Source: a virus. From it: a stretch of 64,000 bases of DNA. Below are positions 1 to 64,000 of this stretch, piece after piece (positions within the stretch are counted from its first letter, which is position 1; the number at the start of each line of letters is the position of its first letter). The notes below the pieces were generated by a model, which made no database searches, was not told the DNA's origin, and saw nothing but the letters and a program-made list of their open reading frames with translations. A program made the position numbers and the translations under genes. The DNA lies in IMG/VR virus record IMGVR_UViG_3300024339_000005; one strand, given 5' to 3'.

Positions 1-64
1 CGGTTTCATTCTTCTGACCAATATAGTTGTCATATTCGGCTGATTCTTCTACTTCATTTGGCAT
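1..64 (-). CDS. 5' fragment of a hypothetical protein running off the window
   Basis: ATG at 64-62 abuts the stop of the 64..426 gene; reads MPNEVEESAEYDNYIGQKNET without a stop. Confidence 0.55.
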   Translation of the reverse strand, partial: MPNEVEESAEYDNYIGQKNET

Positions 65-426
65 CATTCAATCACTTTCACAAATACACCGGCTTTTTCA
101 GCAATCTTTATCATATCATAGGTGCCTCTGGATGATGGCAAAGGAAATGCAAGAACAACATCCACACCAAGTTTCAACATTTCACGGTTCCGAATAGGAC
201 CAGCAGCCTTCGGGTGTTTATCCCAATCAGCCGGATGGTCTTCATATTCAACACCTCGGTCGATAGCCCATCTTTTTGCCATGCGGTCAGCACCTCGTGC
301 GTCACCATGTACAATGATCATATCATCTTCAGGCAGAAATGTCAATAGATATTTGTCTAATGCACCCCACATTTTTTCTTGGTCATACCAATCTCGGCTA
401 CCAGTTATTAGGATGCGCTTTTTCAT
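64..426 (-). CDS. SLOG-superfamily (DUF2493/YspA-like) protein
   Basis: Motifs ILITGSRDW, IVHGDARGAD, AAGPIRNREM, SRGTYDMI. Confidence 0.85.
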   Translation of the reverse strand: MKKRILITGSRDWYDQEKMWGALDKYLLTFLPEDDMIIVHGDARGADRMAKRWAIDRGVEYEDHPADWDKHPKAAGPIRNREMLKLGVDVVLAFPLPSSRGTYDMIKIAEKAGVFVKVIE

Positions 427-692
427 TTCAATATGAATCCCACGGTTCTTTCGGTGGTTGGCTCTGGTTCATGGAGGTAGACCGCTGCGATTTCACCATT
501 CTTTATCTCAATCAGGTCATCCAGCCGAATCATAGTCTCGGGTTTACGCATTCGCATTTCGCCTTGAAAAGTATGTAATGCTTCGTTCGCTTCCTGGGCT
601 GTCTCAAAACCTTTGAAGAAATAGGATTGGGTGCCACGGAGATAGACAAAGATTTGATAGTTCATCCCCTGGCTTCCCATTTGATAGAGCAA
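423..692 (-). CDS. hypothetical protein (likely start at MNYQIF, 665)
   Basis: ORF in a tightly packed run with ATGA overlaps. Confidence 0.6.
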   Translation of the reverse strand: MLYQMGSQGMNYQIFVYLRGTQSYFFKGFETAQEANEALHTFQGEMRMRKPETMIRLDDLIEIKNGEIAAVYLHEPEPTTERTVGFILK

Positions 693-982
693 TTTTTATG
701 CCAGTAGCCTGCTACTGCGACAATCCAAAAGCCTATGAAGTGAACCGGGAACACAGCCAGAACAATACAATTTCCAAGCATAACGACCAGTCCTACAAAC
801 ATGACCATCAGGAACCATGGCTTAAACCAATCCATGACCGTCCAGAAACAAAATGAATTTTTGTTGTCAGCAACGGCTATGTTCTGCATAGCCCGTTGGT
901 GCCATACATCATCATTTTTAACACATCGGTCTATGAGGTTATCCAGCATCCCGAATCTCCTGTCTCGCTTTTGCTTCTTCAC
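662..982 (-). CDS. hypothetical membrane protein
   Basis: Two hydrophobic segments in the C-terminal half. Confidence 0.55.
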   Translation of the reverse strand: MKKQKRDRRFGMLDNLIDRCVKNDDVWHQRAMQNIAVADNKNSFCFWTVMDWFKPWFLMVMFVGLVVMLGNCIVLAVFPVHFIGFWIVAVAGYWHKNCSIKWEARG

Positions 983-1475
983 GCTTGCGGCGGCGGTTCA
1001 ACAGTTTCAGGTTTTTCTTGGCTACACCCATATGGTAACGGTTAGCTCGGTCAGTCATAACGTAACCGTCGAGGTGATCCATTTCATGTAGAAAGATACG
1101 GGCTGACATACCATCGAATTTGATGGCGTCTGTGATACCCTCTTGCGTGGCATAACGAACACGAATCATTGAAGGGCGTTTGACTTTGACAAACAAGCCA
1201 GGAAAGCTAAGGCAGCCTTCTTCCATAACCACGTCGTCACCGTCAGCCGCAAGAACTTCTGGGTTGAACACACCAACGATATTATCAGGGTCTTGAAAGT
1301 GACCCAACAGGAATACCCGCTTATTCACGCCAATTTGTGGTGCAGAAATACCAACGCCTCGTCCGGCAATCATCGCTGTTTTCAATTCATTGAAAAGCAA
1401 TTCTTGGTCGTCATTTTCCATATCAAACGGAAGGGCTTTATCATGGCTTAGTAGGTTCGCTGTAAGTATATTCAT
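939..1475 (-). CDS. def: peptide deformylase
   Basis: All three PDF motifs: GVGISAPQIG, EGCLS, HEMDHLDG. Confidence 0.95.
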   Translation of the reverse strand: MNILTANLLSHDKALPFDMENDDQELLFNELKTAMIAGRGVGISAPQIGVNKRVFLLGHFQDPDNIVGVFNPEVLAADGDDVVMEEGCLSFPGLFVKVKRPSMIRVRYATQEGITDAIKFDGMSARIFLHEMDHLDGYVMTDRANRYHMGVAKKNLKLLNRRRKREEAKARQEIRDAG

Positions 1476-1657
1476 TTCAATTCTCTCTTGTAATAATGAT
1501 TTATCATTCTGAGGCTCGCGGCTTCCCGGTTTGGAAATGTCGTATCCTCTGCTAGTTTGTAATTGCCTGGCGTCTTGGTAATGCCATTGACCATTTCAAT
1601 AATCTGGACGTTGTTTTCGTTACCATCTGGGTGAACCAGATAAAATTCACTTTTCAT
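1472..1657 (-). CDS. hypothetical protein
   Basis: 61-aa ORF with ATGA overlaps on both sides. Confidence 0.6.
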   Translation of the reverse strand: MKSEFYLVHPDGNENNVQIIEMVNGITKTPGNYKLAEDTTFPNREAASLRMINHYYKRELK

Positions 1658-1950
1658 CCGTATCCTCCCATAGTGGTTTTCGTTATAGATTTTTCATGGC
1701 AATAAGAGCATTCGTACCAAACGTCTTCATAACCCTTATCGTAATAAGTGCCCTCGACATTGGTCCGTTTCTTTTCAACTTCAATATGTGGGCAGTTTGC
1801 TATCAGCCATCTGGCGTCCTTATCTAGGGTATCCATAAGAGACTGGTATTTTTTATCAAACTTGCGCTTGGCAATGGCTTTTTGTTTTTCGTATTCGGCA
1901 AAATTTTTCTCGGTGCGAGTTAGTCTGCCTTTCCAATATGCTTGGTTCAT
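1654..1950 (-). CDS. hypothetical protein with CPH...CxxC Zn-binding-like motif
   Basis: Start placed at MNQAYW (1950); motifs NCPH and ECSYCH. Confidence 0.55.
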   Translation of the reverse strand: MNQAYWKGRLTRTEKNFAEYEKQKAIAKRKFDKKYQSLMDTLDKDARWLIANCPHIEVEKKRTNVEGTYYDKGYEDVWYECSYCHEKSITKTTMGGYG

Positions 1951-2079
1951 TTTGGTCCCAATCCTGACGGTGAAGTCAATACGGTTAGACAGATTATACC
2001 GACGGCGAAGGCACCTATGCCCCACCAATTGATACCCAGAACTTCCATAAAATGCTCCATTTGAATCTCCTATCTTATG

Positions 2080-2108
2080 ATCATATCACACTGAATCGAA
2101 TTTGTCAA
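2080..2108 (-). promoter_or_regulatory. sigma70-type early/middle promoter
   Basis: TTGACA (2108-2103), 17 nt, TATGAT (2085-2080). Confidence 0.8.
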
Positions 2109-2622
2109 GTTGATTCCCAAATTGATCCCAACCTTTTCTTGTGGTCCGGCTGAACATTTCAAGGTATGGTCCGTCTAGCAGAGTTTCAATATCGTGGTAA
2201 ATCCTGTCTGGCTTGCGTGAATGTTCTCGTATTTTTTCAACGACAAGTTGATTCACAGAATTGTTCACCCGTTTTGGGCTGCCCTTGGTCGCTAGTAGGC
2301 AAAACTCTGGATTTGAGCGTGTCCAGTATCCCATGCCCTTGAAGAACCCAAGAGACTTTCGGTTTGTCTTAGCCCATGTAAATCCCATGGTTTTGTAAGT
2401 GAAGCCCCAGGAATTGATAACCTCAAATGATTTTTCAAGGAACGGTCCTGTGGTCCACATAAGCAAAACGCAATCGTCGTCAGCCCAATCAGCCACTGGT
2501 AGATCACAAATCTCTTTCAGTTTCATTGTGGGGTAATGATTTTCCGCAGACTTACCCATTCCCTTTTCAGAGTGAGTCTTGAACGCCCATGGTGGGTCAG
2601 AGTAAATCACTTTGTATTTCAT
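2086..2622 (-). CDS. MT-A70-family adenine methyltransferase
   Basis: YKVIYSDPPW catalytic motif, WGFTYKT, GMGYWTRSNPEFCL, REHSRKP, YLEMFSR; start placed at MKYKV by ATGA overlap. Confidence 0.9.
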   Translation of the reverse strand: MKYKVIYSDPPWAFKTHSEKGMGKSAENHYPTMKLKEICDLPVADWADDDCVLLMWTTGPFLEKSFEVINSWGFTYKTMGFTWAKTNRKSLGFFKGMGYWTRSNPEFCLLATKGSPKRVNNSVNQLVVEKIREHSRKPDRIYHDIETLLDGPYLEMFSRTTRKGWDQFGNQLDKFDSV

Positions 2623-2810
2623 TTGGTATGTCTTTCCCAAAAACTTTGCCATATTGGATGCTCGGCAACTTTCATCAAGTCAATATTTGGCATCGGCTGA
2701 ACATCCACAAATTCTTTTGCAACGTCGGCGGCGTATGCTTTACCCATTTTCCTTGGGTCACCATCCGACTCGTCATAATATTCTTGTGGCGTTTTCATTC
2801 GCCTACCCAC
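2619..2810 (-). CDS. hypothetical protein
   Basis: Short ORF in the packed operon. Confidence 0.5.
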   Translation of the reverse strand: MGRRMKTPQEYYDESDGDPRKMGKAYAADVAKEFVDVQPMPNIDLMKVAEHPIWQSFWERHTK

Positions 2811-2998
2811 TCCGGGTTAAAAGCCACTCGGTCTTGCTTGTCGAAATCTTTGAAGAAATCCACTTCAGGGATATTCAACCATACAGCCTGGATGCCGCTG
2901 CCATATAGTTCAGGCTGGTCACGATATTGAAGGCGGGTTTTAGGACTCATAAAACCATCGGGAATACCAGTCACCAATCTCATTTCAATCATTTTCAT
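2795..2998 (-). CDS. hypothetical protein
   Basis: Short ORF in the packed operon. Confidence 0.55.
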   Translation of the reverse strand: MKMIEMRLVTGIPDGFMSPKTRLQYRDQPELYGSGIQAVWLNIPEVDFFKDFDKQDRVAFNPEWVGE

Positions 2999-3203
2999 TA
3001 TCCTTTATGATGCCCACGATTTCTCTTGGTCGGACAACTTCACATTTCGATTTCATTTCTTCAATACGCCGCTTCGGTATATCGTAGTGATTTTTGTGGA
3101 ACCAATTTCTACTGATACATAATATATCGGCCATCAAGTGTAGATTTTCGATAGAGTAAGGCAGACAAACAAGATGCCGCTTTTCATCCATCAAAAATCT
3201 CAT
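2985..3203 (-). CDS. DUF4031-like small protein
   Basis: Pattern HL...LH.MA......R.WF...HYDI resembles DUF4031. Confidence 0.55.
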   Translation of the reverse strand: MRFLMDEKRHLVCLPYSIENLHLMADILCISRNWFHKNHYDIPKRRIEEMKSKCEVVRPREIVGIIKDNEND

Positions 3204-4915
3204 TCCACTATCCTCGAAAAGTTCTTATGTTTCTCAAACCGAATGGTGTTCTCAAATTTATCCTGTAGAACATCGCCCTTATGGGAAATAACAAACACGT
3301 TGGCTGAAGCGCCAAGGTCGTGTAACAGTTTCATAAACTCATCACAACCTGCTGGGTCCAATGACGAATCAAAAATCTCGTCAAGCATCAACAGATTGGT
3401 CGATACCGAATTCTTCATACGAGCCACAGCGCGCCATGTAAACAACAGAGACAAATCAATTCGCTGTTTCTCGCCCTCTGAAAAAGAGGCGTATGAAAAT
3501 TCGTCACGGTTACGCGACCGAATGACCTCATTGAATTGCTCGTCAAGTTCAAAACCAACAAAGAAATCCAGAGCCGCAAGGTACTTGTTGATAAGTTTAT
3601 TCATAATGGGAACATACTGGCGAATGATTCGCGTCTTCACACCACCATCCTTCAACAGAGTCGACGCAAGATCGAAAATGGATTTTTCCATTATCAACTC
3701 TGTCCGTCGGCTTTCATTTACAACCAAGTCTTTCTGGTGCTTGTTTAGTTTCTTTTCTTCTTCATGCCAATCATCTTTTACTTCACGCAAGGCATCAATG
3801 TCTTTATTCAGTTTTTTGACGTAAGTATTCAAACTGGTAACATTGTTATTTTCTACCATAATAGTTGTGTTATACTGTGCGACCTCTTGATTGACGGCAT
3901 GAATTTCTTCGCGTCTTGCTTCCATAGACTCAAGTTTGGCTTCTAACTGGGTCAAGCCCGCGGCGATTTCCACCACTTTCTTTTCCCTTGCATCAACATG
4001 AGCCGTCTTGAAATCTTCCTCTATTCCCTGTTCGCAAGTTGGGCAAGTGTCGTTGTCTTCAAAGAAAGAAATGGCTTTCTTGTGCCGCCGCAGCCTCTGC
4101 GTTATCTGATCTTCAATCTTGCCAAGTTCTGTGATAGATTTTTTATTCGGCTGTTCATCAGTGATAGACGCCATAAGTTGGCTGGCTTTTGTTGTCAGTT
4201 CACCAATAGAAACTTGGTGGGCATTAATAGCCACCAGCGTACCTTTGATTTCCGTTTCAATATTGGTAATGTTATCGGCGTTGTTGCTTTTTAGAGTTTC
4301 AATATAGCCCTCTTGAACATCTATTTTTTCTTCGGTCAAGTCAATAGCGTTCTCGGTCGATAAGCGGTCTTGCTTGTTGCTTGAAATGCGCTCTTTCAAT
4401 AGGCCGTTCATCAATGAGAAAATCTGAATATCAAGTAGATCTTCAATCACTTCACGGCGGGCGCCTGTTGATAATTGCATGAAAGGAACGAACGACGAAT
4501 TGCCAAGCACCACGATTTGGGTGAATGATTTGTAGTTCAATTTCAGAATGGTCTTTTCAAGGACATATTGGTAGTCGCCAATCTTGGCGTCCTGGTCAAG
4601 CATCTTGCCGTTTTTCCAAATCTCAAACACAGCGGGTTTCATGCCACGGCGTACCATATAAAAAATGCTGCCGACAGAGAACGTCACCTCAACCATCATG
4701 TTCTTGAGGTTGATTGTGTTTAGCATTTGTGGCTTTTTGATTTTGCGGAAGGGCTTATTGAATAGGGCAAACGTAAGCGCATCAAGGACCGTCGATTTAC
4801 CTGCGCCATTGTGGCCAATGATAAGAGTGGTGTTATGGGCTAGCAGATCAATTTCGGTCCACTCTGCGCCAGTGGATAACAAATTTCGCCATTTTACGGT
4901 TTTGAAGGTAATCAA
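3200..4915 (-). CDS. gp46: recombination endonuclease ATPase subunit (Rad50/SbcC-like)
   Basis: Walker A GHNGAGKS, Zn hook CPTCEQ, signature FSEGEKQRID, Walker B LLMLDE. Confidence 0.97.
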   Translation of the reverse strand: MITFKTVKWRNLLSTGAEWTEIDLLAHNTTLIIGHNGAGKSTVLDALTFALFNKPFRKIKKPQMLNTINLKNMMVEVTFSVGSIFYMVRRGMKPAVFEIWKNGKMLDQDAKIGDYQYVLEKTILKLNYKSFTQIVVLGNSSFVPFMQLSTGARREVIEDLLDIQIFSLMNGLLKERISSNKQDRLSTENAIDLTEEKIDVQEGYIETLKSNNADNITNIETEIKGTLVAINAHQVSIGELTTKASQLMASITDEQPNKKSITELGKIEDQITQRLRRHKKAISFFEDNDTCPTCEQGIEEDFKTAHVDAREKKVVEIAAGLTQLEAKLESMEARREEIHAVNQEVAQYNTTIMVENNNVTSLNTYVKKLNKDIDALREVKDDWHEEEKKLNKHQKDLVVNESRRTELIMEKSIFDLASTLLKDGGVKTRIIRQYVPIMNKLINKYLAALDFFVGFELDEQFNEVIRSRNRDEFSYASFSEGEKQRIDLSLLFTWRAVARMKNSVSTNLLMLDEIFDSSLDPAGCDEFMKLLHDLGASANVFVISHKGDVLQDKFENTIRFEKHKNFSRIVE

Positions 4916-5145
4916 TATCGTGTTCCTGTCCAGTTACATTCGGAGCAACCCACTTGATATCTTGGTGGGTGAGACATTAGAGCCATCATTGGGTTTACAT
5001 CAACCAGCTCGGCTTGACACATAGGGCATTCAATACCATTCAGTCGGGCGCCTGTACCATTCAAACCTGCATGGCGTTCCAGGGCTTCGGCGTCATTGTC
5101 TTTCAAAGTTTTCAACATACTATTGGTCCTAATCCTGAGGGGCAA
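4912..5145 (-). CDS. Zn-ribbon hypothetical protein
   Basis: CPMC and CSEC pairs. Confidence 0.6.
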   Translation of the reverse strand: MPLRIRTNSMLKTLKDNDAEALERHAGLNGTGARLNGIECPMCQAELVDVNPMMALMSHPPRYQVGCSECNWTGTRY

Positions 5146-5366
5146 TCTAAGGTACTACATACCATCCCATATGCTTTACCAGATTCAAACTGCCAACCAC
5201 ATTTTTCACAACTCCAAAATTTGGTAAGTGGTTCGGGAATTGTGGGTGCGGGGGCGAAGAAATCTGGAAAGCTCTTGGGGATTACCTCCCGGCGTTCAAG
5301 TTCTGTAATTCTCTTTTTGAGATCGTCAAGCGCCTTGTCCATTTCTTCAAAAGTGCGGTAAGTCAT
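5112..5366 (-). CDS. hypothetical protein with Cys cluster
   Basis: CEKC and CSTLDCP; lies just downstream of a sigma70 promoter. Confidence 0.6.
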   Translation of the reverse strand: MTYRTFEEMDKALDDLKKRITELERREVIPKSFPDFFAPAPTIPEPLTKFWSCEKCGWQFESGKAYGMVCSTLDCPSGLGPIVC

Positions 5367-5392
5367 AGGGTCGGTACTCCATTCATATATTG

Positions 5393-5421
5393 ATCATATC
5401 ACATTTGGCGGGATTTGTCAA
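5393..5421 (-). promoter_or_regulatory. sigma70-type early/middle promoter
   Basis: TTGACA (5421-5416), 17 nt, TATGAT (5398-5393). Confidence 0.8.
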
Positions 5422-6488
5422 GCATCTTGCACCATAAGACTCTCATTGTATAGAGTTCGGAGCAGTTTGTCAAGTTCTTTTTTGCCGTGGTCGATGGTAA
5501 GTTCGTCAACGTATTTGGTAAGAATGGTAAGGGTGTCGTCTACATTCTCTAAAATATCGTCTTCACTTTCTTCATGGGCATTGAAATGGTCGTCAACGAT
5601 TTGAATATTTACCGTATCCGCCTTGTCCAATTCATCAATGAACCTATCGAAAAAGAACGGGTTCGTTTTCTTGGTGATAATGACCTTGACGTAGGTATCG
5701 GTAAAATTTGAAAAATCAACATCAAGCACGGTGCCTAAGTCTTTGTCCTCGTCGTCGTACCAAACCTTGTGGAATATCTCGTAGGGATTTCGTATAAACT
5801 CAAGACTCATATCCTCTGTGTCGAGTATGTGAAAACCTCGGTCGTCGTTGTAGTCAGACCATGTAATGCCGTATGGGTTACCGAGATAATGGATATTGCC
5901 TTGCGACGACTTATGGTGGTAGTGACCTGAAAGAACCATATCAAATTTGTCGAACATATCTCGGTCGAGACCGTCGTTATTCAAGGACGACTTATACATA
6001 CGGAAGCCCGCAACTTCAAGGTGACCTATCGCAAGTATAGCCGTTGAATCCTCAATCGCGCTCATGGTGGCGGCATAGTTCTCTGCGTTGATCCACGGCA
6101 ACATCAAAATCTTGGTGCCTTCGATCTCGATTTCTTCTGGACCAGCATAAACATGAATGTTATCGTAGCCATCCTCTAAAAGTAGCGTTTGAGAATTTAC
6201 ATCGTTCGTGGATTTATATGCGGTGCAATGATTTCCGACGACCATATGGAGTTGATAATTTTTCTTATGGCAAGGCTCAAAAAACATCGACTTGGCATCC
6301 CGTAGGGTAACGAAATTTATAAACTTTCGTCTATCAAAACAATCTCCAGCATGTATGATGGTATCAATGTCGTGTTCCTCCAATGTCGGGAAGAAAACAT
6401 CGTCGTAGAACCTTCGAAAATATTCCGAGAAAATCTGGCTGTCATTCCTGGCCCCATGGTGCGTGTCGGTAATAATTGCAATTTTCAT
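5418..6488 (-). CDS. gp47: recombination endonuclease nuclease subunit (Mre11/SbcD-like)
   Basis: Phosphoesterase motifs DTHHG, GDCFDRR, VGNH, SGHYH. Confidence 0.96.
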   Translation of the reverse strand: MKIAIITDTHHGARNDSQIFSEYFRRFYDDVFFPTLEEHDIDTIIHAGDCFDRRKFINFVTLRDAKSMFFEPCHKKNYQLHMVVGNHCTAYKSTNDVNSQTLLLEDGYDNIHVYAGPEEIEIEGTKILMLPWINAENYAATMSAIEDSTAILAIGHLEVAGFRMYKSSLNNDGLDRDMFDKFDMVLSGHYHHKSSQGNIHYLGNPYGITWSDYNDDRGFHILDTEDMSLEFIRNPYEIFHKVWYDDEDKDLGTVLDVDFSNFTDTYVKVIITKKTNPFFFDRFIDELDKADTVNIQIVDDHFNAHEESEDDILENVDDTLTILTKYVDELTIDHGKKELDKLLRTLYNESLMVQDA

Positions 6489-7178
6489 TTATTCACTTCC
6501 TGGTATGACATAATACCAATCTTTCATTTTTATATTTTTACAACGGGCATATACATTTGATGTAGTCATATCAAAAGATAAGGCAGCATCCTTGGCGCAC
6601 CCAAATATTTGCCCCCGGGCATGTATTTTATATCGGCGAGTTTCCGCCGATTTTTGAATTCGCTTTTGTTGTTTATCACGGTAAACGGGGTCAGACCATA
6701 ATTCTCGCTGTTCTTTGGATTTCGTCTTTTTATTCAATTCAACAACGGCTTGTCGCCGGGCAACCGCATTTGGATTTGTGTCCCAATATGTTTGAGTTAT
6801 TTCTCTCACCTTTTGTTTGGTTTCCTCGGTTCTGGGTATAGATACCCAGCCGGTCGTGGCAATACTCTTATTGAAATAATGAGGCGAAAGTTTCACATCT
6901 AATTTCAGGTGAATAAACTTTTCCGCTTCAACCAGTTCGTGCGGGGTATATTCATCATGGGTTTCTATAATATCAAACCTGAAAAGTTCCGGATGTTCCT
7001 TCACTTCCTTTTTCCACCAATCCCTAATAGTCAAATTACCGGTGTACCAATCTTGTTGTTTTGATGATGGTGAACCCATATATTTTACATCGTAATGATA
7101 CTTGGAACCAATATAGAAAAATGGCGGCGTTTTGTTTTCAACATGGGGTAAATAAGTAATCTTATAGATAATATTCAT
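6489..7178 (-). CDS. Seg-like GIY-YIG homing endonuclease
   Basis: IIYKITY...FYIGSK, YMGS, YFNKS; late promoter upstream; free-standing next to gp47. Confidence 0.8.
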   Translation of the reverse strand: MNIIYKITYLPHVENKTPPFFYIGSKYHYDVKYMGSPSSKQQDWYTGNLTIRDWWKKEVKEHPELFRFDIIETHDEYTPHELVEAEKFIHLKLDVKLSPHYFNKSIATTGWVSIPRTEETKQKVREITQTYWDTNPNAVARRQAVVELNKKTKSKEQRELWSDPVYRDKQQKRIQKSAETRRYKIHARGQIFGCAKDAALSFDMTTSNVYARCKNIKMKDWYYVIPGSE

Positions 7179-7205
7179 CGTAATACCTTTCTATTACCAT
7201 GATAC

Positions 7206-7213
7206 TATTTATA
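7206..7213 (-). promoter_or_regulatory. T4-type late promoter
   Basis: TATAAATA 27 nt upstream of the endonuclease ATG. Confidence 0.8.
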
Positions 7214-7224
7214 AGAACACACAT

Positions 7225-7371
7225 TTAGGGGCTATTTTCATATAATTTTTCTCTCATTTGTTCTAAGGTTAATTTTCTGCGGTAAATTTCTATACCGAAG
7301 ATTTTGTAAATCATCCATGGTGATATAGTTACAGGACAGGCGATCATGTACTTATGATAAATCCATTTCAT
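7225..7371 (-). CDS. 48-aa hypothetical protein
   Basis: MKWIYHK..., ATGA-coupled to the upstream small ORF; probably the real part of the 125-aa track ORF. Confidence 0.45.
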   Translation of the reverse strand: MKWIYHKYMIACPVTISPWMIYKIFGIEIYRRKLTLEQMREKLYENSP

Positions 7372-7520
7372 CGTACAAACTGCATTTTGGTTTCCAGTAT
7401 GGTGATTCGCCCTGATAATAGTTCGTTGTCTTTTTGTAGATATGCGATATCCCATGCATTCCAGCAAATCGCACCCAATAAAAATACTACGACCCACAAA
7501 AGTTTGGTGTTTTCTTTCAT
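7368..7520 (-). CDS. 50-aa membrane-anchored protein
   Basis: MKENTKLLWVVVFLLGAICWNAWDIAYLQKDNELL...; not in the ORF track; overlaps neighbours at both ends. Confidence 0.5.
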   Translation of the reverse strand: MKENTKLLWVVVFLLGAICWNAWDIAYLQKDNELLSGRITILETKMQFVR

Positions 7521-7744
7521 CACTGTTCTCCATAGTCTTTAGGGAATGTTTGATTGATAAAACTGTCAACATTCCGTTTCGCCAGTTCAAGTTCTTTGTC
7601 ACCAGTCAATTGGCACCAACCGTCGCGTGGGTCGGGCTTACAATACAGACATTCTTTTTGTCTGCTATTTTGTAACCTTCGATAACATCACGGGCACAGA
7701 AAACTATACGATAGCTTGGTGTCTCCACATTCGGGGCATTTCAT
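7520..7744 (-). pseudogene. Zn-finger gene interrupted by an in-frame TGA
   Basis: MKCPECGDTKLSYSFLCP*CYRRLQNSRQKECLYCKPDPRDGWCQ...; TGA at 7690-7688. Confidence 0.55.
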
Positions 7745-7756
7745 TTCAGAGACAGG

Positions 7757-8065
7757 CTATTCTTGACGACTACTTGATTCAGAAGCGGCAAAGGATTCAG
7801 CAAGTTTATCCAATTCAGCATCAAGATCATCCTTTGAATCTAAATCAGGCATAGGCTCAAGCCAGAATTTCAGTTCCCTGATTTCCGCTTGTAGTTTGGT
7901 GATATAATCATCAAGAGCCACGCTTTCTTTTCCACTGATAACTATGCCCTGAGAAGTGCCATGAAAGCCTGTTCTATAATCTTCTGCGGCAACCCAGATT
8001 TTGGTCCAGGCTTCTCTTGCATCACTATTCATCGGTAACATCGGTATCCTCCATAAACTTTTCAA
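7757..8065 (-). CDS. hypothetical protein (likely start 8032)
   Basis: ORF directly downstream of gp55. Confidence 0.55.
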   Translation of the reverse strand: MKSLWRIPMLPMNSDAREAWTKIWVAAEDYRTGFHGTSQGIVISGKESVALDDYITKLQAEIRELKFWLEPMPDLDSKDDLDAELDKLAESFAASESSSRQE

Positions 8066-8603
8066 GTCCCTTGCGTTTCTTTATCTTGCGCCGTTTGGTC
8101 TTTTCAAAATCAACAATAAATTCATCAATATATGTTTGCGACATTTCGCCTGGTTTATAGTTGGTATCATATGAGCCAGAATCGGTGGCTTGTTGTTCAG
8201 AGGTCATATCAAATATGTTTTGGTTTTCTGTCACCTTGAATTTGGTGTAAAGCGCCTTTTTCTCTTTGGCGATCTTGCGAAGGAAAGCGTACCAGATAAT
8301 CTGTGTAAAATATGCAAATGGGTTATTGTATTTCTCGGGGTTGAAGTTGTCAATATATTGCAGACAGTTCTCAACCCCGTCCATTATCATTTCCTCACGA
8401 AAGGGGTATTGGCTGAAATTGGGCCGTGTTGATAATCGTTCACCGATTTTTAGGAAACACTCGCCAATATAGGCTGGTACTCTTGGTCTTTGCAGACCAG
8501 AGGCTTCCGCCTCAGTAACTTGGTTTTTGAATTCGACCATCGCACCATGGAAAACTTTGTTATCAACATAATGCTCCGGTTGCTTTTTCTTTTTTCTTGT
8601 CAT
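8025..8603 (-). CDS. gp55: late-transcription sigma factor
   Basis: HYVDNK, YIGECFLKI, NFSQYPFREEMIMDGVENCLQYIDNFNPEK, NPFAYFTQI. Confidence 0.97.
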   Translation of the reverse strand: MTRKKKKQPEHYVDNKVFHGAMVEFKNQVTEAEASGLQRPRVPAYIGECFLKIGERLSTRPNFSQYPFREEMIMDGVENCLQYIDNFNPEKYNNPFAYFTQIIWYAFLRKIAKEKKALYTKFKVTENQNIFDMTSEQQATDSGSYDTNYKPGEMSQTYIDEFIVDFEKTKRRKIKKRKGLEKFMEDTDVTDE

Positions 8604-8627
8604 ACTTTACTCCATAATATAGGTACC

Positions 8628-8656
8628 AGTATACACCAATTTACTCACCCTGTCAA
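8628..8656 (-). promoter_or_regulatory. sigma70-type promoter for gp55
   Basis: TTGACA (8656-8651), 17 nt, TATACT (8633-8628). Confidence 0.8.
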
Positions 8657-8682
8657 TACTTTTTATTTCGGTATATTAGGCC

Positions 8683-8739
8683 TTTTTACTTGACAAATGC
8701 TTGACATGGTGTTATGATCACTATGTAGGGTTATTCAAT
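8683..8739 (+). repeat. 57-bp dispersed repeat, copy 1, containing an antisense sigma70-type promoter
   Basis: 54/57 identical to 59096-59152; TTGACA 8690, second TTGACA 8701, TATGAT 8713. Confidence 0.9.
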
Positions 8740-9181
8740 GTATCTTTGTTTTACTTCCTGGTTCAATTCCCTCTAAGATCTTCTTGAATATTCGTCTATC
8801 TGCTTCTTTTCTAGTATCTGGTTGAATTCCAGATTCTTCGGCAAGATCGAATTCTGCTTTCAATTCTTCAACTGTATCTTCATCAAACACAGGTTCCAAT
8901 TCATCAAAATACTTATGGTAATAATCTTCCAGTGAGTCGAGTATCGGAGCGATTGCGACGATGTTCATCAGCGGCACCGGGACAACTTGCCCTACGGGCG
9001 TTGGAATCCATTTAGCGAGATATGAATAATATCCATCGCGAGGGTTAGGGTCGCGTGGTAGCATGACTTTCAAGGCGTTTGTTATGTAAACATAAATCTC
9101 GTCATCTTCCACGATTTGAGCAATAATATCTTCACCGTTCATCAACTTAAAATAGCGAATTTGACCTATCAGATCGTTCAT
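8735..9181 (-). CDS. conserved hypothetical protein (Sm-like fold) downstream of uvsW
   Basis: YFKLMNGEDIIA motif; position typical of T4-like phages. Confidence 0.7.
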   Translation of the reverse strand: MNDLIGQIRYFKLMNGEDIIAQIVEDDEIYVYITNALKVMLPRDPNPRDGYYSYLAKWIPTPVGQVVPVPLMNIVAIAPILDSLEDYYHKYFDELEPVFDEDTVEELKAEFDLAEESGIQPDTRKEADRRIFKKILEGIEPGSKTKIH

Positions 9182-10625
9182 TTAATTCTACCTTATATAA
9201 GCGGTATGAGAGTTTTTCACTGGAATAGATTTTGATTCTTTCCAGGAAATGGTTCAACGTGTAGTTTCGTTTGGTCTTGTAACTTAGGTCGTCTGCTATA
9301 TCGAAAAGAACCGCCTGAGTTTTTGTATCTGACCGACGCAGGCTGCGGCCCAACGATTGCAAGTTTCTAATACGAGACTTGGAAGGACTAGCAAGTATAA
9401 GATTATGTAGATTGACAATGTTAATACCAGTTGAGAAAGTACCGTAAGAAGCCACAATAATAGCATCAGACTCCATTTCAGTAATAGCCCGAATCGATTC
9501 CCTAGTTTCTGCATCAGTTCCGCCATGAACGAAAAAGACTTTTCTACCTTTTGCTGTATGTGCTTGGATATCATCAAACAAAATCTTTCCATGTTTCTCG
9601 ACAAATTGAAATAGCAACAAAGTATTGCCTTTCAATGAAAGAGCCAGATTCCTCAAGAACCTATTTCGTGGTTCGTATGACGTAAGGAAATCCATTTCCT
9701 CTTGGTATTTATGCTTTTTATTTTCCGCTTTTAAAGCGTCTGGATATTGAAGCACAATGGCTTTGATTTTTAATTCGGCGATATGACCCTGGTCGATCAA
9801 TTCCTTGGTGCTGATAACCTTATTCACTCGCCCGAATAAACCCTCAAGTACCAGTTTGTGCGTTTCAGAACCATCGAGGGTTCCTGTCAAACCAAATCTG
9901 TTGGTCACATCGGTCATTTTCTCAAGGATACTGGTCAATGATTTCGCTTTGAATAGGTGAGCCTCGTCACCAATCACAACATCAAACTGGTCAAAGTAGG
10001 CTTTAGGCATTTTATAAGCCGACTGCCATGTGGTGATGTACGTCTGTTGCGGTGCGTCTTTATCCTTACCAGCCATGATAAGGTGCGTTTCATATTCGCC
10101 CTTTGAATACTCCAAAAAGTCGGTACTCATCTGGTGGACCAGCGAAGTGGTCGGTACGATCACAAGGGCTTTCTTGTCGTAGTACCGCAACAACAGATAT
10201 ATGATAAGGGATTTGCCTGAGGCTGTCGGCGACAGTAGCAATTGTCGGCGTTCTCTTACGCAATCAACAAAAGCCTTATATTGGTAATCTCTCGGTATTT
10301 TTGCCAGACGCAGGGAGTTGACAAAATCAACAGCCTCGCTTGCAGAAAATTCAGCATTGCCTTGTAAGCCCTCGTAGGTGATTTCGTAATCCCTATCGGC
10401 TGCGAACTTTTCAATATACGGTACAAGACCATAGTAGATGTTCTGGTTGCCGTAGTTGAACAAGCGTATGTACCCATCCCAATAACCGTTTTTTACGGCT
10501 GGAATGAAATGGGCGTTCTCTACCTTAAACTGAAAGTAATCGGTGAGTTCTTGGGCCATCCATTTCTCACAGTGGATTTTCACATATACTTCACTGATTT
10601 TTGATATCGTTAATTTATCTGTCAC
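9147..10625 (-). CDS. uvsW: RNA-DNA/DNA-DNA helicase UvsW
   Basis: PRDYQ, SPTASGKS, DEAH, GLTGT, QSLGRSLR. Confidence 0.97.
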   Translation of the reverse strand: MTDKLTISKISEVYVKIHCEKWMAQELTDYFQFKVENAHFIPAVKNGYWDGYIRLFNYGNQNIYYGLVPYIEKFAADRDYEITYEGLQGNAEFSASEAVDFVNSLRLAKIPRDYQYKAFVDCVRERRQLLLSPTASGKSLIIYLLLRYYDKKALVIVPTTSLVHQMSTDFLEYSKGEYETHLIMAGKDKDAPQQTYITTWQSAYKMPKAYFDQFDVVIGDEAHLFKAKSLTSILEKMTDVTNRFGLTGTLDGSETHKLVLEGLFGRVNKVISTKELIDQGHIAELKIKAIVLQYPDALKAENKKHKYQEEMDFLTSYEPRNRFLRNLALSLKGNTLLLFQFVEKHGKILFDDIQAHTAKGRKVFFVHGGTDAETRESIRAITEMESDAIIVASYGTFSTGINIVNLHNLILASPSKSRIRNLQSLGRSLRRSDTKTQAVLFDIADDLSYKTKRNYTLNHFLERIKIYSSEKLSYRLYKVELNERSDRSNSLF

Positions 10626-11065
10626 CCGGAGCCTTGTGTAAATTTCTGGAACGCGATTGCGTGTCCTATTGCAAAGGAACGGTTATTGATACTGCGAAGA
10701 ATTTCCTCTATGAACTTCAATTTCTGTTCTTGAATGTTCAACAATTCACTGTGCCGAATAACCTCTACATCATTATAGACATATTTATCTGCACCGGAAT
10801 TCGACTTGGCCGCTTGGATGCCATCATAAGCCCAACCCAGGTCATCCAATTCCTCACGGTCCATTTGACCAAGATAGAAACGGCGCTTGTTGGATTCGAG
10901 GCGTTTGTTGTCGGCATCTAATTTGACCCACCGAAGGCGTTCTTCATTCCAAATTTTCAGGTACTTATTATGAAGCGACGGTATGTTAGCCGCTTCAGTA
11001 TCAAGATCGTATTTGTCAATGGCGCAATCGGCATCCCATGACTCTTGTAATGCTGTAAGGTTCAT
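10622..11065 (-). CDS. uvsY: recombination mediator UvsY
   Basis: IPSLHNKYL, RFYLG, INNRSFAIGHAIAFQKF; adjacent to uvsW. Confidence 0.92.
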   Translation of the reverse strand: MNLTALQESWDADCAIDKYDLDTEAANIPSLHNKYLKIWNEERLRWVKLDADNKRLESNKRRFYLGQMDREELDDLGWAYDGIQAAKSNSGADKYVYNDVEVIRHSELLNIQEQKLKFIEEILRSINNRSFAIGHAIAFQKFTQGSG

Positions 11066-11286
11066 TGTTCATTCCCTCTCAGTTTTGCAATGGCGGTCTT
11101 GATCATGCCGCCAGTGTCATAGGTATAGCCTAAGGATATCTGAGCAGCATCCAGCACAATCTCCAGCGCCTCTTTGTCTAACTGTGGCTTTTTATCCGGC
11201 TCAAGCATCTTCAAGCGTTCTTCCATAAGCTCAACCTTGCGCTCAAGCTGTGCCACTCTGGTTTGTGTCTCGGGTACGTTTGCCAT
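11062..11286 (-). CDS. hypothetical coiled-coil protein
   Basis: ATGA overlap with uvsY. Confidence 0.6.
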   Translation of the reverse strand: MANVPETQTRVAQLERKVELMEERLKMLEPDKKPQLDKEALEIVLDAAQISLGYTYDTGGMIKTAIAKLRGNEQ

Positions 11287-11304
11287 GTTTACGCCTCGCT
11301 CGTT

Positions 11305-11502
11305 TTAGAAAGTGTCGAATGGGTTATCGGCATGAGTGCCGAAACTGTAGCCGCGATGATCTGGCTTTGGTTCTGGTCTGCGTTTCTCATGCCCACAGTT
11401 GACGCACTGCAATAGAATGGCGTCCTGATTTACCGGCTTGATAATATCCAGTGAGCCACACTTGCCGCACTTGACTGGCTTCCGTTCTTCAATGTGATAC
11501 AT
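11305..11502 (-). CDS. Zn-ribbon hypothetical protein
   Basis: CGKCGS and CVNCGH. Confidence 0.6.
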   Translation of the reverse strand: MYHIEERKPVKCGKCGSLDIIKPVNQDAILLQCVNCGHEKRRPEPKPDHRGYSFGTHADNPFDTF

Positions 11503-11692
11503 GACCTATCCTTTCGGCATCAAGTGTGTCTGTGATTTCGGCATACAAGCATGCTCCAGCACGTCTGACATCGTGGCTGGAATAGTTTGCAGGTGAGATT
11601 GCGCCAAGTGCCTCATGGACTGCTTGAAGCTCGATTGCCGTCAGTTCAACGCTGTAGGTTTTTATTTCAGTCTTTGGTGTGATCGTTGCCAT
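11489..11692 (-). CDS. hypothetical protein
   Basis: GAGGA Shine-Dalgarno upstream. Confidence 0.55.
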   Translation of the reverse strand: MATITPKTEIKTYSVELTAIELQAVHEALGAISPANYSSHDVRRAGACLYAEITDTLDAERIGHVSH

Positions 11693-11706
11693 TTCAAAAA
11701 TCCTCG

Positions 11707-12054
11707 TTATATCGTGCCCTTGTCGATCACTTCGACAAGTTCAACTTTTACAGAAACCATCCCGCAATCTTCGATACACTCCCGGCACTGTTTAGCGTTC
11801 TCAGGGGATGGATAGACCGTCACACCACCTCTGGCGTTATACAGTTCATGCTGAAAATCGGTCTGGCACATATAGCCAATGTCTGTATTTTCCGGGGGTG
11901 TGCTTAACGTTAAATCGCCGCTGATTGCCTCCAGCCGATCTGTAATCCCTAGCAATTCCGGGGTATTGGTCAGTTCGGCAATGTCTTCAACGTATGAGAT
12001 CAAATCACTCAAAGGCATGTTATAGACAGTTTCACGGGTAATTTCAGTCATCAC
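11707..12054 (-). CDS. hypothetical protein
   Basis: ORF in the packed run. Confidence 0.6.
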   Translation of the reverse strand: MMTEITRETVYNMPLSDLISYVEDIAELTNTPELLGITDRLEAISGDLTLSTPPENTDIGYMCQTDFQHELYNARGGVTVYPSPENAKQCRECIEDCGMVSVKVELVEVIDKGTI

Positions 12055-12200
12055 TTTCTCCTGTCTCCAAATCGGACGGCGGCTCTGGTAGCGGCATCCA
12101 GTCGGTAGGCTTGTTGTTCCAACCCCATAGCCAACAGAAATTCATCTGATAACTCACGGCTACCGGGGCCAACTTCAAGTCGTTCAATTAAATCGTTCAT
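12044..12200 (-). pseudogene. chimeric remnant with an out-of-frame DUF551-like C-terminus
   Basis: Frame 1 MNDLIERLEVGPGSRELSDEFLLAMG; shifted frame WGWNNKPTDWMPLPEPP. Confidence 0.45.
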
Positions 12201-12466
12201 TTTGGTTTCCTCATAATATTCATCATTTTATTTCGCATCCATGGCTGCGTCCGGCCACTATTCGTAAATCTGGCTGGCTCCGCAAGGGTAACCATAGCAA
12301 TTTCTTCTTGTACTCTTGGGCTTGCCGTCTTTAGTGGTTGAGTGTAATCAACACCTAGAATCCGCAACGCTAAACGATAAAGAATCCGCTGTAAAAAGCC
12401 CTGTGGTGGTTGGACTTTGGGAATGTGCCAAGCCTTCACGCCGGGTATCTTTTGCCATATAAGCAT
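12197..12466 (-). CDS. hypothetical protein
   Basis: 89-aa ORF. Confidence 0.5.
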   Translation of the reverse strand: MLIWQKIPGVKAWHIPKVQPPQGFLQRILYRLALRILGVDYTQPLKTASPRVQEEIAMVTLAEPARFTNSGRTQPWMRNKMMNIMRKPK

Positions 12467-12610
12467 TTTTTCTAAGTTTCTCTATCATTTTTAGGATCGC
12501 AGAGTTTGAAGGTACCGTAGCGTATACGCGGGCGTAAAGAGCCAACACGTTTGCCGTTCAGCATTTTAATAACGTCGGTTATCACTTGATTCATCATGTT
12601 ATCCTCACGG

Positions 12611-12622
12611 TATTTATAAATA
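12611..12622. promoter_or_regulatory. overlapping divergent late promoters (palindrome TATTTATAAATA)
   Basis: TATAAATA on + (12615-12622, upstream of gp3) and on - (12618-12611). Confidence 0.75.
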
Positions 12623-12644
12623 GAAGACAGAAAGGTTTTCAGAT

Positions 12645-13181
12645 ATGAGCGCATACGACAATCAACCAGACAACATCAATGGTATTACACCACTCAATTT
12701 CCGGTTCCAAATGAAGCGGTTACCTGGGGTAAACTATTTTGCCAAGTCTGCAACAATACCTGATATCACTCTGGGTGAACCACAACATGAAAACATGTTT
12801 GTTAGGATTCCTTTACAGGGTGATAAACTTACTTTCGCGCCTTTCAACTTACGTTTCATGGTCGATGAAGATCTGACCAACTATCTTGAAATCTATAATT
12901 GGATGATTGGTCTTGGCTTCCCCGACGATTTCTTACAGTCCATTCACAAAGCCCCAGGTGAAAAAATCAACGAGGCTAATTTACGCGGCGAGGGCACCGC
13001 ATCGGATGCCACTCTAACTCTCATGACCTCACACCGTAACCCCAATGTCGAGGTTACCTTTGTCGATATGTTTCCAATCAGCCTGTCTTCACTTGAATTC
13101 AATGTTGAAGAAACTGATATCCAGTACCTCCAGGCCGACGTTACTTTCGCTTATCGGAAGTTCTCTCTAAATGTTCTTTAA
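12645..13181 (+). CDS. gp3: tail completion/tube terminator protein
   Basis: FRFQMKRLPGVNYF, FMVDEDLTNYLEIYNWMIGLGFP, FPISLSSLEF. Confidence 0.9.
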   Translation: MSAYDNQPDNINGITPLNFRFQMKRLPGVNYFAKSATIPDITLGEPQHENMFVRIPLQGDKLTFAPFNLRFMVDEDLTNYLEIYNWMIGLGFPDDFLQSIHKAPGEKINEANLRGEGTASDATLTLMTSHRNPNVEVTFVDMFPISLSSLEFNVEETDIQYLQADVTFAYRKFSLNVL

Positions 13182-13252
13182 TGGAGGTATATAACGGGTA
13201 GCCAATCATCATCCAACAAAGAAACAAGAAACCGAAAATTTGAACCAGAGCC

Positions 13253-14359
13253 TCAAACATCGCGTTTGCCGTCCCACATGTGGTACATTACAGGGAACCG
13301 TGGAACACCAGTTGACGACAGGTTTTGAAAACGAATCGTTGCGTCTGAACCAACATGCTTGTCAGCATTGACCAGCAATTGCTTGCAAAACTCACGGTCG
13401 CCTTTGATCCCGGCATTGAATGTCTCGCCGTTAGCCAACTTACAGGTCACAGCCTTACCGTAACCAGTCCAGTTTCCTTGGCCCTCAACAACAGCGACAA
13501 CCTCATATTCCTCATCTTGAAACTCTTTCCGTTTCAACAGGCTCTTGGTTCGCTTGCCTTCATAGAGCGACGAACCAATGCGAAGCATTTGACCTTCTTG
13601 GCCAGCCTCAAGGTAACCCTGGTACAACTGGTCCATTTGCTCTTGGTTTTCCACCTTGTCTGTGGGTGTAACCACAACAGACGGCACATCCTCCATTAGA
13701 TATGTCAAAATATCGAAACGGGTTTCAAAATCCGTATTCAAGTCGATAATGTCATAAACCCAATATTGGAGATTCGCTTTGCTTTCAGCCAGTTGTTCGG
13801 CATTAGGCTTGGCTTTTTTAGCCAGTGAAATCAATTTTTCAAAGTCGTCCCGCAAATGGCTTGCATAAAGTTCGCCATCGAAGACCATTGTGGGGTCACG
13901 TTGGAATTCATCATGTAAGGCTTCAAAGATATGAGGCGCAGAATTGATAGGTTTTCCACCGCGGCTCCACATGCCATCTTTATTGACGATACAGCGCATA
14001 CCATCTAATTTCGGTTGGCTATACAGATCGTCAAAATCAACCGTGGTAGACGGTCCGTAAGTCGCAGCCAGCATAGCTTTCACGAACTTGGCCTTGTCGC
14101 AATCCTCAATACTTCGGTGGTAATGGTTTTCCAACTTTTTGTCATAAGCGGATTGAGCCTGTTTTAAGGCTTGCTCCTCGTCGGTAGTCTCATTTGCTTT
14201 GCCGGGATTCTTACCGAAACACGCGGTCCATTTTGACGTTTGCTTTTTGCCATCAGTCTGACCGCTTACGGTACGATAGGCACTGCCTTCAACTTCGATT
14301 CGCCACTGTTGAATTTTACCAGCAGAGGTGCGTTTGTAAATGTTTGGAAATGTTTTCAT
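13253..14359 (-). CDS. ATP-dependent DNA ligase with WGR-like N-terminal domain
   Basis: KLDG adenylation motif (QPKLDGMR), FDGELY, EGQMLR, LLKRK, PRFP. Confidence 0.92.
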   Translation of the reverse strand: MKTFPNIYKRTSAGKIQQWRIEVEGSAYRTVSGQTDGKKQTSKWTACFGKNPGKANETTDEEQALKQAQSAYDKKLENHYHRSIEDCDKAKFVKAMLAATYGPSTTVDFDDLYSQPKLDGMRCIVNKDGMWSRGGKPINSAPHIFEALHDEFQRDPTMVFDGELYASHLRDDFEKLISLAKKAKPNAEQLAESKANLQYWVYDIIDLNTDFETRFDILTYLMEDVPSVVVTPTDKVENQEQMDQLYQGYLEAGQEGQMLRIGSSLYEGKRTKSLLKRKEFQDEEYEVVAVVEGQGNWTGYGKAVTCKLANGETFNAGIKGDREFCKQLLVNADKHVGSDATIRFQNLSSTGVPRFPVMYHMWDGKRDV

Positions 14360-14533
14360 TTTTCAACACCAACCATATATGAGTACAGGGTCTTGCCATC
14401 TTGATTGGCAAGAAATTCCGCGATAGCGGGAACGGGATTTACCGAACCATATCCGCCATGCCAGTCGCGCCATTGGCGCGCTGTATCGGTATATTCGACG
14501 GCTTCTTCGGCGGCGAGTTTTCTAGTTTTGTCA
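14356..14533 (-). pseudogene. small gene with a 1-nt frameshift in an A run
   Basis: GAGGA then ATG ACA AAA CTA GAA AAC; one extra A gives MTKLEKLAAEEAVEYTDTARQW...VGVEK*, whose TGA overlaps the ligase ATG. Confidence 0.5.
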
Positions 14534-14541
14534 TGGTATCC

Positions 14542-14760
14542 TCAATCGTTAAAGACCAGCAGGCTGACACAGCCCCCGGCTTGTTTGTAAACGAAATGAC
14601 CAGCGTCGTTTTGATAATCCAACACAAAAGGCAATTCGTTACCCATGCTGGTATTCATTGCCATAGGCCATGCGCCAGGGGCTAGCCCGAGGTCAGAGGC
14701 GTCAACGCAATATTCTTCAATACCGGATGATTTCCAAACCATATCATACGTGATTTTCAT
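14542..14760 (-). CDS. hypothetical early protein
   Basis: Second gene after the promoter at 14980-15008; DASDLGL.PG.WP motif. Confidence 0.6.
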   Translation of the reverse strand: MKITYDMVWKSSGIEEYCVDASDLGLAPGAWPMAMNTSMGNELPFVLDYQNDAGHFVYKQAGGCVSLLVFND

Positions 14761-14942
14761 AATTCAATATCCGTTAGTTCGCGGGCAATTTCTTCCAGAT
14801 CCCACATTTCAAGATGTTTCAAAGCGTGTTTGAAAAATTGCGCCTTATCATAGTCGCTGGCGAAATCATATTTGATTGCCAATGCGAGTCGCAATTCATA
14901 TTCGGCTTCTGCTTTTTCTAAATCAGTCAATGTCATTTTCAA
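14757..14942 (-). CDS. hypothetical early protein
   Basis: GGGAGA Shine-Dalgarno and TTG start after a sigma70 promoter. Confidence 0.55.
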   Translation of the reverse strand: MKMTLTDLEKAEAEYELRLALAIKYDFASDYDKAQFFKHALKHLEMWDLEEIARELTDIEL

Positions 14943-14979
14943 TCTCCCTTTCTCTCTTGGTTCTTGATCTTACTATTTG

Positions 14980-15008
14980 ATCATGCACCATTTCTGACCA
15001 AATGTCAA
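14980..15008 (-). promoter_or_regulatory. sigma70-type early promoter
   Basis: TTGACA (15008-15003), 17 nt, CATGAT (14985-14980). Confidence 0.7.
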
Positions 15009-15014
15009 GTGTTT

Positions 15015-15548
15015 TTATACCTTTTTTGCTGTGAATCCTTTGCTTTTTCCATATTTTATGAGATTTCCCTGGTCTACACCACGCGCCCCTGACCACTCCC
15101 TTAGGTTGACAATGACGTAGGGTTCTCCACCAGGTTCTGATACCAAGAATTGTTTAGAATTTCCTGCGCCAATAGCGTCTTTTCTCTCTTGGCTGTGTTT
15201 CTTGCCTCTATGTTTATCAGCAATCTTGTCCCGGGTTTCTTGTGATACTGGTTTGCCCCGGTGCTTTTCCCTGTTATTTTCAAGTTGCTCCTCGGTCCAG
15301 ATTCCGGTCTTCCCCTTATTCCAGGGTATGCTACCAGTCATGCGCTCTTTATGTGCGGCACGGTGCGCTTCTGCATTTGTGATTTGACCAGATAAACATT
15401 TCCAAGCAATACGGTCATATTCGTTACCATATTCTTCATAGAGTTTTCTATGCGCTTCGGCATGTTCTGGTATGGTTAGGAGAATGAGATTCGGTGGATC
15501 ATCGGTGCCACCTGAGTGTCTCGGTATTATATGATGTTTGTGTTTCAT
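15015..15548 (-). CDS. HNH homing endonuclease with NUMOD3 repeats
   Basis: HKHHIIPRHSGGTDDPPNL...EHAEAH; PWNKGK, HRGKKHSQE. Confidence 0.88.
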   Translation of the reverse strand: MKHKHHIIPRHSGGTDDPPNLILLTIPEHAEAHRKLYEEYGNEYDRIAWKCLSGQITNAEAHRAAHKERMTGSIPWNKGKTGIWTEEQLENNREKHRGKPVSQETRDKIADKHRGKKHSQERKDAIGAGNSKQFLVSEPGGEPYVIVNLREWSGARGVDQGNLIKYGKSKGFTAKKV

Positions 15549-15553
15549 ACTTT

Positions 15554-15561
15554 TATTTATA
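15554..15561 (-). promoter_or_regulatory. T4-type late promoter
   Basis: TATAAATA only 5 nt upstream of the HNH ATG. Confidence 0.75.
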
Positions 15562-15615
15562 CATCAAGTTGAACACAACGAGTTCACAAATTGTTACCAT
15601 CTGAAACATTTAGAC

Positions 15616-15645
15616 AAAAAAAAGGCGCTCCCGAAGGAACGCCTT
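15616..15645 (-). terminator. Rho-independent terminator after gp23
   Basis: AAGGCGTTCC-TTCG-GGAGCGCCTT followed by a T run; C(UUCG)G tetraloop. Confidence 0.92.
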
Positions 15646-15667
15646 GATTTCTTTTGGTAAAACAAAC

Positions 15668-17029
15668 TCACATGAGATTGTCGACCGCAATAATTCTGTA
15701 ATAAGAGTTCTTATTAGCGAACGATACAACACCATCGGCTGCCGAAGTCGCATATGGGTTAGCAACAAGGCCATACCTGGTCTTGAATCCGATTTTGGGC
15801 TGGAACGTATTCTCGCCAATAGCGCGAACCATTTGTAGTGGCACGTATGGGCAATAGAACATACCGGCATCAAAAGGACTTGAACCTTTATAACCAACAG
15901 TAGCATACTGGATACCAGATGTGGCTGCAAAGTAAGGGTCGATATAAACCTTGAACTGACCGTTCAGGTTACCAACGAAGGTGTTGCCTGTGTCGTCAGA
16001 GGTGATGCTGTTGTTCAAAGCAGGTGATGTATCAAGAACACCAGCCATGTTCAATGCAGAGGCAACGTCACTTGAACAAACAAGCATGTTACCTTTACCA
16101 CGACGAGTAGCCTTGGCAATTGCGTTGGCTTCGCGCTCCAATTGGAACATCAAGCCCTTGAACTTTTCAACAGACCAACGTCCGTTTGCGTCTTGGTCAA
16201 GATCGAATGTACCAGCAGAAGCGACGTTTTCTTGGGCGCCGATTGTAGCAGAGATATTGATCTTACGAACCATTTCGCGGTTGATTTCAGCCAGGATTTC
16301 TGTTGACAGAATGTTAGACAATTCTGTTTCAGCATCCAAACCATGAACGGCTTTCAAGTCTTGAGCCAATTCCATGGTGTATTCAGCTTTAAGCGCACGA
16401 CTAAGGGCTGTCACGGTGATTTTCTCGATTGAGAAAGCCATTTCAGGGAAGTCATGTGTTGTTGCTTCGCCAAGTCTTTCAGCAAGTGCTGTTGACATAG
16501 CGGTAGCGGCTGTGTAAGTGTCACCGTCGACAGGTGTCGCAACAGGTGAAGAACCAAGTTGGTTGTTAGCAACAAGAGCCATCGCAGCATTACCAGCAGC
16601 AGCGGCTGAGAATGTTGTGTTTGCTTCGTTATGAAGTGCTTCAGTACCAGTTTGGTTGGTGTAGCGTGAACGCATAGCAAAGATAAGTCCGGTTGGACCA
16701 GTCATAGGCTGAACGCCCATCATATCAAAAGCCATTAGGTTCGGTGCAGCACGGCGAAGTAGTGAAATCAACACTGGATCGAAAATGTCGATAGCGCCGT
16801 CGCCAGCAGTAGAAGAAGAAGCACCCATGTTGTTCGTTGGTGCAGCTTCCAATAGAGATTGTGGTCCACGGTAGCCACCATTGCCAGCGGCATTGGTACG
16901 GGCATCCGTTTCTTGGTTCTCTAGCAGAGTTGCGATAACCGAGCGTTTGTGAGCATCCTCGATCTTAGGTAGATCGGGGTGTTCTATTACTGGCTGCCAC
17001 TTCTCTTGTAGTTCGTGATTGAGCAACAT
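15668..17029 (-). CDS. gp23: major capsid protein
   Basis: LLENQE, FDPVLISL, GVQPMTGPTGLIFAMRSRY, YCPYVPLQM, QPKIGFKTRYG. Confidence 0.99.
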   Translation of the reverse strand: MLLNHELQEKWQPVIEHPDLPKIEDAHKRSVIATLLENQETDARTNAAGNGGYRGPQSLLEAAPTNNMGASSSTAGDGAIDIFDPVLISLLRRAAPNLMAFDMMGVQPMTGPTGLIFAMRSRYTNQTGTEALHNEANTTFSAAAAGNAAMALVANNQLGSSPVATPVDGDTYTAATAMSTALAERLGEATTHDFPEMAFSIEKITVTALSRALKAEYTMELAQDLKAVHGLDAETELSNILSTEILAEINREMVRKINISATIGAQENVASAGTFDLDQDANGRWSVEKFKGLMFQLEREANAIAKATRRGKGNMLVCSSDVASALNMAGVLDTSPALNNSITSDDTGNTFVGNLNGQFKVYIDPYFAATSGIQYATVGYKGSSPFDAGMFYCPYVPLQMVRAIGENTFQPKIGFKTRYGLVANPYATSAADGVVSFANKNSYYRIIAVDNLM

Positions 17030-17059
17030 TGTTGTTCTCCTTTGGATGTATTGTACTCT

Positions 17060-17067
17060 TATTTATA
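17060..17067 (-). promoter_or_regulatory. T4-type late promoter (gp23)
   Basis: TATAAATA upstream of AAGGAGA and ATG. Confidence 0.85.
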
Positions 17068-17070
17068 AAT

Positions 17071-18210
17071 TTAGCGTTTTGTAGTGCGAGAAATGGCGTC
17101 CATATACGGGCTCATCGCTGGGTCCGCTTTTCGGGCTTCTGATTCGCTACCGTCGTCAATAGCTTCGTCAGATACTTCTTCACTTAGAACGACAACTTTG
17201 CCATCTGTTGGGAAATAACTTTCCTTCAGAGTAACAACTTTGTCACGATAATCATCTTCACTATCGAAATCAACGCCTTCGGCGAGTGCTTTCAATTTTT
17301 CTGCCTGAGTGTCAACGAGACCTTCAGTCACTTCCGCAACAATTTCAGCCATTGTCAGAGTGTCTTTTTCCTGACGAAGGTCGATAGAAGCATTCAATGC
17401 TTCATCTAATTGCGCTTCTAGATCTTGGTTACGAAGGGCCAATTCCTCAACAACGTCAACCTTTTCTTCGGGTACGTCAATGAAATGGTCTTCCAACAAG
17501 CCGTGTAGGCCAGTAATGAAAGATTCGGCTAGTTCGTTACGAATACCAGAATCGATAGCTAGTTCGTTTTCTGATACCCATTCTTCGCAAACATATTCAA
17601 GATATGTATCAACTTTTTGAGCCATTTCCGCCACAAGAGCATCACTGGTTTCAGTAAGTTCTGCTTCAGCCGCTTCTGCAATTTGCTGGGCAACTTCGTT
17701 AGCCTTAGCAACAACAGCGGCTTCAAAGATAGTAGTTGCAGTGGCTTTGAATTCCTCGGAAAGGTCTTCATCACCGAACATTGCAGCAACGTCGGCTGCA
17801 AGGTCAACATCTTCTTTGGTTACTTTTTTGAAAGGGTTTTCTTTTTTCTCGGACTTTTTATCGTCGTCGTCTTCATCGTCGTCATCATCTTCATCGTCGG
17901 CTTCAACGAGAGAACCCATGACGCCATCGAACATTGATTCAAGTTCGAGGGTGGATTTGTCTTTCATGCTGTCAATAACAGCATTAATCATATCCGCTTT
18001 AGTCAATTCTTCTTCGACTTCTTCGTTTTTCAACGCTTCTTTAGCAGAAATGGTTTCTTGGCTTTGGGCGCCTTTTTTCTTCTTGCCGTCAGCTTTTGGA
18101 TCTTCAGCGTTCTTACTTTTGTCAGAATCGCTAATTTCGGAGCCCTTCACAACAGGCGTGCCAGAATGGTCAGCCTTGAATTCGTCCAATTGTTCATCTT
18201 TGATAGACAT
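17071..18210 (-). CDS. gp22: prohead core scaffold protein
   Basis: LSEEFKATATTIFEAAV, VDTYLEYVCEEW, LKESYF; acidic. Confidence 0.95.
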   Translation of the reverse strand: MSIKDEQLDEFKADHSGTPVVKGSEISDSDKSKNAEDPKADGKKKKGAQSQETISAKEALKNEEVEEELTKADMINAVIDSMKDKSTLELESMFDGVMGSLVEADDEDDDDDEDDDDKKSEKKENPFKKVTKEDVDLAADVAAMFGDEDLSEEFKATATTIFEAAVVAKANEVAQQIAEAAEAELTETSDALVAEMAQKVDTYLEYVCEEWVSENELAIDSGIRNELAESFITGLHGLLEDHFIDVPEEKVDVVEELALRNQDLEAQLDEALNASIDLRQEKDTLTMAEIVAEVTEGLVDTQAEKLKALAEGVDFDSEDDYRDKVVTLKESYFPTDGKVVVLSEEVSDEAIDDGSESEARKADPAMSPYMDAISRTTKR

Positions 18211-18243
18211 TGTTACAGTCTCCTTAATGTATTACTTCAACAG

Positions 18244-18251
18244 TATTTATA
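18244..18251 (-). promoter_or_regulatory. T4-type late promoter (gp22)
   Basis: TATAAATA. Confidence 0.85.
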
Positions 18252-18254
18252 AAA

Positions 18255-18905
18255 TTAGAGTCTTGAAAGAAAATCCTGAAAAACAGCAAGTTTGCTTTCC
18301 TCAAGTTCTCTCCTAGACGCCTTTTGAATCACTTGTTGGTGACGGGCAATATCAACTTCTTTGATGATACCGTTTGCCCATACCCATTCTCTACCTTCCA
18401 TAATACCGTCAACGTAAGCATCGGGTGCTGAAGGGTCTGCCACAATGTCAGCCGGAGTAGCCAGATGAAAATCACCTTGTACTTCGTTGACGCCCTGGAC
18501 TTGTTTTAGTGAACCCATGCCACGGCTGGATACACCAAGATTGCCACCGTCTTTGATAAGACCCTTGACAATATCACCCATTGGGGTGCTTGAAATTTTT
18601 GCTTTACCAATGAAGTTATTACCTTCTTTGACAAGCGACGTAATGCGGTGTGACGCACGGTCGAGGTTGATGGTCGGTCCTGTAGGATGACCAAGTTCGC
18701 CCCATGCTCTACCCTTATCGACATTTTCAGTCACATAACGGGCAACTTCACGTTCCAGGATCGCGCTTGGATATTTACGACCATTACGGTTAGCGACTTC
18801 AGACTGCATAAACACTCCATTGATATATAGAGTTTTCTCACCAGTCGCTTCGTTCAATTCCTCAAACGGTTTAACGTCTTCAGACATTTCTGTAATTAGT
18901 TTCAT
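18255..18905 (-). CDS. gp21: prohead core protease
   Basis: MKLITE start, NRNGRKY, GELGHP, GVSSRGMGS, DIVADPSAPDA. Confidence 0.97.
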   Translation of the reverse strand: MKLITEMSEDVKPFEELNEATGEKTLYINGVFMQSEVANRNGRKYPSAILEREVARYVTENVDKGRAWGELGHPTGPTINLDRASHRITSLVKEGNNFIGKAKISSTPMGDIVKGLIKDGGNLGVSSRGMGSLKQVQGVNEVQGDFHLATPADIVADPSAPDAYVDGIMEGREWVWANGIIKEVDIARHQQVIQKASRRELEESKLAVFQDFLSRL

Positions 18906-18915
18906 TGTTTTTCCT

Positions 18916-19695
18916 TTATGCGGGACCGCTAGTTGGGAATTCTTCTGTTGCGATTGTGTAGTTGCCTGTATAACGAGCCACACCTTTTGTTATTCTCAAT
19001 TCATCCATCCAACCAGAAAGTGGGCCATCTGGACCTACTATTGAATCCCAGTTATCACCAATGCGTGTTGTGTGGTTACCGTTTGTGTAGTTATTACTAT
19101 CAGCAAACGAACCTACTTCAACACCATCTACAAACAGATATGATGTACCACCTGTTCTAGTCCAAGCAATAGCATACCATACACCAGTTGTTAAACCAGC
19201 GCCTGTTGAACCATATTCTGTACCGTTATAGAAGTGAATTTCATTTCTGTATGCTTCCGCAGCCGCCGGACCAAAAATATCAATTGCCCATGGTGCTGCG
19301 CTGTTAGTTGATCTAAAGTCTAGCAGGTTGATGCCTGCTGTACCAAAGGCATTCAGTTTAACTCTCATTTCAACAGTTAAATCACCAGTTCCAAATGTCA
19401 TTTCAGTTCCAGCATTTATAGAAACATAATGATCGTGAGTGCCTGGTAAGATAAGGGACGCTGTACCGAATACTTTTTCGGCTGTATCAAGTTCTGCGGT
19501 GCCAACGGCAGCTAATGTTTTTAAGCCTGTTTCATCAACAAACGTGGTTGAAGCGTCTGTACCATTGAATTTAGAATATAGTACAACATTATCCCAATAA
19601 GGATCAGTAGCAGGCGCACCTCCACCACCAGAGAACCTGGAAGCAGGATTCACGATAGCCATATTAGTAAGAGATATGCCAGCACCCAATTTCAT
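18916..19695 (-). CDS. putative head spike fibre with LamG/concanavalin-A-like domain
   Basis: N-terminal MKLGAGISLT, Gly linker, DPYWDNVVL, LamG signature WYAIAWTR...LFVDG...GWMDELRITKGVARY. Confidence 0.75.
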   Translation of the reverse strand: MKLGAGISLTNMAIVNPASRFSGGGGAPATDPYWDNVVLYSKFNGTDASTTFVDETGLKTLAAVGTAELDTAEKVFGTASLILPGTHDHYVSINAGTEMTFGTGDLTVEMRVKLNAFGTAGINLLDFRSTNSAAPWAIDIFGPAAAEAYRNEIHFYNGTEYGSTGAGLTTGVWYAIAWTRTGGTSYLFVDGVEVGSFADSNNYTNGNHTTRIGDNWDSIVGPDGPLSGWMDELRITKGVARYTGNYTIATEEFPTSGPA

Positions 19696-19698
19696 GGT

Positions 19699-19977
19699 TT
19701 AGTACATTCCGATTACGCTGTTGGCTGTTGAGTTAGTCCACACTTTACGGACGCGCAAAGGCAGAACAGTACCAGCTGGAATAGCGGTAAATGTAACGGT
19801 GTTTCCTGAAGCCATACCTGCAAGTTCAACAACAAGAGTACCAGTCTCACCAACATAAACCGAACGGGTCGTATGTGTGGTGTTTGCTGTGTTACTTGAT
19901 GTTATAGCATAGGAATGCGCCGCAGGACTATCTAGGTCCGTATAGAAATTATTGAATTTATCGGTTTGATTAGGCAT
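19699..19977 (-). CDS. head spike base protein, RcGTA Rcc01079-like family
   Basis: D.F....L.SPA...IT.S...TRSVYVGETGTL.V...VTF..IPAG.VLPLRVRKV...TA pattern, recognised by eye. Confidence 0.75.
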   Translation of the reverse strand: MPNQTDKFNNFYTDLDSPAAHSYAITSSNTANTTHTTRSVYVGETGTLVVELAGMASGNTVTFTAIPAGTVLPLRVRKVWTNSTANSVIGMY

Positions 19978-19980
19978 GAT

Positions 19981-21363
19981 TTACCCCACTGCTTTCAGAA
20001 TTGCGTCTTCGTTATGTCCATCTTTTTGTAGGGTTTTCATAATGGCTTCATCACTTTTACCCTTGCCCCTCAAGCGTTTGACTTCTCTTTGTGCAAATTC
20101 TAAGGACGATTTTTTGAGAACCTTCATCATTCCGGCGCTCTGCTTATCAGCGTTTTTTTTAGAAAGGGCTTCGTCAATAAAACTACCGAAAGATTCGAGA
20201 CCCTCTTTACGAGTTTCTTTGTTCTTGGCTTTCAATGCTTTCTTGGCTGCGTCTTCTGCATCATCTACAGATTTTTCAACACCGTCAGCCGCTTTATGAA
20301 CATCACGGATGCCTCTCTTGGCACCTTTAGCAGCCAGAACGGCTTTACCAGCGTCGGAAACTTCATCAAGTTCAACTTCTTCTTTAACACCAGAAGTGAT
20401 AATATCAAACGCTTTTTTAGAAGCGGCCTCTTGGCTCATACCTTTTTTAACAAATTCCTTTGTCATTTCAATATGGCGCTTGATGCTGTTTTCAATCGCT
20501 TTACTACCACCGGCTCTTGGGCGATTAGCTTTGATTTCATCAAGTTCAACTTCCTCTTTGATGCTTGCAACAGCCTTCCAAAACTTAGGGTTACCTGTCA
20601 GTTTAGAAATGACTTGTACCACACGCTTTTTGATTTGGTCTGCGTTATCAGGCGCAAAGGAACCGAACATGAAATCGTCTTCAAATGGTCTGGAACCACG
20701 ACTAAAGATATGGATGATCGAATTCCAGTAATTTGTTTCTTCTTTGTCTTTGATATGCTTCTTGGCAAACGCCTTCATTTGTTTACCGATTTCCATATAA
20801 GCCTTGGCTTGGTCAGATTTGTTGAGCATCTTACCTTGAGCAGCGGCGAAATAAGGAATCGCTTTTAGTTGTAGTGCGCCTTCAGCCAATTCAGTTTCTT
20901 CGTTTTCAATCAGATTATAATAGTCGATACCTTTAGCAGCCTTCGCGTCATAACCACTAATGAACTTTTTGACCTTTGCGGGATCATCTTTGATAGTAAC
21001 ACCATCTGGTCCTTTGGACCGACCCATGCGATAGGTAAATTTAGCATTTAGACCTTTGGCTTTTGCTGCCTTCAACATTTCTTCTGGGTCAAAATCAAAG
21101 TTTTCTTGATCTGCATTGAATTCATATTTCTTAGCTTCACCCAATTCAGTTTCTTCAGCATGAACAGAAGACCGAGCGCCTGTTGCTTTGCCTTTGAAAA
21201 CCTCGTCACCCGCAGTTGGGTGCTTAGTCATATCAGCCAGCTTCTTGCCCTTTTTGAGCGAATTAGCGGCTTTGACTTCTGGATTTTCAGGCTCCATTTC
21301 CTGTGGGTTTGCCTCGGGTACCTCTTGAAGGTCTCGGCGCATTTGTCTAAATGATTTACTCAT
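19981..21363 (-). CDS. modular prohead core/internal protein at the gp68 position
   Basis: Charged protein between gp67 and gp21; four EE(T/V)EL(G/A/D)E linkers. Confidence 0.7.
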   Translation of the reverse strand: MSKSFRQMRRDLQEVPEANPQEMEPENPEVKAANSLKKGKKLADMTKHPTAGDEVFKGKATGARSSVHAEETELGEAKKYEFNADQENFDFDPEEMLKAAKAKGLNAKFTYRMGRSKGPDGVTIKDDPAKVKKFISGYDAKAAKGIDYYNLIENEETELAEGALQLKAIPYFAAAQGKMLNKSDQAKAYMEIGKQMKAFAKKHIKDKEETNYWNSIIHIFSRGSRPFEDDFMFGSFAPDNADQIKKRVVQVISKLTGNPKFWKAVASIKEEVELDEIKANRPRAGGSKAIENSIKRHIEMTKEFVKKGMSQEAASKKAFDIITSGVKEEVELDEVSDAGKAVLAAKGAKRGIRDVHKAADGVEKSVDDAEDAAKKALKAKNKETRKEGLESFGSFIDEALSKKNADKQSAGMMKVLKKSSLEFAQREVKRLRGKGKSDEAIMKTLQKDGHNEDAILKAVG

Positions 21364-21535
21364 CAGGTTCCTCGTCTGTTTGGGATTGAAGCCACGTCGC
21401 GGCTATAGAAGCCCGCTTGACGTTCAGAGCGTCTGCAACTTTATCGCCCATTACTGCGGTCACGGCTTCTTTTACTTTGCCTGCTTCACCCGCTAGTGAA
21501 TGCCTTACGATATCTGTTGTTGTGTATTCGGTCAT
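21356..21535 (-). CDS. gp67: prohead core protein
   Basis: Small helical protein after the portal with late promoter and AGGAGA; KVADALNVKRASIA pattern. Confidence 0.7.
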   Translation of the reverse strand: MTEYTTTDIVRHSLAGEAGKVKEAVTAVMGDKVADALNVKRASIAATWLQSQTDEEPDE

Positions 21536-21553
21536 TATTTGTTCTCCTATCAC

Positions 21554-21561
21554 TATTTATA
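21554..21561 (-). promoter_or_regulatory. T4-type late promoter (gp67)
   Basis: TATAAATA. Confidence 0.8.
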
Positions 21562-21588
21562 ATAATTGTGCGCTCTATACTGTGCTAT

Positions 21589-22040
21589 TTAGTTGTAGTA
21601 AAGCGATTGAATTTTGGTCAGTAGTTTGCCAACACGTTCCCCGAAGGTTCCGGCTGTCGTGTGATCTGCGACTGCTTCATCCCATACAGCGTCGGCAATT
21701 GCTCTTGTATCAACAGAAGCCTTGCGCCAGTTTCGACAAAGGTATTTGTGCCGTTGTCTGTCAACCTTGTGGTAACATCAGGTCCAACAAGACACGACAA
21801 ATAAACTTTTGTGTGTTCGACGTTTGTTCCGATATTGATACCCGTTGTTGCGTTCATAATTATAATTCTTTGTAAGTCAGTTTCACCACCGGTACCCAAT
21901 GAGGTTGCTGTTGTTTTGAAACCGTTTACAACGCCTTCAATAGAAATGTCTAATGCTCTCAAACCTAAGCAATCATCAATATTTATACCGTCACCAGAAC
22001 ACGTATTAATCCATATTCTATCTAGGAAAGTTGTGGCGGC
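21589..22040 (-). pseudogene. 5'-truncated, frameshifted beta-helix virion protein remnant
   Basis: Open frame begins right after the portal TGA (AATTFLDRIWINTCSGDGINIDD...); a second frame carries AIADAVWDEAVADHTTAGTFG. Confidence 0.6.
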
Positions 22041-23657
22041 TCACTTCTTTGGCTCTGGCTCCGGTGCGCCAGGTAACTGACGGTCTTCCTCGTCTGGAAG
22101 TTGCTCTATAGGTTCTTCGCGTGTAGCCGCGTCTGGTCGTCCAGAGAAAGCACCGAAGTTTGTGTCACCAGTTTCTTCTGGATCTACTCCTTCCGCTTCA
22201 TCCTCTTTCATAGCCTTAGCCAATTCTTCGATTTCTTCATCAGTCTGGCGAAGAATATTCTTTTTGACCCACTCAAGAGAATAGTAACGACCAACATAGG
22301 CGTCAACATCATTCAAGATGGTCATGCGTTCGCGCAAGATTTCCTGGTTCTTTGATTCAGCAAAGTGGTTATCTTCACGGAAGTCATAAAAGATATCCTC
22401 TTTGATGATATTCCATGTTGCTTTGTCTGTGATACCCTTGAGAATTAGTTGGGTTTCAAGAAAATCGTCAAACATTTCGGCAAACTGCATACGCAATCTG
22501 TTGATAAACTTTGAGAATTTCAATTCGTCACGGGTAATTTCACTTGCACGACCAAGATTAAATGCGCCGTCTGCTTCCATACGAGAGATAGGTACGTTCA
22601 AGGCCTTGTAAAATTTGTTTTTGAAGAATTCAACATCCTCAATTTGACCCAAGTTCTCACCACCGGGTAGTGTAGAAATCTCTGTTCCTTTGCCACCTTC
22701 ACGACGAGGCAACCAGAAATCTTCCATCATAGTCTGGAATTTACGGTCGTCTTTGATTTCACCAGTCGAGGCGTCATAGACCAGTTTGTTCTTATGCTTG
22801 ACCATCATATCTTTGAGATATTGTTCCGCCTTCATCTTCGGCAGGTTACCAACGTCAATGTAGAAAATGCGACGTTCGGGTGCGCGAGAGATACGGTAAA
22901 TGACCAATGAGTCTTCCATCCAACGCATCTGGTTCCAAATCTTTAGAGCCTTATTCAAATGCGAAAGGATGATGGTGTTTCGTTCGTTGATAATACCGGA
23001 GTGAACATAGGTAATCGAATCTTTAGCGATACGAATACCCTCGTTCATGTTACTGGCGATGCCACGTTCGTTGTATAGGTAGAATTCTTTATATGACGGT
23101 GCAATAGAAACAACAGGTCTGTTAGTGTCCTTCGGTGCAATCTGCTTACGAACCTTCTTGATTTTACGAGGGTCGATATAGCGCAATTCCAGAATGCCCT
23201 GCCTTGGCTTCTTTACGTCAATCATCTTGTGGTAATACAAACGACCGTCTACGTACCAGCGTTTGAAAATATCATAAGCCTTGTTGTTGAAATCCATCAA
23301 CTTGAGAATCTGTTCAAATTCTTCGGTGATTTTCTTTTTGATAGCCTCTGGCTGTTCCAGTTTGTCTAACTTGATTTCAACAGGAGACTTGTAGTTCTCC
23401 ATTATGATCGCTTCGTTTACGATATCATCAATGGCTCTTTCACCCTCAGGTGATAAAGCAAGTTCTCTGTATTTTGTGATAAGTTGCGCTTCGTTTTTTG
23501 AAGTCGCGTCCATATCCAAATATGTACCGAAGACGCCATTTTCCGCAACCGTCATAGCCGCGTCGTGGTTAGCCGGAGCGGTGAACGATTGAATGTTCTC
23601 TCGCTTTTTGTCTTCTTTTTCTACACGGCCAATTTGATAGCCGAACAACTGAATCAT
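22041..23657 (-). CDS. gp20: portal vertex protein
   Basis: WYVDGRLYYH, LRYIDPRKI, IYRISRAPERRIFYIDVGNLPK, EDFWLPRREGGKGTE. Confidence 0.99.
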   Translation of the reverse strand: MIQLFGYQIGRVEKEDKKRENIQSFTAPANHDAAMTVAENGVFGTYLDMDATSKNEAQLITKYRELALSPEGERAIDDIVNEAIIMENYKSPVEIKLDKLEQPEAIKKKITEEFEQILKLMDFNNKAYDIFKRWYVDGRLYYHKMIDVKKPRQGILELRYIDPRKIKKVRKQIAPKDTNRPVVSIAPSYKEFYLYNERGIASNMNEGIRIAKDSITYVHSGIINERNTIILSHLNKALKIWNQMRWMEDSLVIYRISRAPERRIFYIDVGNLPKMKAEQYLKDMMVKHKNKLVYDASTGEIKDDRKFQTMMEDFWLPRREGGKGTEISTLPGGENLGQIEDVEFFKNKFYKALNVPISRMEADGAFNLGRASEITRDELKFSKFINRLRMQFAEMFDDFLETQLILKGITDKATWNIIKEDIFYDFREDNHFAESKNQEILRERMTILNDVDAYVGRYYSLEWVKKNILRQTDEEIEELAKAMKEDEAEGVDPEETGDTNFGAFSGRPDAATREEPIEQLPDEEDRQLPGAPEPEPKK

Positions 23658-23679
23658 GGCAACATCTTTCCTATTTCAT

Positions 23680-23916
23680 CTACTGACTATTTAGTAGTTT
23701 TCTCTGGGCGTGCCATGCTTTCATAGATTCACTCCGTTTCCGCCGGGTTTCTTCTGAATGAATATAGCCTTTGAACATAGATCCGTTTTTTCTAGCCAGG
23801 TCTCTATGAAAATCGGTAGATTTTGATATACTCAAATTTTTACGGTGTTCACTAGAATATTTTCTACCCCTCATAAGCAATAGTGCGGGTGGGTGTTCAA
23901 GCACCGCGACCCGCAT
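23680..23916 (-). pseudogene. homing endonuclease remnant (NUMOD3 repeats only)
   Basis: GRKYSSEHRKNLS and GYIHSEETRRKRSESMK with no catalytic domain. Confidence 0.65.
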
Positions 23917-23926
23917 TTTATTTTAG

Positions 23927-24478
23927 TTAGGAAGTGCCGCCGTTACCGGTGATACCAGATTGAATTTCCCAATAATCATATGCCCATGTTACTTCAAATT
24001 CCTCAATTTGGTCATTAGAATCCCAAGCAAGTTCAATTGCAGCAACGGTTGTTGGCCAAAGACCGACAAAGTTATAGGTACGAATTGGAATACCAGTCTT
24101 AGAAAACTGAGTAATTTGTGCGTCAGATTTATATTGCGAGGGCGATGCAGAACCAAGGTTAGCCACGTTACCAACTGGTGTGTTGATAGCATGTGACCAT
24201 TCTTCAATGGCATTACGAATACCAAAGTCTTCATCATTGAGAACTGAAGTAGTCCAATCCTCATATGTTCTATCGCCTGCAATCTTGACCTTACGACCAA
24301 AATACGGTAGTTCGATCATTCCAAGTGTAGCCGCAGGAATTGAACTTCCCTTGACCATAAATGGTACTTGAATATCCGCAGAGCCATTGATTGGGTTGGT
24401 GATTTGTACGCTAAACAGCGTAGGTCTAGCACCACCAAGTGCCATGTTGCCAGCGAAAAGATTTACATTAAATGCCAC
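23927..24478 (-). CDS. gp19: tail tube protein
   Basis: GGARPTLF, YFGRKVKIAGDRTYEDW, IEEFEVTWAYDYW. Confidence 0.97.
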   Translation of the reverse strand: MAFNVNLFAGNMALGGARPTLFSVQITNPINGSADIQVPFMVKGSSIPAATLGMIELPYFGRKVKIAGDRTYEDWTTSVLNDEDFGIRNAIEEWSHAINTPVGNVANLGSASPSQYKSDAQITQFSKTGIPIRTYNFVGLWPTTVAAIELAWDSNDQIEEFEVTWAYDYWEIQSGITGNGGTS

Positions 24479-24526
24479 GTTGTTTCTCCAATAGGAAATT
24501 AATTCTTCTTCGCTTGTATTTAGTGT

Positions 24527-24534
24527 TATAAATA
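24527..24534 (+). promoter_or_regulatory. T4-type late promoter for the antisense endonuclease
   Basis: TATAAATA upstream of AAGGA and the ATG at 24573. Confidence 0.8.
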
Positions 24535-24572
24535 CTAGAATTACCCAACTACTTCGACAAAGGATGTAAATA

Positions 24573-25334
24573 ATGAAATATACCTACTTGATAGGCTGGA
24601 AAGAAAAGAATGTCTGGTACTATGGTGTACGCTATGCCCGTGGCTGCAAACCAGAAGACTTGTTCACCAGCTATTTCACCTCATCAAAATATGTCCATGA
24701 ATGTATGAGATCCTGGGGTCTGCCCGACGTTATTCAGGTACGAAAGACATTTGAGAAACGTCATAATGCCCTCGTATGGGAGCAGAAAGTCCTGCGCCGG
24801 ATGCAGGTGTTGAACGAAACGAAATGGCTCAACAAAAACATTTCGGGCGGAATTGCCTTTGATGATGTAATCCGCAAGAAAATGTCTCTGCGAAAACTGG
24901 GGCGTATCTGGGTGTATAATGAAGACGGTAAAATTATGATAGACAAAGACCTTGAATCATATTACCTGAGTCAGGGATATAAGAAGGGCCATGGTCAAAG
25001 CCAGAAGGGTGAGAAAAACAATATGTACGGCAAAAAGCATAGCGCCGAGTCGAAGGCTAAAATAGGCAAGACTAATAGCCGTTCGACATTGACAGAAGAA
25101 GGCCGGAAAGTGAAAGCGGAATTCACTCGCAACAATAATCCAATGGATAATCCTGATATTAGAGCGAAGCATAGGGAAGCCACGAAAGCCTCTGGCACCA
25201 GTTCTCGTAAAGTCACCGATGGCTATAAAGAATACTCATCAATTCGTAGTGCCAATGAAGACTACCCAGAGGTGAAATATCAAACCTTGTATTCTTGGGT
25301 TGTAGGACAAAAAAATGGGTGGAACTATTGCTAG
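24573..25334 (+). CDS. Seg-like GIY-YIG homing endonuclease with NUMOD3, antisense between gp18 and gp19
   Basis: YTYLIGW...YYGVRY...YFTSSK, WLNKN, NNMYGKKHSAESKAKI. Confidence 0.85.
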   Translation: MKYTYLIGWKEKNVWYYGVRYARGCKPEDLFTSYFTSSKYVHECMRSWGLPDVIQVRKTFEKRHNALVWEQKVLRRMQVLNETKWLNKNISGGIAFDDVIRKKMSLRKLGRIWVYNEDGKIMIDKDLESYYLSQGYKKGHGQSQKGEKNNMYGKKHSAESKAKIGKTNSRSTLTEEGRKVKAEFTRNNNPMDNPDIRAKHREATKASGTSSRKVTDGYKEYSSIRSANEDYPEVKYQTLYSWVVGQKNGWNYC

Positions 25335-25365
25335 CCCCACCCGATTTTCTAATTGAGAACTAATC

Positions 25366-27267
25366 TCAAAATTTTCCAACTACCTCACTGAATTCTACCC
25401 CTGTACGAACAGCGACAAAATTCAACTGAATAAAGTTGATACTGCGGGCAGGTTTCACGTATATGTCACCCACGAATTCGTTGCGGTCAATGACTTCACC
25501 AGTATTATTGGTTTCATCAGCTACCACACGATAATCGTAAATACCACGACGACCTTGAATGTCACGCAAGAAAGGCTCTACCATGTTGCGGAACTGGCTA
25601 CGTGTGAATTCGTCATTGAATTCAAAGAGCATGAACTTAGCAGCGGTAGAAATAGCTTTTTCTAGCACGATAAACAAGCGACGGACGTTAATGCGGTCAA
25701 ATGCACTAGGCGCCGAAAGCATTGTCTTATCACCGAACAGTAGTGTACCTTGACCAGGCTGTGATATAATTGGGTTAATACCAGCCATATACAGAATGTC
25801 ACGGTCAGCTTGGCTTGGGTTGTAAGGAAGTTTGATAACGTCCTTAATTCCGCCACGATTGTAACCAGCTGGTGACCACCAAGGATCGCGAACTGTGTCT
25901 GTACGAACACAAAGACCAGCCACATCACCATTCATAGGAATGTTGCGATATAGGTCATTGTATTTGTCGTACATGTATTTCCAACCACTGTCCATTGTCG
26001 CGTAAGATGAAGAAGGCAGAAGGTTACGAGTTGCAACAATAGAAGTTGCTTCGCTACCTTCGTTATTTACAACGTCAGACGAGAATGGTGATAGGCAAAC
26101 AATACAATCTTTGCGTAGTTCACCAATGTTGTTTACAAGGTGAAGTGCAAGAGTTTGACTGGCGTCTGCACCAAGAACAAGTGAGATATCAACATCAGCG
26201 GCGTCTTTGAACTTGTCATAGCCACGGATTTTGTCTGCTTCAGTAGGAGCCGAACCACGTGTTCCACCGGAAAGTGAAACTGTTTCTGGTGAAGTATTAC
26301 CAACGAAGGTAACACCAGCAACAGCAGAACCAGCGTTGGTCATGTTGGCACTATGGTCCATCCAGCGAATCCAAGATGATTTCTGGTTGATGGCTTCTTT
26401 GTAGTAGTTGGTTGCACCGTCGATTGTTTTTGCGTCTGAACCAAGGGAAACTTTCTCATAAACTTCCAGAACGGTTCCGGCCGTTTGTGAGATTTCACCG
26501 TCTTCATCAACAACGACAACATGAACTTCATCGCCAACACCAGAAAGTGTTGTTGCGAATGTAGAAGTACCAGGAGCCGTATCGACTTTTTGGTAATATT
26601 CCCAGTTACGAATGATAGAAGCATTGGCAACAGCGCCGTCTTCGTGGGCTGTTGAAAGTGTAACCGAAGTCGAGTTGGCAATAGCGGAAACTTTTACTTC
26701 GGCGCCATTGACTGTTACAAGGTCACCAACAACCAATTCAGTATCGAATGCTGTGTTGTTAGCGGCGCTGGTCATTGTAGTCGAGTTGGCTGTAATATCA
26801 ACAGTACCAGTCAATGTTGACTGATAAGCACCAGAGGAACCACAGATAGAAACTTTCAGGTTGTTACCTAGTGTGCCAGGATATTTTGCAATCCAATCAC
26901 CCACGGCACCAGAGCCGTCTGCGTAATTGTTATCATAATGGTCGTCGTTCTTGACGATAAGACCAGTGCCATCGCCAGTAGCATTATTTGCTTCTGAACC
27001 AGCAGTTTCGTTGGCAACACGAACCGTTTGCAGTTTGTTACCATATTTTAGAAAGTTTGCAGCGGTGAACCAGACATTGGCTACGTTGTTGTCTGGCTTC
27101 CAGAACCGTAGTACCAGTTCGTCCTCTGATTCAATAAGCATACGCTCATTCAAAGGACCCCAGCGGAATTCACCTGCAATAGCGCCATCAGTGGTACTTA
27201 CAGCCGGAATAACCGCGGTAAGATCGATTTCACTGACATTGACGCCTGGACTAACTTGAAACCCCAT
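25366..27267 (-). CDS. gp18: tail sheath protein
   Basis: QVSPGVNVSEIDLT, WWSPAGYNRG, AFDRINVRRLF, IYVKPARSINFIQLNFVA. Confidence 0.98.
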   Translation of the reverse strand: MGFQVSPGVNVSEIDLTAVIPAVSTTDGAIAGEFRWGPLNERMLIESEDELVLRFWKPDNNVANVWFTAANFLKYGNKLQTVRVANETAGSEANNATGDGTGLIVKNDDHYDNNYADGSGAVGDWIAKYPGTLGNNLKVSICGSSGAYQSTLTGTVDITANSTTMTSAANNTAFDTELVVGDLVTVNGAEVKVSAIANSTSVTLSTAHEDGAVANASIIRNWEYYQKVDTAPGTSTFATTLSGVGDEVHVVVVDEDGEISQTAGTVLEVYEKVSLGSDAKTIDGATNYYKEAINQKSSWIRWMDHSANMTNAGSAVAGVTFVGNTSPETVSLSGGTRGSAPTEADKIRGYDKFKDAADVDISLVLGADASQTLALHLVNNIGELRKDCIVCLSPFSSDVVNNEGSEATSIVATRNLLPSSSYATMDSGWKYMYDKYNDLYRNIPMNGDVAGLCVRTDTVRDPWWSPAGYNRGGIKDVIKLPYNPSQADRDILYMAGINPIISQPGQGTLLFGDKTMLSAPSAFDRINVRRLFIVLEKAISTAAKFMLFEFNDEFTRSQFRNMVEPFLRDIQGRRGIYDYRVVADETNNTGEVIDRNEFVGDIYVKPARSINFIQLNFVAVRTGVEFSEVVGKF

Positions 27268-27306
27268 CGTGTTTCTCCTTTATCATTTGTGATAGATATT
27301 CGCTAG

Positions 27307-27314
27307 TATTTATA
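27307..27314 (-). promoter_or_regulatory. T4-type late promoter (gp18)
   Basis: TATAAATA. Confidence 0.85.
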
Positions 27315-27335
27315 AAAAGAGCGGATTATGAAGAC

Positions 27336-29497
<2,162 letters not shown>

Positions 29498-29498
29498 G

Positions 29499-30077
29499 TT
29501 ACAATTCCTCTATAACGGTGACTTCGCCTTTCAAGCAATCGTCGGGTGTGAATACCATCTTGCCAAGTCCTGCGTTCTTTAGATCCCAACCCAATTCTTT
29601 ACGAACGGGCTTGTAACATTTATAGACCAATTCAGAGCAAGAGAACCGAACATCAGCCGTGTTCCCAAAGTCAAAGTTGTAATCATATGGTACGCCCAGG
29701 TAACCGATGGCATCTTCAACAGCCATTTCGCACCATGAGTGAGACACGTTAGGGCGCACTATAGCCATACGGTCGCAGCGCATCCAATCAACCAGATTGG
29801 TGTACTGGACAGCGGGTGTCATGGCATGAATAACCTTCTCGTCACCGACATAGATTCCAGCATGGGAATATTTGCCAGGAATGAAGAACCCATCAAGGTA
29901 GTTGTCATAGCCACGCAGCAAGATATCACCGGGACGCAATTGGTCACGCACCGAATAGTAGTCATCGCCCTTGAGTTTGTAAGAGGTTGGGCCTACTGTG
30001 AGCCATAGCGGGGTCTTGTACACCTTGATATGCGAGAACCATTGAAGGAACTTGGTCTGTATTTTGTATAGGCTCAT
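29499..30077 (-). CDS. permuted papain-like NlpC/P60 amidase (YiiX/YaeF family)
   Basis: PGDILL, YSHAGIY, PYDYNF, FSCSELV (His precedes Cys). Confidence 0.88.
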   Translation of the reverse strand: MSLYKIQTKFLQWFSHIKVYKTPLWLTVGPTSYKLKGDDYYSVRDQLRPGDILLRGYDNYLDGFFIPGKYSHAGIYVGDEKVIHAMTPAVQYTNLVDWMRCDRMAIVRPNVSHSWCEMAVEDAIGYLGVPYDYNFDFGNTADVRFSCSELVYKCYKPVRKELGWDLKNAGLGKMVFTPDDCLKGEVTVIEEL

Positions 30078-30217
30078 TTGCTTAGATTGCCTATCATGGT
30101 CTGACCGCGAACCTTACCGATTTTACCAGCGTTCATTTGCTTTTTGATTTCTGAAATTTCCTCGGCTGTGGTTTCAGGCTCTTTGTATGGTGTGCGTTTC
30201 CAGTCGGTGAATTTCAT
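30074..30217 (-). CDS. 47-aa hypothetical protein
   Basis: MKFTDWKRTPYKE...; ATGA overlaps on both sides. Confidence 0.55.
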   Translation of the reverse strand: MKFTDWKRTPYKEPETTAEEISEIKKQMNAGKIGKVRGQTMIGNLSK

Positions 30218-30627
30218 TTTTTATCTCCTAATAGCATTTTCTGAATGTCGTCTGTTGACATTACTAGGTTGTTATTCGTCACTTGTGACTCGGGTGCTTT
30301 TGGACCTCTCTCTTTTAGTGCTTTCTTTTTCGTCTGTAAATCTAGCAGCGCAAGGTTACCATCAACGATATTCTTGATAAGACCACCGACCACCTCAAAC
30401 GCTCTTGGGTGTTCTGAGTCTTGGGCTACTTCAACAGCGGAGCCAAGAACAAGAGAACCCTGTTCGACCGCATCAATAATGTTGGCTCTTGCAAGCTCTG
30501 TATCCGCATCAATTTGTTCATCAGCCACAGTTGGTTCTTCTATTACCACAATGGCTTTTTCTTCTGCATCAATAACAATAGGGGGCAGCCCCAGGGTATC
30601 CTCAAACGAGTCATTAAATTTTGTCAT
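30214..30627 (-). CDS. gp16: terminase small subunit
   Basis: SEHPRAFEV, VTNNNLVMSTDDIQKML. Confidence 0.92.
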   Translation of the reverse strand: MTKFNDSFEDTLGLPPIVIDAEEKAIVVIEEPTVADEQIDADTELARANIIDAVEQGSLVLGSAVEVAQDSEHPRAFEVVGGLIKNIVDGNLALLDLQTKKKALKERGPKAPESQVTNNNLVMSTDDIQKMLLGDKK

Positions 30628-30629
30628 AA

Positions 30630-31502
30630 TTATTCCGTATCATGTTTAGTGCCATCATCAAAAAATGTAAAGTCTTGGGCAAAACCGAAATCATCCGAGG
30701 CATCAATGGTAGAAGTTGCAACCGAAGCAGCGGAGTTGGTTGTTGGTGTTCCGTCTGCTAATAGACCTGGTGTTGTGACAATTCGTGAGGCTGTCGCTGT
30801 CGAACCAATGGCTGTGTCTGGAATCGTTTCAGTACCATCGGAAGCGGGAATGAATGTGTCTGTAATCACTCGCTTGATAACTTCGGCTGACTTCACTGGT
30901 CCATATAGATATGCTTTGATCTGAAAATCAAGGGTCCATATCAAAGCCCGTCGTGTTTGAAAGTCACCCTCATAGGCATCTTCTACAGCCGTTGATACCA
31001 GCACGATAGGAATATCCGTCTTGAATCCCATTTCTGGTATCATGTTAGCGGAGACAGTCCAATCTGGGGTAAAGTACGGTAGAATCTGTTGAACGATTTG
31101 TGCACCGTCGTTGGCGTTTTTGACCATGATAGACAAGGACATTTCGATATCATACGGCACACCGACATACTGAGACAATAGTTTTTGTGGGTCTGTTGTC
31201 GAGTTAGTCACGTTTCGTTGACTTGACTGTTTAGCCCGTTCTGGTGAATAGGTCATGCCTGTGATCTCAAAACCCATTCGTGGTAGCTGAATAGCCACAT
31301 CACGATTAAGGTCTGGGTCGGTGTTCAACCTGACTAAAAATTTCTCGCGTGGTCCATACGCAATAGGAACCTGTATCGTCTGTTGACGAACACCTTGATT
31401 GTCTACTCGTTCGATTGTGAGATCGTTGAAAAGCCGCCCAAAGATAATGATATATTTGCGTATCGACTCATGGTCGAAATATTTGTTACCTCCGAATCCG
31501 AT
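30630..31502 (-). CDS. gp15: tail sheath stabiliser/terminator with non-canonical (ATC) start
   Basis: Frame extends above the track start through YFDHESIRKYIIIFGRLFNDL...VPIAYGPREKFL; LPRMGFEI, QILPYFTP; AAGGAGG 9 nt before ATC. Confidence 0.9.
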   Translation of the reverse strand: MGFGGNKYFDHESIRKYIIIFGRLFNDLTIERVDNQGVRQQTIQVPIAYGPREKFLVRLNTDPDLNRDVAIQLPRMGFEITGMTYSPERAKQSSQRNVTNSTTDPQKLLSQYVGVPYDIEMSLSIMVKNANDGAQIVQQILPYFTPDWTVSANMIPEMGFKTDIPIVLVSTAVEDAYEGDFQTRRALIWTLDFQIKAYLYGPVKSAEVIKRVITDTFIPASDGTETIPDTAIGSTATASRIVTTPGLLADGTPTTNSAASVATSTIDASDDFGFAQDFTFFDDGTKHDTE

Positions 31503-31671
31503 TGTCAGAGCCCTCCTTTATGAACCGTTCTCTATACGAGCATGTTGTTTTCATAGCGTTCACAATGTCTTCCAGTTTGCTTTCAGTCTTGAGGTCTTTA
31601 TTCATATGCGCTTCAAAATCAGGTTCTTCAACCCATTCGGCGCAATAATGGCACCATATTTCTTTCATCAA
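31486..31671 (-). CDS. small C2H2-like hypothetical protein
   Basis: WCHYC...FEAHM; GGAGA Shine-Dalgarno. Confidence 0.5.
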   Translation of the reverse strand: MMKEIWCHYCAEWVEEPDFEAHMNKDLKTESKLEDIVNAMKTTCSYRERFIKEGSDNRIRR

Positions 31672-31683
31672 ATATCTCCATCT

Positions 31684-31691
31684 TATAAATA
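31684..31691 (+). promoter_or_regulatory. T4-type late promoter for the antisense HNH gene
   Basis: TATAAATA followed by a structured leader. Confidence 0.8.
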
Positions 31692-31750
31692 GTTGTAAGT
31701 CGCGGTACTACCAATACCCACTAACTCTATAGCCCCGGAAGGCAACAGCA

Positions 31751-32389
31751 ATGTCACATCTATTTATACAGAACAAATACACAAGATGGTATTTCAATAT
31801 CATCCGTAACGCACAATCACGACCTATTCCCGAAGGATATGTTGAAAAGCATCATATCGTGCCTGAATCTATGGGTGGTGAAGAAACGGTTTCTCTTACC
31901 GCAAAAGAGCATTTCATTTGTCACGCTCTATTGGTTAGAATGACCAAAGGTTCTGACCATCATAAAATGGTGTTTGCGTTCAACATGATGGGTGTGGACG
32001 CCCATGGCAAACGGTATGTTTCCAGACTACATGAATACAACAGGGTAAAAGTGGCTAAGGTTATTAGTGAATCGAATAAAGGCAGACAGCCGAGATTGGG
32101 TGCTGTTCTTTCCGATGAAACAAAAAAGAAGATAGGTGACGCCCATCGCGGCAAAGTACCATCAAAAGAATTGAGAGAATTATGGAGTAAACAACGAACT
32201 GGTGCTGGCAATGGCAACTATGGTAAAAAACACTCCGAGGAGAGAAAGAGAAAGATAGGGCAAAAATCCAAAGACAGACAGTATCCAGTTTCGTGTGTTC
32301 ATTGTCAGAAGACCGTTTCTAATCAGTTAACCTTATCTCGCCATCATGGTGATAGATGTAAATCTATTCAGCTTCGCCAAACGGGTTAA
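31751..32389 (+). CDS. HNH homing endonuclease with NUMOD3, antisense between gp14 and gp15
   Basis: YVEKHHIVPESMGG...LTAKEHFICHALL; YGKKHSEE; C-terminal CVHC...HHGDRCK. Confidence 0.88.
   Translation: MSHLFIQNKYTRWYFNIIRNAQSRPIPEGYVEKHHIVPESMGGEETVSLTAKEHFICHALLVRMTKGSDHHKMVFAFNMMGVDAHGKRYVSRLHEYNRVKVAKVISESNKGRQPRLGAVLSDETKKKIGDAHRGKVPSKELRELWSKQRTGAGNGNYGKKHSEERKRKIGQKSKDRQYPVSCVHCQKTVSNQLTLSRHHGDRCKSIQLRQTG
31761..31768 (-). promoter_or_regulatory. T4-type late promoter facing gp15
   Basis: TATAAATA on the minus strand inside the 5' end of the HNH gene. Confidence 0.6.
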
Positions 32390-33176
32390 TTTCGCTAAAG
32401 TCAATAATGTTGTCGTCATAATTGGTTGTTGTGAAATAGGTGTTATTAGCCTGAGCATCGGTGTTCACAGGTAGATAATCTTCCTTGATAAATGAACCAC
32501 CATCTTCTAGCAATATCTTGTCACCTGTTTCAAGCAACATTTCATAAGCAAGGGCGTTTCCAGAATAATCGGTTTCTATTTGATCAATGGTCGCATTACC
32601 AGTACTAATAGTTTCGTGGCTATACTCAAATAGGGTACACCTCAGATCATAGGTGTATAGACGACCAAACGAATAGAAAACTTCTTCATGTTCAACATGG
32701 TCGATCTGGAAAATCTTGCCGTTCAATGGGAAGTAGATTAGATCTCCTTCAAAGGGTCTGCCGAGAGACAAAGCAAAGTTGTCGCCGTTGGCATCCTCAA
32801 GTAAAAACTCGTCGCCTGTCTCTAAGAGAACATTATAGCCTTGGCCTTCTGTAAGCAATTTCTCTGATTGAAATTGTTCGAACCTTTTGACGGCTACTGT
32901 GAAGGTTATCTCGTCGCGTATCTCAAGACCAAACTTTGATAGTAGGTCACCCTCACCTTCAAAGCCCTCAACATTTTTGATATAGACTTCGATAGTCGCG
33001 GCTACATTGAAAGCCGAAAGCGTATCTTCACCAAACAACAAATCTTCTTTGACAAGGGTACGCGGCAAGTATTGAACATCATGCCCATACATTTTTATGG
33101 ACTCGATTATCAAGTCCTCTGCCAACCCCTGTTCTGAGGCGAAGGCATAGTTGTTGAAATAACTATTTACCGCCAT
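32364..33176 (-). CDS. gp14: neck protein
   Basis: EQGLAEDLIIESIKMYG, YLPR, LSKFGLEIRDE, EGDLIYFP, DFSEINPFG. Confidence 0.95.
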   Translation of the reverse strand: MAVNSYFNNYAFASEQGLAEDLIIESIKMYGHDVQYLPRTLVKEDLLFGEDTLSAFNVAATIEVYIKNVEGFEGEGDLLSKFGLEIRDEITFTVAVKRFEQFQSEKLLTEGQGYNVLLETGDEFLLEDANGDNFALSLGRPFEGDLIYFPLNGKIFQIDHVEHEEVFYSFGRLYTYDLRCTLFEYSHETISTGNATIDQIETDYSGNALAYEMLLETGDKILLEDGGSFIKEDYLPVNTDAQANNTYFTTTNYDDNIIDFSEINPFGEAE

Positions 33177-33813
33177 AATCACAAACCCTTTCTACACTGG
33201 TGCCTTTACGAGAAATTTTGCCGCTCTTGGACAGATATTTCAATGTAGTTTTGGGTATATCCAAAAGTTTTGATACCCATTCTAAGGACCATGAATGAAA
33301 TTCTGTATCTTGGGTTGTTATCTTATACCAATACTTGGCTCTTGCTTGTGCGGCTTTCGTAGCATGTTCAATACTTTTCGGCACATCTTTGAGTCTTTTC
33401 GATAACTGATTTTTTTGTTCTTGGGAGCCGTTGTATTTACACAGCGGGCTGTTGTCGTAGTAAAGGTTCTTACCTGAAACTGATAATTTCTTTTTGAAAT
33501 CATCACTTCTTTTCATACCACGATTTACACGACCACCAGAGGCATGATTATAGCCAAGGGTCTGTAAATCATATTTTCCTATCCAATATTGTTCTCTATC
33601 ATCAATAGTAGTTTCATCACATCTTTCAATCATTTCGCATGTAAAATTATTTACACCATGCTTACGAATAGCATTGTATAATTTGTAATTACAAGAGGTC
33701 TTTGAACGTGACACATGACCAGACCATCTTTCATCAAGACTTTTTGATGTTTGACCAACGTATTTGATTTCATCAAATAATTTTATTGCGTAAATAATCA
33801 TTATATATTTCAC
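33163..33813 (-). CDS. GIY-YIG homing endonuclease between gp13 and gp14
   Basis: IIYAI...YVGQT, RWSGH, LYNAIRKHG, REQYWI, GYN. Confidence 0.88.
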   Translation of the reverse strand: MKYIMIIYAIKLFDEIKYVGQTSKSLDERWSGHVSRSKTSCNYKLYNAIRKHGVNNFTCEMIERCDETTIDDREQYWIGKYDLQTLGYNHASGGRVNRGMKRSDDFKKKLSVSGKNLYYDNSPLCKYNGSQEQKNQLSKRLKDVPKSIEHATKAAQARAKYWYKITTQDTEFHSWSLEWVSKLLDIPKTTLKYLSKSGKISRKGTSVERVCDYGGK

Positions 33814-34553
33814 CCAGACATATCAAACACTGGAAGGCTGTAAGAGGTAATCATTTCTTCTTCTAGTTCCTTGAGCCGTGTGTTGGCTTCATCCCACAAT
33901 TCCTGACCGTTAAAGGTCACGCCACCGGGTAGTTGTACGCCCGTGAATTTCTTCAGGTTAGCACCCCATTGACGTTTGAAAAGTTGTGTGGTATATTCAA
34001 GCAACCAACGGTCGTTCCATACGTCTGTGTAGGTGTCTGGGTCAATCAACTGGTAACCGTCGATGATAACATAATTGCCTACAGTTACCTTGTTCCAATC
34101 CATATCAAGATTCACTCGGTCGGTATGACGATTGAAACGAATGGGTTGTTGACCTGTAAGAATTTCCTGTATCATTGCGATATGCTGTTGAGCGATCACG
34201 TAATGCGTCATTTGAACATTAGCGGCGTCAAAAACATCATTCAAGGAAAACTGATAGTTCAGGTTGAACATATTGCTTGATGAAGAAATTGCGCTACCGA
34301 TAGGGAAAATGCGTGTAACACCAACGATATCTTCATTAAGTGAAATATATTTGTTGGTTACGTCTGTGGCTGTGACTTGGTGAGCGACATAAACTTGTTG
34401 TGTACCATCAAAGTGGTAATCCCTGTAATACTGAAGGGATTCATCAATGCGGTCGTCAAGTTGGTCATTATCAACATTTATGTCAATAACGGGCTTGCCT
34501 AAGTTGCGAAGGCAATACTCTCTGTGTTGTTCACGGCTTGTAGGTACTGCCAT
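33810..34553 (-). CDS. gp13: neck protein
   Basis: YCLRNLGKPVIDINV, YHFDG, KRQWGANLKKFTGVQLPGGVTFNG. Confidence 0.96.
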   Translation of the reverse strand: MAVPTSREQHREYCLRNLGKPVIDINVDNDQLDDRIDESLQYYRDYHFDGTQQVYVAHQVTATDVTNKYISLNEDIVGVTRIFPIGSAISSSSNMFNLNYQFSLNDVFDAANVQMTHYVIAQQHIAMIQEILTGQQPIRFNRHTDRVNLDMDWNKVTVGNYVIIDGYQLIDPDTYTDVWNDRWLLEYTTQLFKRQWGANLKKFTGVQLPGGVTFNGQELWDEANTRLKELEEEMITSYSLPVFDMSG

Positions 34554-34580
34554 AATAGAAATACTCCTAGTTCTTTACTG

Positions 34581-34588
34581 TATTTATA
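34581..34588 (-). promoter_or_regulatory. T4-type late promoter (gp13)
   Basis: TATAAATA. Confidence 0.85.
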
Positions 34589-34604
34589 AGAACCAGGGAG
34601 ACTA

Positions 34605-34904
34605 TTACTTTTTCATTATTTTCCAGTTGTGGTTGACTACCCACATATAAAAAGCGACTAAACCAGTCATAGCAACGGTGACCATAGTAGGATAATCTGG
34701 ATATGCGTAATAATACATGAAATAAGCCACGGCGGCCGATAGCCCGAACTTTGCGACTAGCCATGATTTACCTAGCTTGCTCATAATCCATGCCATTACA
34801 GGATTAGATTCTACGCCGCCTTGGTTGATAACTTTGTTCGTGGTGTAAACGTCGAGAACTTGTAGCACCATAAATGCTGCGATAAGAATTTCAATAGTTT
34901 CCAT
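34605..34904 (-). CDS. DUF5658-like membrane protein
   Basis: LQVLDVYTT...GGVESNPVM; three hydrophobic helices. Confidence 0.7.
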   Translation of the reverse strand: METIEILIAAFMVLQVLDVYTTNKVINQGGVESNPVMAWIMSKLGKSWLVAKFGLSAAVAYFMYYYAYPDYPTMVTVAMTGLVAFYMWVVNHNWKIMKK

Positions 34905-34907
34905 TTC

Positions 34908-37046
34908 TTACTCTCCTTCTAGTTCGCCAAAGAATACCACTAAATATCGGTAAACAGAATCTGCTGCTCCAGCGTGAGTGTAGTTATATATCGACGCCTG
35001 GCTCGGGTTAGTAACGGCTACGCCAATGATATTAGCATCATTATCTTCTGACGAACCGGATGCCACATAATAGCCTTTGAAAGGCGTTCCAAAAACAGCC
35101 GTGACTGTGGCACTAGCTACAGAAATACTTTCTATGTTGTGTGAGGCTCTGATTTCAGCCTGAGTCCCGTAAATCCAAGCCTTCGCTTTACCAAGATCAA
35201 TACCTTCATGTTGAATACCAAGCCCTTTGACGGTCTCGGTCAATTCACGGAGGCTTTCTGTCGGCATACTGATAGAGGAATCGGTAGCACCAATTGAGAA
35301 ACGCCCGTTACCCCATAGTTTCATATGTTCGAAGGCCGAGGAAGCGCCATCGTCGGCTACGTTGGTATATACGAGTCCATCCCAAATGCCTTTGTCGTCG
35401 GTTTGGGTTACAGCGACCTTACCGGAAACCGGATCAACATCAACGTCCAACACTGCGTCGGTTGTTCCCGATTGCAGCAAGACCTTGGCGGCTGTTTCAA
35501 ACATACCCTTTTCAGCGTCGTACATGGCACGAATTTGTGCGGCTGATGGGGCTGTTGCTGCTACCCTAATCATAGAAATAGCACCGTTGGCCCACGGATT
35601 ACCAGCCGCCGCCGTTGCACCAATGCCAATACTCTCATTCACAGTCAGTGTCGCTGTAGCGTTAACGATAGTGAAGTCACGTTCTAGCTTGCCATCGACC
35701 CATATTTCAGTGTTGGTTGTTCCACGCTTAACTGCAACAATCATGTGCCATTCACTGTCAGCAAAAGTGGCTGTTGTAATGTTCTGATCAAACCCTGACC
35801 CATCATTAATGATGAAATTCATGGCACCAGAGGTTTCTGTCCGCAAACCCCAGAGTGGAGTTGTGGCTCCTCGTGTTATGATAGTCTCATAGCCACCTGA
35901 CGCTGTTAGCTTGAACCAAGCCACAATACAGAAGTTTCCAGAGCCCCAATCAAAGTCAGTGTCTGTTGCTCTGGTCAGATAGTTACTTGCACTAAACCCG
36001 CTATAAGCCAGCAACTCACCACTCGCACCGTCTGCGGAGGCCGATGTTACAGTGCCGTTCTCAGTAAGCGTGTTGGCCTTGTAGCTACGATCAGCCGTTG
36101 CAGAGTTTGCAAGCCATGCGCCACGCACATCCCCGATCATGTAACCAGTGTTGTATGTGCGGTTTATAGCTGCGTTCATATGTGTTTGGAATGATGCTGC
36201 GGCGTCCCTTGGGCCATTCAGTTTGCCAATAGTCAAACCCGCAGCGGCTGCATACGCAATTTCACCTTGGCTACGGGCAGATATTCCGTTGTCTACACCT
36301 AAACCATAAACGCCGCCAGTAGTGGAGTTTGCAGCAGTTCCTGACCAGTTATCAGCAGTCATAGTTTCGATAAGCTGACTTTGGAAGGCTCTGTCACCAG
36401 ATGTTCCGTCTGAGTAAACAACGTAGCCGTTAACTATAGCTGATCCGTAGTTTGCCGCAGCGGCTGTCACGCGATCCCAAACATTACCGTCATATTTGAT
36501 AACACCGAAAGCTGCACCGCTACTCATATTATACCCGAAACAAGGCATGTTGCCGCCAGTGCGCGGATCAGAGGGCCAAGTGTCCCAAGTACCCGCACTT
36601 ACATCTGTAACTGCATTGCTTCCTAAAGCCGGAGTTGTACTGGTAGACAGTGACCGGGGCCAGCCTACTGTGCGTTCAGCCCAGCTGCCGTCATGTGGGT
36701 CTATAATCGTTACCCCGTCTTCTGAACCGACAATGATGTAGCCCATAGAGGCCGCAATTCCTGTTGGCGTCGCTGCGCCAGTGATCGTAACCGATGCAAG
36801 GGCTGTACCACCAACAACATTTGAATCCGTCGCATCCCAAATTTCAACCGTACTGTCAGCCCCAGCGTCTTTCACTGTGGCGACCATAAGTTTTTTGACG
36901 ACAGAAAGATTTTGTTTTTCGTCCCATTGTACGCCATCGCGGGCTGGACCAAAGATAACAGCATCAACATATGTGGCATCGGTATCAACCGCGCCACTGA
37001 AAGTACCTGTACCACCACCCTGGGCAATGTCTAATGCTTTACTCAT
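34908..37046 (-). CDS. tail fibre/receptor-binding protein with LamG domain (paralog B2)
   Basis: LamG WHMIVAV...IWVDG; shares N- and C-terminal blocks with 39989..42424. Confidence 0.8.
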   Translation of the reverse strand: MSKALDIAQGGGTGTFSGAVDTDATYVDAVIFGPARDGVQWDEKQNLSVVKKLMVATVKDAGADSTVEIWDATDSNVVGGTALASVTITGAATPTGIAASMGYIIVGSEDGVTIIDPHDGSWAERTVGWPRSLSTSTTPALGSNAVTDVSAGTWDTWPSDPRTGGNMPCFGYNMSSGAAFGVIKYDGNVWDRVTAAAANYGSAIVNGYVVYSDGTSGDRAFQSQLIETMTADNWSGTAANSTTGGVYGLGVDNGISARSQGEIAYAAAAGLTIGKLNGPRDAAASFQTHMNAAINRTYNTGYMIGDVRGAWLANSATADRSYKANTLTENGTVTSASADGASGELLAYSGFSASNYLTRATDTDFDWGSGNFCIVAWFKLTASGGYETIITRGATTPLWGLRTETSGAMNFIINDGSGFDQNITTATFADSEWHMIVAVKRGTTNTEIWVDGKLERDFTIVNATATLTVNESIGIGATAAAGNPWANGAISMIRVAATAPSAAQIRAMYDAEKGMFETAAKVLLQSGTTDAVLDVDVDPVSGKVAVTQTDDKGIWDGLVYTNVADDGASSAFEHMKLWGNGRFSIGATDSSISMPTESLRELTETVKGLGIQHEGIDLGKAKAWIYGTQAEIRASHNIESISVASATVTAVFGTPFKGYYVASGSSEDNDANIIGVAVTNPSQASIYNYTHAGAADSVYRYLVVFFGELEGE

Positions 37047-37324
37047 TTTGGATTATCCGCCTTTACTTGTGCAATACGGGTGCGCCATGCATCAACATCA
37101 TGGTAAATTTCATCTAGTTGATCGCCGACTAATCCGTAGGCGGCGATGCGTGTTTCATCGACTGTTGGTGCCGGCGTGTCGTCTTGCACCTTTGAGCAAG
37201 TCGGGTCAGCCTCAATATCCAATAGCATCTGGTCATAGTGGCGATTACCGGGGGCTACTGCCCACTGCATTTTCCCCCTGCTGAATTGAACTGTGATGCC
37301 ATTTATCTTGTGTTCTATGTACAT
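37043..37324 (-). CDS. tail fibre accessory/chaperone protein
   Basis: GNRHY, R.AAY..VGDQLDEIYHD..W...VKADNPK. Confidence 0.7.
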   Translation of the reverse strand: MYIEHKINGITVQFSRGKMQWAVAPGNRHYDQMLLDIEADPTCSKVQDDTPAPTVDETRIAAYGLVGDQLDEIYHDVDAWRTRIAQVKADNPK

Positions 37325-37325
37325 C

Positions 37326-38816
37326 CTATAGCTCCGCGTCTATTTCAATATAAGTGATACCAGCACCAGCGTTCCGGAATGTCTGCACCAATGCCCCGTT
37401 CCCTATCGTTAACCCTGATGTTGTAAATCGGGGATTACAGTTATCATGGGTTATGTACCAACAGTTGAAGGACGTACAATTATATCCACCACCTTGTTGC
37501 AGAACACGCATGTTTGTTATAGCTGAACATGTAACGGTTGGATTGGTACGTTTCCAAGCAAAGTTTAACTGCCCCTCTAGGTATGTACTGTGTTGAGCAG
37601 ACCCATCTATCCAAAGCCTATAAAGACCCTCACTGTCAAACCGTTCGTAATACCGCTGACACTTAGCCAGCGTATCCCCATAACTCTCATGCTCAAAGCT
37701 GGTGGCTGCGCTGGCAACTTCCAGTTTGACGCCTGTCAGGTATACGTTGTTCGCCGTGTTATCCATCAGGTTCTGCTGGTTTGTCGTTGACCTCCAGCCA
37801 CCGCCAGAAGTCCAAGTATCGGCAGTGTTTTCATAACCGTTAGATAACAGGGGGAAGCCGATGCTCAGTGCATAGGTATTATCATCAGGCAGTGCGCTAC
37901 CAGAGGTTTGTGCGGGGAATGTCACAGTGAAGTACTCGGCAGTATTCGCCGCCGTGACTGTGAACTCCATAGGGCAGCCATAGTTGTTGTCGTTGTCCAC
38001 CATGAAAACGACCTGTGTACCAGCCTTTGGCGACTGCCACCAAAACGAGATCGTAGTTTCTAAAGAGCCAGATGTGCCATGCAATAGATGCTGAACATCC
38101 TGCCCTTCAAACTTATATTGGATGCCCATGAAATCACTACCAGCCAACGAACTTTCGACTGTGGTGCAGTCCACTTTTAATGCAGATGGAAAACCCGCTG
38201 CGGCCATTAAAGCGGGTGATGCCTCGACAGTTGTAGTAGCGATTGCGTTTGTAGTTTCGACAAATATCTGCCAACGATCTGCTGCGGTGTACTCTGTAGA
38301 GGTTATACCTGTAACAGTCCCACGCTGGCTGACAGTCATGCCGCCGTTGATGATCAGGTTAGGGTTGTTACCCGTTGGCGCACTCGTTGCACCTGTACCG
38401 CCCTGTGCCTCTGACAATGGCGTAGTCAAACCAGTTAGACTTGTTATATCTGCATTGGCTCCATTAAGAGCATATTTTGCATCAACTTCGGTCTTGGTAT
38501 AGGTATCTGCTTTCGCATATGAATTAGGGTTTGTGACTTCACCAAAGGAAAGAACTTCCAATTTCCAACCGGCGGTCATAGCCGCAAGACCAGTGAAACT
38601 TGTACCAGTTGTTGCTGTATAATCTTCGTCGTTTAGTTTAACACCGTTGAGTAAGACAAGATAATTGCCTTCGCCCACGGTATATGCAAGAGTATTGCCG
38701 TTGTCGTCTGCGCCAGATACTGAAGTTTGAGCCGCTGCCGCGGTGAATTCATAGAGAACAGCACCCTGATAGTTTTCCCACATTGCGCTAGGTATTGATT
38801 GAATGCCTAATCCCAT
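37326..38816 (-). CDS. tail fibre protein (paralog A2)
   Basis: NPNLIINGGMTVSQRG, LTGVKLEV..AT.FEHE, LAKCQRYY. Confidence 0.8.
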   Translation of the reverse strand: MGLGIQSIPSAMWENYQGAVLYEFTAAAAQTSVSGADDNGNTLAYTVGEGNYLVLLNGVKLNDEDYTATTGTSFTGLAAMTAGWKLEVLSFGEVTNPNSYAKADTYTKTEVDAKYALNGANADITSLTGLTTPLSEAQGGTGATSAPTGNNPNLIINGGMTVSQRGTVTGITSTEYTAADRWQIFVETTNAIATTTVEASPALMAAAGFPSALKVDCTTVESSLAGSDFMGIQYKFEGQDVQHLLHGTSGSLETTISFWWQSPKAGTQVVFMVDNDNNYGCPMEFTVTAANTAEYFTVTFPAQTSGSALPDDNTYALSIGFPLLSNGYENTADTWTSGGGWRSTTNQQNLMDNTANNVYLTGVKLEVASAATSFEHESYGDTLAKCQRYYERFDSEGLYRLWIDGSAQHSTYLEGQLNFAWKRTNPTVTCSAITNMRVLQQGGGYNCTSFNCWYITHDNCNPRFTTSGLTIGNGALVQTFRNAGAGITYIEIDAEL

Positions 38817-39145
38817 TAGTAACCTCTAATTTTCTTTAAGCGCGAATTGGCTTCTTCTAATTGCGCTTTTAAATTTCTCAACCTGTCTCTTGACGACTGG
38901 TTGCTACCACGCTTTTCAATGCGGTCTTCAATAGCCCACACTTGGCGTTGAATCTGTTCAACAATAAGTGTTTGGGTACGAACATCAAGACCTACCAGTT
39001 GGAATTTTACTTCCTCAACTTCGGTATTCCATGCGACCCTAGGAATATCAAGCCCCATTGCGTCTGCACCAGCATAAGCACCACCGATAGCAGAGACTAC
39101 GCCGAGAGAAATTGTGATATGTTTTAATGCGTCTATTATGTTCAT
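38816..39145 (-). CDS. N-terminal transmembrane plus coiled-coil protein
   Basis: Hydrophobic N-terminus and heptad-rich C-terminus. Confidence 0.6.
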   Translation of the reverse strand: MNIIDALKHITISLGVVSAIGGAYAGADAMGLDIPRVAWNTEVEEVKFQLVGLDVRTQTLIVEQIQRQVWAIEDRIEKRGSNQSSRDRLRNLKAQLEEANSRLKKIRGY

Positions 39146-39153
39146 ATTACTAT

Positions 39154-39483
39154 TTAGCTGCCACCCTTGAATAAATTGCTTATGGCATCAAAAAAGGTGA
39201 AACCGACAGAACCTATGAAAGTAATAGCCAGGATGATACCCGCCCATTTGTTTTTCATAGCGATCAACGAGTTTTGGTTATCAATTAGCTTGTCCATCTT
39301 GTCAGATAATGCATCAATATGGTCTTCGGTCTTTTGATGATAAGCAAGTTCGCGCTCCTCATGTTTTTCTTGACCTTCTTTTATATCATCAATACGGTTA
39401 AAAGCCGTCTTGATTCTTTCGTCGTATCTGGCTTGCTCGGTTTCTAGGTGACCGATTCGTTCGCCGAGGTAATCGTTAGCCAT
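39154..39483 (-). CDS. coiled-coil plus C-terminal transmembrane protein (XhlA-like architecture)
   Basis: Coiled coil followed by KWAGIILAITFIGSVGFTFF. Confidence 0.55.
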   Translation of the reverse strand: MANDYLGERIGHLETEQARYDERIKTAFNRIDDIKEGQEKHEERELAYHQKTEDHIDALSDKMDKLIDNQNSLIAMKNKWAGIILAITFIGSVGFTFFDAISNLFKGGS

Positions 39484-39497
39484 AGTTGTTGCTTTCT

Positions 39498-39956
39498 TCA
39501 GTCTGCCAGTTCGGCAGGCGTAAAGGCATCCATATCGTCGGTGTTATCCATAGCGTCAAGGGCTACTTCCGCAGCGATAGGCATATCCCGTAGGACTACC
39601 TTTTCCGCTGCGGAGTTGGCTTTGGTTCTGGTAGCACCAGGCTTACCAACAACCTTTTCCATAATTTCTTTGTCGATTTGTTCCAGTTTCGCGTTACGGA
39701 CCCGGCGCAATTGTACCATTTTTTCTTCACGAACCTTAGGTAGACGCCAAGCATGGGTCTTCAATTCTTCTTCAGTGACCTCAACAGCCAATGTAGAAGC
39801 ATCGGGTACGATAGCCGCGGCTGTTTCGTTGCCTTCTTGGTCGTAAGTGGCAGGAATTGTTGCAGCCTTGACTTTCTTAGCCAGGATACCAGAGACAGAG
39901 CCAGCGTCACCAACTACGGTTACTGAGCCGTCTGCGTTTACAATTTTCTCGTTCAT
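39498..39956 (-). CDS. tail fibre assembly-like protein
   Basis: LRRVRNAKLEQID...LRDMP pattern; follows a fibre gene. Confidence 0.65.
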   Translation of the reverse strand: MNEKIVNADGSVTVVGDAGSVSGILAKKVKAATIPATYDQEGNETAAAIVPDASTLAVEVTEEELKTHAWRLPKVREEKMVQLRRVRNAKLEQIDKEIMEKVVGKPGATRTKANSAAEKVVLRDMPIAAEVALDAMDNTDDMDAFTPAELAD

Positions 39957-39988
39957 TACTTTGTTTCCTCTTTAGTGTATTTATTCAT

Positions 39989-42424
39989 TTACTCGCCTTC
40001 AAGTTCGCCAAACCATACGGCTGAATATGATTGAACATTCCTGGCAGCACCGGCGCCGTTATAGAAGGCTAATCTACATGAGGTATTTGTGCTTTCATCA
40101 CTGCCGTCATAGTAATAACAAGTATCTGTCGTCCCGGCATCTGGTTGCATAGTAACCTGACACACATAAGGGATTTTATCCGCACCAGAAACCGATTCCT
40201 TAAAAGGTGTGGCAAATACTACATCAATGTGCCCAGTAGATACCCATGTTACACTCTCTATCCCATATGAACCGTTGATTGTGCTAGTTGAAATTGGTCC
40301 ACCAATAAGCCAAGCCTTCGCCTTACTTAAATCAATACCTTCATGTTGAATACCAAGACCCCTGACAGTTTCAGCCAGTTCTCTAAAATCCTCGGCTGGC
40401 ATATTGATTGAAGCATCGGTAGCACCAATTGCGTAATGACCCTCACCCCAAAGTTTTAGGTGTTCGAATGCGGTTGAAGCGCCATCTTCTACTGAATTTG
40501 TATAGACAAGCCCGTCCCAAATGCCTTTGTCGTCAGCCTGAACTACTGCGACCTTACCGGAAACCGGATCAACATCAACGTCAAGGACCGCATCGGTAGT
40601 ACCGGACTGTAATAAAACCAAGGCCGCTGTATCAAACATGGGTTTCTCTGCCAAATACATATTGCGTATCAAGGCGGCAGATGGCGATACGCTTGAAACC
40701 CCGGCAAAGCGGCACATTGTTAATGTGGTAGAAGTGGCGGGGTTTGTTGACCCGTTAGCCAGTGATCCGATAGCAAAAGGCATATTACCGCTGTCAGACA
40801 TAGAGCCTGTATTAGTAGTGTCAGAGGCTTCTAAAACGCCGTCAACGTACAAATAGCGTTCTGTGGATGACACGTTTACAAGGTCAGCTTTGTGCCAAGC
40901 ACCATCATCAAATGTCTCTGTTGTGGCAAGTCCACTTGCAGACGCTGATGCGCCGTTGACTTGACAATCAATAACACCACTGGTCAAGAAACTGATATAA
41001 CTCTCCACAGACCGAGCAGCATTACCAAAGCCGCAGAATACTTCGCCAGTAGAGTTGCCGGAAGACTTGAACCAGATAGCCATATGAAACGGGCCAGTGC
41101 CACAAACATCCCAATCTTCATCACTTGCGCGAGTATGGTTAATTGTTGAGCTATAACCATTATAGGCTTTAAGTTCTCCAGTAGCTCCGTCAGCGGATAC
41201 CTCAGTAACACCTGCACCGTTATTAGTCAGCGTATTCGCGTAGGGACTAAGATCAGCCGTTGCTGAATTGCAAAGCCAAACTCCTCTGGTTGTGTGAAGC
41301 ATGTAGCCAGAATTGGTTGCCCTAGTGATTGACGCAGAGGCTAATAGCTGGTTCTGCAATGAGCCTTGACCCATGCGACCAATAGTAAAATCAAGGCCAC
41401 CAGTACCGCCTAGCGCACCAATCTTCTCTCCGATGGAAAAAGCATCAGCAGAGATACCTACACTATCAAGCCCACCGTTAGATGACAGATAACTATATGG
41501 TGGGTTGACACTTTGGTCCGCAGTAATTGTATCAATCGGTCCCGCTGCTCTGAACTGTGATGTAGAATATGCAGCGAACAGCATATCTTGGCCGATGGCG
41601 ATAGCAGGAGAAGATGTTGCTGTTATCTGGATTACATCTTTAACTGTTCCATCGTTCTTAATAACAGAGGCTTGGAATGTCCCTGTCCCATACTTGACAC
41701 CAAAGGTTGGGATTTGCCCTCCTGTATTACTATCAGTTGGACCACTGGAAAGCGTATTTGCTGCAACTCCAATCACATCGTTGTTGTTCAAATTAGGGGT
41801 GTCAGTTGAGTTTAATGATCGGGGCCAACCTGTTGTGGCTTCGGCCCAAGAACCAAAATGTGGGTGGATGATATGAATGCCATCCTCGGAACCCACAATG
41901 ATATAGCCCATGCTGGCTGCAATGGAAGTCGGTGTTGCAGCACCAGTAATGGTTATTGCCGCCATAGCAGTACCACCGACAATCGTGCTATCTGTGTAAT
42001 CCCAGATCTCAACGGTCGTATCTGCGCCTGCGTCCTTGATGGTCGCTACCATGATTTTCTTCACAGTAGACAGATTGAGTTTTTCATCCCATTGAACACC
42101 ATCCCTCGCAGGACCAAAAATAACAGCGTCAACGTATGTACCATCAGTTTCAACAACACCAGAGAAAGCGGCTGAAGTCATGGCACCATTAGCAGATACA
42201 GCGCCTGTAAATGTTCCGGTTGTTCCTGCAACAGCGCCTGTAAATGTTCCGGTTGTTCCTGCAACAGCGCCTGTAAATGTTCCGGTTGTTCCTGATACGG
42301 CACCGGATGAAGTCACAGAGGTAGCGGTCACGGCTCCTAGATTAATAGGAACCGCTGTGTTCGCTGATAAGTCCTGAAGTTTGGTGCTTTCAAGAACGTC
42401 GGTATCAATTGTGTTAATTGCCAT
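39989..42424 (-). CDS. tail fibre/receptor-binding protein with LamG domain (paralog B1)
   Basis: LamG DDGAWHKA...LYVDG; ends FGELEGE like 34908..37046. Confidence 0.8.
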   Translation of the reverse strand: MAINTIDTDVLESTKLQDLSANTAVPINLGAVTATSVTSSGAVSGTTGTFTGAVAGTTGTFTGAVAGTTGTFTGAVSANGAMTSAAFSGVVETDGTYVDAVIFGPARDGVQWDEKLNLSTVKKIMVATIKDAGADTTVEIWDYTDSTIVGGTAMAAITITGAATPTSIAASMGYIIVGSEDGIHIIHPHFGSWAEATTGWPRSLNSTDTPNLNNNDVIGVAANTLSSGPTDSNTGGQIPTFGVKYGTGTFQASVIKNDGTVKDVIQITATSSPAIAIGQDMLFAAYSTSQFRAAGPIDTITADQSVNPPYSYLSSNGGLDSVGISADAFSIGEKIGALGGTGGLDFTIGRMGQGSLQNQLLASASITRATNSGYMLHTTRGVWLCNSATADLSPYANTLTNNGAGVTEVSADGATGELKAYNGYSSTINHTRASDEDWDVCGTGPFHMAIWFKSSGNSTGEVFCGFGNAARSVESYISFLTSGVIDCQVNGASASASGLATTETFDDGAWHKADLVNVSSTERYLYVDGVLEASDTTNTGSMSDSGNMPFAIGSLANGSTNPATSTTLTMCRFAGVSSVSPSAALIRNMYLAEKPMFDTAALVLLQSGTTDAVLDVDVDPVSGKVAVVQADDKGIWDGLVYTNSVEDGASTAFEHLKLWGEGHYAIGATDASINMPAEDFRELAETVRGLGIQHEGIDLSKAKAWLIGGPISTSTINGSYGIESVTWVSTGHIDVVFATPFKESVSGADKIPYVCQVTMQPDAGTTDTCYYYDGSDESTNTSCRLAFYNGAGAARNVQSYSAVWFGELEGE
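42198..42294. repeat. 33-bp tandem repeat, about 3 copies
   Basis: Unit ACAGCGCCTGTAAATGTTCCGGTTGTTCCTGCA; encodes GAVAGTTGTFT. Confidence 0.95.
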
Positions 42425-42431
42425 TTATCTT

Positions 42432-42734
42432 TTACCCTTTGGGATATTTAGTCTTCACGGCTTCAACATGGTCGACCCATGTAGTTGTGCCGTTGATAGA
42501 GTCGTGGTATTGCATATCTAGTTGGTCTGTGATTGAAGCGTATTCAGCAGTCCGGTTATCCGCATAGGTGACTTCGGGTGTTGTATCAACCACTGTAATT
42601 ACAGCGTCACCAGATTCTACTTCTTCTAACATGCAGAGATACCATTTGGTGGCTGTATCTGTGAAAGTTGTTTTCAATTCGTCGTCGTAGAAAGATTCTA
42701 CATTACCATGAATCGTGTGAATATATTCTTTCAT
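42432..42734 (-). CDS. tail fibre accessory/chaperone protein
   Basis: R.AEYASITDQLDMQYHD..W...VKTKYPK; paralog of 37043..37324. Confidence 0.75.
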   Translation of the reverse strand: MKEYIHTIHGNVESFYDDELKTTFTDTATKWYLCMLEEVESGDAVITVVDTTPEVTYADNRTAEYASITDQLDMQYHDSINGTTTWVDHVEAVKTKYPKG

Positions 42735-42735
42735 T

Positions 42736-43860
42736 TTACATTTCTGCCTTTATCACCATTACGGACGCGCTTGCCGTCGATTGAAGTATTGCCGGGCGGT
42801 ATTGCGTGGTACCACTAGCATGTGTTACAGCCAAAGCCCCATACACAATATCAGTATCCGCGTTCGAAGAAATACTGAGGGCTGATCCTACTCTCCCTGT
42901 CAACGTATCGGCCGAATACCAATGAGCGGCGGTATAGTCACCGAGCGTCGGCGCGGCTCTCATAGGAACAGGGAAACGGACGGTCATTCTTGTGATAGTC
43001 GCCGTTTCTGATATACCATGAGCAAAGGATTTAAAACCACCGGTCGGAACAAGAACATATTGATATCTAAGGCATTTCAAATAATTTTCGTTATATGTTT
43101 CATGGACAAAATCCGTGGCCGAGGAGCCAGCTTCAAATTTAGCATTTGTAAAACCAATATAGTTGTTGGTGGCATCCATCAAATTATCAGCGCCTGTTGT
43201 TGTGTAATGGTCAGTGGTGCCCCATGAGCCGCCGGCATCAGTCCGGGTACTTCCGCCGTATAATCCAACGCTTACCCACAAAGCATCTTCGTAAAGTTCT
43301 CTATCAAAACCTGGGTTTGCATCTGCCGGAATAGATATCGAAACTCTTTGCCATGTATCGGCCGAAGTGATCGTTACTTCTTCCCAATAACTGTATAGGT
43401 TGCCAACATCAACTTGCGTTCTCACTTGCAATGCCAGTGTGGCGGGAAACGTGATAGAACTTGCCCCATCGGCATGGAAAATTATATCCATTGATAGTGT
43501 TGTTGCTTCGATACCTGTCGTATTATTTACTACTGACAGACAATTTTGCGTTTCAATTTTCTGGACAATCTTGAAACCTTCTGTGGAACCAGGCGAGGCG
43601 TCTGCGGTTGTTACAAGTAATTTATGCCATGGATATAATGCTTCCACACCGCCGTCAACTTCCTGGGATGAAGTAACACGCGCGGTCATAGTCCCTGCGC
43701 TTCGCTGTTGCCATTGATCACAGGCCCCAATAGCATTATTGGTAGCGCCGAAAGAAGTCTGGTCACCCAATTGAGCCACTTCCATTCCACCATTAATTAG
43801 CATGTTAGGATTACCACCACTAGCGCCTGCTGTCGCTCTGAAATCGCTATAGGTACTCAT
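42736..43860 (-). CDS. tail fibre protein (paralog A1)
   Basis: NPNMLINGGMEVAQ, KFEAGSSATDFVHE, KCLRY, PVPMRAAPT. Confidence 0.8.
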   Translation of the reverse strand: MSTYSDFRATAGASGGNPNMLINGGMEVAQLGDQTSFGATNNAIGACDQWQQRSAGTMTARVTSSQEVDGGVEALYPWHKLLVTTADASPGSTEGFKIVQKIETQNCLSVVNNTTGIEATTLSMDIIFHADGASSITFPATLALQVRTQVDVGNLYSYWEEVTITSADTWQRVSISIPADANPGFDRELYEDALWVSVGLYGGSTRTDAGGSWGTTDHYTTTGADNLMDATNNYIGFTNAKFEAGSSATDFVHETYNENYLKCLRYQYVLVPTGGFKSFAHGISETATITRMTVRFPVPMRAAPTLGDYTAAHWYSADTLTGRVGSALSISSNADTDIVYGALAVTHASGTTQYRPAILQSTASASVMVIKAEM

Positions 43861-43863
43861 ATC

Positions 43864-45411
43864 TTAAACCTCCGTCAACAGCCAGCCCTGCGTAGTGTTG
43901 AAATACACTAGCGAGAAAGCGGCTCGTTCTGTGGAAACTGTCATATCGGTATTTGATCCTTGAATAGAAATGCTGTTAGCGTCACGCGCCACAGTAATGT
44001 TATTTGTGTCTGCGGTTCCTTGCGTGTCGATAATACGAACCCAATCACCTTGTGTTGGTGTTACAGGCAAGGTCATTGTCACGGCACCACCAGTTGTCGA
44101 AACGAAGTATCTACCACCGGCGACCATCGTTGTGTTTGACGTTGCTGTGTTCCATGTTGTATCGGTCTTGGCGAAGGTAACGGCGTCGTTTGCAATCTTG
44201 ATTGTCGAAACTGCGTTGTTTGCAATCTTGACTGTTGAAACTGCGCTGTCTGCGATCTTGACTGTTGAAACTGCGCTTGCAGATAGTTTAGCCGTGGTCA
44301 CCGATTGGTCTGCGACAACAGCCACATTAGAAGTAAATCCGGTACTACGAATAACAACAGGTACACCGTTCGCTGGTGAAGCGTTCAAGGTGATTGTGTT
44401 ACCAGAAGCGGTATAGTTCAATTCTGAATCTTGAACAACACCACCAACCATAACAAATACGCCGTCTGAGTTTGCGGGTGAAGTTGTTACCGTAAAGGAG
44501 TTAGCGGTACCGTTTGCTGTCCATCTATGAGACTTCCATAGTTTGGCATTCACGGCTATTTTCTCAAACGTCACAGAACCAGTCTGAAGTTTTGATGTTC
44601 CTATGGTATCGTCTGCGGCTGTGACGGTCACATCAGCCGATGATAGACTAATGGTGTAAATCTGTGAGAGGTTGCTAGGCGCGGAAGTGAAGGTTACTGT
44701 ATTGCCGTTGACTGAATAATTTGTCACCGGTGTTTGAATCGCGCCGCCTACCCATACCATAAGGGATGAAGTGTTAGGAGGGCTTGTTGTTACAGTAAAT
44801 TCGGTACAAGCACCAGTGCCTGTAAATTCGTCGTGATCGAGAGAAGCGCCACCGGCTGAACTTTCAGCCCATGATAAGGTACCAGCGCCATCTGTTGTCA
44901 GAGCATATCCGGCTGTTCCGCCGTCGATGTGCAGGCTGGCAACGCTACCGAAGTTTATATTAGCCGATTCAAAGACCGTGTTTGCGCCAGTCCATGTTGT
45001 GTTGGCTGCGATTGAATGAGAATGGTCAAATTGGTTGTTGGCGATTGTGCCTGTAAGGTCGCTGAAATCGTTTACAGCCGAACCCGCTGCCCATTCAAGT
45101 AAACCGGAACCGTTCGTTTGTAGATAGTACCCGCTGGTACCACCCATGATATGTAGGTTGTTCGCTTGTTGGATTATCACATTTGATGTGGCAACAAAAT
45201 CAGTGTTTCCATCAAAGCTGGCGGAAACAGCAATGGTCAGATTGTTGGAACTAGAAGTGTTTGTGGTAAACGTGTTTACGTGTGCGCCAGCAACATGAAG
45301 GTAGTTGTCTTGACCTTGGGTAATGTCATTGATCTTCGTCGCAGTGAGGTTATAATTCGAAACCCACTCTGCGAAAGTATTTTGCACATATACGTTAGAT
45401 AGAAGCGCCAT
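43864..45411 (-). CDS. baseplate-fibre connector with gp9/gp10-like C-terminal domain
   Basis: NTFAEW N-terminus; C-terminal YFVSTTGGAVTMTLP..P..GD.V.IID...LVY....GW. Confidence 0.7.
   Translation of the reverse strand: MALLSNVYVQNTFAEWVSNYNLTATKINDITQGQDNYLHVAGAHVNTFTTNTSSSNNLTIAVSASFDGNTDFVATSNVIIQQANNLHIMGGTSGYYLQTNGSGLLEWAAGSAVNDFSDLTGTIANNQFDHSHSIAANTTWTGANTVFESANINFGSVASLHIDGGTAGYALTTDGAGTLSWAESSAGGASLDHDEFTGTGACTEFTVTTSPPNTSSLMVWVGGAIQTPVTNYSVNGNTVTFTSAPSNLSQIYTISLSSADVTVTAADDTIGTSKLQTGSVTFEKIAVNAKLWKSHRWTANGTANSFTVTTSPANSDGVFVMVGGVVQDSELNYTASGNTITLNASPANGVPVVIRSTGFTSNVAVVADQSVTTAKLSASAVSTVKIADSAVSTVKIANNAVSTIKIANDAVTFAKTDTTWNTATSNTTMVAGGRYFVSTTGGAVTMTLPVTPTQGDWVRIIDTQGTADTNNITVARDANSISIQGSNTDMTVSTERAAFSLVYFNTTQGWLLTEV
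44191..44275. repeat. 30-bp imperfect tandem repeat, about 3 copies
   Basis: Encodes AVST(V/I)KIAxx fibre shaft repeats. Confidence 0.8.
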
Positions 45412-45623
45412 TACTTACTTTCCTTCTCAAGCAACATATGGAGCATTGCTTTTATTTCCGACATTTCTGTCTTTAGAGTATTTATATCAGAGGCAGCCTG
45501 TTGGCGTGATAAACGACCAGCTTTATATGATTCAAGTGAAGCCAAATCTGTTGAAAGAATGGCTCCTGAATCCATATCACGGACTTTATATTTGGTGTCT
45601 TCTACATGTGCAAAATTTCTCAT
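45411..45623 (-). CDS. conserved small coiled-coil virion-associated protein
   Basis: VRDMDSGAIL...LKTEMSEIKAML; carries an internal TATAAATA at 45486-45479. Confidence 0.7.
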   Translation of the reverse strand: MRNFAHVEDTKYKVRDMDSGAILSTDLASLESYKAGRLSRQQAASDINTLKTEMSEIKAMLHMLLEKESK

Positions 45624-45626
45624 ACG

Positions 45627-48600
45627 TTACACCTGTATAGCCAGCGTTCTTAGATCTTTGATACGTGGTACTTGTGAAGTATCAGAACTTAGCAGAACGA
45701 CCTTGATTGCGAATGTAAGGTAACCGGTATATGTGATAGAGTCGGCTACATATTGCACTTCGCTACTACTACCCGTTAGGTTAGCCGTAGGAATGGCATA
45801 TTCAAATTCTTTCCAATCACTTTTCAATTCACTATCAGATACGGTAGTTGTTGAGGTGACCTGAGTCATTTCAACCCATGCTTTGTCTTTGAAAGCACCA
45901 CCGTCTTCACCGTTCTGGATCTTGTAATACACTTCAATGGTCGCAAGGGCTGGATTATATGCTGTCAGATAAACTTTCATATCTTCTGCATCTTGCCCAT
46001 CATCAAGAGTGATTTGACGAGAGATATATTTAGCCAGTGCGGAACCAGCGGCTCCTGTTTCACCCGTTGATACGTTGTTGATTTTGTTTTCAACAGATAT
46101 ATTAGAGATACGCTTGGTATCAATTGCAGGTGATAGAACGTTGGTCGTTGTTGTCAGTGTACCCGTCAATTGATATGACTTTGTGCCACTTTCAGCCGTT
46201 TGACCAAGAATACGTTTTTCAGCCGTCAAGTCATAATTCTCATTGACTTCAATAGCCGTACCAGTTACATCAATAACGTCTGAAGTATTGGTGGTTTTGA
46301 TACTCCATGTGGTTTCTGTACCGTTGAATTTCAATGCTTGAATCTGTGGGTTCATGGTATCAAGAACGATATTATCCATCGCGGTGATCAATACATCCTT
46401 CCCTGAAGTTTGACCCCTGAGATTTTCACCGACAATGAAATCACCCGATACAGCAACCGAAGGTGTTGAACCAAGATGAAGTTTGATATCAGCCGAATCG
46501 TTCGGGTCGTAATACTTGATAACGCCCTGTGGTGTTGATTGGCTTGAAACGTCAAATATACCACCGAGGCTGGTTGTAATGTTTTCGGTGCTACTGAATT
46601 TGGTACCGGTTGGTACATCCTTGACGCTAATTATGTATGGTCCGGCTCCTGATACGGCAGTGATTGTACCGTTAGCGCCAGAGGTAGCGCCAGTCACAAC
46701 ATCACCAACGTTAGCAACGCCAGCAGTATATGTCACGGTAATTTTTGGTTCACCATGAATAACTTCGCCGACGTTCACCGTATTAGCGGCTGACAATTGG
46801 AAAAATTCGGATGCTTCGTTTGTAAGCCTTACGCTGCCTGTTGCAGTTTCATCAAACGCCGCACGGTGAATTGTGAACTTGAGATCTTCAGATTGGTGCT
46901 GAGTCCATGTTCTGTCGTTAGCCGAAGTGAACAGTACACCCGCGGCTGGTTGCTTTGTGATACGAATTGTGGTATCAAAGATATCGAATTCGCCAAGCTC
47001 TGATACCCAAACATTATAGTCGGGTGAGTTACCAGCTGGCTTCAGTACCATCACGTATTCTTGTTCGCTGCGGAGATAAACAGGGCTGTCAAAATGGAAC
47101 GGTGTAACCTTCGCTGCGGTAGTTGAAATATTGATCGCGGCTGGGTACAACGTCTTAGAGCCGAATGGTACGACCTTAGGACCAGGGAGACCGTTTATCA
47201 TTTCACGAATTTCGATCGTGATTGGTAGTGTGGTCGATTTGGTCTGGAAATAGATATCAATCTTAGATACAAAGAGACCGCCGGGTTGACGAACATAGAA
47301 TGATTGAGCGAGTGGGTCAGGTGGACCATTGCCGGGACCGTCAAAACCTGTGGCGTCCCTATTAAATCTATTGATAGCGTTCTGCTGTTCTACATTGACA
47401 ACGGTAACATTGGTTGTAGCTCGGGTAACATTGGTTACGTTGCTAACATTGGTTACGTTAGTAACAGTGGCCGCAGGCGTTCTGCCCACAAAGCGTTCAC
47501 CCGATGTTGTTACAACAGAAACGTCGGACGTTCTGCGAGTATCGCCGACCGTGCCTATCGAAACATCAGGTGTTCTTGTAGAAATAATCGTGTCTTCGGT
47601 TGTTTGAAGAAGACCTGTTGCGTTATAGTTCGCAACGGCGGATGTTGAAACGTCACTGTCCACATTAAGCGGGCTGTCTGTAAGTTTCAGAGATTTCAAA
47701 CCTGTGCGGAATTGAAGTGTGCTATCGTTAGGAATACGGAACACCATCAACAGTTGCCCGTTGGCGTCTGTGACCATACTTGAACCGTAAGACGGTGCAG
47801 TCAATAAGGCTTCGGTAAAGGCTGAAACACTAGCACAGTAGGCACTTACATCTTCATCATCAAAGAAGGCATAGACACGGGTGTTAGGTTTTAGGCTTTC
47901 GGCTGTTACCTGAATGACGCGAGAACGCATAAACGGAATAACAGAAACGTCAACAACTTTAGGACCGATACTCTGTGTCTGAGTACCAGGACGCACGTTT
48001 AACTGAATACCAGTACGAGACTGGCGCTGTGTTGTCGTCGTTGTTCTTGTTGTTTCTGTACGACCAAAGATAGATCCTTGACCGCCACCGGCGAATGTAA
48101 TACGGTTAACACCAACGTCGGCTGTTTCAGAAGAAGTAGAAGAACCCGTCCAGTTAGTTTGCCAATCGTTCCATTGCGTACCCCAGGCGTTTGAGAGAGT
48201 TTCCCATGCGTCCATGTTGCCATCGAAGTTTACTTGAACGTCAGGCTTCTGTGAAGTATCGGTCCAGTTATCTTGGTCAGGATTGAGAGTCATTGTACCA
48301 ACCCAATGGAACAATAGTTCGCCAACTGCGTTGCGTGTCTTAGACGCGAACGGCTGGTGAACTTGAACAGAGTGGGTGTATGGTAGGGTCAATAGTTCGC
48401 CATCAGTAGGCAATTGAATTGCTGTCACTGTGGCTGTTGCGCCAGACGAATCGCCTGTTGCTGTAGTCGAGACTGCCCATGTGCCGGAAGTAATTTCAAT
48501 ATATAAGCGGTCAGTGTTGTCGTGAACAATTTTACCCTGGGCTGTTGCTGCGCCGAGGTTCGCACCCTGATAAACATCTTCACGTATGGTGAAAGTGCCC

Positions 48601-51600
48601 GCAATAGGTGTTACATCAAGACGGGCATCATTAGGCTGAAGCACGATATTGGTCGAGTTGCTTGAGTCATAATCGAGTTCGTTGTTGTATAAAGAAAACT
48701 GAGGTCTTGCAGATTGTTCTTTCTCGTCTATTGCGATTTTGTAATCTGTGTTGGTTACATCACCTTGACCATGCCCAGTAAATGGGTCTACGAACATACC
48801 ATTCTTGAATCTGTCTACGCCAGAACCATCAAGAATTTGAAGTTCGCCAGTATCTTTTTCCAGTAGTGATAGAGAGGTGTAATATTCAAGGTTGTTGATA
48901 CGCTGTTCAAGAACAGAAATATCTTTCATTGTGAAACGTCTGTTATCCATTTGACGAATGGTAGACGATAGTTCTGATCTACCAATGTCACGGGCCACGT
49001 TAGGAGCCAGTGAAGGATAAGGTGGAATAGTAACAACAGCCAGAGACATAGCGGAGTCAATATCTTCCGGTGTCTTAGGCGTTAATGATGGTGCGCCTTT
49101 AAGGACTTTGAATGTTCCCTCAAGGTCAAGAACAACTTTGTCTTTACGACCAAGATAATACTCAAGGTCAAATGTCATGTTCTCGTTCGGTGCTGACATA
49201 TGCACACCAGCAGAAGTAACCTGAAATACGGATGAATTGGCTGGGTTCGTTGTTACAGTGCCAAATGTTGTTGTGCTTATGGCTGTGTTGGCGCGGAACG
49301 GTCGTATATCAATGGAATCCCTCAAATCAAACTGAGCACCAGTTGTTGGTGAAGTGAAGATAGGAATTTCTTTGGTCGTGATTGCGGTCGTGTCAGCCGT
49401 GTTCGCATCATTGATAGGATACGAGTCAACGGAAAGGTAACCGATACCCGATGAGGTATCATGGGTGAAGTGATCCAATTTGATAAGGATATAGTCACCG
49501 GAGGTGATTGTCAGAGTCGATGATGCTTTTTGTTCAAGCAAGGCATGGTCATAATAGTTATCTTTTTGGCCCGTGTCTAATTCGAAATGCGTAGTAACGT
49601 CTGTACCTTCACCGACCGCAGTAAAGGCTGTTGCTTTCTTACGGACTTCAGTGATTTGGTAAACATCAGATAGGCCTAGACCCCAAGGACCAGCAGTTGT
49701 TTCGCTGTGGGTGTCGGTGCGGATCATGACATAACGAGCCTGGTTGCTTGTCTTAGCAATCTCTTGACCGTCAGTCTTTTGAAGTTTCGCTTGGACAGAT
49801 ACCGTAGATGTTCCGGTCAAAGTTTGTAGTACAGTGAACGCCGAACTGGGTGACGAACCGACAATTCCTCGGGTTCCACCTGTAGTGACGCCTGACATAT
49901 CAAGGATGGTTCCAGATTCTAGCCACTTTGTATATGTGTTAGAAGAAAGGTTACCAGGTGCTGTTGTAATAGTCAAAGAAGTTTGGGTTGGGATACCATC
50001 AATGATATATGGACCGTTTCCACCAAGCTTGATTTGGTCACCAACATCAAATTCAGTTTGGAAAGCAGTGCCTATACCAGTCACGGTGCTTGTTGTCAAT
50101 GATGCTGTACCAGTCAGAGCGGTTGTCTCTGCGTTGCTTTTCATTGACACAACGAAACCATCTAGTTTTTGTGTGGCGTTCAAGGCGCCTGTTGCGGCAT
50201 ACACCTCATCGGCTTCACCAGTTGCAACAGCAAATGTGCCGTCTGTCGCCATCGTTACTTCAAAGTCTTTAAGGAATTGGAAGGTGTTATCGATCGAGCC
50301 AGTTGAGTCACGCAGGCGTTTTGTGTAACTTTGTGGAATGGCAAAGACGCTGGTATTGAAACCAGTTTCTTTCAAGACAGCCAAGGATGATTCCAAAACG
50401 GGATCACCGAAAGCATCTGCACCCGAGGAGTTGTCCAGATATATACTTCTCACGGCGCCAAATGTGCCAGAAGTCATCTGAATATCAAAGAGATATAAAC
50501 GATAAACACAAGCCGCATCACCAGGGTCACCTGATTCGTAAACTACAGCCCGGATGTAAGCAGTACCTACTTCAGAGCCAGGAGCCGCTGTAATACCGTA
50601 TGTACCAGATGTAACAGAATCTGCCGCTGTGTCTCTCAAGGAAACGGAAGGGATACCATCAGTATTCCAGATACCCGACATTTCATTGACAAGAACATAG
50701 TTACCATAGTTGGCTGGAATTGGTTGTGCTTCAACCTCAAGAGCATCGGTGCCCTTATCAGTTTCAAGATAGGTAGTTACCAGAGTTTCGTATTCAAAGC
50801 CGTGTACGAATGCTTTACCGGCTTCAACACCGATGGCTAATTTGTTTACGTCACCAGAGTTAGCCAGTGTTAGATAACCAAGGTTTGTGCCATCATTCAA
50901 GTGTTCACGAACACGAATTGGCATTGGTTGTACGGTGTAGTTGCCCGACTCGTCAAATGTACGACGAGCGAATTCTTTGCGTAGTTCCGCATATTGAGTA
51001 CGGTCACCACGGGCTTTCACAACACCAGCATCAATCTGCATCAATTCATAGAAGTCGGTAAGGTCGGTTGTGTTCAAAGATTTCGTAGCCAGTGTGGCTA
51101 CCATCTTGAAACGGTCAGCACCAGGGGCCGCAAAGTTGAATGAACCCTGTGCAGGATCTAACAGAGTGGCGTCTGAGGTAGAATCTACGGTAGATTCCGT
51201 AATTGTGTAACCGATTTTGTATGACGGTGTCGGTGTGTATTTGTCGAGGGTAACAGTCTGCTTAGAAACACGAATGAAGTTTCCTTTGGCATAGATGATA
51301 CCGGCGTCAATAGTAACAGCCGAACCAAGACCAGCCTGTGTTGTTGTGTTTACGACGTTGGCGTTTAGACCTGAGTTAGAGGTCAATACTTCATTAGCCG
51401 AAAATAGTTGTGAGGTATTGTTAGAACCAGAAGAGGTATATTTGACGAACAGAGTATTGTATTCAGGTGCACCAACTTCTGTACCTGCAGCATAACCAAC
51501 AACTTGTGCGGTTACACCACTTGTATTACCAGTGATTGTCGTACCATCGAATAAAGAAGCATCAACAGTACCGCCGCCGTGGTTATCATCGCGCAAATGA

Positions 51601-51830
51601 ACGTAGTTGTATTCGAGGTCGAGTGATAGTTCACAACCAGCAACAATCGTGCCTTCTTTAAAAACGTGGGTACCATGCTTCGCAATCTGGTCCTGTAGAT
51701 AGGATTGAATCTGCGTTAGTTCACGGGCTTGTACCGCGAAACCTGGACGGAACAGAATTCGATGAAAATCGTTGTCTTCATCAAAATCGTCGTAGTACGG
51801 GTCCACATTTAAGTCGGTGGTTAAAGTCAT
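45627..51830 (-). CDS. large baseplate/virion structural protein (DUF4815, VrlC-like)
   Basis: PYYDDF...LFRPGFAVQARELTQIQ, APGADR, RRTFDESG, LEYYTSLSLLE, DPLAQSF. Confidence 0.88.
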   Translation of the reverse strand: MTLTTDLNVDPYYDDFDEDNDFHRILFRPGFAVQARELTQIQSYLQDQIAKHGTHVFKEGTIVAGCELSLDLEYNYVHLRDDNHGGGTVDASLFDGTTITGNTSGVTAQVVGYAAGTEVGAPEYNTLFVKYTSSGSNNTSQLFSANEVLTSNSGLNANVVNTTTQAGLGSAVTIDAGIIYAKGNFIRVSKQTVTLDKYTPTPSYKIGYTITESTVDSTSDATLLDPAQGSFNFAAPGADRFKMVATLATKSLNTTDLTDFYELMQIDAGVVKARGDRTQYAELRKEFARRTFDESGNYTVQPMPIRVREHLNDGTNLGYLTLANSGDVNKLAIGVEAGKAFVHGFEYETLVTTYLETDKGTDALEVEAQPIPANYGNYVLVNEMSGIWNTDGIPSVSLRDTAADSVTSGTYGITAAPGSEVGTAYIRAVVYESGDPGDAACVYRLYLFDIQMTSGTFGAVRSIYLDNSSGADAFGDPVLESSLAVLKETGFNTSVFAIPQSYTKRLRDSTGSIDNTFQFLKDFEVTMATDGTFAVATGEADEVYAATGALNATQKLDGFVVSMKSNAETTALTGTASLTTSTVTGIGTAFQTEFDVGDQIKLGGNGPYIIDGIPTQTSLTITTAPGNLSSNTYTKWLESGTILDMSGVTTGGTRGIVGSSPSSAFTVLQTLTGTSTVSVQAKLQKTDGQEIAKTSNQARYVMIRTDTHSETTAGPWGLGLSDVYQITEVRKKATAFTAVGEGTDVTTHFELDTGQKDNYYDHALLEQKASSTLTITSGDYILIKLDHFTHDTSSGIGYLSVDSYPINDANTADTTAITTKEIPIFTSPTTGAQFDLRDSIDIRPFRANTAISTTTFGTVTTNPANSSVFQVTSAGVHMSAPNENMTFDLEYYLGRKDKVVLDLEGTFKVLKGAPSLTPKTPEDIDSAMSLAVVTIPPYPSLAPNVARDIGRSELSSTIRQMDNRRFTMKDISVLEQRINNLEYYTSLSLLEKDTGELQILDGSGVDRFKNGMFVDPFTGHGQGDVTNTDYKIAIDEKEQSARPQFSLYNNELDYDSSNSTNIVLQPNDARLDVTPIAGTFTIREDVYQGANLGAATAQGKIVHDNTDRLYIEITSGTWAVSTTATGDSSGATATVTAIQLPTDGELLTLPYTHSVQVHQPFASKTRNAVGELLFHWVGTMTLNPDQDNWTDTSQKPDVQVNFDGNMDAWETLSNAWGTQWNDWQTNWTGSSTSSETADVGVNRITFAGGGQGSIFGRTETTRTTTTTQRQSRTGIQLNVRPGTQTQSIGPKVVDVSVIPFMRSRVIQVTAESLKPNTRVYAFFDDEDVSAYCASVSAFTEALLTAPSYGSSMVTDANGQLLMVFRIPNDSTLQFRTGLKSLKLTDSPLNVDSDVSTSAVANYNATGLLQTTEDTIISTRTPDVSIGTVGDTRRTSDVSVVTTSGERFVGRTPAATVTNVTNVSNVTNVTRATTNVTVVNVEQQNAINRFNRDATGFDGPGNGPPDPLAQSFYVRQPGGLFVSKIDIYFQTKSTTLPITIEIREMINGLPGPKVVPFGSKTLYPAAINISTTAAKVTPFHFDSPVYLRSEQEYVMVLKPAGNSPDYNVWVSELGEFDIFDTTIRITKQPAAGVLFTSANDRTWTQHQSEDLKFTIHRAAFDETATGSVRLTNEASEFFQLSAANTVNVGEVIHGEPKITVTYTAGVANVGDVVTGATSGANGTITAVSGAGPYIISVKDVPTGTKFSSTENITTSLGGIFDVSSQSTPQGVIKYYDPNDSADIKLHLGSTPSVAVSGDFIVGENLRGQTSGKDVLITAMDNIVLDTMNPQIQALKFNGTETTWSIKTTNTSDVIDVTGTAIEVNENYDLTAEKRILGQTAESGTKSYQLTGTLTTTTNVLSPAIDTKRISNISVENKINNVSTGETGAAGSALAKYISRQITLDDGQDAEDMKVYLTAYNPALATIEVYYKIQNGEDGGAFKDKAWVEMTQVTSTTTVSDSELKSDWKEFEYAIPTANLTGSSSEVQYVADSITYTGYLTFAIKVVLLSSDTSQVPRIKDLRTLAIQV

Positions 51831-51860
51831 TCGCTATACTTTCGTGTCTTCATTCATGTA

Positions 51861-51868
51861 TATTTATA
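51861..51868 (-). promoter_or_regulatory. T4-type late promoter
   Basis: TATAAATA overlapping the endonuclease stop codon. Confidence 0.75.
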
Positions 51869-52607
51869 ATACTTGGACAAAATAGCCTTTGTATTGTTTT
51901 AGTTTACCACTGGCAACCGAGGACATATTACCAGCATGTAGATTATTTTCTTTACAATATTTCGACATATTCTCTATTATTTCTTCTGTACCATCGGGGT
52001 GTGTGAGTAACCATTTTTTAGTGTTCCTCACGATACCCATTTTACTTTCGCTTAATTTCTTCTTCGATATTGCTGACATAGGAACACCTTTGTTTGGCGC
52101 AGGTCTTCCTGTAGCCTTTTCACTCATTTTCTTCTTTGTTTCATCACTATGTTTTTTACCGTATAGTGGATGATTAATACCAGCGGTTTTACCCCTACGG
52201 TTTCGCCTCATCTTCTCTATGGCTTCGGCACTATGTTTCCTACCGAACATTGGATTTAAATCACCAGAACGGTCTTTACCCCTCCAATGATTATTATCAC
52301 TCATTTTCTTCTTTGTTTCATCACTATGTATGAATAGTCCAGAACCACCTTTATTCATGTTATAGCCATTATCAAAACTGTCGTATTTTTCAACATAAAA
52401 CTTTTCCAGCGCGGTCGCTTCTTCAATAGTTTCTACCGAATCAATTTCTTCTATGGAGAAATTATGGGTCCCTAAAGAAATCATTGCCTCATGTAAATCA
52501 TAACCACTTTTCTTATGTTCATCAAAGCGCCCCTCAATTGTATTCTTAGTAAGCCCGATATAGTTCTTGTCGTTTTTAATGTTCGTTATTCTGTAAATAT
52601 GATACAT
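51864..52607 (-). CDS. GIY-YIG homing endonuclease with NUMOD3 repeats
   Basis: HIYRITN...YIGLT, GYNMNKGG, repeated HSDETKKKMS, NPMFGRKHS. Confidence 0.92.
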   Translation of the reverse strand: MYHIYRITNIKNDKNYIGLTKNTIEGRFDEHKKSGYDLHEAMISLGTHNFSIEEIDSVETIEEATALEKFYVEKYDSFDNGYNMNKGGSGLFIHSDETKKKMSDNNHWRGKDRSGDLNPMFGRKHSAEAIEKMRRNRRGKTAGINHPLYGKKHSDETKKKMSEKATGRPAPNKGVPMSAISKKKLSESKMGIVRNTKKWLLTHPDGTEEIIENMSKYCKENNLHAGNMSSVASGKLKQYKGYFVQVL

Positions 52608-52638
52608 GATAATTCCTTTGTTGTATCATGTATTTATA
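52602..52638 (-). promoter_or_regulatory. late promoter with start-codon-sequestering hairpin
   Basis: TATAAATA 52638-52631; perfect 10-bp inverted repeat 52602-52611 / 52624-52633 with AAGGA in the loop. Confidence 0.8.
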
Positions 52639-52668
52639 AGAATTTAGAATTGTATAACGCTTTTGACA

Positions 52669-54183
52669 TCAAAAACGGATTACGAGCTTCACATCCTCGA
52701 TCTGGTCAGCCGCACGACTAACAGGTGACCGATGTTCAACGTACATAATATCGCCTGAGAAATCTAACAGAGGTCCGTTGTTCGCAACAGAAACCGTTGC
52801 TGTCGCACCAGAGTCTGTACCGGTAAGGGTCTCTGCTACTGTAAATAGCCCATCAGTTTGTGTCGCATTGACCAGTGTCGTATTCGCTTGAACCACATAG
52901 CCTGTGGTGGTCGATGTTCCACCTGTTACGATTTCATCATTTGTGAATGTACCGGAGATACCAGTAATAGTCAAAGCAGTTGATTGGTCGTATGATGAGG
53001 CTGTTGCAGAAGAACCGTTAGCCAGTAGTGGGTCGCGCAACAAACCAATAACTCGGAAGTCATTACCTGTTGTGAATGTACCTGATTCACCCTTATCGAA
53101 TTTGGTGTTCAAGAGAACATTGTAACCCATCAATTCTTGAGCGGCATCAGCACCGTGACCGCTTGGTGGTCCAACATATGCAGAACCAGTCACACCAGAT
53201 ACACCGTTGCCTGTTACAGCCACAGTTGCTGTTGTGTAACTAGAACCAACCGCAGTAACCGTCATTGAATAGACAGTATTCGAGGTCACGTTCATTGAAG
53301 CAATAGCCGTCGCTAATGTACCATCGCCAGATATAGCGACAGTAGGTGCGATAGAATAAGTTGAGGTGCCATCCAATAGAGTGGTGAAAGCAGTACCCAC
53401 GACCACAGTTTTTGATGAACCTGTATAGCCTGAAATTGTTCGTTGCTGACCAACACCTGTTCCGCCCGTCACATATAGGGTATTGGTGTTGTATAGATTA
53501 TCGACCGGGCTTGCTCCGGCATCAATGACCATCTGTGTTGTGTTAGCAACAGAGACCAATGTACCAGTATTGTAATTATCGAATTGTGTTCCACCGTTTG
53601 TAACTTCAACAACCTCAATAGAACCGTTCACAGCAGCCGCTTGCACATCCCATTGGGTCGTACCGTCGTCGCTTGAAAGAGTCTTTACAGGTATATAATC
53701 CTCTGTCAAAAACTTCACAGCATCAGCAGCCGTCAGGGTATACATGAATTTCCAGATATAACCATCAGCCGTTGTTATCGCTGTTGTGCTTGTGCCAGTT
53801 GGCTTTGTGGTTGACGTTGCACCGTTGTCATTGAACAGGCATTTATAGACATTGAAATCTTCAGTAAGAACAAAGAAATCAGCCGTATTCAAGTCAGCCG
53901 TATGCGAGTATTCGGTATATACGGTACCTGTTGTCCAATCAACACGACGGGCTACAAGAGAGAGGTCAGTAGATTGAACTCGCTTGGCGCTCATCATATC
54001 GCGCCAGTGTTCAAACTCGGTGTTTGCTGTTGCGTCGATAGGAGTTGGTGGGTTGTTGTCGTCAGTCCATGACCGTGTGCGCCCTATAAACATATAGAGA
54101 TATGAAGGCGCCGCTTCGCCAAGGGCTTCCTTGAACTGGTCGGCGTTATAGACTCTAAATTTAGAGGTGACTAATGATGGCAT
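52669..54183 (-). CDS. gp8: baseplate wedge subunit
   Basis: YMFIGR, FNVYKCLFN, DGYIWKFMY, GHGADA..EL, NDFRVIGLLRDP, QIEDVKLVIRF. Confidence 0.93.
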   Translation of the reverse strand: MPSLVTSKFRVYNADQFKEALGEAAPSYLYMFIGRTRSWTDDNNPPTPIDATANTEFEHWRDMMSAKRVQSTDLSLVARRVDWTTGTVYTEYSHTADLNTADFFVLTEDFNVYKCLFNDNGATSTTKPTGTSTTAITTADGYIWKFMYTLTAADAVKFLTEDYIPVKTLSSDDGTTQWDVQAAAVNGSIEVVEVTNGGTQFDNYNTGTLVSVANTTQMVIDAGASPVDNLYNTNTLYVTGGTGVGQQRTISGYTGSSKTVVVGTAFTTLLDGTSTYSIAPTVAISGDGTLATAIASMNVTSNTVYSMTVTAVGSSYTTATVAVTGNGVSGVTGSAYVGPPSGHGADAAQELMGYNVLLNTKFDKGESGTFTTGNDFRVIGLLRDPLLANGSSATASSYDQSTALTITGISGTFTNDEIVTGGTSTTTGYVVQANTTLVNATQTDGLFTVAETLTGTDSGATATVSVANNGPLLDFSGDIMYVEHRSPVSRAADQIEDVKLVIRF

Positions 54184-54194
54184 GGTTTGTTACC

Positions 54195-54398
54195 TTATTC
54201 GTTTAGCAATTCAGGACTGTCTGTGCCTGTTTCTTCTGTCTGTGTTTCGGTTGACCCGCGCTTAGCCAATTCATTGTTGATAGCGTTGGAAACGTCAACG
54301 TATGCTGGTACTTCTGCACCCTTGAGGTCAACACGACCTAGAAAGACTGCGGTGTTTTTTAGTTGTTCGTCTGTAAACATCAATTGATTCCTTTTCAT
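54195..54398 (-). CDS. hypothetical protein
   Basis: FLGRVDLKGAEVPAY motif; late promoter at 54421-54414. Confidence 0.6.
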   Translation of the reverse strand: MKRNQLMFTDEQLKNTAVFLGRVDLKGAEVPAYVDVSNAINNELAKRGSTETQTEETGTDSPELLNE

Positions 54399-54425
54399 AA
54401 TGTTTGGTCGTTGTATTTATAAGCG

Positions 54426-54779
54426 TTATACGGCTACAATCGTTCTATCACTTACCCGACGCCAATTGGTGCCATCAGAGAAAGCCATTGTTGCACCACC
54501 GGCATCGTCGGTGACATATATCAACCCCGCAGCAACAGCCGCAGATGGTACTGTACCCACTGTATATGAGGTGACAAAAACAATATCACCTGTGATATTA
54601 CCAGTCGTCACGATATTCTGAGTACCCGAAGCGCGGAGTAACGGCACACCACCGAGGGTCACGCCGTCATGAACAACAGCCGTGATCTTCGTTGTATCAA
54701 CGGTAATTTCACCAGATGCACCTGTAAAGGTAGAATGCTGTCCAGTAGTACCGCGTCTGAATTTTGTCTCTGTTGCCAT
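54426..54779 (-). CDS. small virion protein with Mtd N-terminal-like domain
   Basis: KFRRGTTGQHSTFTGASGEITVDT...VHDGVTLGG; late promoter at 54815-54808. Confidence 0.75.
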   Translation of the reverse strand: MATETKFRRGTTGQHSTFTGASGEITVDTTKITAVVHDGVTLGGVPLLRASGTQNIVTTGNITGDIVFVTSYTVGTVPSAAVAAGLIYVTDDAGGATMAFSDGTNWRRVSDRTIVAV

Positions 54780-54937
54780 TGAATATTATCTCCGAATATC
54801 TTTCTTCTATTTATAAGTCTTAGACTGTACCGTAATATGAATTCGATGTTACAACCGAAACGATAAGGCCATAATCGCTGTTCGCTGTGATTGACTGAGT
54901 AATCAAGTTTCAATCAATCTGGGTATCACCAGGTAAG

Positions 54938-56386
54938 TCACGATAAGTCACGATAATCATTGTAGACCATAGGTGCTTGTGTCAGTGAACCCCAATCAAG
55001 TGACAGGGTAGACACAACAGCAACAGAACCCCAATCCAATGCGCTTTCATTGGTCAATATAGCAGAGCGTTTGTGAACTGTACCAGCCGCAAGAATACCC
55101 GAATAGACGTTGTTTACATCAATGAAGGTATCGCCACCGATAGCATCAACAAGGAAGCCTTGGTCTGGATTTGTTTCTGTTGGGTCAACAACAATAATGA
55201 AGTCACCGATTTCAAGTTCTGTTGTGAACAGAGTACCTGTACCGATGAACGACGAACCGTTACCGATCTCACTAATAGGAATACTGGCGTACAATGAGAT
55301 AAGGTCAGATTCATAGAATTCAATGGTCGAGTTACCAGATGGTGTCACGGTTCCTGTAAGCGTTGACGAGCTGGTTGTCTCTGTTACGCCATATTGAGGT
55401 ACATCATAAGGAGTTGACCACGTATCGGCTTCAACCGTGATTGTAATTTCACTGTTAGCAAATAGGTTGTTCGCAATCAAGTCTGAGATCGCAACCATTT
55501 CTGGCTCAAGGTTATTGGTTAGTTCCAGAGTCGTTGTAGACGAGAGGTCAAGGTCGTCAATAAAGGCAATCTGCCCAAACATCGCTGTACCTGAAGGGTG
55601 GACAATGCGCTGCAATATGTCTCGGTAGCGTTCGACATACTGTGTCGTTTTCAGAACATATGAATATTCCTGGTAATAGTAGTTATCCTGTAGGTACTTG
55701 TTAGATGATAGAAAGCCATCAGTACCCACGAACAAACCATCAGAAGAACTAACAACATCAACAACAAAGGTCAGTCCAGAGGTAGATGTAACGACTTCTT
55801 CGGCCACGAACGTACCAAGTTTTGGCGAGACATAGAACGTATAGGTGGGTGCACCTGCGCTGTACGTCTTCAATACTTGTTCAACAACACCAGAAGCACC
55901 TGAGCTACCACCTGTTATCTGAAAACCCTCAGCCGCGAACAATTCATCAGAGCCATTGTAACCAAGTGCGGTCAGTGTGGTCTTGATGGTCCATTTACCA
56001 TCTGAAGCGCGGAGTATGTCAGTACCAGGGTAATAGAATTCTACGCTGTCATCATAGAGAATGCGGAACATAAGTTCAAAAGATTTTTCAGAACCCCTCG
56101 CACGATAGAAAGATGAAACATTCTTCAGTAGGTTAGGTGTGTTGGCTAAGTGCGACCGAGGTATGTTGGGTAGAAAGTCAGCCTCAAAGTATTCAAGATA
56201 TGCATCAAGTGTATTGTCAACGTCGTGGTATGACAACAGGTTCTGGTTAGCGTCAATAGCATTACCCGTTTGCTCCATCCATTCATAATAGGCTTCCATA
56301 AAAGCCACGAACATAGGACCATCAGTGCGAATGAATTCGGGAAATTGCTGTTCAACCAGCGTTGATATCTTGTTTACAGTCGTCAT
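54938..56386 (-). CDS. gp7: baseplate wedge initiator
   Basis: QFPEFI, FMEAYYEW, FYRARGSEKS, LQDNYYYQEYSYVLK, VHPSG; lies between gp6 and gp8. Confidence 0.8.
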   Translation of the reverse strand: MTTVNKISTLVEQQFPEFIRTDGPMFVAFMEAYYEWMEQTGNAIDANQNLLSYHDVDNTLDAYLEYFEADFLPNIPRSHLANTPNLLKNVSSFYRARGSEKSFELMFRILYDDSVEFYYPGTDILRASDGKWTIKTTLTALGYNGSDELFAAEGFQITGGSSGASGVVEQVLKTYSAGAPTYTFYVSPKLGTFVAEEVVTSTSGLTFVVDVVSSSDGLFVGTDGFLSSNKYLQDNYYYQEYSYVLKTTQYVERYRDILQRIVHPSGTAMFGQIAFIDDLDLSSTTTLELTNNLEPEMVAISDLIANNLFANSEITITVEADTWSTPYDVPQYGVTETTSSSTLTGTVTPSGNSTIEFYESDLISLYASIPISEIGNGSSFIGTGTLFTTELEIGDFIIVVDPTETNPDQGFLVDAIGGDTFIDVNNVYSGILAAGTVHKRSAILTNESALDWGSVAVVSTLSLDWGSLTQAPMVYNDYRDLS

Positions 56387-56388
56387 GG

Positions 56389-58179
56389 TTACACGGTACG
56401 ATCTTCAACAGAGGTTATGGTTGTGTCTTTGATATTGATAATTTGAGCAAGTGTCGGTGTTATGTCGTTGTCAGTAGGTGTGATAGAAATTTCCAGTATG
56501 CCTGAATTACCTACAGCCGTAGGGTTGAAAGCATCAAGAGATACAGCACCCGTATCATAATTGACAGTACCTGCAGCAGCCTCAAGAATGACCTTATCAC
56601 CACCATCCCAGCGGTATATCTGAATAATACCAGAACCATCATCTTGTAGAAAAGAGGTGAAGCCAAGGTAAGTGAATGACGTAGACTGAATAACACCAGT
56701 ATGAGCCGTATGAGGATCATGAGTTTCCGTATGTAGAATAGCGTTCTTAAACTGAATGGTGTATGAGGTAGCCACACTCACGGTTGGTGTTATCTCCATC
56801 ATCATTTTCACACTAGACAGGTTACCACGAATAGAGTTATCCGTTGCATCAATGACGGTAGAGAAAGCAGAGAACCTGAACTTGTTACCGAAGTCATCCA
56901 AGGTATCTGTCTGATATGTCGCAATCGAAGCAGCCACTTCACTCTCAATGGTACCTGCGTTCTTTGTTGTCAAGTCTGGGTTCCACCTTATCTCGACAGT
57001 CGGGATAACATAGAGGAATTCAGCATCAACCACGATAGGGTCAATACTCATTACATTGCGAGTCTTCAGTGAGGCTACCAAGATTTCTTTACGGGTGTCT
57101 GAAATGATGGTACCTACCGAGGGATTTACTGCGAGATACACACGGCCGTAAATAGGTGGGTCATTATCTTCACCACCCCATACGTTGACCGAGGTGAAAT
57201 CTGCGTTCTCTGCCATGATAACACGCTCGTAATCACCTTGAGTGACCACACGGTTCTGTCTCTCGTAGTACAGGGGTGCATTAAACTTAACAGCAGCCAC
57301 AGTTTCTAACTCTCGACCACCGGCAGCCGATGTTGTTGTCGCAATCGTCACATCACTATAACCAGCAATGGCAGAGAGGTTAGTGAATGAGGAGGCTCCA
57401 TTACCCTGTGTGGTGTTACAAACGTGGTAGTCAATGATGACCTGATTACCATCTGATAGAGATACGCCGAGGATATCGTCACCGAAGTAGATGCGGAATT
57501 GCTCGTCGTCTGTCTCCTCAAGGAAATAGACTGTTGACTCACCTGTAAGTTGGGTTATGTCGTCTGCAAGGGTGTATGTTGTGATTGTAGAAGAACCTGC
57601 AGATGGCTTGACTGTTATGCCAATACGAGTCGTATCGACATTTTTATTCGGTATGACATATTCAACAGGGCTACCTGTGTCAACGGTATATGTGTGGGTT
57701 AGTGGATAACCTTCAGCTATCGTCACTCCCGTTGCGACATAGGTGTTTGCACCACTCTTAGTTATCAACGTACCTGATGAGGTCGTGAAGGTCAGTGTTA
57801 TGTCATCGACCACAGTGGTCATTTGTGTATTGACAGGAATGGAGATACTGTCAGGTGAATCAGTAGGTACGATGGTGATGGTTACTTCTGCAATAGCACC
57901 GGCGGATGACGATGGTGTGTACCCTAATTCTTGCGCTCTTTCAATCACGTTGTTACGAAGTTGGGCCGACTTCAGGAACGACTCGTTGGCGACCATATTT
58001 GTATAATAAGCGTTGTAATGTGTATTGTAAGCCAGTATGTCCAGTAAGGTACTGATATTAGAACCATCAAAATCATAGTCAGCAAAATTCGATTGTGCCG
58101 CCATAAAGGTCTTCAATGACGCACGAATATTACCAAAATCCAGTTCGGTGACTTGTAGGGCTGAATTAGCTGTGGCCAT
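56389..58179 (-). CDS. gp6: baseplate wedge subunit
   Basis: DYDFDGS, LDILAYNTHY, IYFGDDILG, QNRVVT, WGGEDNDPPIYG. Confidence 0.96.
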   Translation of the reverse strand: MATANSALQVTELDFGNIRASLKTFMAAQSNFADYDFDGSNISTLLDILAYNTHYNAYYTNMVANESFLKSAQLRNNVIERAQELGYTPSSSAGAIAEVTITIVPTDSPDSISIPVNTQMTTVVDDITLTFTTSSGTLITKSGANTYVATGVTIAEGYPLTHTYTVDTGSPVEYVIPNKNVDTTRIGITVKPSAGSSTITTYTLADDITQLTGESTVYFLEETDDEQFRIYFGDDILGVSLSDGNQVIIDYHVCNTTQGNGASSFTNLSAIAGYSDVTIATTTSAAGGRELETVAAVKFNAPLYYERQNRVVTQGDYERVIMAENADFTSVNVWGGEDNDPPIYGRVYLAVNPSVGTIISDTRKEILVASLKTRNVMSIDPIVVDAEFLYVIPTVEIRWNPDLTTKNAGTIESEVAASIATYQTDTLDDFGNKFRFSAFSTVIDATDNSIRGNLSSVKMMMEITPTVSVATSYTIQFKNAILHTETHDPHTAHTGVIQSTSFTYLGFTSFLQDDGSGIIQIYRWDGGDKVILEAAAGTVNYDTGAVSLDAFNPTAVGNSGILEISITPTDNDITPTLAQIINIKDTTITSVEDRTV

Positions 58180-58657
58180 TGTTTGTTCCTCTGCGGGCTG
58201 TGAAGCCTTGGTGCTGTTTGTATTTTCCCGAAACAGTTCTCATCATATTGCCTTGGTCTAATCCATGGGCGATACAATATTTCTTCAGGTCTATTACTGT
58301 TGTTTCTTCACCATCAGGTGTGGTGACTATCCATTCTTTACCCTGTCTTACGCTACAGGCGATTCGTTGTTTTTGTGTTCGACGTAGACCTGTTTGGGCT
58401 AATATTTGTCGTTGTTTTGCTAGGGCACTCTGTTTCTTACCAGTGTTAGCAGCCTTTGTCGCCATTATATTTGCTTGTGCGCCTGATATTTGACCTGTCA
58501 AGGCTTTCCATGCAATATAATCTTGGACTTCTCCAAGCATATCATATCTGTATTTATGGTGTTCGGCGTGTTCTATAATGTCGCACCCGACTATATTACT
58601 GGCTTCATCGGTGCCGCCGGCATGGCGTGGCACAATATGGTGGTTATGATATATCAT
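58166..58657 (-). CDS. HNH homing endonuclease between gp25 and gp6
   Basis: HNHHIVPRHAGGTDEASN...EHAEHH, IAWKALTGQI; related to 15015..15548. Confidence 0.85.
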   Translation of the reverse strand: MIYHNHHIVPRHAGGTDEASNIVGCDIIEHAEHHKYRYDMLGEVQDYIAWKALTGQISGAQANIMATKAANTGKKQSALAKQRQILAQTGLRRTQKQRIACSVRQGKEWIVTTPDGEETTVIDLKKYCIAHGLDQGNMMRTVSGKYKQHQGFTARRGTNNGHS

Positions 58658-59049
58658 CTTACTCGTTCCAAAAAGACCTGGACGGTCGTGGGTGCTGTGT
58701 TGTTCTTTATGCGAAATATGATGGCCACTGAAAGTCTGTTGTCGTCTGGAACCTCGGATACATGGACGTTTAGCAGTTCGGCCCGTGGTTCGTTGTCCTC
58801 AATAGCCTCTTTGATCGCGTTCGATATGTCTTCTGCGATTCCCTGGTCAAAGTTCTCAAATAGGTAGTGCGTGACATTCGACCCAAGGTTAGGCCGAAAA
58901 GGGCGTTCATAGAATTGAGTCAGTACGATATTCTTAACGGATCTAACAACCGCGTCGTTATTCGTCAGTCGAACGAGGTCACCACTTGTAGGGTGAGCCG
59001 TGAAGGCTGTGGTGAAGTCCGAAAAGACTATATCAGTTGTTAGCGGCAT
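58654..59049 (-). CDS. gp25: baseplate wedge subunit
   Basis: SVKNIVLT..YERPFRPNLGS, EPRA. Confidence 0.93.
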   Translation of the reverse strand: MPLTTDIVFSDFTTAFTAHPTSGDLVRLTNNDAVVRSVKNIVLTQFYERPFRPNLGSNVTHYLFENFDQGIAEDISNAIKEAIEDNEPRAELLNVHVSEVPDDNRLSVAIIFRIKNNTAPTTVQVFLERVR

Positions 59050-59072
59050 CTTATTCCCTTAATTCCTACTGG

Positions 59073-59080
59073 TATTTATA
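59073..59080 (-). promoter_or_regulatory. T4-type late promoter (gp25)
   Basis: TATAAATA. Confidence 0.8.
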
Positions 59081-59095
59081 ATAGTTTTCTTTTGT

Positions 59096-59152
59096 TTTTT
59101 ACTTGACAAGTGCTTGACAGAGTGTTATGATCACTATGTAGGGTTATTCAAT
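59096..59152 (+). repeat. 57-bp dispersed repeat, copy 2, containing an antisense sigma70-type promoter
   Basis: 54/57 identical to 8683-8739; TTGACA 59103 and 59114, TATGAT 59126. Confidence 0.9.
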
Positions 59153-59160
59153 ACCATAGT

Positions 59161-59427
59161 TTAGTTACCAATAAAGACAGTGGTTGATCCAGATGCTGCA
59201 TGACCACATGTAGCTAGGTCACCTGCATTGACAGCCTTCTTTCCCTCTATCCAGACATTATTCGATCCTGCTATCATTGTTGGTCCTGCATGTAATCCTA
59301 TACCATGCGAAGCAACAGCGTCACCATCTAGTGCAGCCAGTTCGCCATTGATATACGTTGTAGTTGCAGAGGCTATGATATCTCCACCTGCGGTATCGTC
59401 GTTTTTACTTGCTCCGGTTGCTGTCAT
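59161..59427 (-). CDS. PAAR-like spike tip protein (gp5.4 analog)
   Basis: YING.LAA..GD, H....H, GS.NV.I.G, GD.ATCGH. Confidence 0.88.
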   Translation of the reverse strand: MTATGASKNDDTAGGDIIASATTTYINGELAALDGDAVASHGIGLHAGPTMIAGSNNVWIEGKKAVNAGDLATCGHAASGSTTVFIGN

Positions 59428-59428
59428 G

Positions 59429-60343
59429 TTATCTCTCCGCGCCGTCTGGTGGCTCTGCTGGTCCTACCTCATAGCCTTCTTCTAATCCAAGCAACTTAGC
59501 CTGCATTGCCTGAATATCCTCACCCTTTTGTTGTAAGGTATCCATGGTATTCAGCAAGCCCTTCTTACGGAATTCAAAACTCTTATTGAAAGAATCTGTT
59601 GCGGCTTTATCAGATAGGAAGCCGGATTGAACGTAATCAGTTACGGCTGCGTCCATATCCTTTTTACTGAATATGATATCCTTTGCAAACATAGGACTAA
59701 AGGTCTTCAATGAAGGTGACGCAACGGGATCAGCAAACACAGGCATTACAGGTGGCTTATTGAAAGCCGAGATCATATCCGCATCAATTAGATTGACCTC
59801 TGCGATATCAGGTAAGATAGGTGTTATCTCAAATAGAGATTTCGGAATCACTGGTATCTCAAGAGCAGCCACATCCTCAAGGGGCGTTACTGCGGCTGAG
59901 AATTTTTCTTCAAGTGTGCCATCTGCGAATGCATCAATGTCTGGTATGTCGTTGCATATGTCAAGAGTACCTGCTAACAAACCCGTGATACTACTGGTTA
60001 TTTCAGATATGTCAATACCAAATGTGTCGGACATTTCTAACATCTTGGCTGCATACGCAACAGGCGACGTGACAAGACCCAGCAGGGTAGCCATTTCATC
60101 CTGATAACTGGTTGGAATCTCGGGTATCTCTGGTATAGCGGGTAGTTCGGGTATCAGGGCTGTAAGACTATCGGTTATCGTGCTAATAGATGCGGTCATA
60201 TCCGCAGCCAGAGTAGATAACGAATCGGTTATACCTCCTGCGCCCTGGGTCAGAGTACCTAATTGATCTGATAGGGCTGTCATCCCCTCATCAATAAGGT
60301 CCGTTGCGGCATCAAGAAGGTCGGTTGGGCATGCACTACTCAT
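59429..60343 (-). CDS. hypothetical baseplate-associated protein
   Basis: Between gp5 and PAAR; helical region with Pro-rich IPE repeats. Confidence 0.65.
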   Translation of the reverse strand: MSSACPTDLLDAATDLIDEGMTALSDQLGTLTQGAGGITDSLSTLAADMTASISTITDSLTALIPELPAIPEIPEIPTSYQDEMATLLGLVTSPVAYAAKMLEMSDTFGIDISEITSSITGLLAGTLDICNDIPDIDAFADGTLEEKFSAAVTPLEDVAALEIPVIPKSLFEITPILPDIAEVNLIDADMISAFNKPPVMPVFADPVASPSLKTFSPMFAKDIIFSKKDMDAAVTDYVQSGFLSDKAATDSFNKSFEFRKKGLLNTMDTLQQKGEDIQAMQAKLLGLEEGYEVGPAEPPDGAER

Positions 60344-61628
60344 TAATTCTTACCTGACTTCCGGTTATTCCCATAACGCCACCGGATGTTGTGTTCATTG
60401 TTGTTCCGGCTGTTACATTCATACCTGTTATTGACTTGAACGATACCGTTGCGCCACCGCCAGCAGAGAAATCTGTTCCTGCGCCGAGGTCCATTGTACT
60501 CGCTGCGGCAAAGACCGTATCTAGCCCGCTAGTCTGTTTAAACGCAAGAACATTAATGATGGTATTGTTCCCGATAATTTTTTCAAAGTGTGTCAATCCT
60601 ACTTGTTCAGAAAATGAACCAATGGTCGTTTCAGTTTTGTTCTGGCCAACACGTTCTTTCTGGTCCTTGTTGACATTACTCACCCTGTTAGCAACAATCT
60701 CGGTGACCTCTGAACCACCGATAGTAATGACCTTATCTTTTCGCACAGTTTCGTAGTAATTACCATCAACCTCTAAGTAATGGTCACCTTGGACGTACAA
60801 CTTGCTATCACCTTTTATAGTAACGCTACACGTACCACCAATATAAACGCTCTTATCTTTGATGAATAGTTCGAAATCATCACCTGTTACTTTGGTGATC
60901 TTATCGCCTGTGTGTTGTATTTCCTCAAACGTACCGGAAGGATGGTAGCTATGTGTTCGATTGGCGCCAGGTGTATCATCCCATTCCTCAACCATGCCAG
61001 CCTCACTCATTCGTACATGATTATATGGGTATGAACTTTGAACCGTAGCGACGTATTCACCTTCCTCTTGACCACCATAACGTGGGTTAGGCTCACTCCA
61101 TGTCGTTTTGTCTGTCTTTGCGTCTGGAATCGCGGGTGACATAAGCAGGTTCTTAGGTGCTCTTGCAATCGGAACATCACCTATTTTGTCCTGGCGTTTT
61201 TGAAAGAGTGACGGTGCACCCTCACCCTCTGTTGTTCTTGCGAGTTCATTTGTGTCTGGTACGTCAAAGAATTTTGGGTATACACCAGCGGGATCAGAGA
61301 ATCCTTTACCACCTTCTGGTACGTCTGGAATACCTCCGATAGTACCCATGATTACGGGTTCTTGTGCGTTCTCTCCATCACGAAAGAATCCAATGACCCA
61401 TGTACCCTCGACAGGACCAAGAGGTGTCTGTCCTATTCCACTTATACTAGCCGAGGTGATAGGTGCCATGGGGTGTGCCCAAGGAAGTGCTTCTGTAGGA
61501 ATCAAACTCTTGTCGTCAGTATGCCAACCAAGACAGCGTACACGTAAGCGACCAAGCTTCAATGGGTCGTTGCGATCTTCCACAACACCCTGAAACCATA
61601 CGAAGGCCCCTTTTCCCATAAAGTTCAT
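60336..61628 (-). CDS. gp5: baseplate hub central spike without lysozyme domain
   Basis: WFQGVVEDRNDPLKLGRLRVR, WVIGFFRDG, YPYNHV, H.SGTF.EI, VxG beta-helix repeats. Confidence 0.93.
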   Translation of the reverse strand: MNFMGKGAFVWFQGVVEDRNDPLKLGRLRVRCLGWHTDDKSLIPTEALPWAHPMAPITSASISGIGQTPLGPVEGTWVIGFFRDGENAQEPVIMGTIGGIPDVPEGGKGFSDPAGVYPKFFDVPDTNELARTTEGEGAPSLFQKRQDKIGDVPIARAPKNLLMSPAIPDAKTDKTTWSEPNPRYGGQEEGEYVATVQSSYPYNHVRMSEAGMVEEWDDTPGANRTHSYHPSGTFEEIQHTGDKITKVTGDDFELFIKDKSVYIGGTCSVTIKGDSKLYVQGDHYLEVDGNYYETVRKDKVITIGGSEVTEIVANRVSNVNKDQKERVGQNKTETTIGSFSEQVGLTHFEKIIGNNTIINVLAFKQTSGLDTVFAAASTMDLGAGTDFSAGGGATVSFKSITGMNVTAGTTMNTTSGGVMGITGSQVRINE

Positions 61629-61630
61629 AA

Positions 61631-62737
61631 TTAGGCTTTCTTAAATTTACTGAAGTCGAAACGTCTTGCTTTACTAGCAGCCACAGAGTCTTCTTTACTA
61701 AGTCCTTTGTTACGACGGTCCTGGTCTGCATCAATACCAACACCCGTCATAGCCGAACTAGGTACGTTGGCTGATATCCAACTAAACAGACCGGCTTGTA
61801 GTGCGGTCTTGAGGTCACCCATTGGCTTACCCTCGCGCTTCAATTGAATAGAAGAAAACGATTTGATGACCACAGGGCTTAATGCTTTGCGTAAGTCAGC
61901 AACCTGCTTAGGTGTACCAACGTATTTCTTCACGGTCTTTTCAATCTTATCAGAACCAGTAAGTGCTTCACCCTTTTCATTGGTATGAAAGATGGTGTTT
62001 TCTCTGTTGTTCAAGACGATATCAAAGCGACCATCTGCACCACCTGGTAGTTTACCACCTGTGACAATGTTCAACATAGAGCGCATTGCACCCTCATGTG
62101 TCTGCAACAGGATATGGGCGGGCACCACACGGTCACGACCTGCGTTGTTGTTTACAGCAACAGAATAGTTGGTTAGTACCCAGACCACATGGATGTTCTT
62201 AGGTTCGTAACCCATTTCTATCATATGCTCTGCAACGGCCTTGATATCACCACGGCTCTTGGCAGTAATGTCGAACAGGATGTTAGGCTTGTGTGTTGGT
62301 TGCATGTCTTTCATCAGTAGGTTCAGGGTCTTGTCTTCAATGTCCATCTTCTTGATAGCTTGGTGCAACTTGAAAACGTCTTTACCATTCTTGAGATCGA
62401 GGTTAGATAGATTGGTTCCCTGTGCTTCTTGGGAGAAACCTCTCTGTTTATCTCTTGAACTGAATTTACCACCGACGTTACGGGCTTGTTTAGGGCCTGC
62501 TCTGCGTATCTTGTCAAGGTGCATAAAAGCCACCTTCCATGCATCAACGTCGCGGATCTTGAATTTGTCGCTGTCCAGGAAGTTTTTGATGGCAAATCCC
62601 TTACCAGAACCCGCTCCTCCTGCCATGAAGACAATCTGACCATCTTTCTTACCCTGGTTGAACAGGATTAGTTTTTCCTCAAGGTGCTGTTGCTCCTCAA
62701 AGATTTCAAGGTGTTGTTTTTCAGAGAAAGATAACAT
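61631..62737 (-). CDS. P-loop kinase (zeta-toxin/AAA_33-like) with capsid-targeting-like N-terminus
   Basis: IVFMAGGAGSGKG, DVD, ILFDIT, lid-like N..R.RVVP. Confidence 0.75.
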   Translation of the reverse strand: MLSFSEKQHLEIFEEQQHLEEKLILFNQGKKDGQIVFMAGGAGSGKGFAIKNFLDSDKFKIRDVDAWKVAFMHLDKIRRAGPKQARNVGGKFSSRDKQRGFSQEAQGTNLSNLDLKNGKDVFKLHQAIKKMDIEDKTLNLLMKDMQPTHKPNILFDITAKSRGDIKAVAEHMIEMGYEPKNIHVVWVLTNYSVAVNNNAGRDRVVPAHILLQTHEGAMRSMLNIVTGGKLPGGADGRFDIVLNNRENTIFHTNEKGEALTGSDKIEKTVKKYVGTPKQVADLRKALSPVVIKSFSSIQLKREGKPMGDLKTALQAGLFSWISANVPSSAMTGVGIDADQDRRNKGLSKEDSVAASKARRFDFSKFKKA

Positions 62738-64000
62738 TATTTGATTTCCTCGTTTAGTGATTCTTTGATAACCTGCATGGATGTGGTCATTACATTACCT
62801 GTGATTTTATGTCGTACTTGAGTTACCAAGAACTTGCCTGTGTAGTATTTATCTGTCGCGTATTTAGGGTCTTCTACAGCAACACCAGATGGGTCGGGTA
62901 GTTCTATCTCAATTACATCCCCAGGCATTCTCTCTGAATCACCAGGTATCTCTACTGAGGCGACAAAGTTATTGAACCGCGCATAGGTCGAGTCGCGCTT
63001 CTGTAGGAATGTTTCTATCATAGCCGACTTGGTGAATACGTCTGTTGCAGCGTAATCAGATAATTCACCACGACGATACGACGTAGGTATCAGGTATTCA
63101 GTAGATGCACCTGTAATGAATTCGTCTTGCGTCTGGTGCATAGGTGTTGGCATAAGGTGCTTTGACCGTCTGACCGTATCGGCGAAATCTTTCTCGTAAT
63201 CGAATTCGTATTTCTTGTAGGTCTTCCGCACGATATCATGGGTTAGCAGGCCTGACTGGTACATGCCACCGTTAATGTTACCGAGTGTGTCAATAGATTT
63301 CTCTATTCTGAATTTCTCAACAATGTACGTTTTACCTGTATCAATTTTCTCTTTGTCATCTTGGGCATTCTGCGGGGCGTACTTATAGGTTTGTTTCTTA
63401 CCCTCTGCAATATGCTTGTCGATGGTCTTGAAATTGAATTTGTCGTGGTCTTCCCAAAACATGTAGTTGCTTGATGGGTGCTCGGCTGAATATGCTCTTG
63501 AGGCAAGCCATCCTAATGTCTCACCGGGAGATAGGTTAGGGATAATCAGATTCTGAACGCCCGCTGTTGCTTCTATCTCAATCTCTTTATCGACCTTGAT
63601 GTGGCTATCATAGATGATCTGTACGATATCGCTAATGGTTCTACCGACGAATCCTTGTTGAATAGACTTCTGTTGGCTCTTGAATGCTTCTTTACCAGTG
63701 AAGTGCAGAATGTACTTACGAGATTTATTGGTGTCACCCGTCATGAGGTCACTGATTTTATAGACTCGGAATGTCTTTTCTATCTTGGTATCAGGCTCCC
63801 CAGGCATATGGTACATCACTTCAAGGTCTTCCTGACCCGTGATAGGTAGTTCTGCGATCAGGTTCTCTGCGTCATCGAGGACCACGTTGCCATGTACATA
63901 TGGATTGGCTAAGTCTTCAATGATGTTCAATTCCGCCTTGATGTTGTCAAGGTGAATGCGTTCTCCTTTAACAGAGACAATGGTGAGTTTTTTAAGACTT
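62737..64000 (-). CDS. baseplate hub protein (gp27-like); 5' end outside the window
   Basis: LPITGQE, IIPNLSP, FWED...FNF, IPGDSE..PGDVI, YTGKFLVTQVRH; frame open to the window edge. Confidence 0.8.
   Translation of the reverse strand, partial: SLKKLTIVSVKGERIHLDNIKAELNIIEDLANPYVHGNVVLDDAENLIAELPITGQEDLEVMYHMPGEPDTKIEKTFRVYKISDLMTGDTNKSRKYILHFTGKEAFKSQQKSIQQGFVGRTISDIVQIIYDSHIKVDKEIEIEATAGVQNLIIPNLSPGETLGWLASRAYSAEHPSSNYMFWEDHDKFNFKTIDKHIAEGKKQTYKYAPQNAQDDKEKIDTGKTYIVEKFRIEKSIDTLGNINGGMYQSGLLTHDIVRKTYKKYEFDYEKDFADTVRRSKHLMPTPMHQTQDEFITGASTEYLIPTSYRRGELSDYAATDVFTKSAMIETFLQKRDSTYARFNNFVASVEIPGDSERMPGDVIEIELPDPSGVAVEDPKYATDKYYTGKFLVTQVRHKITGNVMTTSMQVIKESLNEEIK

Follow-up and report, generated by a model that had tools for sequence, protein, structure and literature searches.

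The T4 replication origins oriF and oriG are about 100 bp long and combine a pre-late promoter with an A+T-rich unwinding element (PMC3016281). The RNA made there persists as an R-loop from which the leading strand is primed, until UvsW takes the loop apart, and active T4 origins lie at switches of the transcribed strand (PMC3016281). A different layout is seen at oriE, which lies inside gene 5, contains 12-nt iterons, and has RepEA and RepEB encoded on its early transcript (PMC3016281). The T4 record places oriF at the gene 25/uvsY junction, where the primer RNA is the uvsY transcript and runs toward the 3' end of the convergent uvsW gene. In the same record, oriE is located inside gene 5 and its primer RNA is the complement of the gene 5 transcript.

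T4 early and late genes lie on opposite strands, and early in infection the host polymerase transcribes the strand complementary to the late genes; these 'anti-late' early transcripts are a bulk property of T4. The PeSL (promoter-early stem-loop) cassettes of the T4-type phages RB49 and phi1, said to have been described by Arbiol et al. in 2010, reportedly combine a strong promoter with an efficient terminator stem-loop. They are said to occur in many copies among the early genes of hyperplastic regions, where they drive genes. Few marine viruses are as abundant as the T4-like phages that infect cyanobacteria, SAR11, and OM43. To our knowledge, MotA is missing from the marine T4-like phages (Kyanoviridae and allies), and none of their origins has been mapped. 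The sole origin statement found for these phages was the prediction of a single origin for Syn9 in a review (PMC2984593). According to the same review, antisense RNA in a T4-like phage was first reported with CfrI of cyanophage S-PM2, a discrete transcript about 225 nt long that lies opposite psbA and a homing endonuclease gene (PMC2984593).

The window, meaning the whole 64-kb stretch of DNA analyzed here, comes from a marine T4-like phage that has not been cultured. Among cultured phages it is closest to Methylophilales phage Melnitz, cyanophages, and Pelagibacter phage Mosig, with UvsW 50–54% identical. Nearly all window genes lie on the − strand. A first-pass annotation had reported a 57-bp repeat on the + strand, and this was confirmed by alignment and pattern search: copy A at 8683–8739 and copy B at 59096–59152 are identical at 54 of 57 positions. 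All three mismatches between the copies fall within the promoter spacer. The likeness ends abruptly at both flanks, with full divergence past the 21 nt that follow the −10 box. When the whole window was searched with a degenerate 29-nt core pattern allowing up to 3 mismatches, only copies A and B were matched, and none of the 100 dinucleotide shuffles used as control gave a match. The near-identity of A and B through the spacer suggests recent gene conversion, or selection for the same regulation.

The promoter elements given in the annotation (TTGACA-N17-TATGAT, a second CTTGACA 11 bp on, and an identical 21-nt stretch after the −10 box) were all present as described. On the + strand, each copy consists of a T-run, TTGACA, five bases, a second TTGACA, six bases including TG, TATGAT, and the 21 nt. 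In copy A, −35 box 1 (TTGACA, 8690–8695) stands 17 bp from the −10 box, and box 2 (TTGACA, 8701–8706) lies 11 bp past box 1 and 6 bp ahead of the −10 box. The extended −10 element TG-n-TATGAT occupies 8710–8718, followed at 8719–8739 by the start region common to both copies, which holds CTATGTAG at 8721–8728. From the usual spacing after a −10 box, a start was predicted at about 8723–8725. The same + strand features of copy B are box 1 at 59103–59108, box 2 (the second TTGACA) at 59114–59119 in a period-11 repeat at 59102–59124, the extended −10 element at 59123–59131, and the start region at 59132–59152, with CTATGTAG likewise inside its 21 nt and a predicted start at about 59136–59138.

Judged by their sequence, copies A and B are both examples of one conserved cassette, a promoter for the host housekeeping RNA polymerase whose two TTGACA boxes stand one helical turn apart. 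Both copies match the sigma70 consensus at 11 of 12 hexamer positions with a 17-bp spacer, and they are the sole 11/12 matches on the + strand of the 64-kb window. Both also carry TG two bases ahead of the −10 box and an upstream T-run; across the cassette family, A/T makes up 93% of the bases from about −50 to −40. Box 2 is too close to the −10 box and therefore cannot act as its −35 element, and the double TTGACA box is kept across the cassette family. The − strand has seven 11/12 sigma70 matches, none of them beyond the first 9 kb, and the majority stand shortly ahead of a gene start. The sense early or middle promoters on the − strand with −35 starts at 345, 2108, 5421, 5473, 8353, and 8656 follow a looser house consensus, cTTGACAaat ... 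tgtgaTATGATca, and those at 5473 and 5421 stand in tandem, 52 bp apart, ahead of gp47. As a separate observation, the two CTTGAC boxes form direct repeats 11–12 bp apart (8690–8706 and 59103–59119 in the window; L169–L248 in the family), a layout typical of sites for tandem-binding winged-helix response regulators.

The gene order at copy A is uvsY, uvsW, 148-aa ORF, copy A, gp55, and gp47. The copy lies between the stop of the 148-aa ORF next to uvsW and the gp55 promoter. UvsY (10622–11065; PF11056, 3.8e-21), the UvsW helicase (9147–10625), the 148-aa ORF (8735–9181), and the late sigma factor gp55 (8025–8603; phrog_234, 1e-57) are all encoded on the − strand. The 148-aa ORF, which transcript A would meet first, belongs to a 'methylamine utilization'-like family found between uvsW and gp55 in cyanophages. 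The gp55 promoter is of the sigma70 type, TTGACA-N17-TATACT, and lies back to back with copy A at 8628–8656 on the − strand (−35 box 8656–8651, −10 box 8633–8628). A homing-endonuclease-like ORF is present inside the conserved gene run between gp55 and gp47 at 6489–7178 (−), with a weak match to the I-TevI DNA-binding domain under the Pfam cut-off.

At copy B, the order is gp5, 304-aa ORF, gp5.4, copy B, gp25, homing-endonuclease-like ORF, and gp6. The annotated location 'near gp5' was loose here, as the copy lies between the stop of the PAAR protein gene gp5.4 (59161–59427, −) and the late promoter of the baseplate wedge gene gp25 (58654–59049, −; phrog_261, 7e-42), 1.2 kb from the end of the baseplate hub/tail lysozyme gene gp5 (60336–61628, −; phrog_430, 1.9e-96). 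Transcript B would meet gp5.4 first and would run antisense through it and the 304-aa ORF into gp5. The gp25 promoter was read directly as a T4-type late box, TATAAATA, at 59073–59080 on the − strand, about 22 bp upstream of the copy B −35 box on the other strand. The back-to-back leftward promoters claimed for both copies were thus found, sigma70-type at gp55 and T4-type late at gp25. The homing-endonuclease-like ORF between gp25 and gp6 (58166–58657, −; phrog_655/2081) likewise lies inside a conserved gene run.

Both copies run antisense to the gene flow, and no credible + strand ORF was found downstream of either one, in agreement with the annotation; only TTG-started frames of 37 aa and 85 aa occur there, inside − strand genes. 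No intrinsic terminator was found within 1.5 kb downstream of both copies. Rfam gave no match at the gathering score over the whole window and only noise at E up to 10 for copy A under a permissive threshold. Folding of the putative transcripts and 5' regions gave energies no better than those of shuffles. Two mini-ORFs, one an ATG-TAG within the start motif and the other a 12-codon frame of copy A, were considered and rejected; neither is shared with copy B or other clades. A fold of the whole 57-nt + strand of copy A with the −10 box in the loop (z −2.7) was dropped, being weaker in copy B and absent in Melnitz.

A lack of conservation in relatives had been named in the annotation as part of what would refute its reading, and on this point the reading was not refuted: the element proved strongly conserved in position in distant relatives. 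Eighty IMG/VR gp55 loci (gp55 about 50% identical) were scanned over ± 4 kb in 200-bp bins for promoters scoring at least 11/12. The 200 bp ahead of gp55 contained 41 such antisense promoters, compared to 0–5 in every other 200-bp bin. As a density, this was 41 sites in about 22 kb versus 22 in the remaining 479 kb, and 14 of the 22 outlying sites were the same element 590–950 bp upstream of gp55, with one extra ORF inserted. In about 55 of 79 gp55 loci, the stretch from the uvsW block to gp55 thus holds a near-consensus antisense promoter, and about 30% of related gp55 loci are without a strong one. The gene faced by the antisense promoter, usually uvsW itself and a small ORF in others, was co-oriented with gp55 in every locus; the antisense promoter is therefore an orphan in every locus. 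A sense sigma70 promoter occurs within 200 bp of the antisense one in 46 of 79 gp55 loci, the spacing of the opposed promoters ranges from overlapping to about 60 bp, and in several lineages, Syn9 among them, the two −35 boxes make up a single palindrome.

Four cultured phages from three unrelated host groups also have the element: Prochlorococcus phage P-TIM68, Synechococcus phage Syn9, Pelagibacter phage Mosig, and Methylophilales phage Melnitz. Starts are predicted from it near 123,698 (−) in Syn9 (NC_008296, between gene 143 and g55), near 111,826 (−) in P-TIM68 (KM359505), within 21,305–21,385 (+) in Mosig (MT647606), and within 132,261–132,341 (−) in Melnitz (MZ577097). P-TIM68, Mosig, and the 140-kb IMG/VR contig G001 carry one copy each. 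When IMG/VR was scanned for an exact pattern of the window's sequence, no match came back, and neither cassette type had a significant BLAST hit among cultured phages. The covariance model R1, built on the promoter with its hairpin, responded mostly to any strong promoter, with marginal E-values, and was excluded from the counts. In Melnitz (MZ577097), a 31-aa 'hypothetical protein' at 132,367–132,462 (−) (L161:4971–5066) lies antisense just upstream of the orphan promoter and overlaps the gp55 start; this is probably a false gene call where the divergent promoters lie.

The window copies and Melnitz have a common architecture: A-tract, CTTGAC, 5 bases, TTGACA, 6 bases, −10 box, 2 bases, and CTATGTAG. 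Further copies in relatives, to which the annotation had pointed as a check, were sought in IMG/VR with the family pattern box2-N6-(−10)-NN-CTATGTAG, which has 18 specified bases. It matched 114 stretches, most at uvsW|gp55 and a few near gp5, and 80 of the 114 were fetched and classified. Copies antisense to local genes made up 58 of the 80, at least 54 of them at the uvsW|gp55 junction. About 10 of the 80 were ordinary sense promoters with a ribosome-binding site and ATG, and five of them lay 2.5–2.85 kb upstream of gp5.

The gp25/gp5 site is also occupied in other lineages. In locus L204 (gp25 40% identical), a cassette about 97 nt upstream of gp25 points toward gp5, as copy B does. The closest gp25 relatives (L081–L083, 70% identity) carry, 37 bp ahead of gp25, an antisense promoter that scores 12/12 and has a related start motif. 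Melnitz has a second copy at 73,656–73,711, likewise 2.5–2.85 kb upstream of gp5, a sense promoter 84% identical over 56 nt to its antisense copy, and the two Melnitz copies agree for about 30 nt past the −10 box. Both window positions thus recur in other lineages, and one copy per genome is common. The 'antisense' promoters 1.1–1.7 kb upstream of gp25 in distant relatives were rejected as equivalents, since they drive divergent genes with a ribosome-binding site and ATG. L081, like L082 and L083, has a second 12/12 antisense sigma70 promoter at −613 relative to gp25; it lies inside a 320-aa ORF between gp5 and the PAAR gene, is without the start-site repeat described below, and has no window counterpart. 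A metagenome scan for the motif returned one contig only, OCVV010612257.1 (L163:4234–4274, +), in which TATGAT and then CACTATGTAGGG, the 18-nt motif, stand behind TTGACA at 17 bp. There the motif heads an Hsp20 gene in sense orientation, the neighbours are RF-1-like and tRNA-methyltransferase-like, and no other similarity to the window was seen.

When the relatives were aligned on the −10 box, the 14 bases after it formed a 5-4-5 inverted repeat across lineages, with arms that change together (CCCT/AGGG, AAGTC/GGCTT, AAGGT/GCCTT, TGGAT/ATCCA, AACGG/CCGTT). In a gapless alignment of 41 sequences, 68% of cells were paired compared to 52 ± 2.7 in column shuffles. The covariation score was 0.51 versus 0.24 and was reached by 0 of 500 shuffles; slid registers gave 0.14–0.34. 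This covariation argues for selection at the start site. The transcript-like strand pairs better than the other strand, with a stem score of 10.2 versus 5.5, a mean folding energy of −2.2 versus −1.4 kcal/mol (shuffles −0.5), and G.T 35 versus A.C 12, a strand bias that may partly reflect composition. A stem score of 9 was reached by 79% of the antisense promoters and 11% of the sense promoters in the same loci.

In the loop, the consensus is T-R-T-Y, and its purine stands seven bases past the −10 box, where initiation is expected. The covarying repeat spans about −6 to +9, which is unusual for a bacterial-type promoter. Its 5' arm should lie outside the RNA, which favours folding of the displaced non-template DNA, or an effect on the initiating complex, over an RNA hairpin. 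A protein operator at the start-site palindrome was disfavoured because a given stem position may hold G-C, C-G, U-G, or A-U in different close relatives. In the window copies, the stem is degenerate, with one A.G mismatch and no stable fold (0.0), and CTATGTAGGGTT, common to Melnitz and locus L049, is kept instead.

The comparison with T4 oriF and oriE made in the first-pass annotation held for the transcript polarities, which match those of A and B, while other features expected of an origin (a long A+T-rich unwinding element, iterons, and an informative GC skew) were missing. Copy A adjoins the uvsW block and would fire toward the uvsW 3' end, matching oriF in position and polarity, and its neighbour uvsW is the gene for the R-loop-dismantling helicase. 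The back-to-back promoter pairs at the copies create a local switch of the transcribed strand, as at active T4 origins. A short A/T-rich stretch after the start may be a partial likeness to oriF and oriG: about 30 bp have 73–77% AT compared to 56% for the window, and the A/T fraction at +20 to +40 in relatives is 0.75 compared to a background of 0.64–0.66. The origins oriF and oriG need a long A+T-rich unwinding element, and the cassette has no clear 50-bp one; no longer A+T-rich tract was found at either copy, and copy B has 50% AT beyond about 30 bp.

The oriF and oriG promoters are MotA-dependent middle promoters, whereas the cassette has a full sigma70 consensus with a double −35 box. TGCTTGA in the cassette resembles a MotA box but ends 7 bp ahead of the −10 box, with the full −35 element present; a MotA box is expected 11–13 bp from the −10 box. 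The T4 oriF promoter also makes uvsY mRNA and is without an inverted repeat around its start, whereas the cassette has no downstream gene and its relatives have such a repeat. Copy B resembles oriE in lying antisense toward gp5 from its 3' side, within the late baseplate cluster with gp5.4, and differs from it in being intergenic, outside gp5, and without iterons or ORF. Near either copy, no iterons or repeat arrays were found except the two boxes. In GC skew, the polarity stayed the same across both copies and across the element of P-TIM68 and G001. The skew of the window, P-TIM68, and the 140-kb contig was monotonic and coding-strand driven, and a single near-coincidence seen in P-TIM68 did not recur elsewhere. 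The agreement in position with T4 may reflect only module borders where early-type promoters face late genes.

Compared to the other systems, the cassettes resemble PeSLs: both are short, repeated, near-identical sigma70-like promoters scattered over a T4-type genome, and recombination has plausibly spread them or kept them uniform. The cassettes differ in having two copies only, no adjacent terminator-like hairpin, an antisense placement in late regions, and conserved positions. A predicted non-coding antisense transcript in a marine T4-like phage is the likeness to CfrI, but the cassettes lie at other junctions, have no defined 3' end, and are conserved far beyond cyanophages. Early transcription by host polymerase opposite to late genes would be common to the cassettes and the 'anti-late' transcription of T4, but antisense initiation in the window, where nearly all genes share one strand, is limited to one or two conserved promoters dedicated to it. 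The element was not described in the literature searched.

The best reading of the cassette, held tentatively and somewhat short of probable, is an origin-type primer promoter. The useful product would be the act of transcription, or a short 5' part of the transcript acting in cis, and the primer or R-loop would start DNA replication early in infection. Host sigma70 polymerase would initiate at about 8724 and 59137, and the RNA would stay annealed over the short A/T-rich stretch past the start. The displaced non-template strand would fold into the start-site inverted repeat that is seen in most relatives, and, once folded, it may hold the R-loop open or mark the helicase loading site. The phage replisome would then extend the RNA, and UvsW would later remove the R-loops. 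Copy A would be the equivalent of T4 oriF and copy B that of T4 oriE. The wider proposal, in which the cassettes serve marine T4-like phages (Kyanoviridae and allies) as origins of replication, with a consensus host promoter to make the primer and a repeat that folds on the displaced strand, and are evolutionary counterparts of oriF and oriE, is possible but doubtful.

The origin reading draws on the quality of the promoter and its uniqueness on the + strand, on the orphan status, on the keeping of both positions and polarities, on the occurrence in either gene orientation, and, loosely, on the displaced-strand structure. The sense copy of Melnitz, 84% like the antisense one, fits a role that is independent of antisense orientation. 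The RNA downstream of copy A would be pyrimidine-rich and would therefore give weak RNA:DNA hybrids, which counts against an origin. So do the missing long unwinding element, the absence of iterons and of a skew signal, the start-site hairpin that is weak on average (−2.2 kcal/mol) and not stable in the window copies, the related loci without a strong antisense promoter, and the single copy in P-TIM68, Mosig, and G001. The element is a small, sharply defined, conserved piece of DNA, and its presence in four cultured phages makes the origin question directly testable. If it is regulatory instead, it would still be a conserved non-coding feature at the late-transcription switch, beside the late sigma factor gene.

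The alternative named in the first-pass annotation, antisense RNA promoters that repress the opposing genes, is likewise possible though rather doubtful. Before the late switch, host polymerase would transcribe into the 3' ends of late operons (148-aa ORF/uvsW/uvsY; gp5.4/gp5), and premature late expression or read-through into gp55 would be silenced by pairing of the RNA with stray late messages, as for T4 'anti-late' RNA, or by polymerase collision. The orphan promoter does face the 3' ends of co-oriented genes at both sites, but the gene faced differs among loci, being uvsW or a small ORF, so no specific antisense target is conserved. No intrinsic terminator was found on the − strand in the interval from the uvsW block to gp55, where a converging promoter could thus act as a boundary, and the element stays at the uvsW-side boundary even when an extra ORF precedes gp55. 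A T4-like cyanophage is known to make an antisense RNA (CfrI, S-PM2; PMC2984593). Insulation would have little evident use at copy B, within the cluster of late baseplate genes. The cassette is also a sense promoter in Melnitz and in about 10 of the 80 IMG/VR cases, which speaks against an antisense role. The covarying repeat, the double box, and the spacer identity of the two copies are also left unexplained by antisense repression. Control of the back-to-back neighbour by the orphan promoter, with the transcript as a by-product, appears improbable. It could act through polymerase competition at overlapping −35 boxes, or through negative supercoils fed into the gp55 promoter or the gp25 late promoter, as divergent transcription underwinds the DNA between two promoters. 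The variable spacing, from overlapping to about 60 bp, means that no single coupling geometry is conserved; in addition, 14 loci have the element beside a different gene, sense copies exist, and the start-site repeat is unexplained. In favour of such coupling are the back-to-back arrangement of both copies, the sense promoter within 200 bp in 46 of 79 gp55 loci, the −35 palindrome of several lineages including Syn9, and the late TATAAATA box at copy B, which lies where the alpha subunits of the antisense promoter's polymerase would sit.

A discrete small-RNA gene, with the conserved 21 nt as the 5' end of a trans-acting RNA, is very unlikely. The first 14–16 transcribed nt are identical in both copies, and the Melnitz copies agree even further past the −10 box, but the window copies diverge completely past 21 nt, with no Rfam match and no significant 5' fold. 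A terminator was found within 500 nt in 4 of 39 relatives and none within 1.5 kb in the window, and this lack of a conserved terminator at both copies and in the 39 relatives makes a discrete small RNA unlikely. Equally slim is the chance of a functionless recent duplication, or of a mobile promoter cassette of the PeSL kind without a role at these sites. Recombination is very frequent in T4-type phages, the small number of differences between the copies (three) points to recent copying or gene conversion, and the same 18-nt −10/start motif heads the Hsp20 gene on an unrelated metagenome contig. Both positions are nevertheless kept where the flanking proteins are 40–55% identical and the cassette sequences differ, and the start-site covariation indicates selection. 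The functionless-duplication reading is largely refuted by this positional conservation.

Elsewhere in the window, + strand ORFs of 75–253 aa at 5071–5361, 12645–13181, 14458–14685, 24573–25334, and 31447–32389 break the − strand gene flow, and none of these five has a cassette copy upstream. Tandem repeats are present at 42198–42294 (period 33 bp, 100% identical copies) and 44179–44275 (30 bp, 89% matches), with about 3 copies each, within large − strand structural genes.

Follow-up and report, generated by a model that had tools for sequence, protein, structure and literature searches.

A candidate RcGTA-type vertex spike encoded in the head operon of a T4-like virus

T4-type heads are among the best-studied capsids, their known surface proteins being Hoc and Soc. 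In the 64-kb window analysed here (the whole stretch of 64,000 nucleotides), a T4-type head operon was found to contain two small genes, encoding proteins of 92 and 259 aa, and the question raised by them is whether such a head could also bear a fibre mounted on a base at its vertices. The head spike of RcGTA is well described (PMC7296036, PMC5026251, PMC10218006): a pentamer of Rcc01079 sits on the capsid pentamers, residues 2-10 of the fibre form a star in the pockets of this pentamer, and the fibre binds capsule (PMC7296036, PMC10218006). On the evidence given below, we consider it probable, at roughly 0.7, that the pair specifies a spike for the capsid vertices, made of two parts as in RcGTA.

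Position of the gene pair in the head operon

The ORF list agreed with the initial annotation in placing both ORFs on the minus strand, the 92-aa ORF at 19699-19977 and the 259-aa ORF at 18916-19695. Pfam searches identified the surrounding genes as a T4-type head operon, with matches to Portal_T4 (portal protein gp20, 22041-23657, 3.2e-174), Peptidase_S77 (prohead protease gp21, 18255-18905, 2e-41), T4_CASP (scaffold protein gp22, 17071-18210, 3.3e-65) and Gp23 (major capsid protein gp23, 15668-17029, 1e-138) sharing this strand and following each other in this order. The order of transcription was gp20, a 65-aa ORF, a 460-aa Lys/Glu-rich gene (19981-21363), the 92-aa gene, the 259-aa gene, gp21, gp22, gp23 and an HNH endonuclease gene. 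The 460-aa protein, for which neither Pfam nor NCBIfam gave a family, may be a prohead core or internal protein, and the same position is occupied by a 437-aa gene in a relative, L006. The pair is tightly packed between the 460-aa gene and gp21: the stop codon of the former is followed after 3 nt by the ATG of the 92-aa gene, the TAA stop of which is separated by ACC alone from the ATG of the 259-aa gene, and the stop of the latter is followed by 10 nt including AAGGA and then by an ATG at 18905, which is most likely the start of gp21.

A T4-type late-promoter motif, TATAAATA (21554-21561, minus strand), is located just ahead of the 65-aa ORF and heads a unit consisting of this ORF, the 460-aa gene, the 92-aa and 259-aa genes and gp21. 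The window contained 19 copies of the motif, as opposed to 2.4 expected, and most of them were situated just 5′ of late genes. The motif at the head of this unit therefore marks the pair as late genes that are co-transcribed with prohead genes.

The gene after gp23 was that for the HNH endonuclease, not gp24, and tblastn with gp23 found only gp23 itself, with no second Gp23-family gene or gp24 paralogue in the window; the earlier remark that no gp24 follows gp23 thus holds within these 64 kb. The window gp23 shared no more than ~62% identity with its homologues in cultured phages, among which those of Pelagibacter phage Mosig, Methylophilales phage Melnitz (62%) and Stenotrophomonas phage DLP_6 came closest, and no nucleotide-level relative of the window was present in the cultured-phage collection. 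A scan of metagenome contigs returned only a marine contig, L017, which was 100% identical across the 92-aa gene, and one short distant match, and a word-based homologue search returned only a near-identical fragment.

The 92-aa protein as an Rcc01079-family base

The 92-aa protein matched the NCBIfam family NF048002 (“spike base protein, RCAP_Rcc01079 family”) with 77 bits (cut-off 28, E 1e-21) over the full length of the profile (positions 1-85 of 85), as well as PHROG 12296 (9.5e-17). A phmmer search of PDB sequences aligned its residues 6-89 with residues 2-81 of “Head spike base Rcc01079” in 6TB9 (E 8.4e-7), the Rcc01079 entries matched being 6TB9/6TBA/6TSU/6TUI. An AlphaFold2 model built on a family alignment of 88-89 sequences reached a pLDDT of 88.7, and the fold was taken from this run, as a single-sequence run reached only 38.9. 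The model was all-beta and displayed the six-stranded jellyroll fold of Rcc01079, to which (6tb9) it was matched by Foldseek with E 5e-5 and TM 0.73/0.79 and by VIA with Z 11.1 and an rmsd of 3.0 over 78 residues, the next unrelated match having Z 4.2. Every near-invariant residue of the family was present (D6, F8, L15, D16, P18, R38, Y41, G43, G46, F63, G69, P73, R75 and A85), including the D6-x-F8 of the N-terminal arm, where D6 is shared by 79/89 and F8 by 74/89 members. In the alignment, D16 took the place of Glu12 in Rcc01079, for which a cation bridge to the capsid protein has been reported (PMC7296036); D or E stands in this column in 52/89 members. Profile, sequence and model together place the 92-aa protein firmly among the spike bases of the Rcc01079 family. 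The initial annotation had likened the product of 19699..19977 to Rcc01079 by eye and had suggested Foldseek as a check; both a profile match and a structure match have now been found.

The fold also bears on what the gene position alone might suggest. T4 encodes gp67 and gp68 between portal and gp21, the interval in which the 92-aa gene lies, and a Lys/Glu-rich, core-like gene is found just upstream, so that the 92-aa protein might be read as a prohead core or scaffold component of the gp67 or gp68 type, removed at maturation, with the LamG-containing 259-aa protein as an unrelated insertion. However, the 92-aa protein is a strong match, in sequence as in fold, to a vertex protein on the capsid exterior, its model is all-beta, whereas core proteins are helical and charged, and in other phages the same gene is placed after gp23 or far from the head genes; a core function is thus hardly credible.

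An exhaustive phmmer search yielded 1483 cluster representatives of the base family at E <= 1e-3, nearly all of 80-100 aa. In a family of this size, with carriers among many phages, RcGTA merely provides the single member that has been characterised; the term “GTA-type” used initially is misleading as to direction. Homologues were found in phages of Flavobacterium, Puniceicoccales, Edwardsiella, Ralstonia and Variovorax, and further in those of Rhizobium, Paracoccus, Rhodobacter, Caulobacter and Ruegeria. As the family has members in phages of Bacteroidota, Verrucomicrobiota, Beta- and Gammaproteobacteria, the base gene does not point to Alphaproteobacteria in particular as hosts, contrary to a hint in the initial annotation; the window had no tRNA genes to serve as a host clue.

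The two base homologues most similar to the window protein, at 62% and 58% identity, were those of L005 and L006, which lie in T4-like head operons directly before gp21 and have no fibre gene adjoining them; a base can therefore exist without an adjacent fibre. In L032-35, the gp23 of which was 56% identical to that of the window, the order was gp21-gp22-gp23-base-fibre, the fibre starting with MTISMGMGSGLGV and bearing a PA14/GLEYA domain. Base and fibre directly follow gp23 in Flavobacterium phage immuto, Caulobacter phage Cr30 has a base only, between terminase and sheath genes, and in G002, a complete 170-kb T4-like genome, the base is an isolated gene ~55 kb from gp23. This varied placement suggests that the cassette is mobile among gp23-type phages. 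It was also noticed that immuto, Cr30 and G002 (complete) and G001 (a partial contig) have one Gp23-family gene each and that, in this small sample, all gp23-type phages with a base were without gp24. Most non-enterobacterial T4-like phages lack gp24 anyway, which makes this a weak correlation. Of some 2600 records of cultured phages that contain a gp23 homologue, only immuto and Cr30 gave a base match with two base queries.

These gene positions bear as well on the possibility that both proteins belong to the tail. PHROG 12296 and several GenBank records carry the label “tail fiber protein”, and the pair is situated at the end of a tail-gene block in RcapMu, RcWaterboi, RcapNL and P8625. However, the RcapNL homologue already bore the label “tail fiber”, given by similarity to other phage sequences, at the time of the report on the head location; the solved structures that match number just two, 6TB9 and 8CJZ (Carin-1), and both are capsid components; and the gene is in or beside the head module in five gp23-type lineages, all of which makes a tail location very improbable.

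The 259-aa protein: anchor peptide, LamG body and start site

The 259-aa protein begins with MKLGAGISLT (codons 1-10, 19666-19695) and has GGGG at residues 23-26. In this N-terminus K, G, G and S fall between M1, L3, A5, I7 and L9, and a crude 9-point motif score gave it 8 of 9; it was the only real gene start in the window with such a motif. The sequence resembles the RcGTA peptide that forms the five-point star in the base pentamer, where residues 2-10 of Rcc01080, IALGLGLGL, are the only part of the fibre resolved (PMC7296036), and is therefore regarded here as a putative star anchor.

Base homologues of cultured phages were collected with two family queries, and the gene immediately downstream of each was read. 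The downstream genes began with MYIGLGISLQ in Flavobacterium myovirus immuto (546 aa), MGLGLGIGLGL in RcapNL (144 aa), MIGLGLNIW in Edwardsiella ZHS (141 aa), MIGLGLDLSL in Verrucomicrobia phage P8625 (584 aa, LamG), MLAGLSLGMGI in Myoviridae ctsTn925 (258 aa, weak LamG) and MFISIANAIGV in Flavobacterium podovirus elemo (259 aa). Among 367 ORFs, a score of >= 8 was reached only by these base-downstream genes and one tail sheath. In an IMG/VR sample of 83 loci, retrieved with a consensus-like family member, a strict regular expression was applied to the downstream N-termini; the anchor motif was found in 14/46 distinct ones, with three more near misses, and the same expression fitted 0.63% of all open start codons in those loci, the fair background being a few percent, as several candidate starts were allowed per locus, and still far below 30%. 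One of the N-termini that fitted was very close to MKLGAGISLT, that of a 775-aa gene product of L105 starting with MKLGINLSITGG, and other T4-like phages were among those with an anchor downstream of the base. The initial reading of this leader as that of a head fibre is consistent with the star-peptide rule (PMC7296036) and with its recurrence after base homologues in unrelated phages. A complex prediction with four, not five, base copies and fibre residues 1-40, run without controls, gave an ipSAE of 0.01 and was counted neither way.

The bodies behind the anchor were mutually unrelated, and where the cargo was recognisable it was carbohydrate-directed: LamG, PA14/GLEYA or GDSL esterase. In the window protein, Laminin_G_3 (PF13385), a concanavalin A-like lectin domain, covered residues 88-237 (18985-19434) with E 1.7e-14 and 54.7 bits (cut-off 27.6), forming a putative glycan-binding tip, and the PHROG matches fell on LamG segments of large phage structural proteins. 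Such a lectin tip had been described initially as swapped in; the LamG assignment stands, whereas the tip is no one-off, since LamG cargo recurs behind the anchor in P8625, ctsTn925, L073 and L059. The cargo listed for the plug reading taken up in the next section comprised LamG, PA14/GLEYA, GDSL esterase and Ig-like repeats.

Homologue searches with the body revealed a large family of related LamG proteins of 230-250 aa. Fibre residues 12-259 (MAIVNPASRFSGGGG...) aligned end to end with one of ~243 aa, P0274, beginning at the Met of the latter; many members open with M-(L/I)-(L/I)-N-P-x-R-F, after which come a Gly run and DPYW-x-NV; and in L023 and L025 their genes directly follow megatron-like or host-specificity tail genes. 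As residues 12-259 constitute a complete tail-type LamG protein, the anchor appears as an 11-residue addition, and the simplest history looks like one in which a tail-type LamG receptor-binding gene gained 11 N-terminal codons encoding it. By BLASTP, the body had no detectable homology to RcapMu gp58 (E 0.49), which is named an rcc01080 homologue in the literature; it may therefore work like Rcc01080 without being a member of its sequence family.

The same alignment creates the main rival to a head fibre, because codon 12 is an in-frame ATG. Translation from M12 would remove the anchor and leave a tail or baseplate accessory lectin of ~248 aa encoded in the head operon, the base alone remaining on the capsid vertices. 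The agreement of M12 with the Met of P0274, the common N-terminus of the family and the tail-gene neighbourhood in L023 and L025 are all in keeping with such a start, as are the closest base homologues, which have no adjacent fibre, and the weakness of any ribosome-binding site at M1. However, neither M1 nor M12 is preceded by a good Shine-Dalgarno sequence, and M1 lies 3 nt from the preceding stop, a normal operon spacing, compared with 36 nt for M12. Furthermore, the 11 extra in-frame codons spell the very motif that is base-adjacent elsewhere and fits so few open starts, and an untranslated in-frame stretch is unlikely to spell a motif this rare. The tail-type docking motif NPYRF is moreover degraded to NPASRF in the 259-aa protein. 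We thus regard a start at codon 12 as an outside chance and retain the 259-aa protein, read from M1, as the candidate head fibre.

Three other candidates were rejected. Ralstonia phage YO088_1, which had appeared as a full-length match to the fibre, has an internal LamG repeat in a 576-aa protein, and no candidate base gene was seen among the ORFs upstream of it. A 108-aa protein preceding P0156, the closest LamG homologue, was considered as a base, and no sign of its being one was detected by NCBIfam, PHROGs or hhalign. A pair of 88 aa and 314 aa in L025, considered as a spike, had no NF048002 match and no anchor N-terminus.

Proposed assembly and comparison with known systems

By analogy with RcGTA, five copies of the 92-aa jellyroll would be arranged as a ring at all 11 vertices other than that of the portal; with no gp24 in the window, these vertices must be gp23 pentamers, and gp23 is accordingly the presumed docking surface. 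The ring would dock via the conserved N-terminal D-x-F arm and the acidic D16. Docking on a gp23 pentamer is hypothetical, since gp23 carries an insertion domain beyond the plain HK97 fold of the RcGTA capsid protein. A single 259-aa protein, which looks like a tail-type LamG receptor-binding protein with an 11-residue anchor tag, would plug its first ten residues into the ring such that M1, L3, A5, I7 and L9 each enter the hydrophobic pocket of one base subunit to make a five-point star, and the Gly-rich tether would leave the LamG domain free to bind host surface polysaccharide. Both proteins would be made late from the T4-type promoter, together with the prohead proteins, and the assembled spike may let the head make an initial, reversible contact ahead of the tail. 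The occurrence of an Rcc01079 homologue with an anchor-led LamG gene suggests that adhesion to sugars on the host surface is probably a function of the head of this phage in addition to its tail.

Phage homologues were noted in the literature searched, which was incomplete, only for RcapNL, RcapMu/RcWaterboi and Rhodobacterales prophages, and in the same literature there was no report of an RcGTA-kind spike on T4-type capsids. What the sequences point to is therefore a base and a star-anchored fibre of a known kind in a capsid lineage for which that literature has no earlier description. A wider reading may be considered, for and against which the odds seem to us about even: the Rcc01079-family pentamer would be a general vertex “socket” and the ~10-residue (hydrophobic-small) x 5 peptide a portable “plug” for carbohydrate-binding or -cutting domains, a LamG protein would have been moved from tail to head by 11 codons, and head-first adsorption would be widespread, modular and engineerable, T4-type capsids included.

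Should the spike exist, marine T4-like phages would possess another adsorption device, on the head, the lectin tip of which could be exchanged independently of the tail fibres, with a bearing on host range and on the finding of capsulated cells in dilute seawater. The short conserved anchor also suggests a simple rule for spotting head fibres in metagenomes and may offer a natural route to protein display on phage vertices. Cultured carriers of related genes are available in Flavobacterium phage immuto (base and anchored fibre) and Caulobacter phage Cr30 (base only).

The closest known system is RcGTA, with the base Rcc01079 (GhsA) and the fibre Rcc01080 (GhsB; PDB 6TB9/6TBA). The two bases share ~35% identity over ~80 residues and the same jellyroll fold, and in both systems the fibre gene is immediately downstream of the base and the fibre has five alternating hydrophobic N-terminal positions, a flexible linker and a beta-rich sugar-binding body; the stoichiometry of five base subunits to one fibre is presumed to be the same. 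In contrast to the HK97-type head of RcGTA, the capsid here is one of gp23, in a T4-like myovirus of lytic type, and whereas the RcGTA genes occupy a separate chromosomal locus beside capsule genes, the pair here lies inside a head operon with a T4 late promoter. The fibre bodies differ as well: that of the window belongs to a tail-type LamG family and could not be related to RcapMu gp58 by sequence.

In T4 itself, gp24 is the vertex protein whose place the spike would cap, and this window has none. T4 Hoc is likewise an adhesin-like fibre displayed on a T4-type capsid, but it sits at hexamer centres, is attached by its C-terminal domain and carries Ig-like domains, being unrelated to the spike in sequence, site and mode of attachment. 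The second-best structural match to the base model was chain h of the capsid of Cobetia marina podophage Carin-1 (PDB 8CJZ; Z 10.1, TM 0.69/0.73), with 24% identity. Carin-1, for which the literature gives Cobetia as host, is a podovirus with a T7-like head, and, as this chain is part of a solved phage capsid, the fold evidently has a use on phage heads other than those of GTAs.

A cultured counterpart is Flavobacterium phage vB_FspM_immuto (Immutovirus), in which gp205 and gp206, annotated as “tail fiber protein” (base) and “hypothetical protein” (fibre), belong to a gp23-type head operon. Its pair is located after gp23, whereas that of the window precedes gp21, and its 546-aa fibre consists of ~six repeats of roughly 85 residues in place of a LamG domain. 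As in the window, however, there is a single Gp23-family gene and no gp24, the base homologue is 38% identical, and the gene that follows it starts with MYIGLGISLQ, close to the MKLGAGISLT of the fibre described here.

Gene boundaries, late promoters and endonuclease genes around the head operon

The genes for the 92-aa spike base (window 19699-19977, minus strand) and the 259-aa LamG candidate fibre (window 18916-19695, minus strand) were found to share one reading frame, with only TAA-ACC between them (window 19695-19701), such that a base-fibre fusion would result if the base stop codon were read through. At other loci the base-to-fibre gaps were -4, -1, +1, +7 and +11, none of them in frame, and therefore the shared frame in the window is probably due to chance. 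At its 3' end, the LamG gene shares sequence with the longest open reading frame for gp21, the prohead protease, which starts with GTG at 18983 (window 18906-18983). The true gp21 start is likely the ATG at 18905, which is preceded by AAGGA and from which gp21 has its conserved N-terminus.

The T4 late-promoter motif, TATAAATA, occurred at 19 sites in the window versus 2.4 expected, an approximately 8-fold enrichment, with the majority immediately 5' of structural genes (e.g., window 17060, 18244, 21554, 21980 and 27307). Two endonuclease-related genes were also located: an HNH endonuclease gene (window 15015-15548) immediately after gp23, the major capsid protein gene, and a 78-aa homing-endonuclease-like remnant (window 23680-23916; PHROG 314, 1.5e-4) in the interval that separates the tail tube gene from the portal gene.

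Base homologues at other loci

The complete 170-kb T4-like IMG/VR genome G002 carries a base homologue (L027:7989-8264, plus strand) about 55 kb away from gp23, and no adjoining fibre gene was present among its immediate neighbours. It is a solitary plus-strand gene amid minus-strand non-structural genes. At another locus, a base homologue is followed on its 3' side by the gene for a 780-aa protein (L068:4231-6573) with the N-terminus MFIGLGPLISGI and a GDSL esterase domain, which suggests that polysaccharide deacetylases, besides lectins, may be carried on phage heads. It was also noticed that P0005, a giant poly-'base' protein of 2075 aa in the representative library, contains 11 tandem segments similar to the 92-aa spike-base domain (E 3e-20).

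LamG proteins and their neighbours

The nearest homologue of the window LamG fibre, P0156 (62% identity; L019:7673-8804, likewise L020-L022), has the N-terminus MFGLGVPGPGV and is immediately preceded by P0275, a beta-rich protein of 108 aa for which no relatedness to the spike base was detectable. P0275 may be an analogous socket from another family. The phage-like region around this pair codes for ribosomal protein S21, HSP20, ClpS and an RF-1 domain.

LamG proteins of approximately 230-250 aa form a widespread family with a conserved N-terminus, M-(L/I)-(L/I)-N-P-x-R-F, followed by a Gly run and DPYW; members were located immediately 3' of megatron-like or host-specificity tail genes (L023:4148-6732 and L025:939-6696). 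This conserved N-terminus may represent a second type of docking peptide, for the tail.

Follow-up and report, generated by a model that had tools for sequence, protein, structure and literature searches.

What does a T4-type head operon encode in a 460-residue polyprotein that has no detectable full-length relative and is punctuated by repeated acidic linkers? The window, a 64,000-nucleotide stretch of viral DNA (IMG/VR record IMGVR_UViG_3300024339_000005), derives from a marine T4-like phage and carries the polyprotein gene at 19981..21363 on the minus strand (the coordinates, from the ORF list and the sequence, include the stop codon). The gene sits in a head operon of the T4 type (gp20/gp21/gp22/gp23) with the portal gene on one side and the S77 prohead protease gene on the other, a position held in T4 by genes 67 and 68, which are flanked by gene 20 (portal) and gene 21 (protease). 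The gp20-type portal protein (22041..23657, minus strand; Pfam PF07230, 3e-174) marks the upstream limit of this variable slot. Profile searches returned no Pfam family and no meaningful PHROG family for the polyprotein, and no peptidase family was detected in it with Pfam. A phmmer search of 1.8 billion representative proteins gave matches at the level of modules and no full-length relative, tblastn with the full-length protein gave zero matches in 50,697 phage records, T4 included, and neither the whole polyprotein nor its module M3 alone recovered related loci when used as a query against viral contigs. Our preferred answer, to which we assign a probability of about 60%, is a cargo polyprotein, expressed late and targeted to the capsid, that would be cut by the prohead protease into six proteins of 6–13 kDa (four of them basic), with linkers that double as recombination joints. 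Through it the phage probably packs its capsid with small proteins in a combination that can be reshuffled, a role predicted from the sequence of the gene.

As an earlier sequence-only reading of this DNA had claimed, the protein contains four linkers of the type EExELxE, which we located at residues 70–76, 155–161, 269–276, and 327–334, and a fifth boundary of the type I-D-E that ends at residue 398. On the minus strand, linker 1 (EETELGE) occupies 21136..21156 with a predicted cut after Glu76, linker 2 occupies 20881-20901, linker 3 20536-20559, and linker 4 20362-20385; the S-F-I-D-E boundary is at 20170-20196. The pattern EE.EL.E is found four times in a six-frame translation of all 64 kb, each time inside the polyprotein ORF, and a looser acidic form of the linker is within the window also confined to this ORF. 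From composition, 0.0023 copies are expected in a shuffled protein (maximum of two in 200,000 shuffles), and the resulting Poisson probability of four or more copies (1e-12) together with the window-wide uniqueness excludes a chance origin of the linker count. The repetition also holds for the DNA: the pair at 20362-20385 and 20536-20559 is identical at 23 of 24 positions and the pair at 20880-20901 and 21135-21156 at 21 of 22, which is moderately above the expectation for the same peptide and codon bias (P ~0.04 and 0.004, respectively). The polyprotein has eight [LI]xE sites, each of which is located in the N-terminal propeptide, at a boundary, or at most eight residues upstream of one, with none deeper inside a module. 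Selection against internal cuts was considered and dropped, because the depletion inside modules is not significant in the polyprotein (0 sites versus ~2.7 expected) and is absent in a wider set. The motif (L/I)-x-E is short, and chance occurrences are found in many proteins.

The presumed processing enzyme is a gp21-type prohead protease of the Peptidase_S77 family encoded at 18255..18983 on the minus strand (Pfam PF03420, 2e-41). It is 42% identical to T4 gp21 and has kept the GEL-x-HP and GVSSRG motifs, which align with those of the catalytic His and Ser of the T4 enzyme. Two other head proteins encoded on the same strand carry sites of the same kind. The gp23-type major capsid protein (15668..17029) retains the LxE|A maturation site of T4, with L-L-E61|A aligned to T4 L-T-E65|A, and the gp22-type scaffolding protein (17071..18210; Pfam PF25623) has the highest density of [LI]xE sites in the window at 3.2 per 100 amino acids. 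The rule for T4 gp21, L/I-x-E, and the concept of a capsid-targeting sequence (CTS) were taken from PMC9026906, and the T4 CTS used for comparison from bioRxiv 2021.01.19.427310. With (L/I)-x-E at its boundaries and an S77 protease with catalytic motifs in the same phage, the polyprotein supports the earlier proposal that the linkers fit the gp21 rule, cleavage itself being predicted. The fifth boundary keeps (L/I)-x-E despite a different surrounding sequence, as does the CTS-like N-terminus, and in the orthologs P0002 and P0009 an (L/I)-x-E site immediately precedes the conserved last module.

The N-terminal propeptide (residues 1–14; 21322..21363, minus strand) starts with M-S-K-S-F-R-Q-M and ends with L-Q-E(14). 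It follows the T4 CTS pattern of about 10 residues with hydrophobic positions 4 and 7 and a terminal (L/I)-x-E, a resemblance of pattern only. A common pattern, M-(x)-K-T/S-F/L/Y ... (L/I/V)-x-E, is found at the N-termini of this protein, its orthologs, and polyproteins of the same slot, and 23 of 123 linker-bearing ORFs have a CTS-like start compared to about 5 expected from a rough density estimate. Another ORF in the window with such a start (13253-14359) encodes an ATP-dependent DNA ligase without a following cut site, and its start was taken as a coincidence. The propeptide forms the beginning of a leader module, M0 (residues 1–76; 21136..21363, minus strand), which combines the CTS-like end with a conserved HP-x-AGDE-x-F-x-G block and ends in linker 1. 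M0 is 67.5% identical to the corresponding region of P0002 (from contig L124) and 54% to that of P0009, and its motifs are common to polyproteins in the portal-protease slot. A predicted complex between the gp22-type scaffold and the leader module scored 0.00 in a prediction without controls, a value that speaks neither for nor against binding.

The modules delimited by these boundaries are about 58–115 residues long, and the claim that they are mutually dissimilar was borne out, since every pairwise comparison gave E > 0.5. All are encoded on the minus strand. M1 (residues 77–161; 20881..21135) and the helical M2 (residues 162–276; 20536..20880) have no detectable relatives and end in linkers 2 and 3, respectively. 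M3 (residues 277–334; 20362..20535) is a helical hairpin with the sequence RPRAGG that ends in linker 4, M4 (residues 335–398; 20170..20361) again has no detectable relatives and ends in S-F-I-D-E, and M5 (residues 399–460; 19984..20169) is a conserved C-terminal module, the last ~40 residues of which are common to P0002 and P0009. Comparison supports a description of the gene as a chain of autonomous, unrelated modules. The predicted cut products range from 6.4 to 13.1 kDa. Without a linker remnant the modules are basic (pI 8.8–10.2); with the acidic remnant at their C-terminus, the M0 and M1 products are acidic (pI ~5.3), unlike T4 internal proteins.

Structure prediction of the modules had been suggested in the sequence-only reading. 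When the whole polyprotein was folded from its single sequence, the mean pLDDT was 44 and the confident part was limited to M5 (pLDDT 82–91). An AlphaFold2 model of M3 based on an 11-row alignment consists of two helices with a core pLDDT of 83–92, and both flanking linker stretches have values of 44–54; from a single sequence, most of the chain folds poorly. A search of BFVD with the M3 model, a simple helical hairpin, returned no significant match (best E 0.04), and searches of the ESM Atlas with M1 and M2 gave sub-threshold leads only (scores 0.77–0.79; TM ~0.5–0.6 with a low-confidence model). No recognisable function was found for any module in Pfam, PHROG, and structure searches. The overall interpretation offered earlier, an array of possibly injected effectors, stands in part: the modular array, the protease-fitting linkers, and the exchange points discussed below are supported, and the identity of the modules as effectors or anti-defence proteins is not backed by any recognisable function.

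A T4-type late promoter box (TATAAATA; 21554..21561, minus strand) is located upstream of a small acidic-tailed ORF (21356..21535, minus strand) at the T4 gene 67 position, the stop codon of which overlaps the polyprotein ATG by 8 nt. This type of box is present in 19 copies in the window versus 2.4 expected, most of them preceding late genes, and the copy upstream of the polyprotein is kept in L124. In the mechanism that we infer, from targeting and cleavage to retention, ejection, and whatever the modules do, the polyprotein would be transcribed together with the head genes from this T4-type late promoter, and the CTS-like propeptide and conserved leader module would direct the complete chain to the scaffolding core inside the prohead. 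The activated S77 (gp21-type) protease would cut after the Glu of exposed (L/I)-x-E sites, namely those of residue 14 and of the five boundaries between modules. The six released proteins would stay associated with the DNA in the manner of T4 internal proteins, possibly exiting with it at infection, such that a single leader would load multiple unrelated cargo modules at equal copy number. Given that the linker is a short, conserved, in-frame DNA word, it could act as a microhomology joint at which related phages gain, lose, and exchange modules with targeting and processing undisturbed.

Comparison with relatives is consistent with such exchange. In the closest relative (L124/L125) the head genes are syntenic and 82–85% identical, and the overlap between the two polyproteins consists of the leader and the last module only, such that the colinearity of orthologs that would have spoken against a modular array was not observed. 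DNA identity between the window and L124 collapses at linker 1, where DNA and peptide both differ and L-x-E is retained. M3 recurs in the otherwise unrelated proteins P0003-P0008, P0010-P0012, and P0014, with an acidic linker before it in most cases and after it in about half, and it also occurs alone, as the 57-residue stand-alone protein P0013. Some of the proteins that share M3 carry HNH_3 (25.9 bits, above the cut-off) or, with a score at the cut-off, cytidylyltransferase-like parts. Alignment ends are situated within five residues of a linker in 31–32% of cases versus 9.7% at random, a threefold enrichment that agrees with the earlier proposal of linkers as recombination points, as does a bias at silent DNA sites (see below). 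A point against a cargo polyprotein is that two cultured relatives, Mosig and Melnitz, fill the slot with individual small genes and have no polyprotein there.

The strongest competing explanation, although still an unlikely one, is that the gene encodes an accessory scaffolding or core protein that stands in for T4 gp68/gp67, builds or sizes the prohead core, and is then chopped and largely expelled, its modules being space-filling helices. The gene's position is precisely that of T4 genes 67 and 68, its product is mostly helical, weakly folded, and rich in Lys and Glu, as scaffolding proteins are, and an absence of recognisable function from every module would be in keeping with such a role. 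Moreover, the T4 proteins of this slot are late core components that are cut at several (L/I)-x-E sites by gp21, and the pieces of T4 core proteins mostly leave the head (PMC9026906). However, the polyprotein is 3–6 times longer than T4 gp67/gp68 with a mosaic, non-conserved interior, and homology to gp68 was not detectable (hhalign with a 17-member alignment, probability 0.15). BLAST likewise detected no homology between T4 gp67 and the small ORF at the gene 67 position, and we therefore rejected homology to either T4 protein. None of 17 slot polyproteins matches a core-protein family, and the phage already has a complete gp22-type scaffold as well as the separate small ORF that fills the gp67 position and has counterparts in L124, L052, Mosig, and Melnitz. 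Nor would one expect a protein essential for assembly to exchange its entire interior between phages with head genes as similar as those described above, or to have a module in common with proteins that carry HNH-like or cytidylyltransferase-like parts and with a free 57-residue protein.

The remaining alternatives concern the linker itself, a degenerate pattern of which has matches in 120 or more viral contigs, all of them in frame within long ORFs. Of the 21 linker loci with head genes in their flank, 18 are in the portal-protease slot, and the linker-marked genes at this slot, seen in 18 other contigs, are variable. Because the ~120 loci were gathered by searching for the linker itself, statistics from them are ascertained, and they are phylogenetically non-independent. 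Outside this ascertainment, the acidic linkers of relatives have Leu or Ile at P3 in 56% of cases versus a background of 10%, and (L/I/V)-x-E persists in variant linkers that differ in codons and residues. An S77 protease is encoded in both complete genomes that carry the linker elsewhere than the slot, and in one of five further contig fragments with a linker, a count that is uninformative because each fragment is 21–31% complete and lacks most of its genome.

We regard it as improbable that the polyprotein remains uncut and acts as a multi-domain protein inside the head or in another structural role, with acidic repeats that spread by duplication and serve as flexible spacers or bind a basic partner. 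The repeats are indeed acidic and of low confidence in the model, as spacers would be, and packaging of N4-type virion proteins can occur without processing (PMC5512222). What is conserved at the core of the linker, however, is an aliphatic P3 residue and a Glu at P1, also in the non-ascertained linkers, a pattern that reads as the protease rule rather than a generic acidic spacer. The same rule applies at the CTS-like N-terminus and the fifth boundary in differing surroundings, and the linker co-occurs with the S77 protease in both of the complete genomes tested. Across 134 linkers, silent positions are skewed to one DNA form (Leu CTT 61% versus 28%; first Glu GAA 99% versus 77%). An explanation in which the linker matters chiefly as DNA, an in-frame recombination word for cassette shuffling with an incidental match to the protease rule, has this bias, the in-window linker pairs that are more alike than codon bias predicts, the breaks in homology at linkers, and the shuffling of genes in T4-type genomes via short conserved cassettes (PMC2839356) in its favor, but is the least probable of all and compatible with rather than exclusive of a cargo polyprotein, as a pure DNA joint needs no peptide pattern and yet (L/I/V)-x-E is kept in variant linkers and at linker 1 relative to L124.

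The literature searched contained no description of this linker system or linker peptide and nothing usable on the virion proteome of Prochlorococcus phage P-TIM68, a cultured phage that carries the linker type; its relevant genes, on L128, encode a hypothetical protein of 1006 residues (2934-5954) and a cytidylyltransferase with a CTS-like start (1716-2921). A cargo polyprotein is most readily compared with the internal proteins of T4, the textbook phage that ships proteins in its head. As with T4 IPI, IPII, IPIII, and Alt (PMC9026906; PMC3012670), a T4-type head with an S77 protease is present, a propeptide of ~10–14 residues shows the same pattern up to its terminal (L/I)-x-E, small size characterizes the products (four of six here basic), and content varies strongly behind a conserved targeting end. 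In contrast, each T4 internal protein has its own gene, its own CTS, and a single cut, whereas here one leader is followed by five further modules with repeated internal linkers. The polyprotein gene is inside the head operon rather than at the ip loci, and no homology to IPI, IPII, IPIII, or Alt was found in Pfam, annotated PHROG families, or tblastn of the 50,697 phage records. Packaging and ejection of the polyprotein products are predictions for an uncultured phage.

Long chains of unrelated modules are likewise known from polyvalent proteins (Iyer et al., 2017; PMC5512222), for which packaging into the capsid, delivery along with the DNA, and evolution by module shuffling have been proposed; extensive mosaicism between relatives, one of their traits, is present in the polyprotein. 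Their defining trait is the presence of two or more recognisable domains with enzymatic or effector roles, whereas the polyprotein has no Pfam domain and its modules are mini-proteins; moreover, autoproteolysis by an internal metallopeptidase (MPTase) is proposed for them, whereas here separation is predicted to depend on a repeated linker for the phage's own prohead protease and no peptidase family was detected. In the giant phages phiKZ, 201phi2-1, and SPN3US (PMC9026906; PMC7411985), many head-internal proteins are cut after Glu at S/A-x-E, retained, and ejected. Their prohead protease belongs to the same superfamily and its three-residue motif includes Glu, as in the linker rule, but the ejection and inner-body proteins are encoded by separate genes and usually undergo one propeptide cut, rather than forming one chain of modules with a uniform extended linker. 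Finally, the promoter/stem-loop mobile regulatory cassettes of T4-type phages (PMC2839356) likewise use a short DNA word, conserved where modules meet, as a recombination joint; those cassettes are intergenic and regulatory, whereas the joint here is in frame, translated, and predicted to double as a protease site.

If correct, a polyprotein with uniform protease-site linkers would represent a different and more evolvable logic from that of T4, in which each cargo has its own gene and targeting peptide: a single signal would suffice to load multiple cargoes at equal copy number, and phages could exchange their cargo as cassettes. Many orphan small proteins and long 'hypothetical' ORFs of abundant ocean myoviruses would gain a likely role. 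Products would be predictable from sequence by cutting after the linker Glu, and what these phages inject would become a concrete list of 6–13 kDa candidates. The linker-plus-leader design could also help load several foreign proteins into T4-type capsids.

More tentatively, and with odds that we put somewhat against it, marine T4-like phages may share a widespread 'cut-and-swap' cargo system. One leader would be followed by interchangeable mini-proteins, some of them for counter-defence or host takeover, and a ~24-nt word would serve as both cut site and recombination joint in a population-wide combinatorial trade that includes free or enzyme-attached modules.

We consider the 460-aa target ORF (19981-21363, − strand) to be probably, at a likelihood of roughly 60%, a late cargo polyprotein led by a capsid-targeting sequence (CTS) and putatively cut by the S77 prohead protease, with linkers that would double as recombination joints. 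The window is a portion of a T4-like myovirus genome whose closest cultured phages are marine Kyanoviridae, at a capsid identity of merely ~62%. The target lies between genes for a gp20-type portal (22041-23657, −) and a Peptidase_S77 prohead protease (18255-18983, −), followed by those for a gp22-type scaffold (17071-18210, −) and a gp23-type capsid protein (15668-17029, −), all assigned with Pfam and PHROG. A small ORF (21356-21535, −) sits between portal and target; between target and protease come a 92-aa ORF (19699-19977, −), which falls in PHROG 12296 (annotated as tail fiber protein), and an ORF of 259 aa with a LamG domain (18916-19695, −). In the close relative L124 one unrelated 115-aa ORF replaces the latter two (18916-19977, −), so this interval is variable throughout.

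The target gave no Pfam family match, no tblastn match among 50,697 phage records, and a single marginal short match to a PHROG of unknown function. It is divided by four EExELxE linkers (residues 70-76, 155-161, 270-276 and 328-334; a Lys precedes the third and fourth), and a fifth boundary is formed by I-D-E ending at residue 398. Six-frame translation of the 64-kb window placed all four EExELxE copies in this protein, where composition predicts 0.0023 copies (P ~1e-12), and none of 200,000 shuffles of the target held more than two. These counts bear out the sequence-only reading, which had described the protein as unrelated modules separated by linkers that also repeat as DNA. The DNA repeats are real, with two linker pairs identical at 23/24 and 20/21 positions, which is moderately unexpected (P ~0.04 and 0.004) when conditioned on identical peptides and the codon bias of the phage. 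The six modules, M0 (the leader) to M5, likewise proved to have no mutual relatedness; without their linkers they are basic (pI 8.8-10.2), and the predicted cleavage products are of 6.4-13.1 kDa. Every one of the eight [LI]xE sites falls at the N-terminus, at a boundary or at most 8 residues upstream of one.

An exhaustive phmmer search of 1.8 billion representative proteins returned no full-length relative of the target and none for M1, M2 or M4; matches were confined to the leader (in protein P0009) or M3. P0009 and another module-sharing protein, P0002, also share the last ~40 residues. Loci L124 and L125 keep the gene order of the window, with identities of 83% for the portal, 82% for the protease and 85% for the capsid protein, but their slot encodes a protein of 300 aa that matches the target in no more than its leader (67.5%) and final ~40 residues. 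Aligned as DNA, the window and L124 stay alike across the small ORF and on through the leader, as far as linker 1, where identity ends. Full-length colinearity, which the sequence-only reading had itself named as its refutation, is absent between these relatives and the target, a result that favors modularity. M3 turns up in proteins that are otherwise unrelated, including ones with HNH_3 or cytidylyltransferase-like parts, and also alone as a 57-aa protein; an acidic linker precedes it in most of its proteins and follows it in about half. In three metagenomic M3 proteins (P0005, P0008 and P0003) a cytidylyltransferase-like domain and an HNH_3-like segment are joined by the same eight-residue linker, indicating that enzyme-sized modules use the same joints. 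An expendable core or scaffold accessory would match the gene's slot as well as the composition and poor folding of the protein, but its interior would hardly be replaced wholesale between close relatives, nor would M3 be both free-standing and enzyme-linked, and we regard this explanation as unlikely. Module types of the uncultured polyproteins recur in the Prochlorococcus cyanophage P-TIM68 (KM359505.1), in a hypothetical protein of 1006 aa (L128:2934-5954) that carries two acidic (L/I)-x-E linkers and adjoins a cytidylyltransferase with a CTS-like N-terminus (L128:1716-2921). This cultured phage therefore offers a tractable system for cleavage testing.

The S77 protease of the window is 42% identical to T4 gp21, and the His and Ser motifs align. 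In the capsid protein L-L-E61-A aligns exactly with T4 L-T-E65-A, in which Glu65 is the cleavage point. Among the relatives' acidic linkers other than the search linker, L or I occupies P3 in 56% of the 7-mers (background 10%), and I, V or L does so in 72% of the 8-mers, so what is conserved at the core is the protease rule and not just acidity. T4 gp21 cleaves after the Glu of L/I-x-E, and the CTS of T4 IPIII, its first ten residues, is taken off at I-A-E (PMC9026906). An AlphaFold2 model of M3 with both linkers (11-row alignment) showed a helical hairpin (pLDDT 83-92) flanked by low-confidence linker stretches (pLDDT 44-54). An uncut spacer protein appears improbable to us. If the target is a cargo polyprotein, cleavage by the S77 protease inside the prohead would yield six small proteins, of which four are basic.

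The leader adds to what the sequence-only reading had proposed. The target begins M-S-K-S-F-R-Q-M-R-R-D-L-Q-E, and its orthologs and the same-slot polyproteins of other contigs start M-(x)-K-T/S-F/L/Y followed by (L/I/V)-x-E, a pattern that, judged by sequence, looks close to the T4 CTS. Such starts were found in 23 of 123 linker-bearing ORFs, against ~5 expected from a rough density estimate. Downstream of the CTS-like start stands a conserved block, P-K-x-x-D-E-x-x-F ... H-P-x-A-x-D-x-x-F-x-G. The M-K-T-F start of the ATP-dependent DNA ligase (13253-14359, −) is only superficially CTS-like; no (L/I)-x-E follows, and we attribute it to coincidence.

Among loci picked by the linker itself, which are not independent lineages, the eight-residue linker (degenerate DNA pattern) was present in at least 120 viral contigs, in frame inside long ORFs at every locus; a linker ORF filled the portal-protease slot at 18 of the 21 loci whose retrieved flanks include T4-type head genes, and S77 was encoded in four of five large contigs with the linker elsewhere, including both complete genomes. 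Of five further contig fragments, which cover just 21-31% of their genomes, one encoded S77. On the same non-independent loci, a linker lay no more than 5 residues from 31-32% of the local alignment ends, versus 9.7% at random, and silent positions of 134 linkers favored one DNA form (Leu CTT 61% versus 28%; first Glu GAA 99% versus 77%), exactly that of window linker 4. A purely DNA-level joint, itself compatible with a cargo polyprotein, seems very improbable. The cargo polyprotein would give its linkers a second role as in-frame recombination joints.

In its presumed mode of working the target resembles the T4 system of CTS and internal proteins, but it repeats its internal sites and would chain several cargoes behind one leader; it has no homology to IPI-III, Alt, gp67 or gp68. 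Polyvalent proteins are mosaic and presumed packaged, with recognizable domains and a proposed self-processing peptidase (PMC5512222); the target shares the mosaicism and presumed packaging, but neither of the latter features. A literature search found no published description of the EExELxE linker.

The window contains 19 copies of the T4 late-promoter box TATAAATA, against 2.4 expected. Most immediately precede late genes, those for capsid, scaffold and sheath among them, so gp55-type late transcription appears to have been kept in this distant T4 relative. The copy at 21554-21561, kept in L124, stands 18 nt in front of the small ORF (21356-21535, −). This ORF, of ~59 aa counted from the ATG and acidic at its tail, directly follows the portal region, at the place that gene 67 takes in T4; BLAST gave no link to T4 gp67. 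Its stop and the target ATG overlap by 8 nt, and counterparts are found in L124, L052, Mosig and Melnitz. Two likely homing-endonuclease genes break up the late operons: an ORF with a NUMOD3 motif on the opposite strand (24573-25334, +), between the tail tube and sheath genes, and an HNH ORF (15015-15548, −) between the capsid protein and DNA ligase genes.
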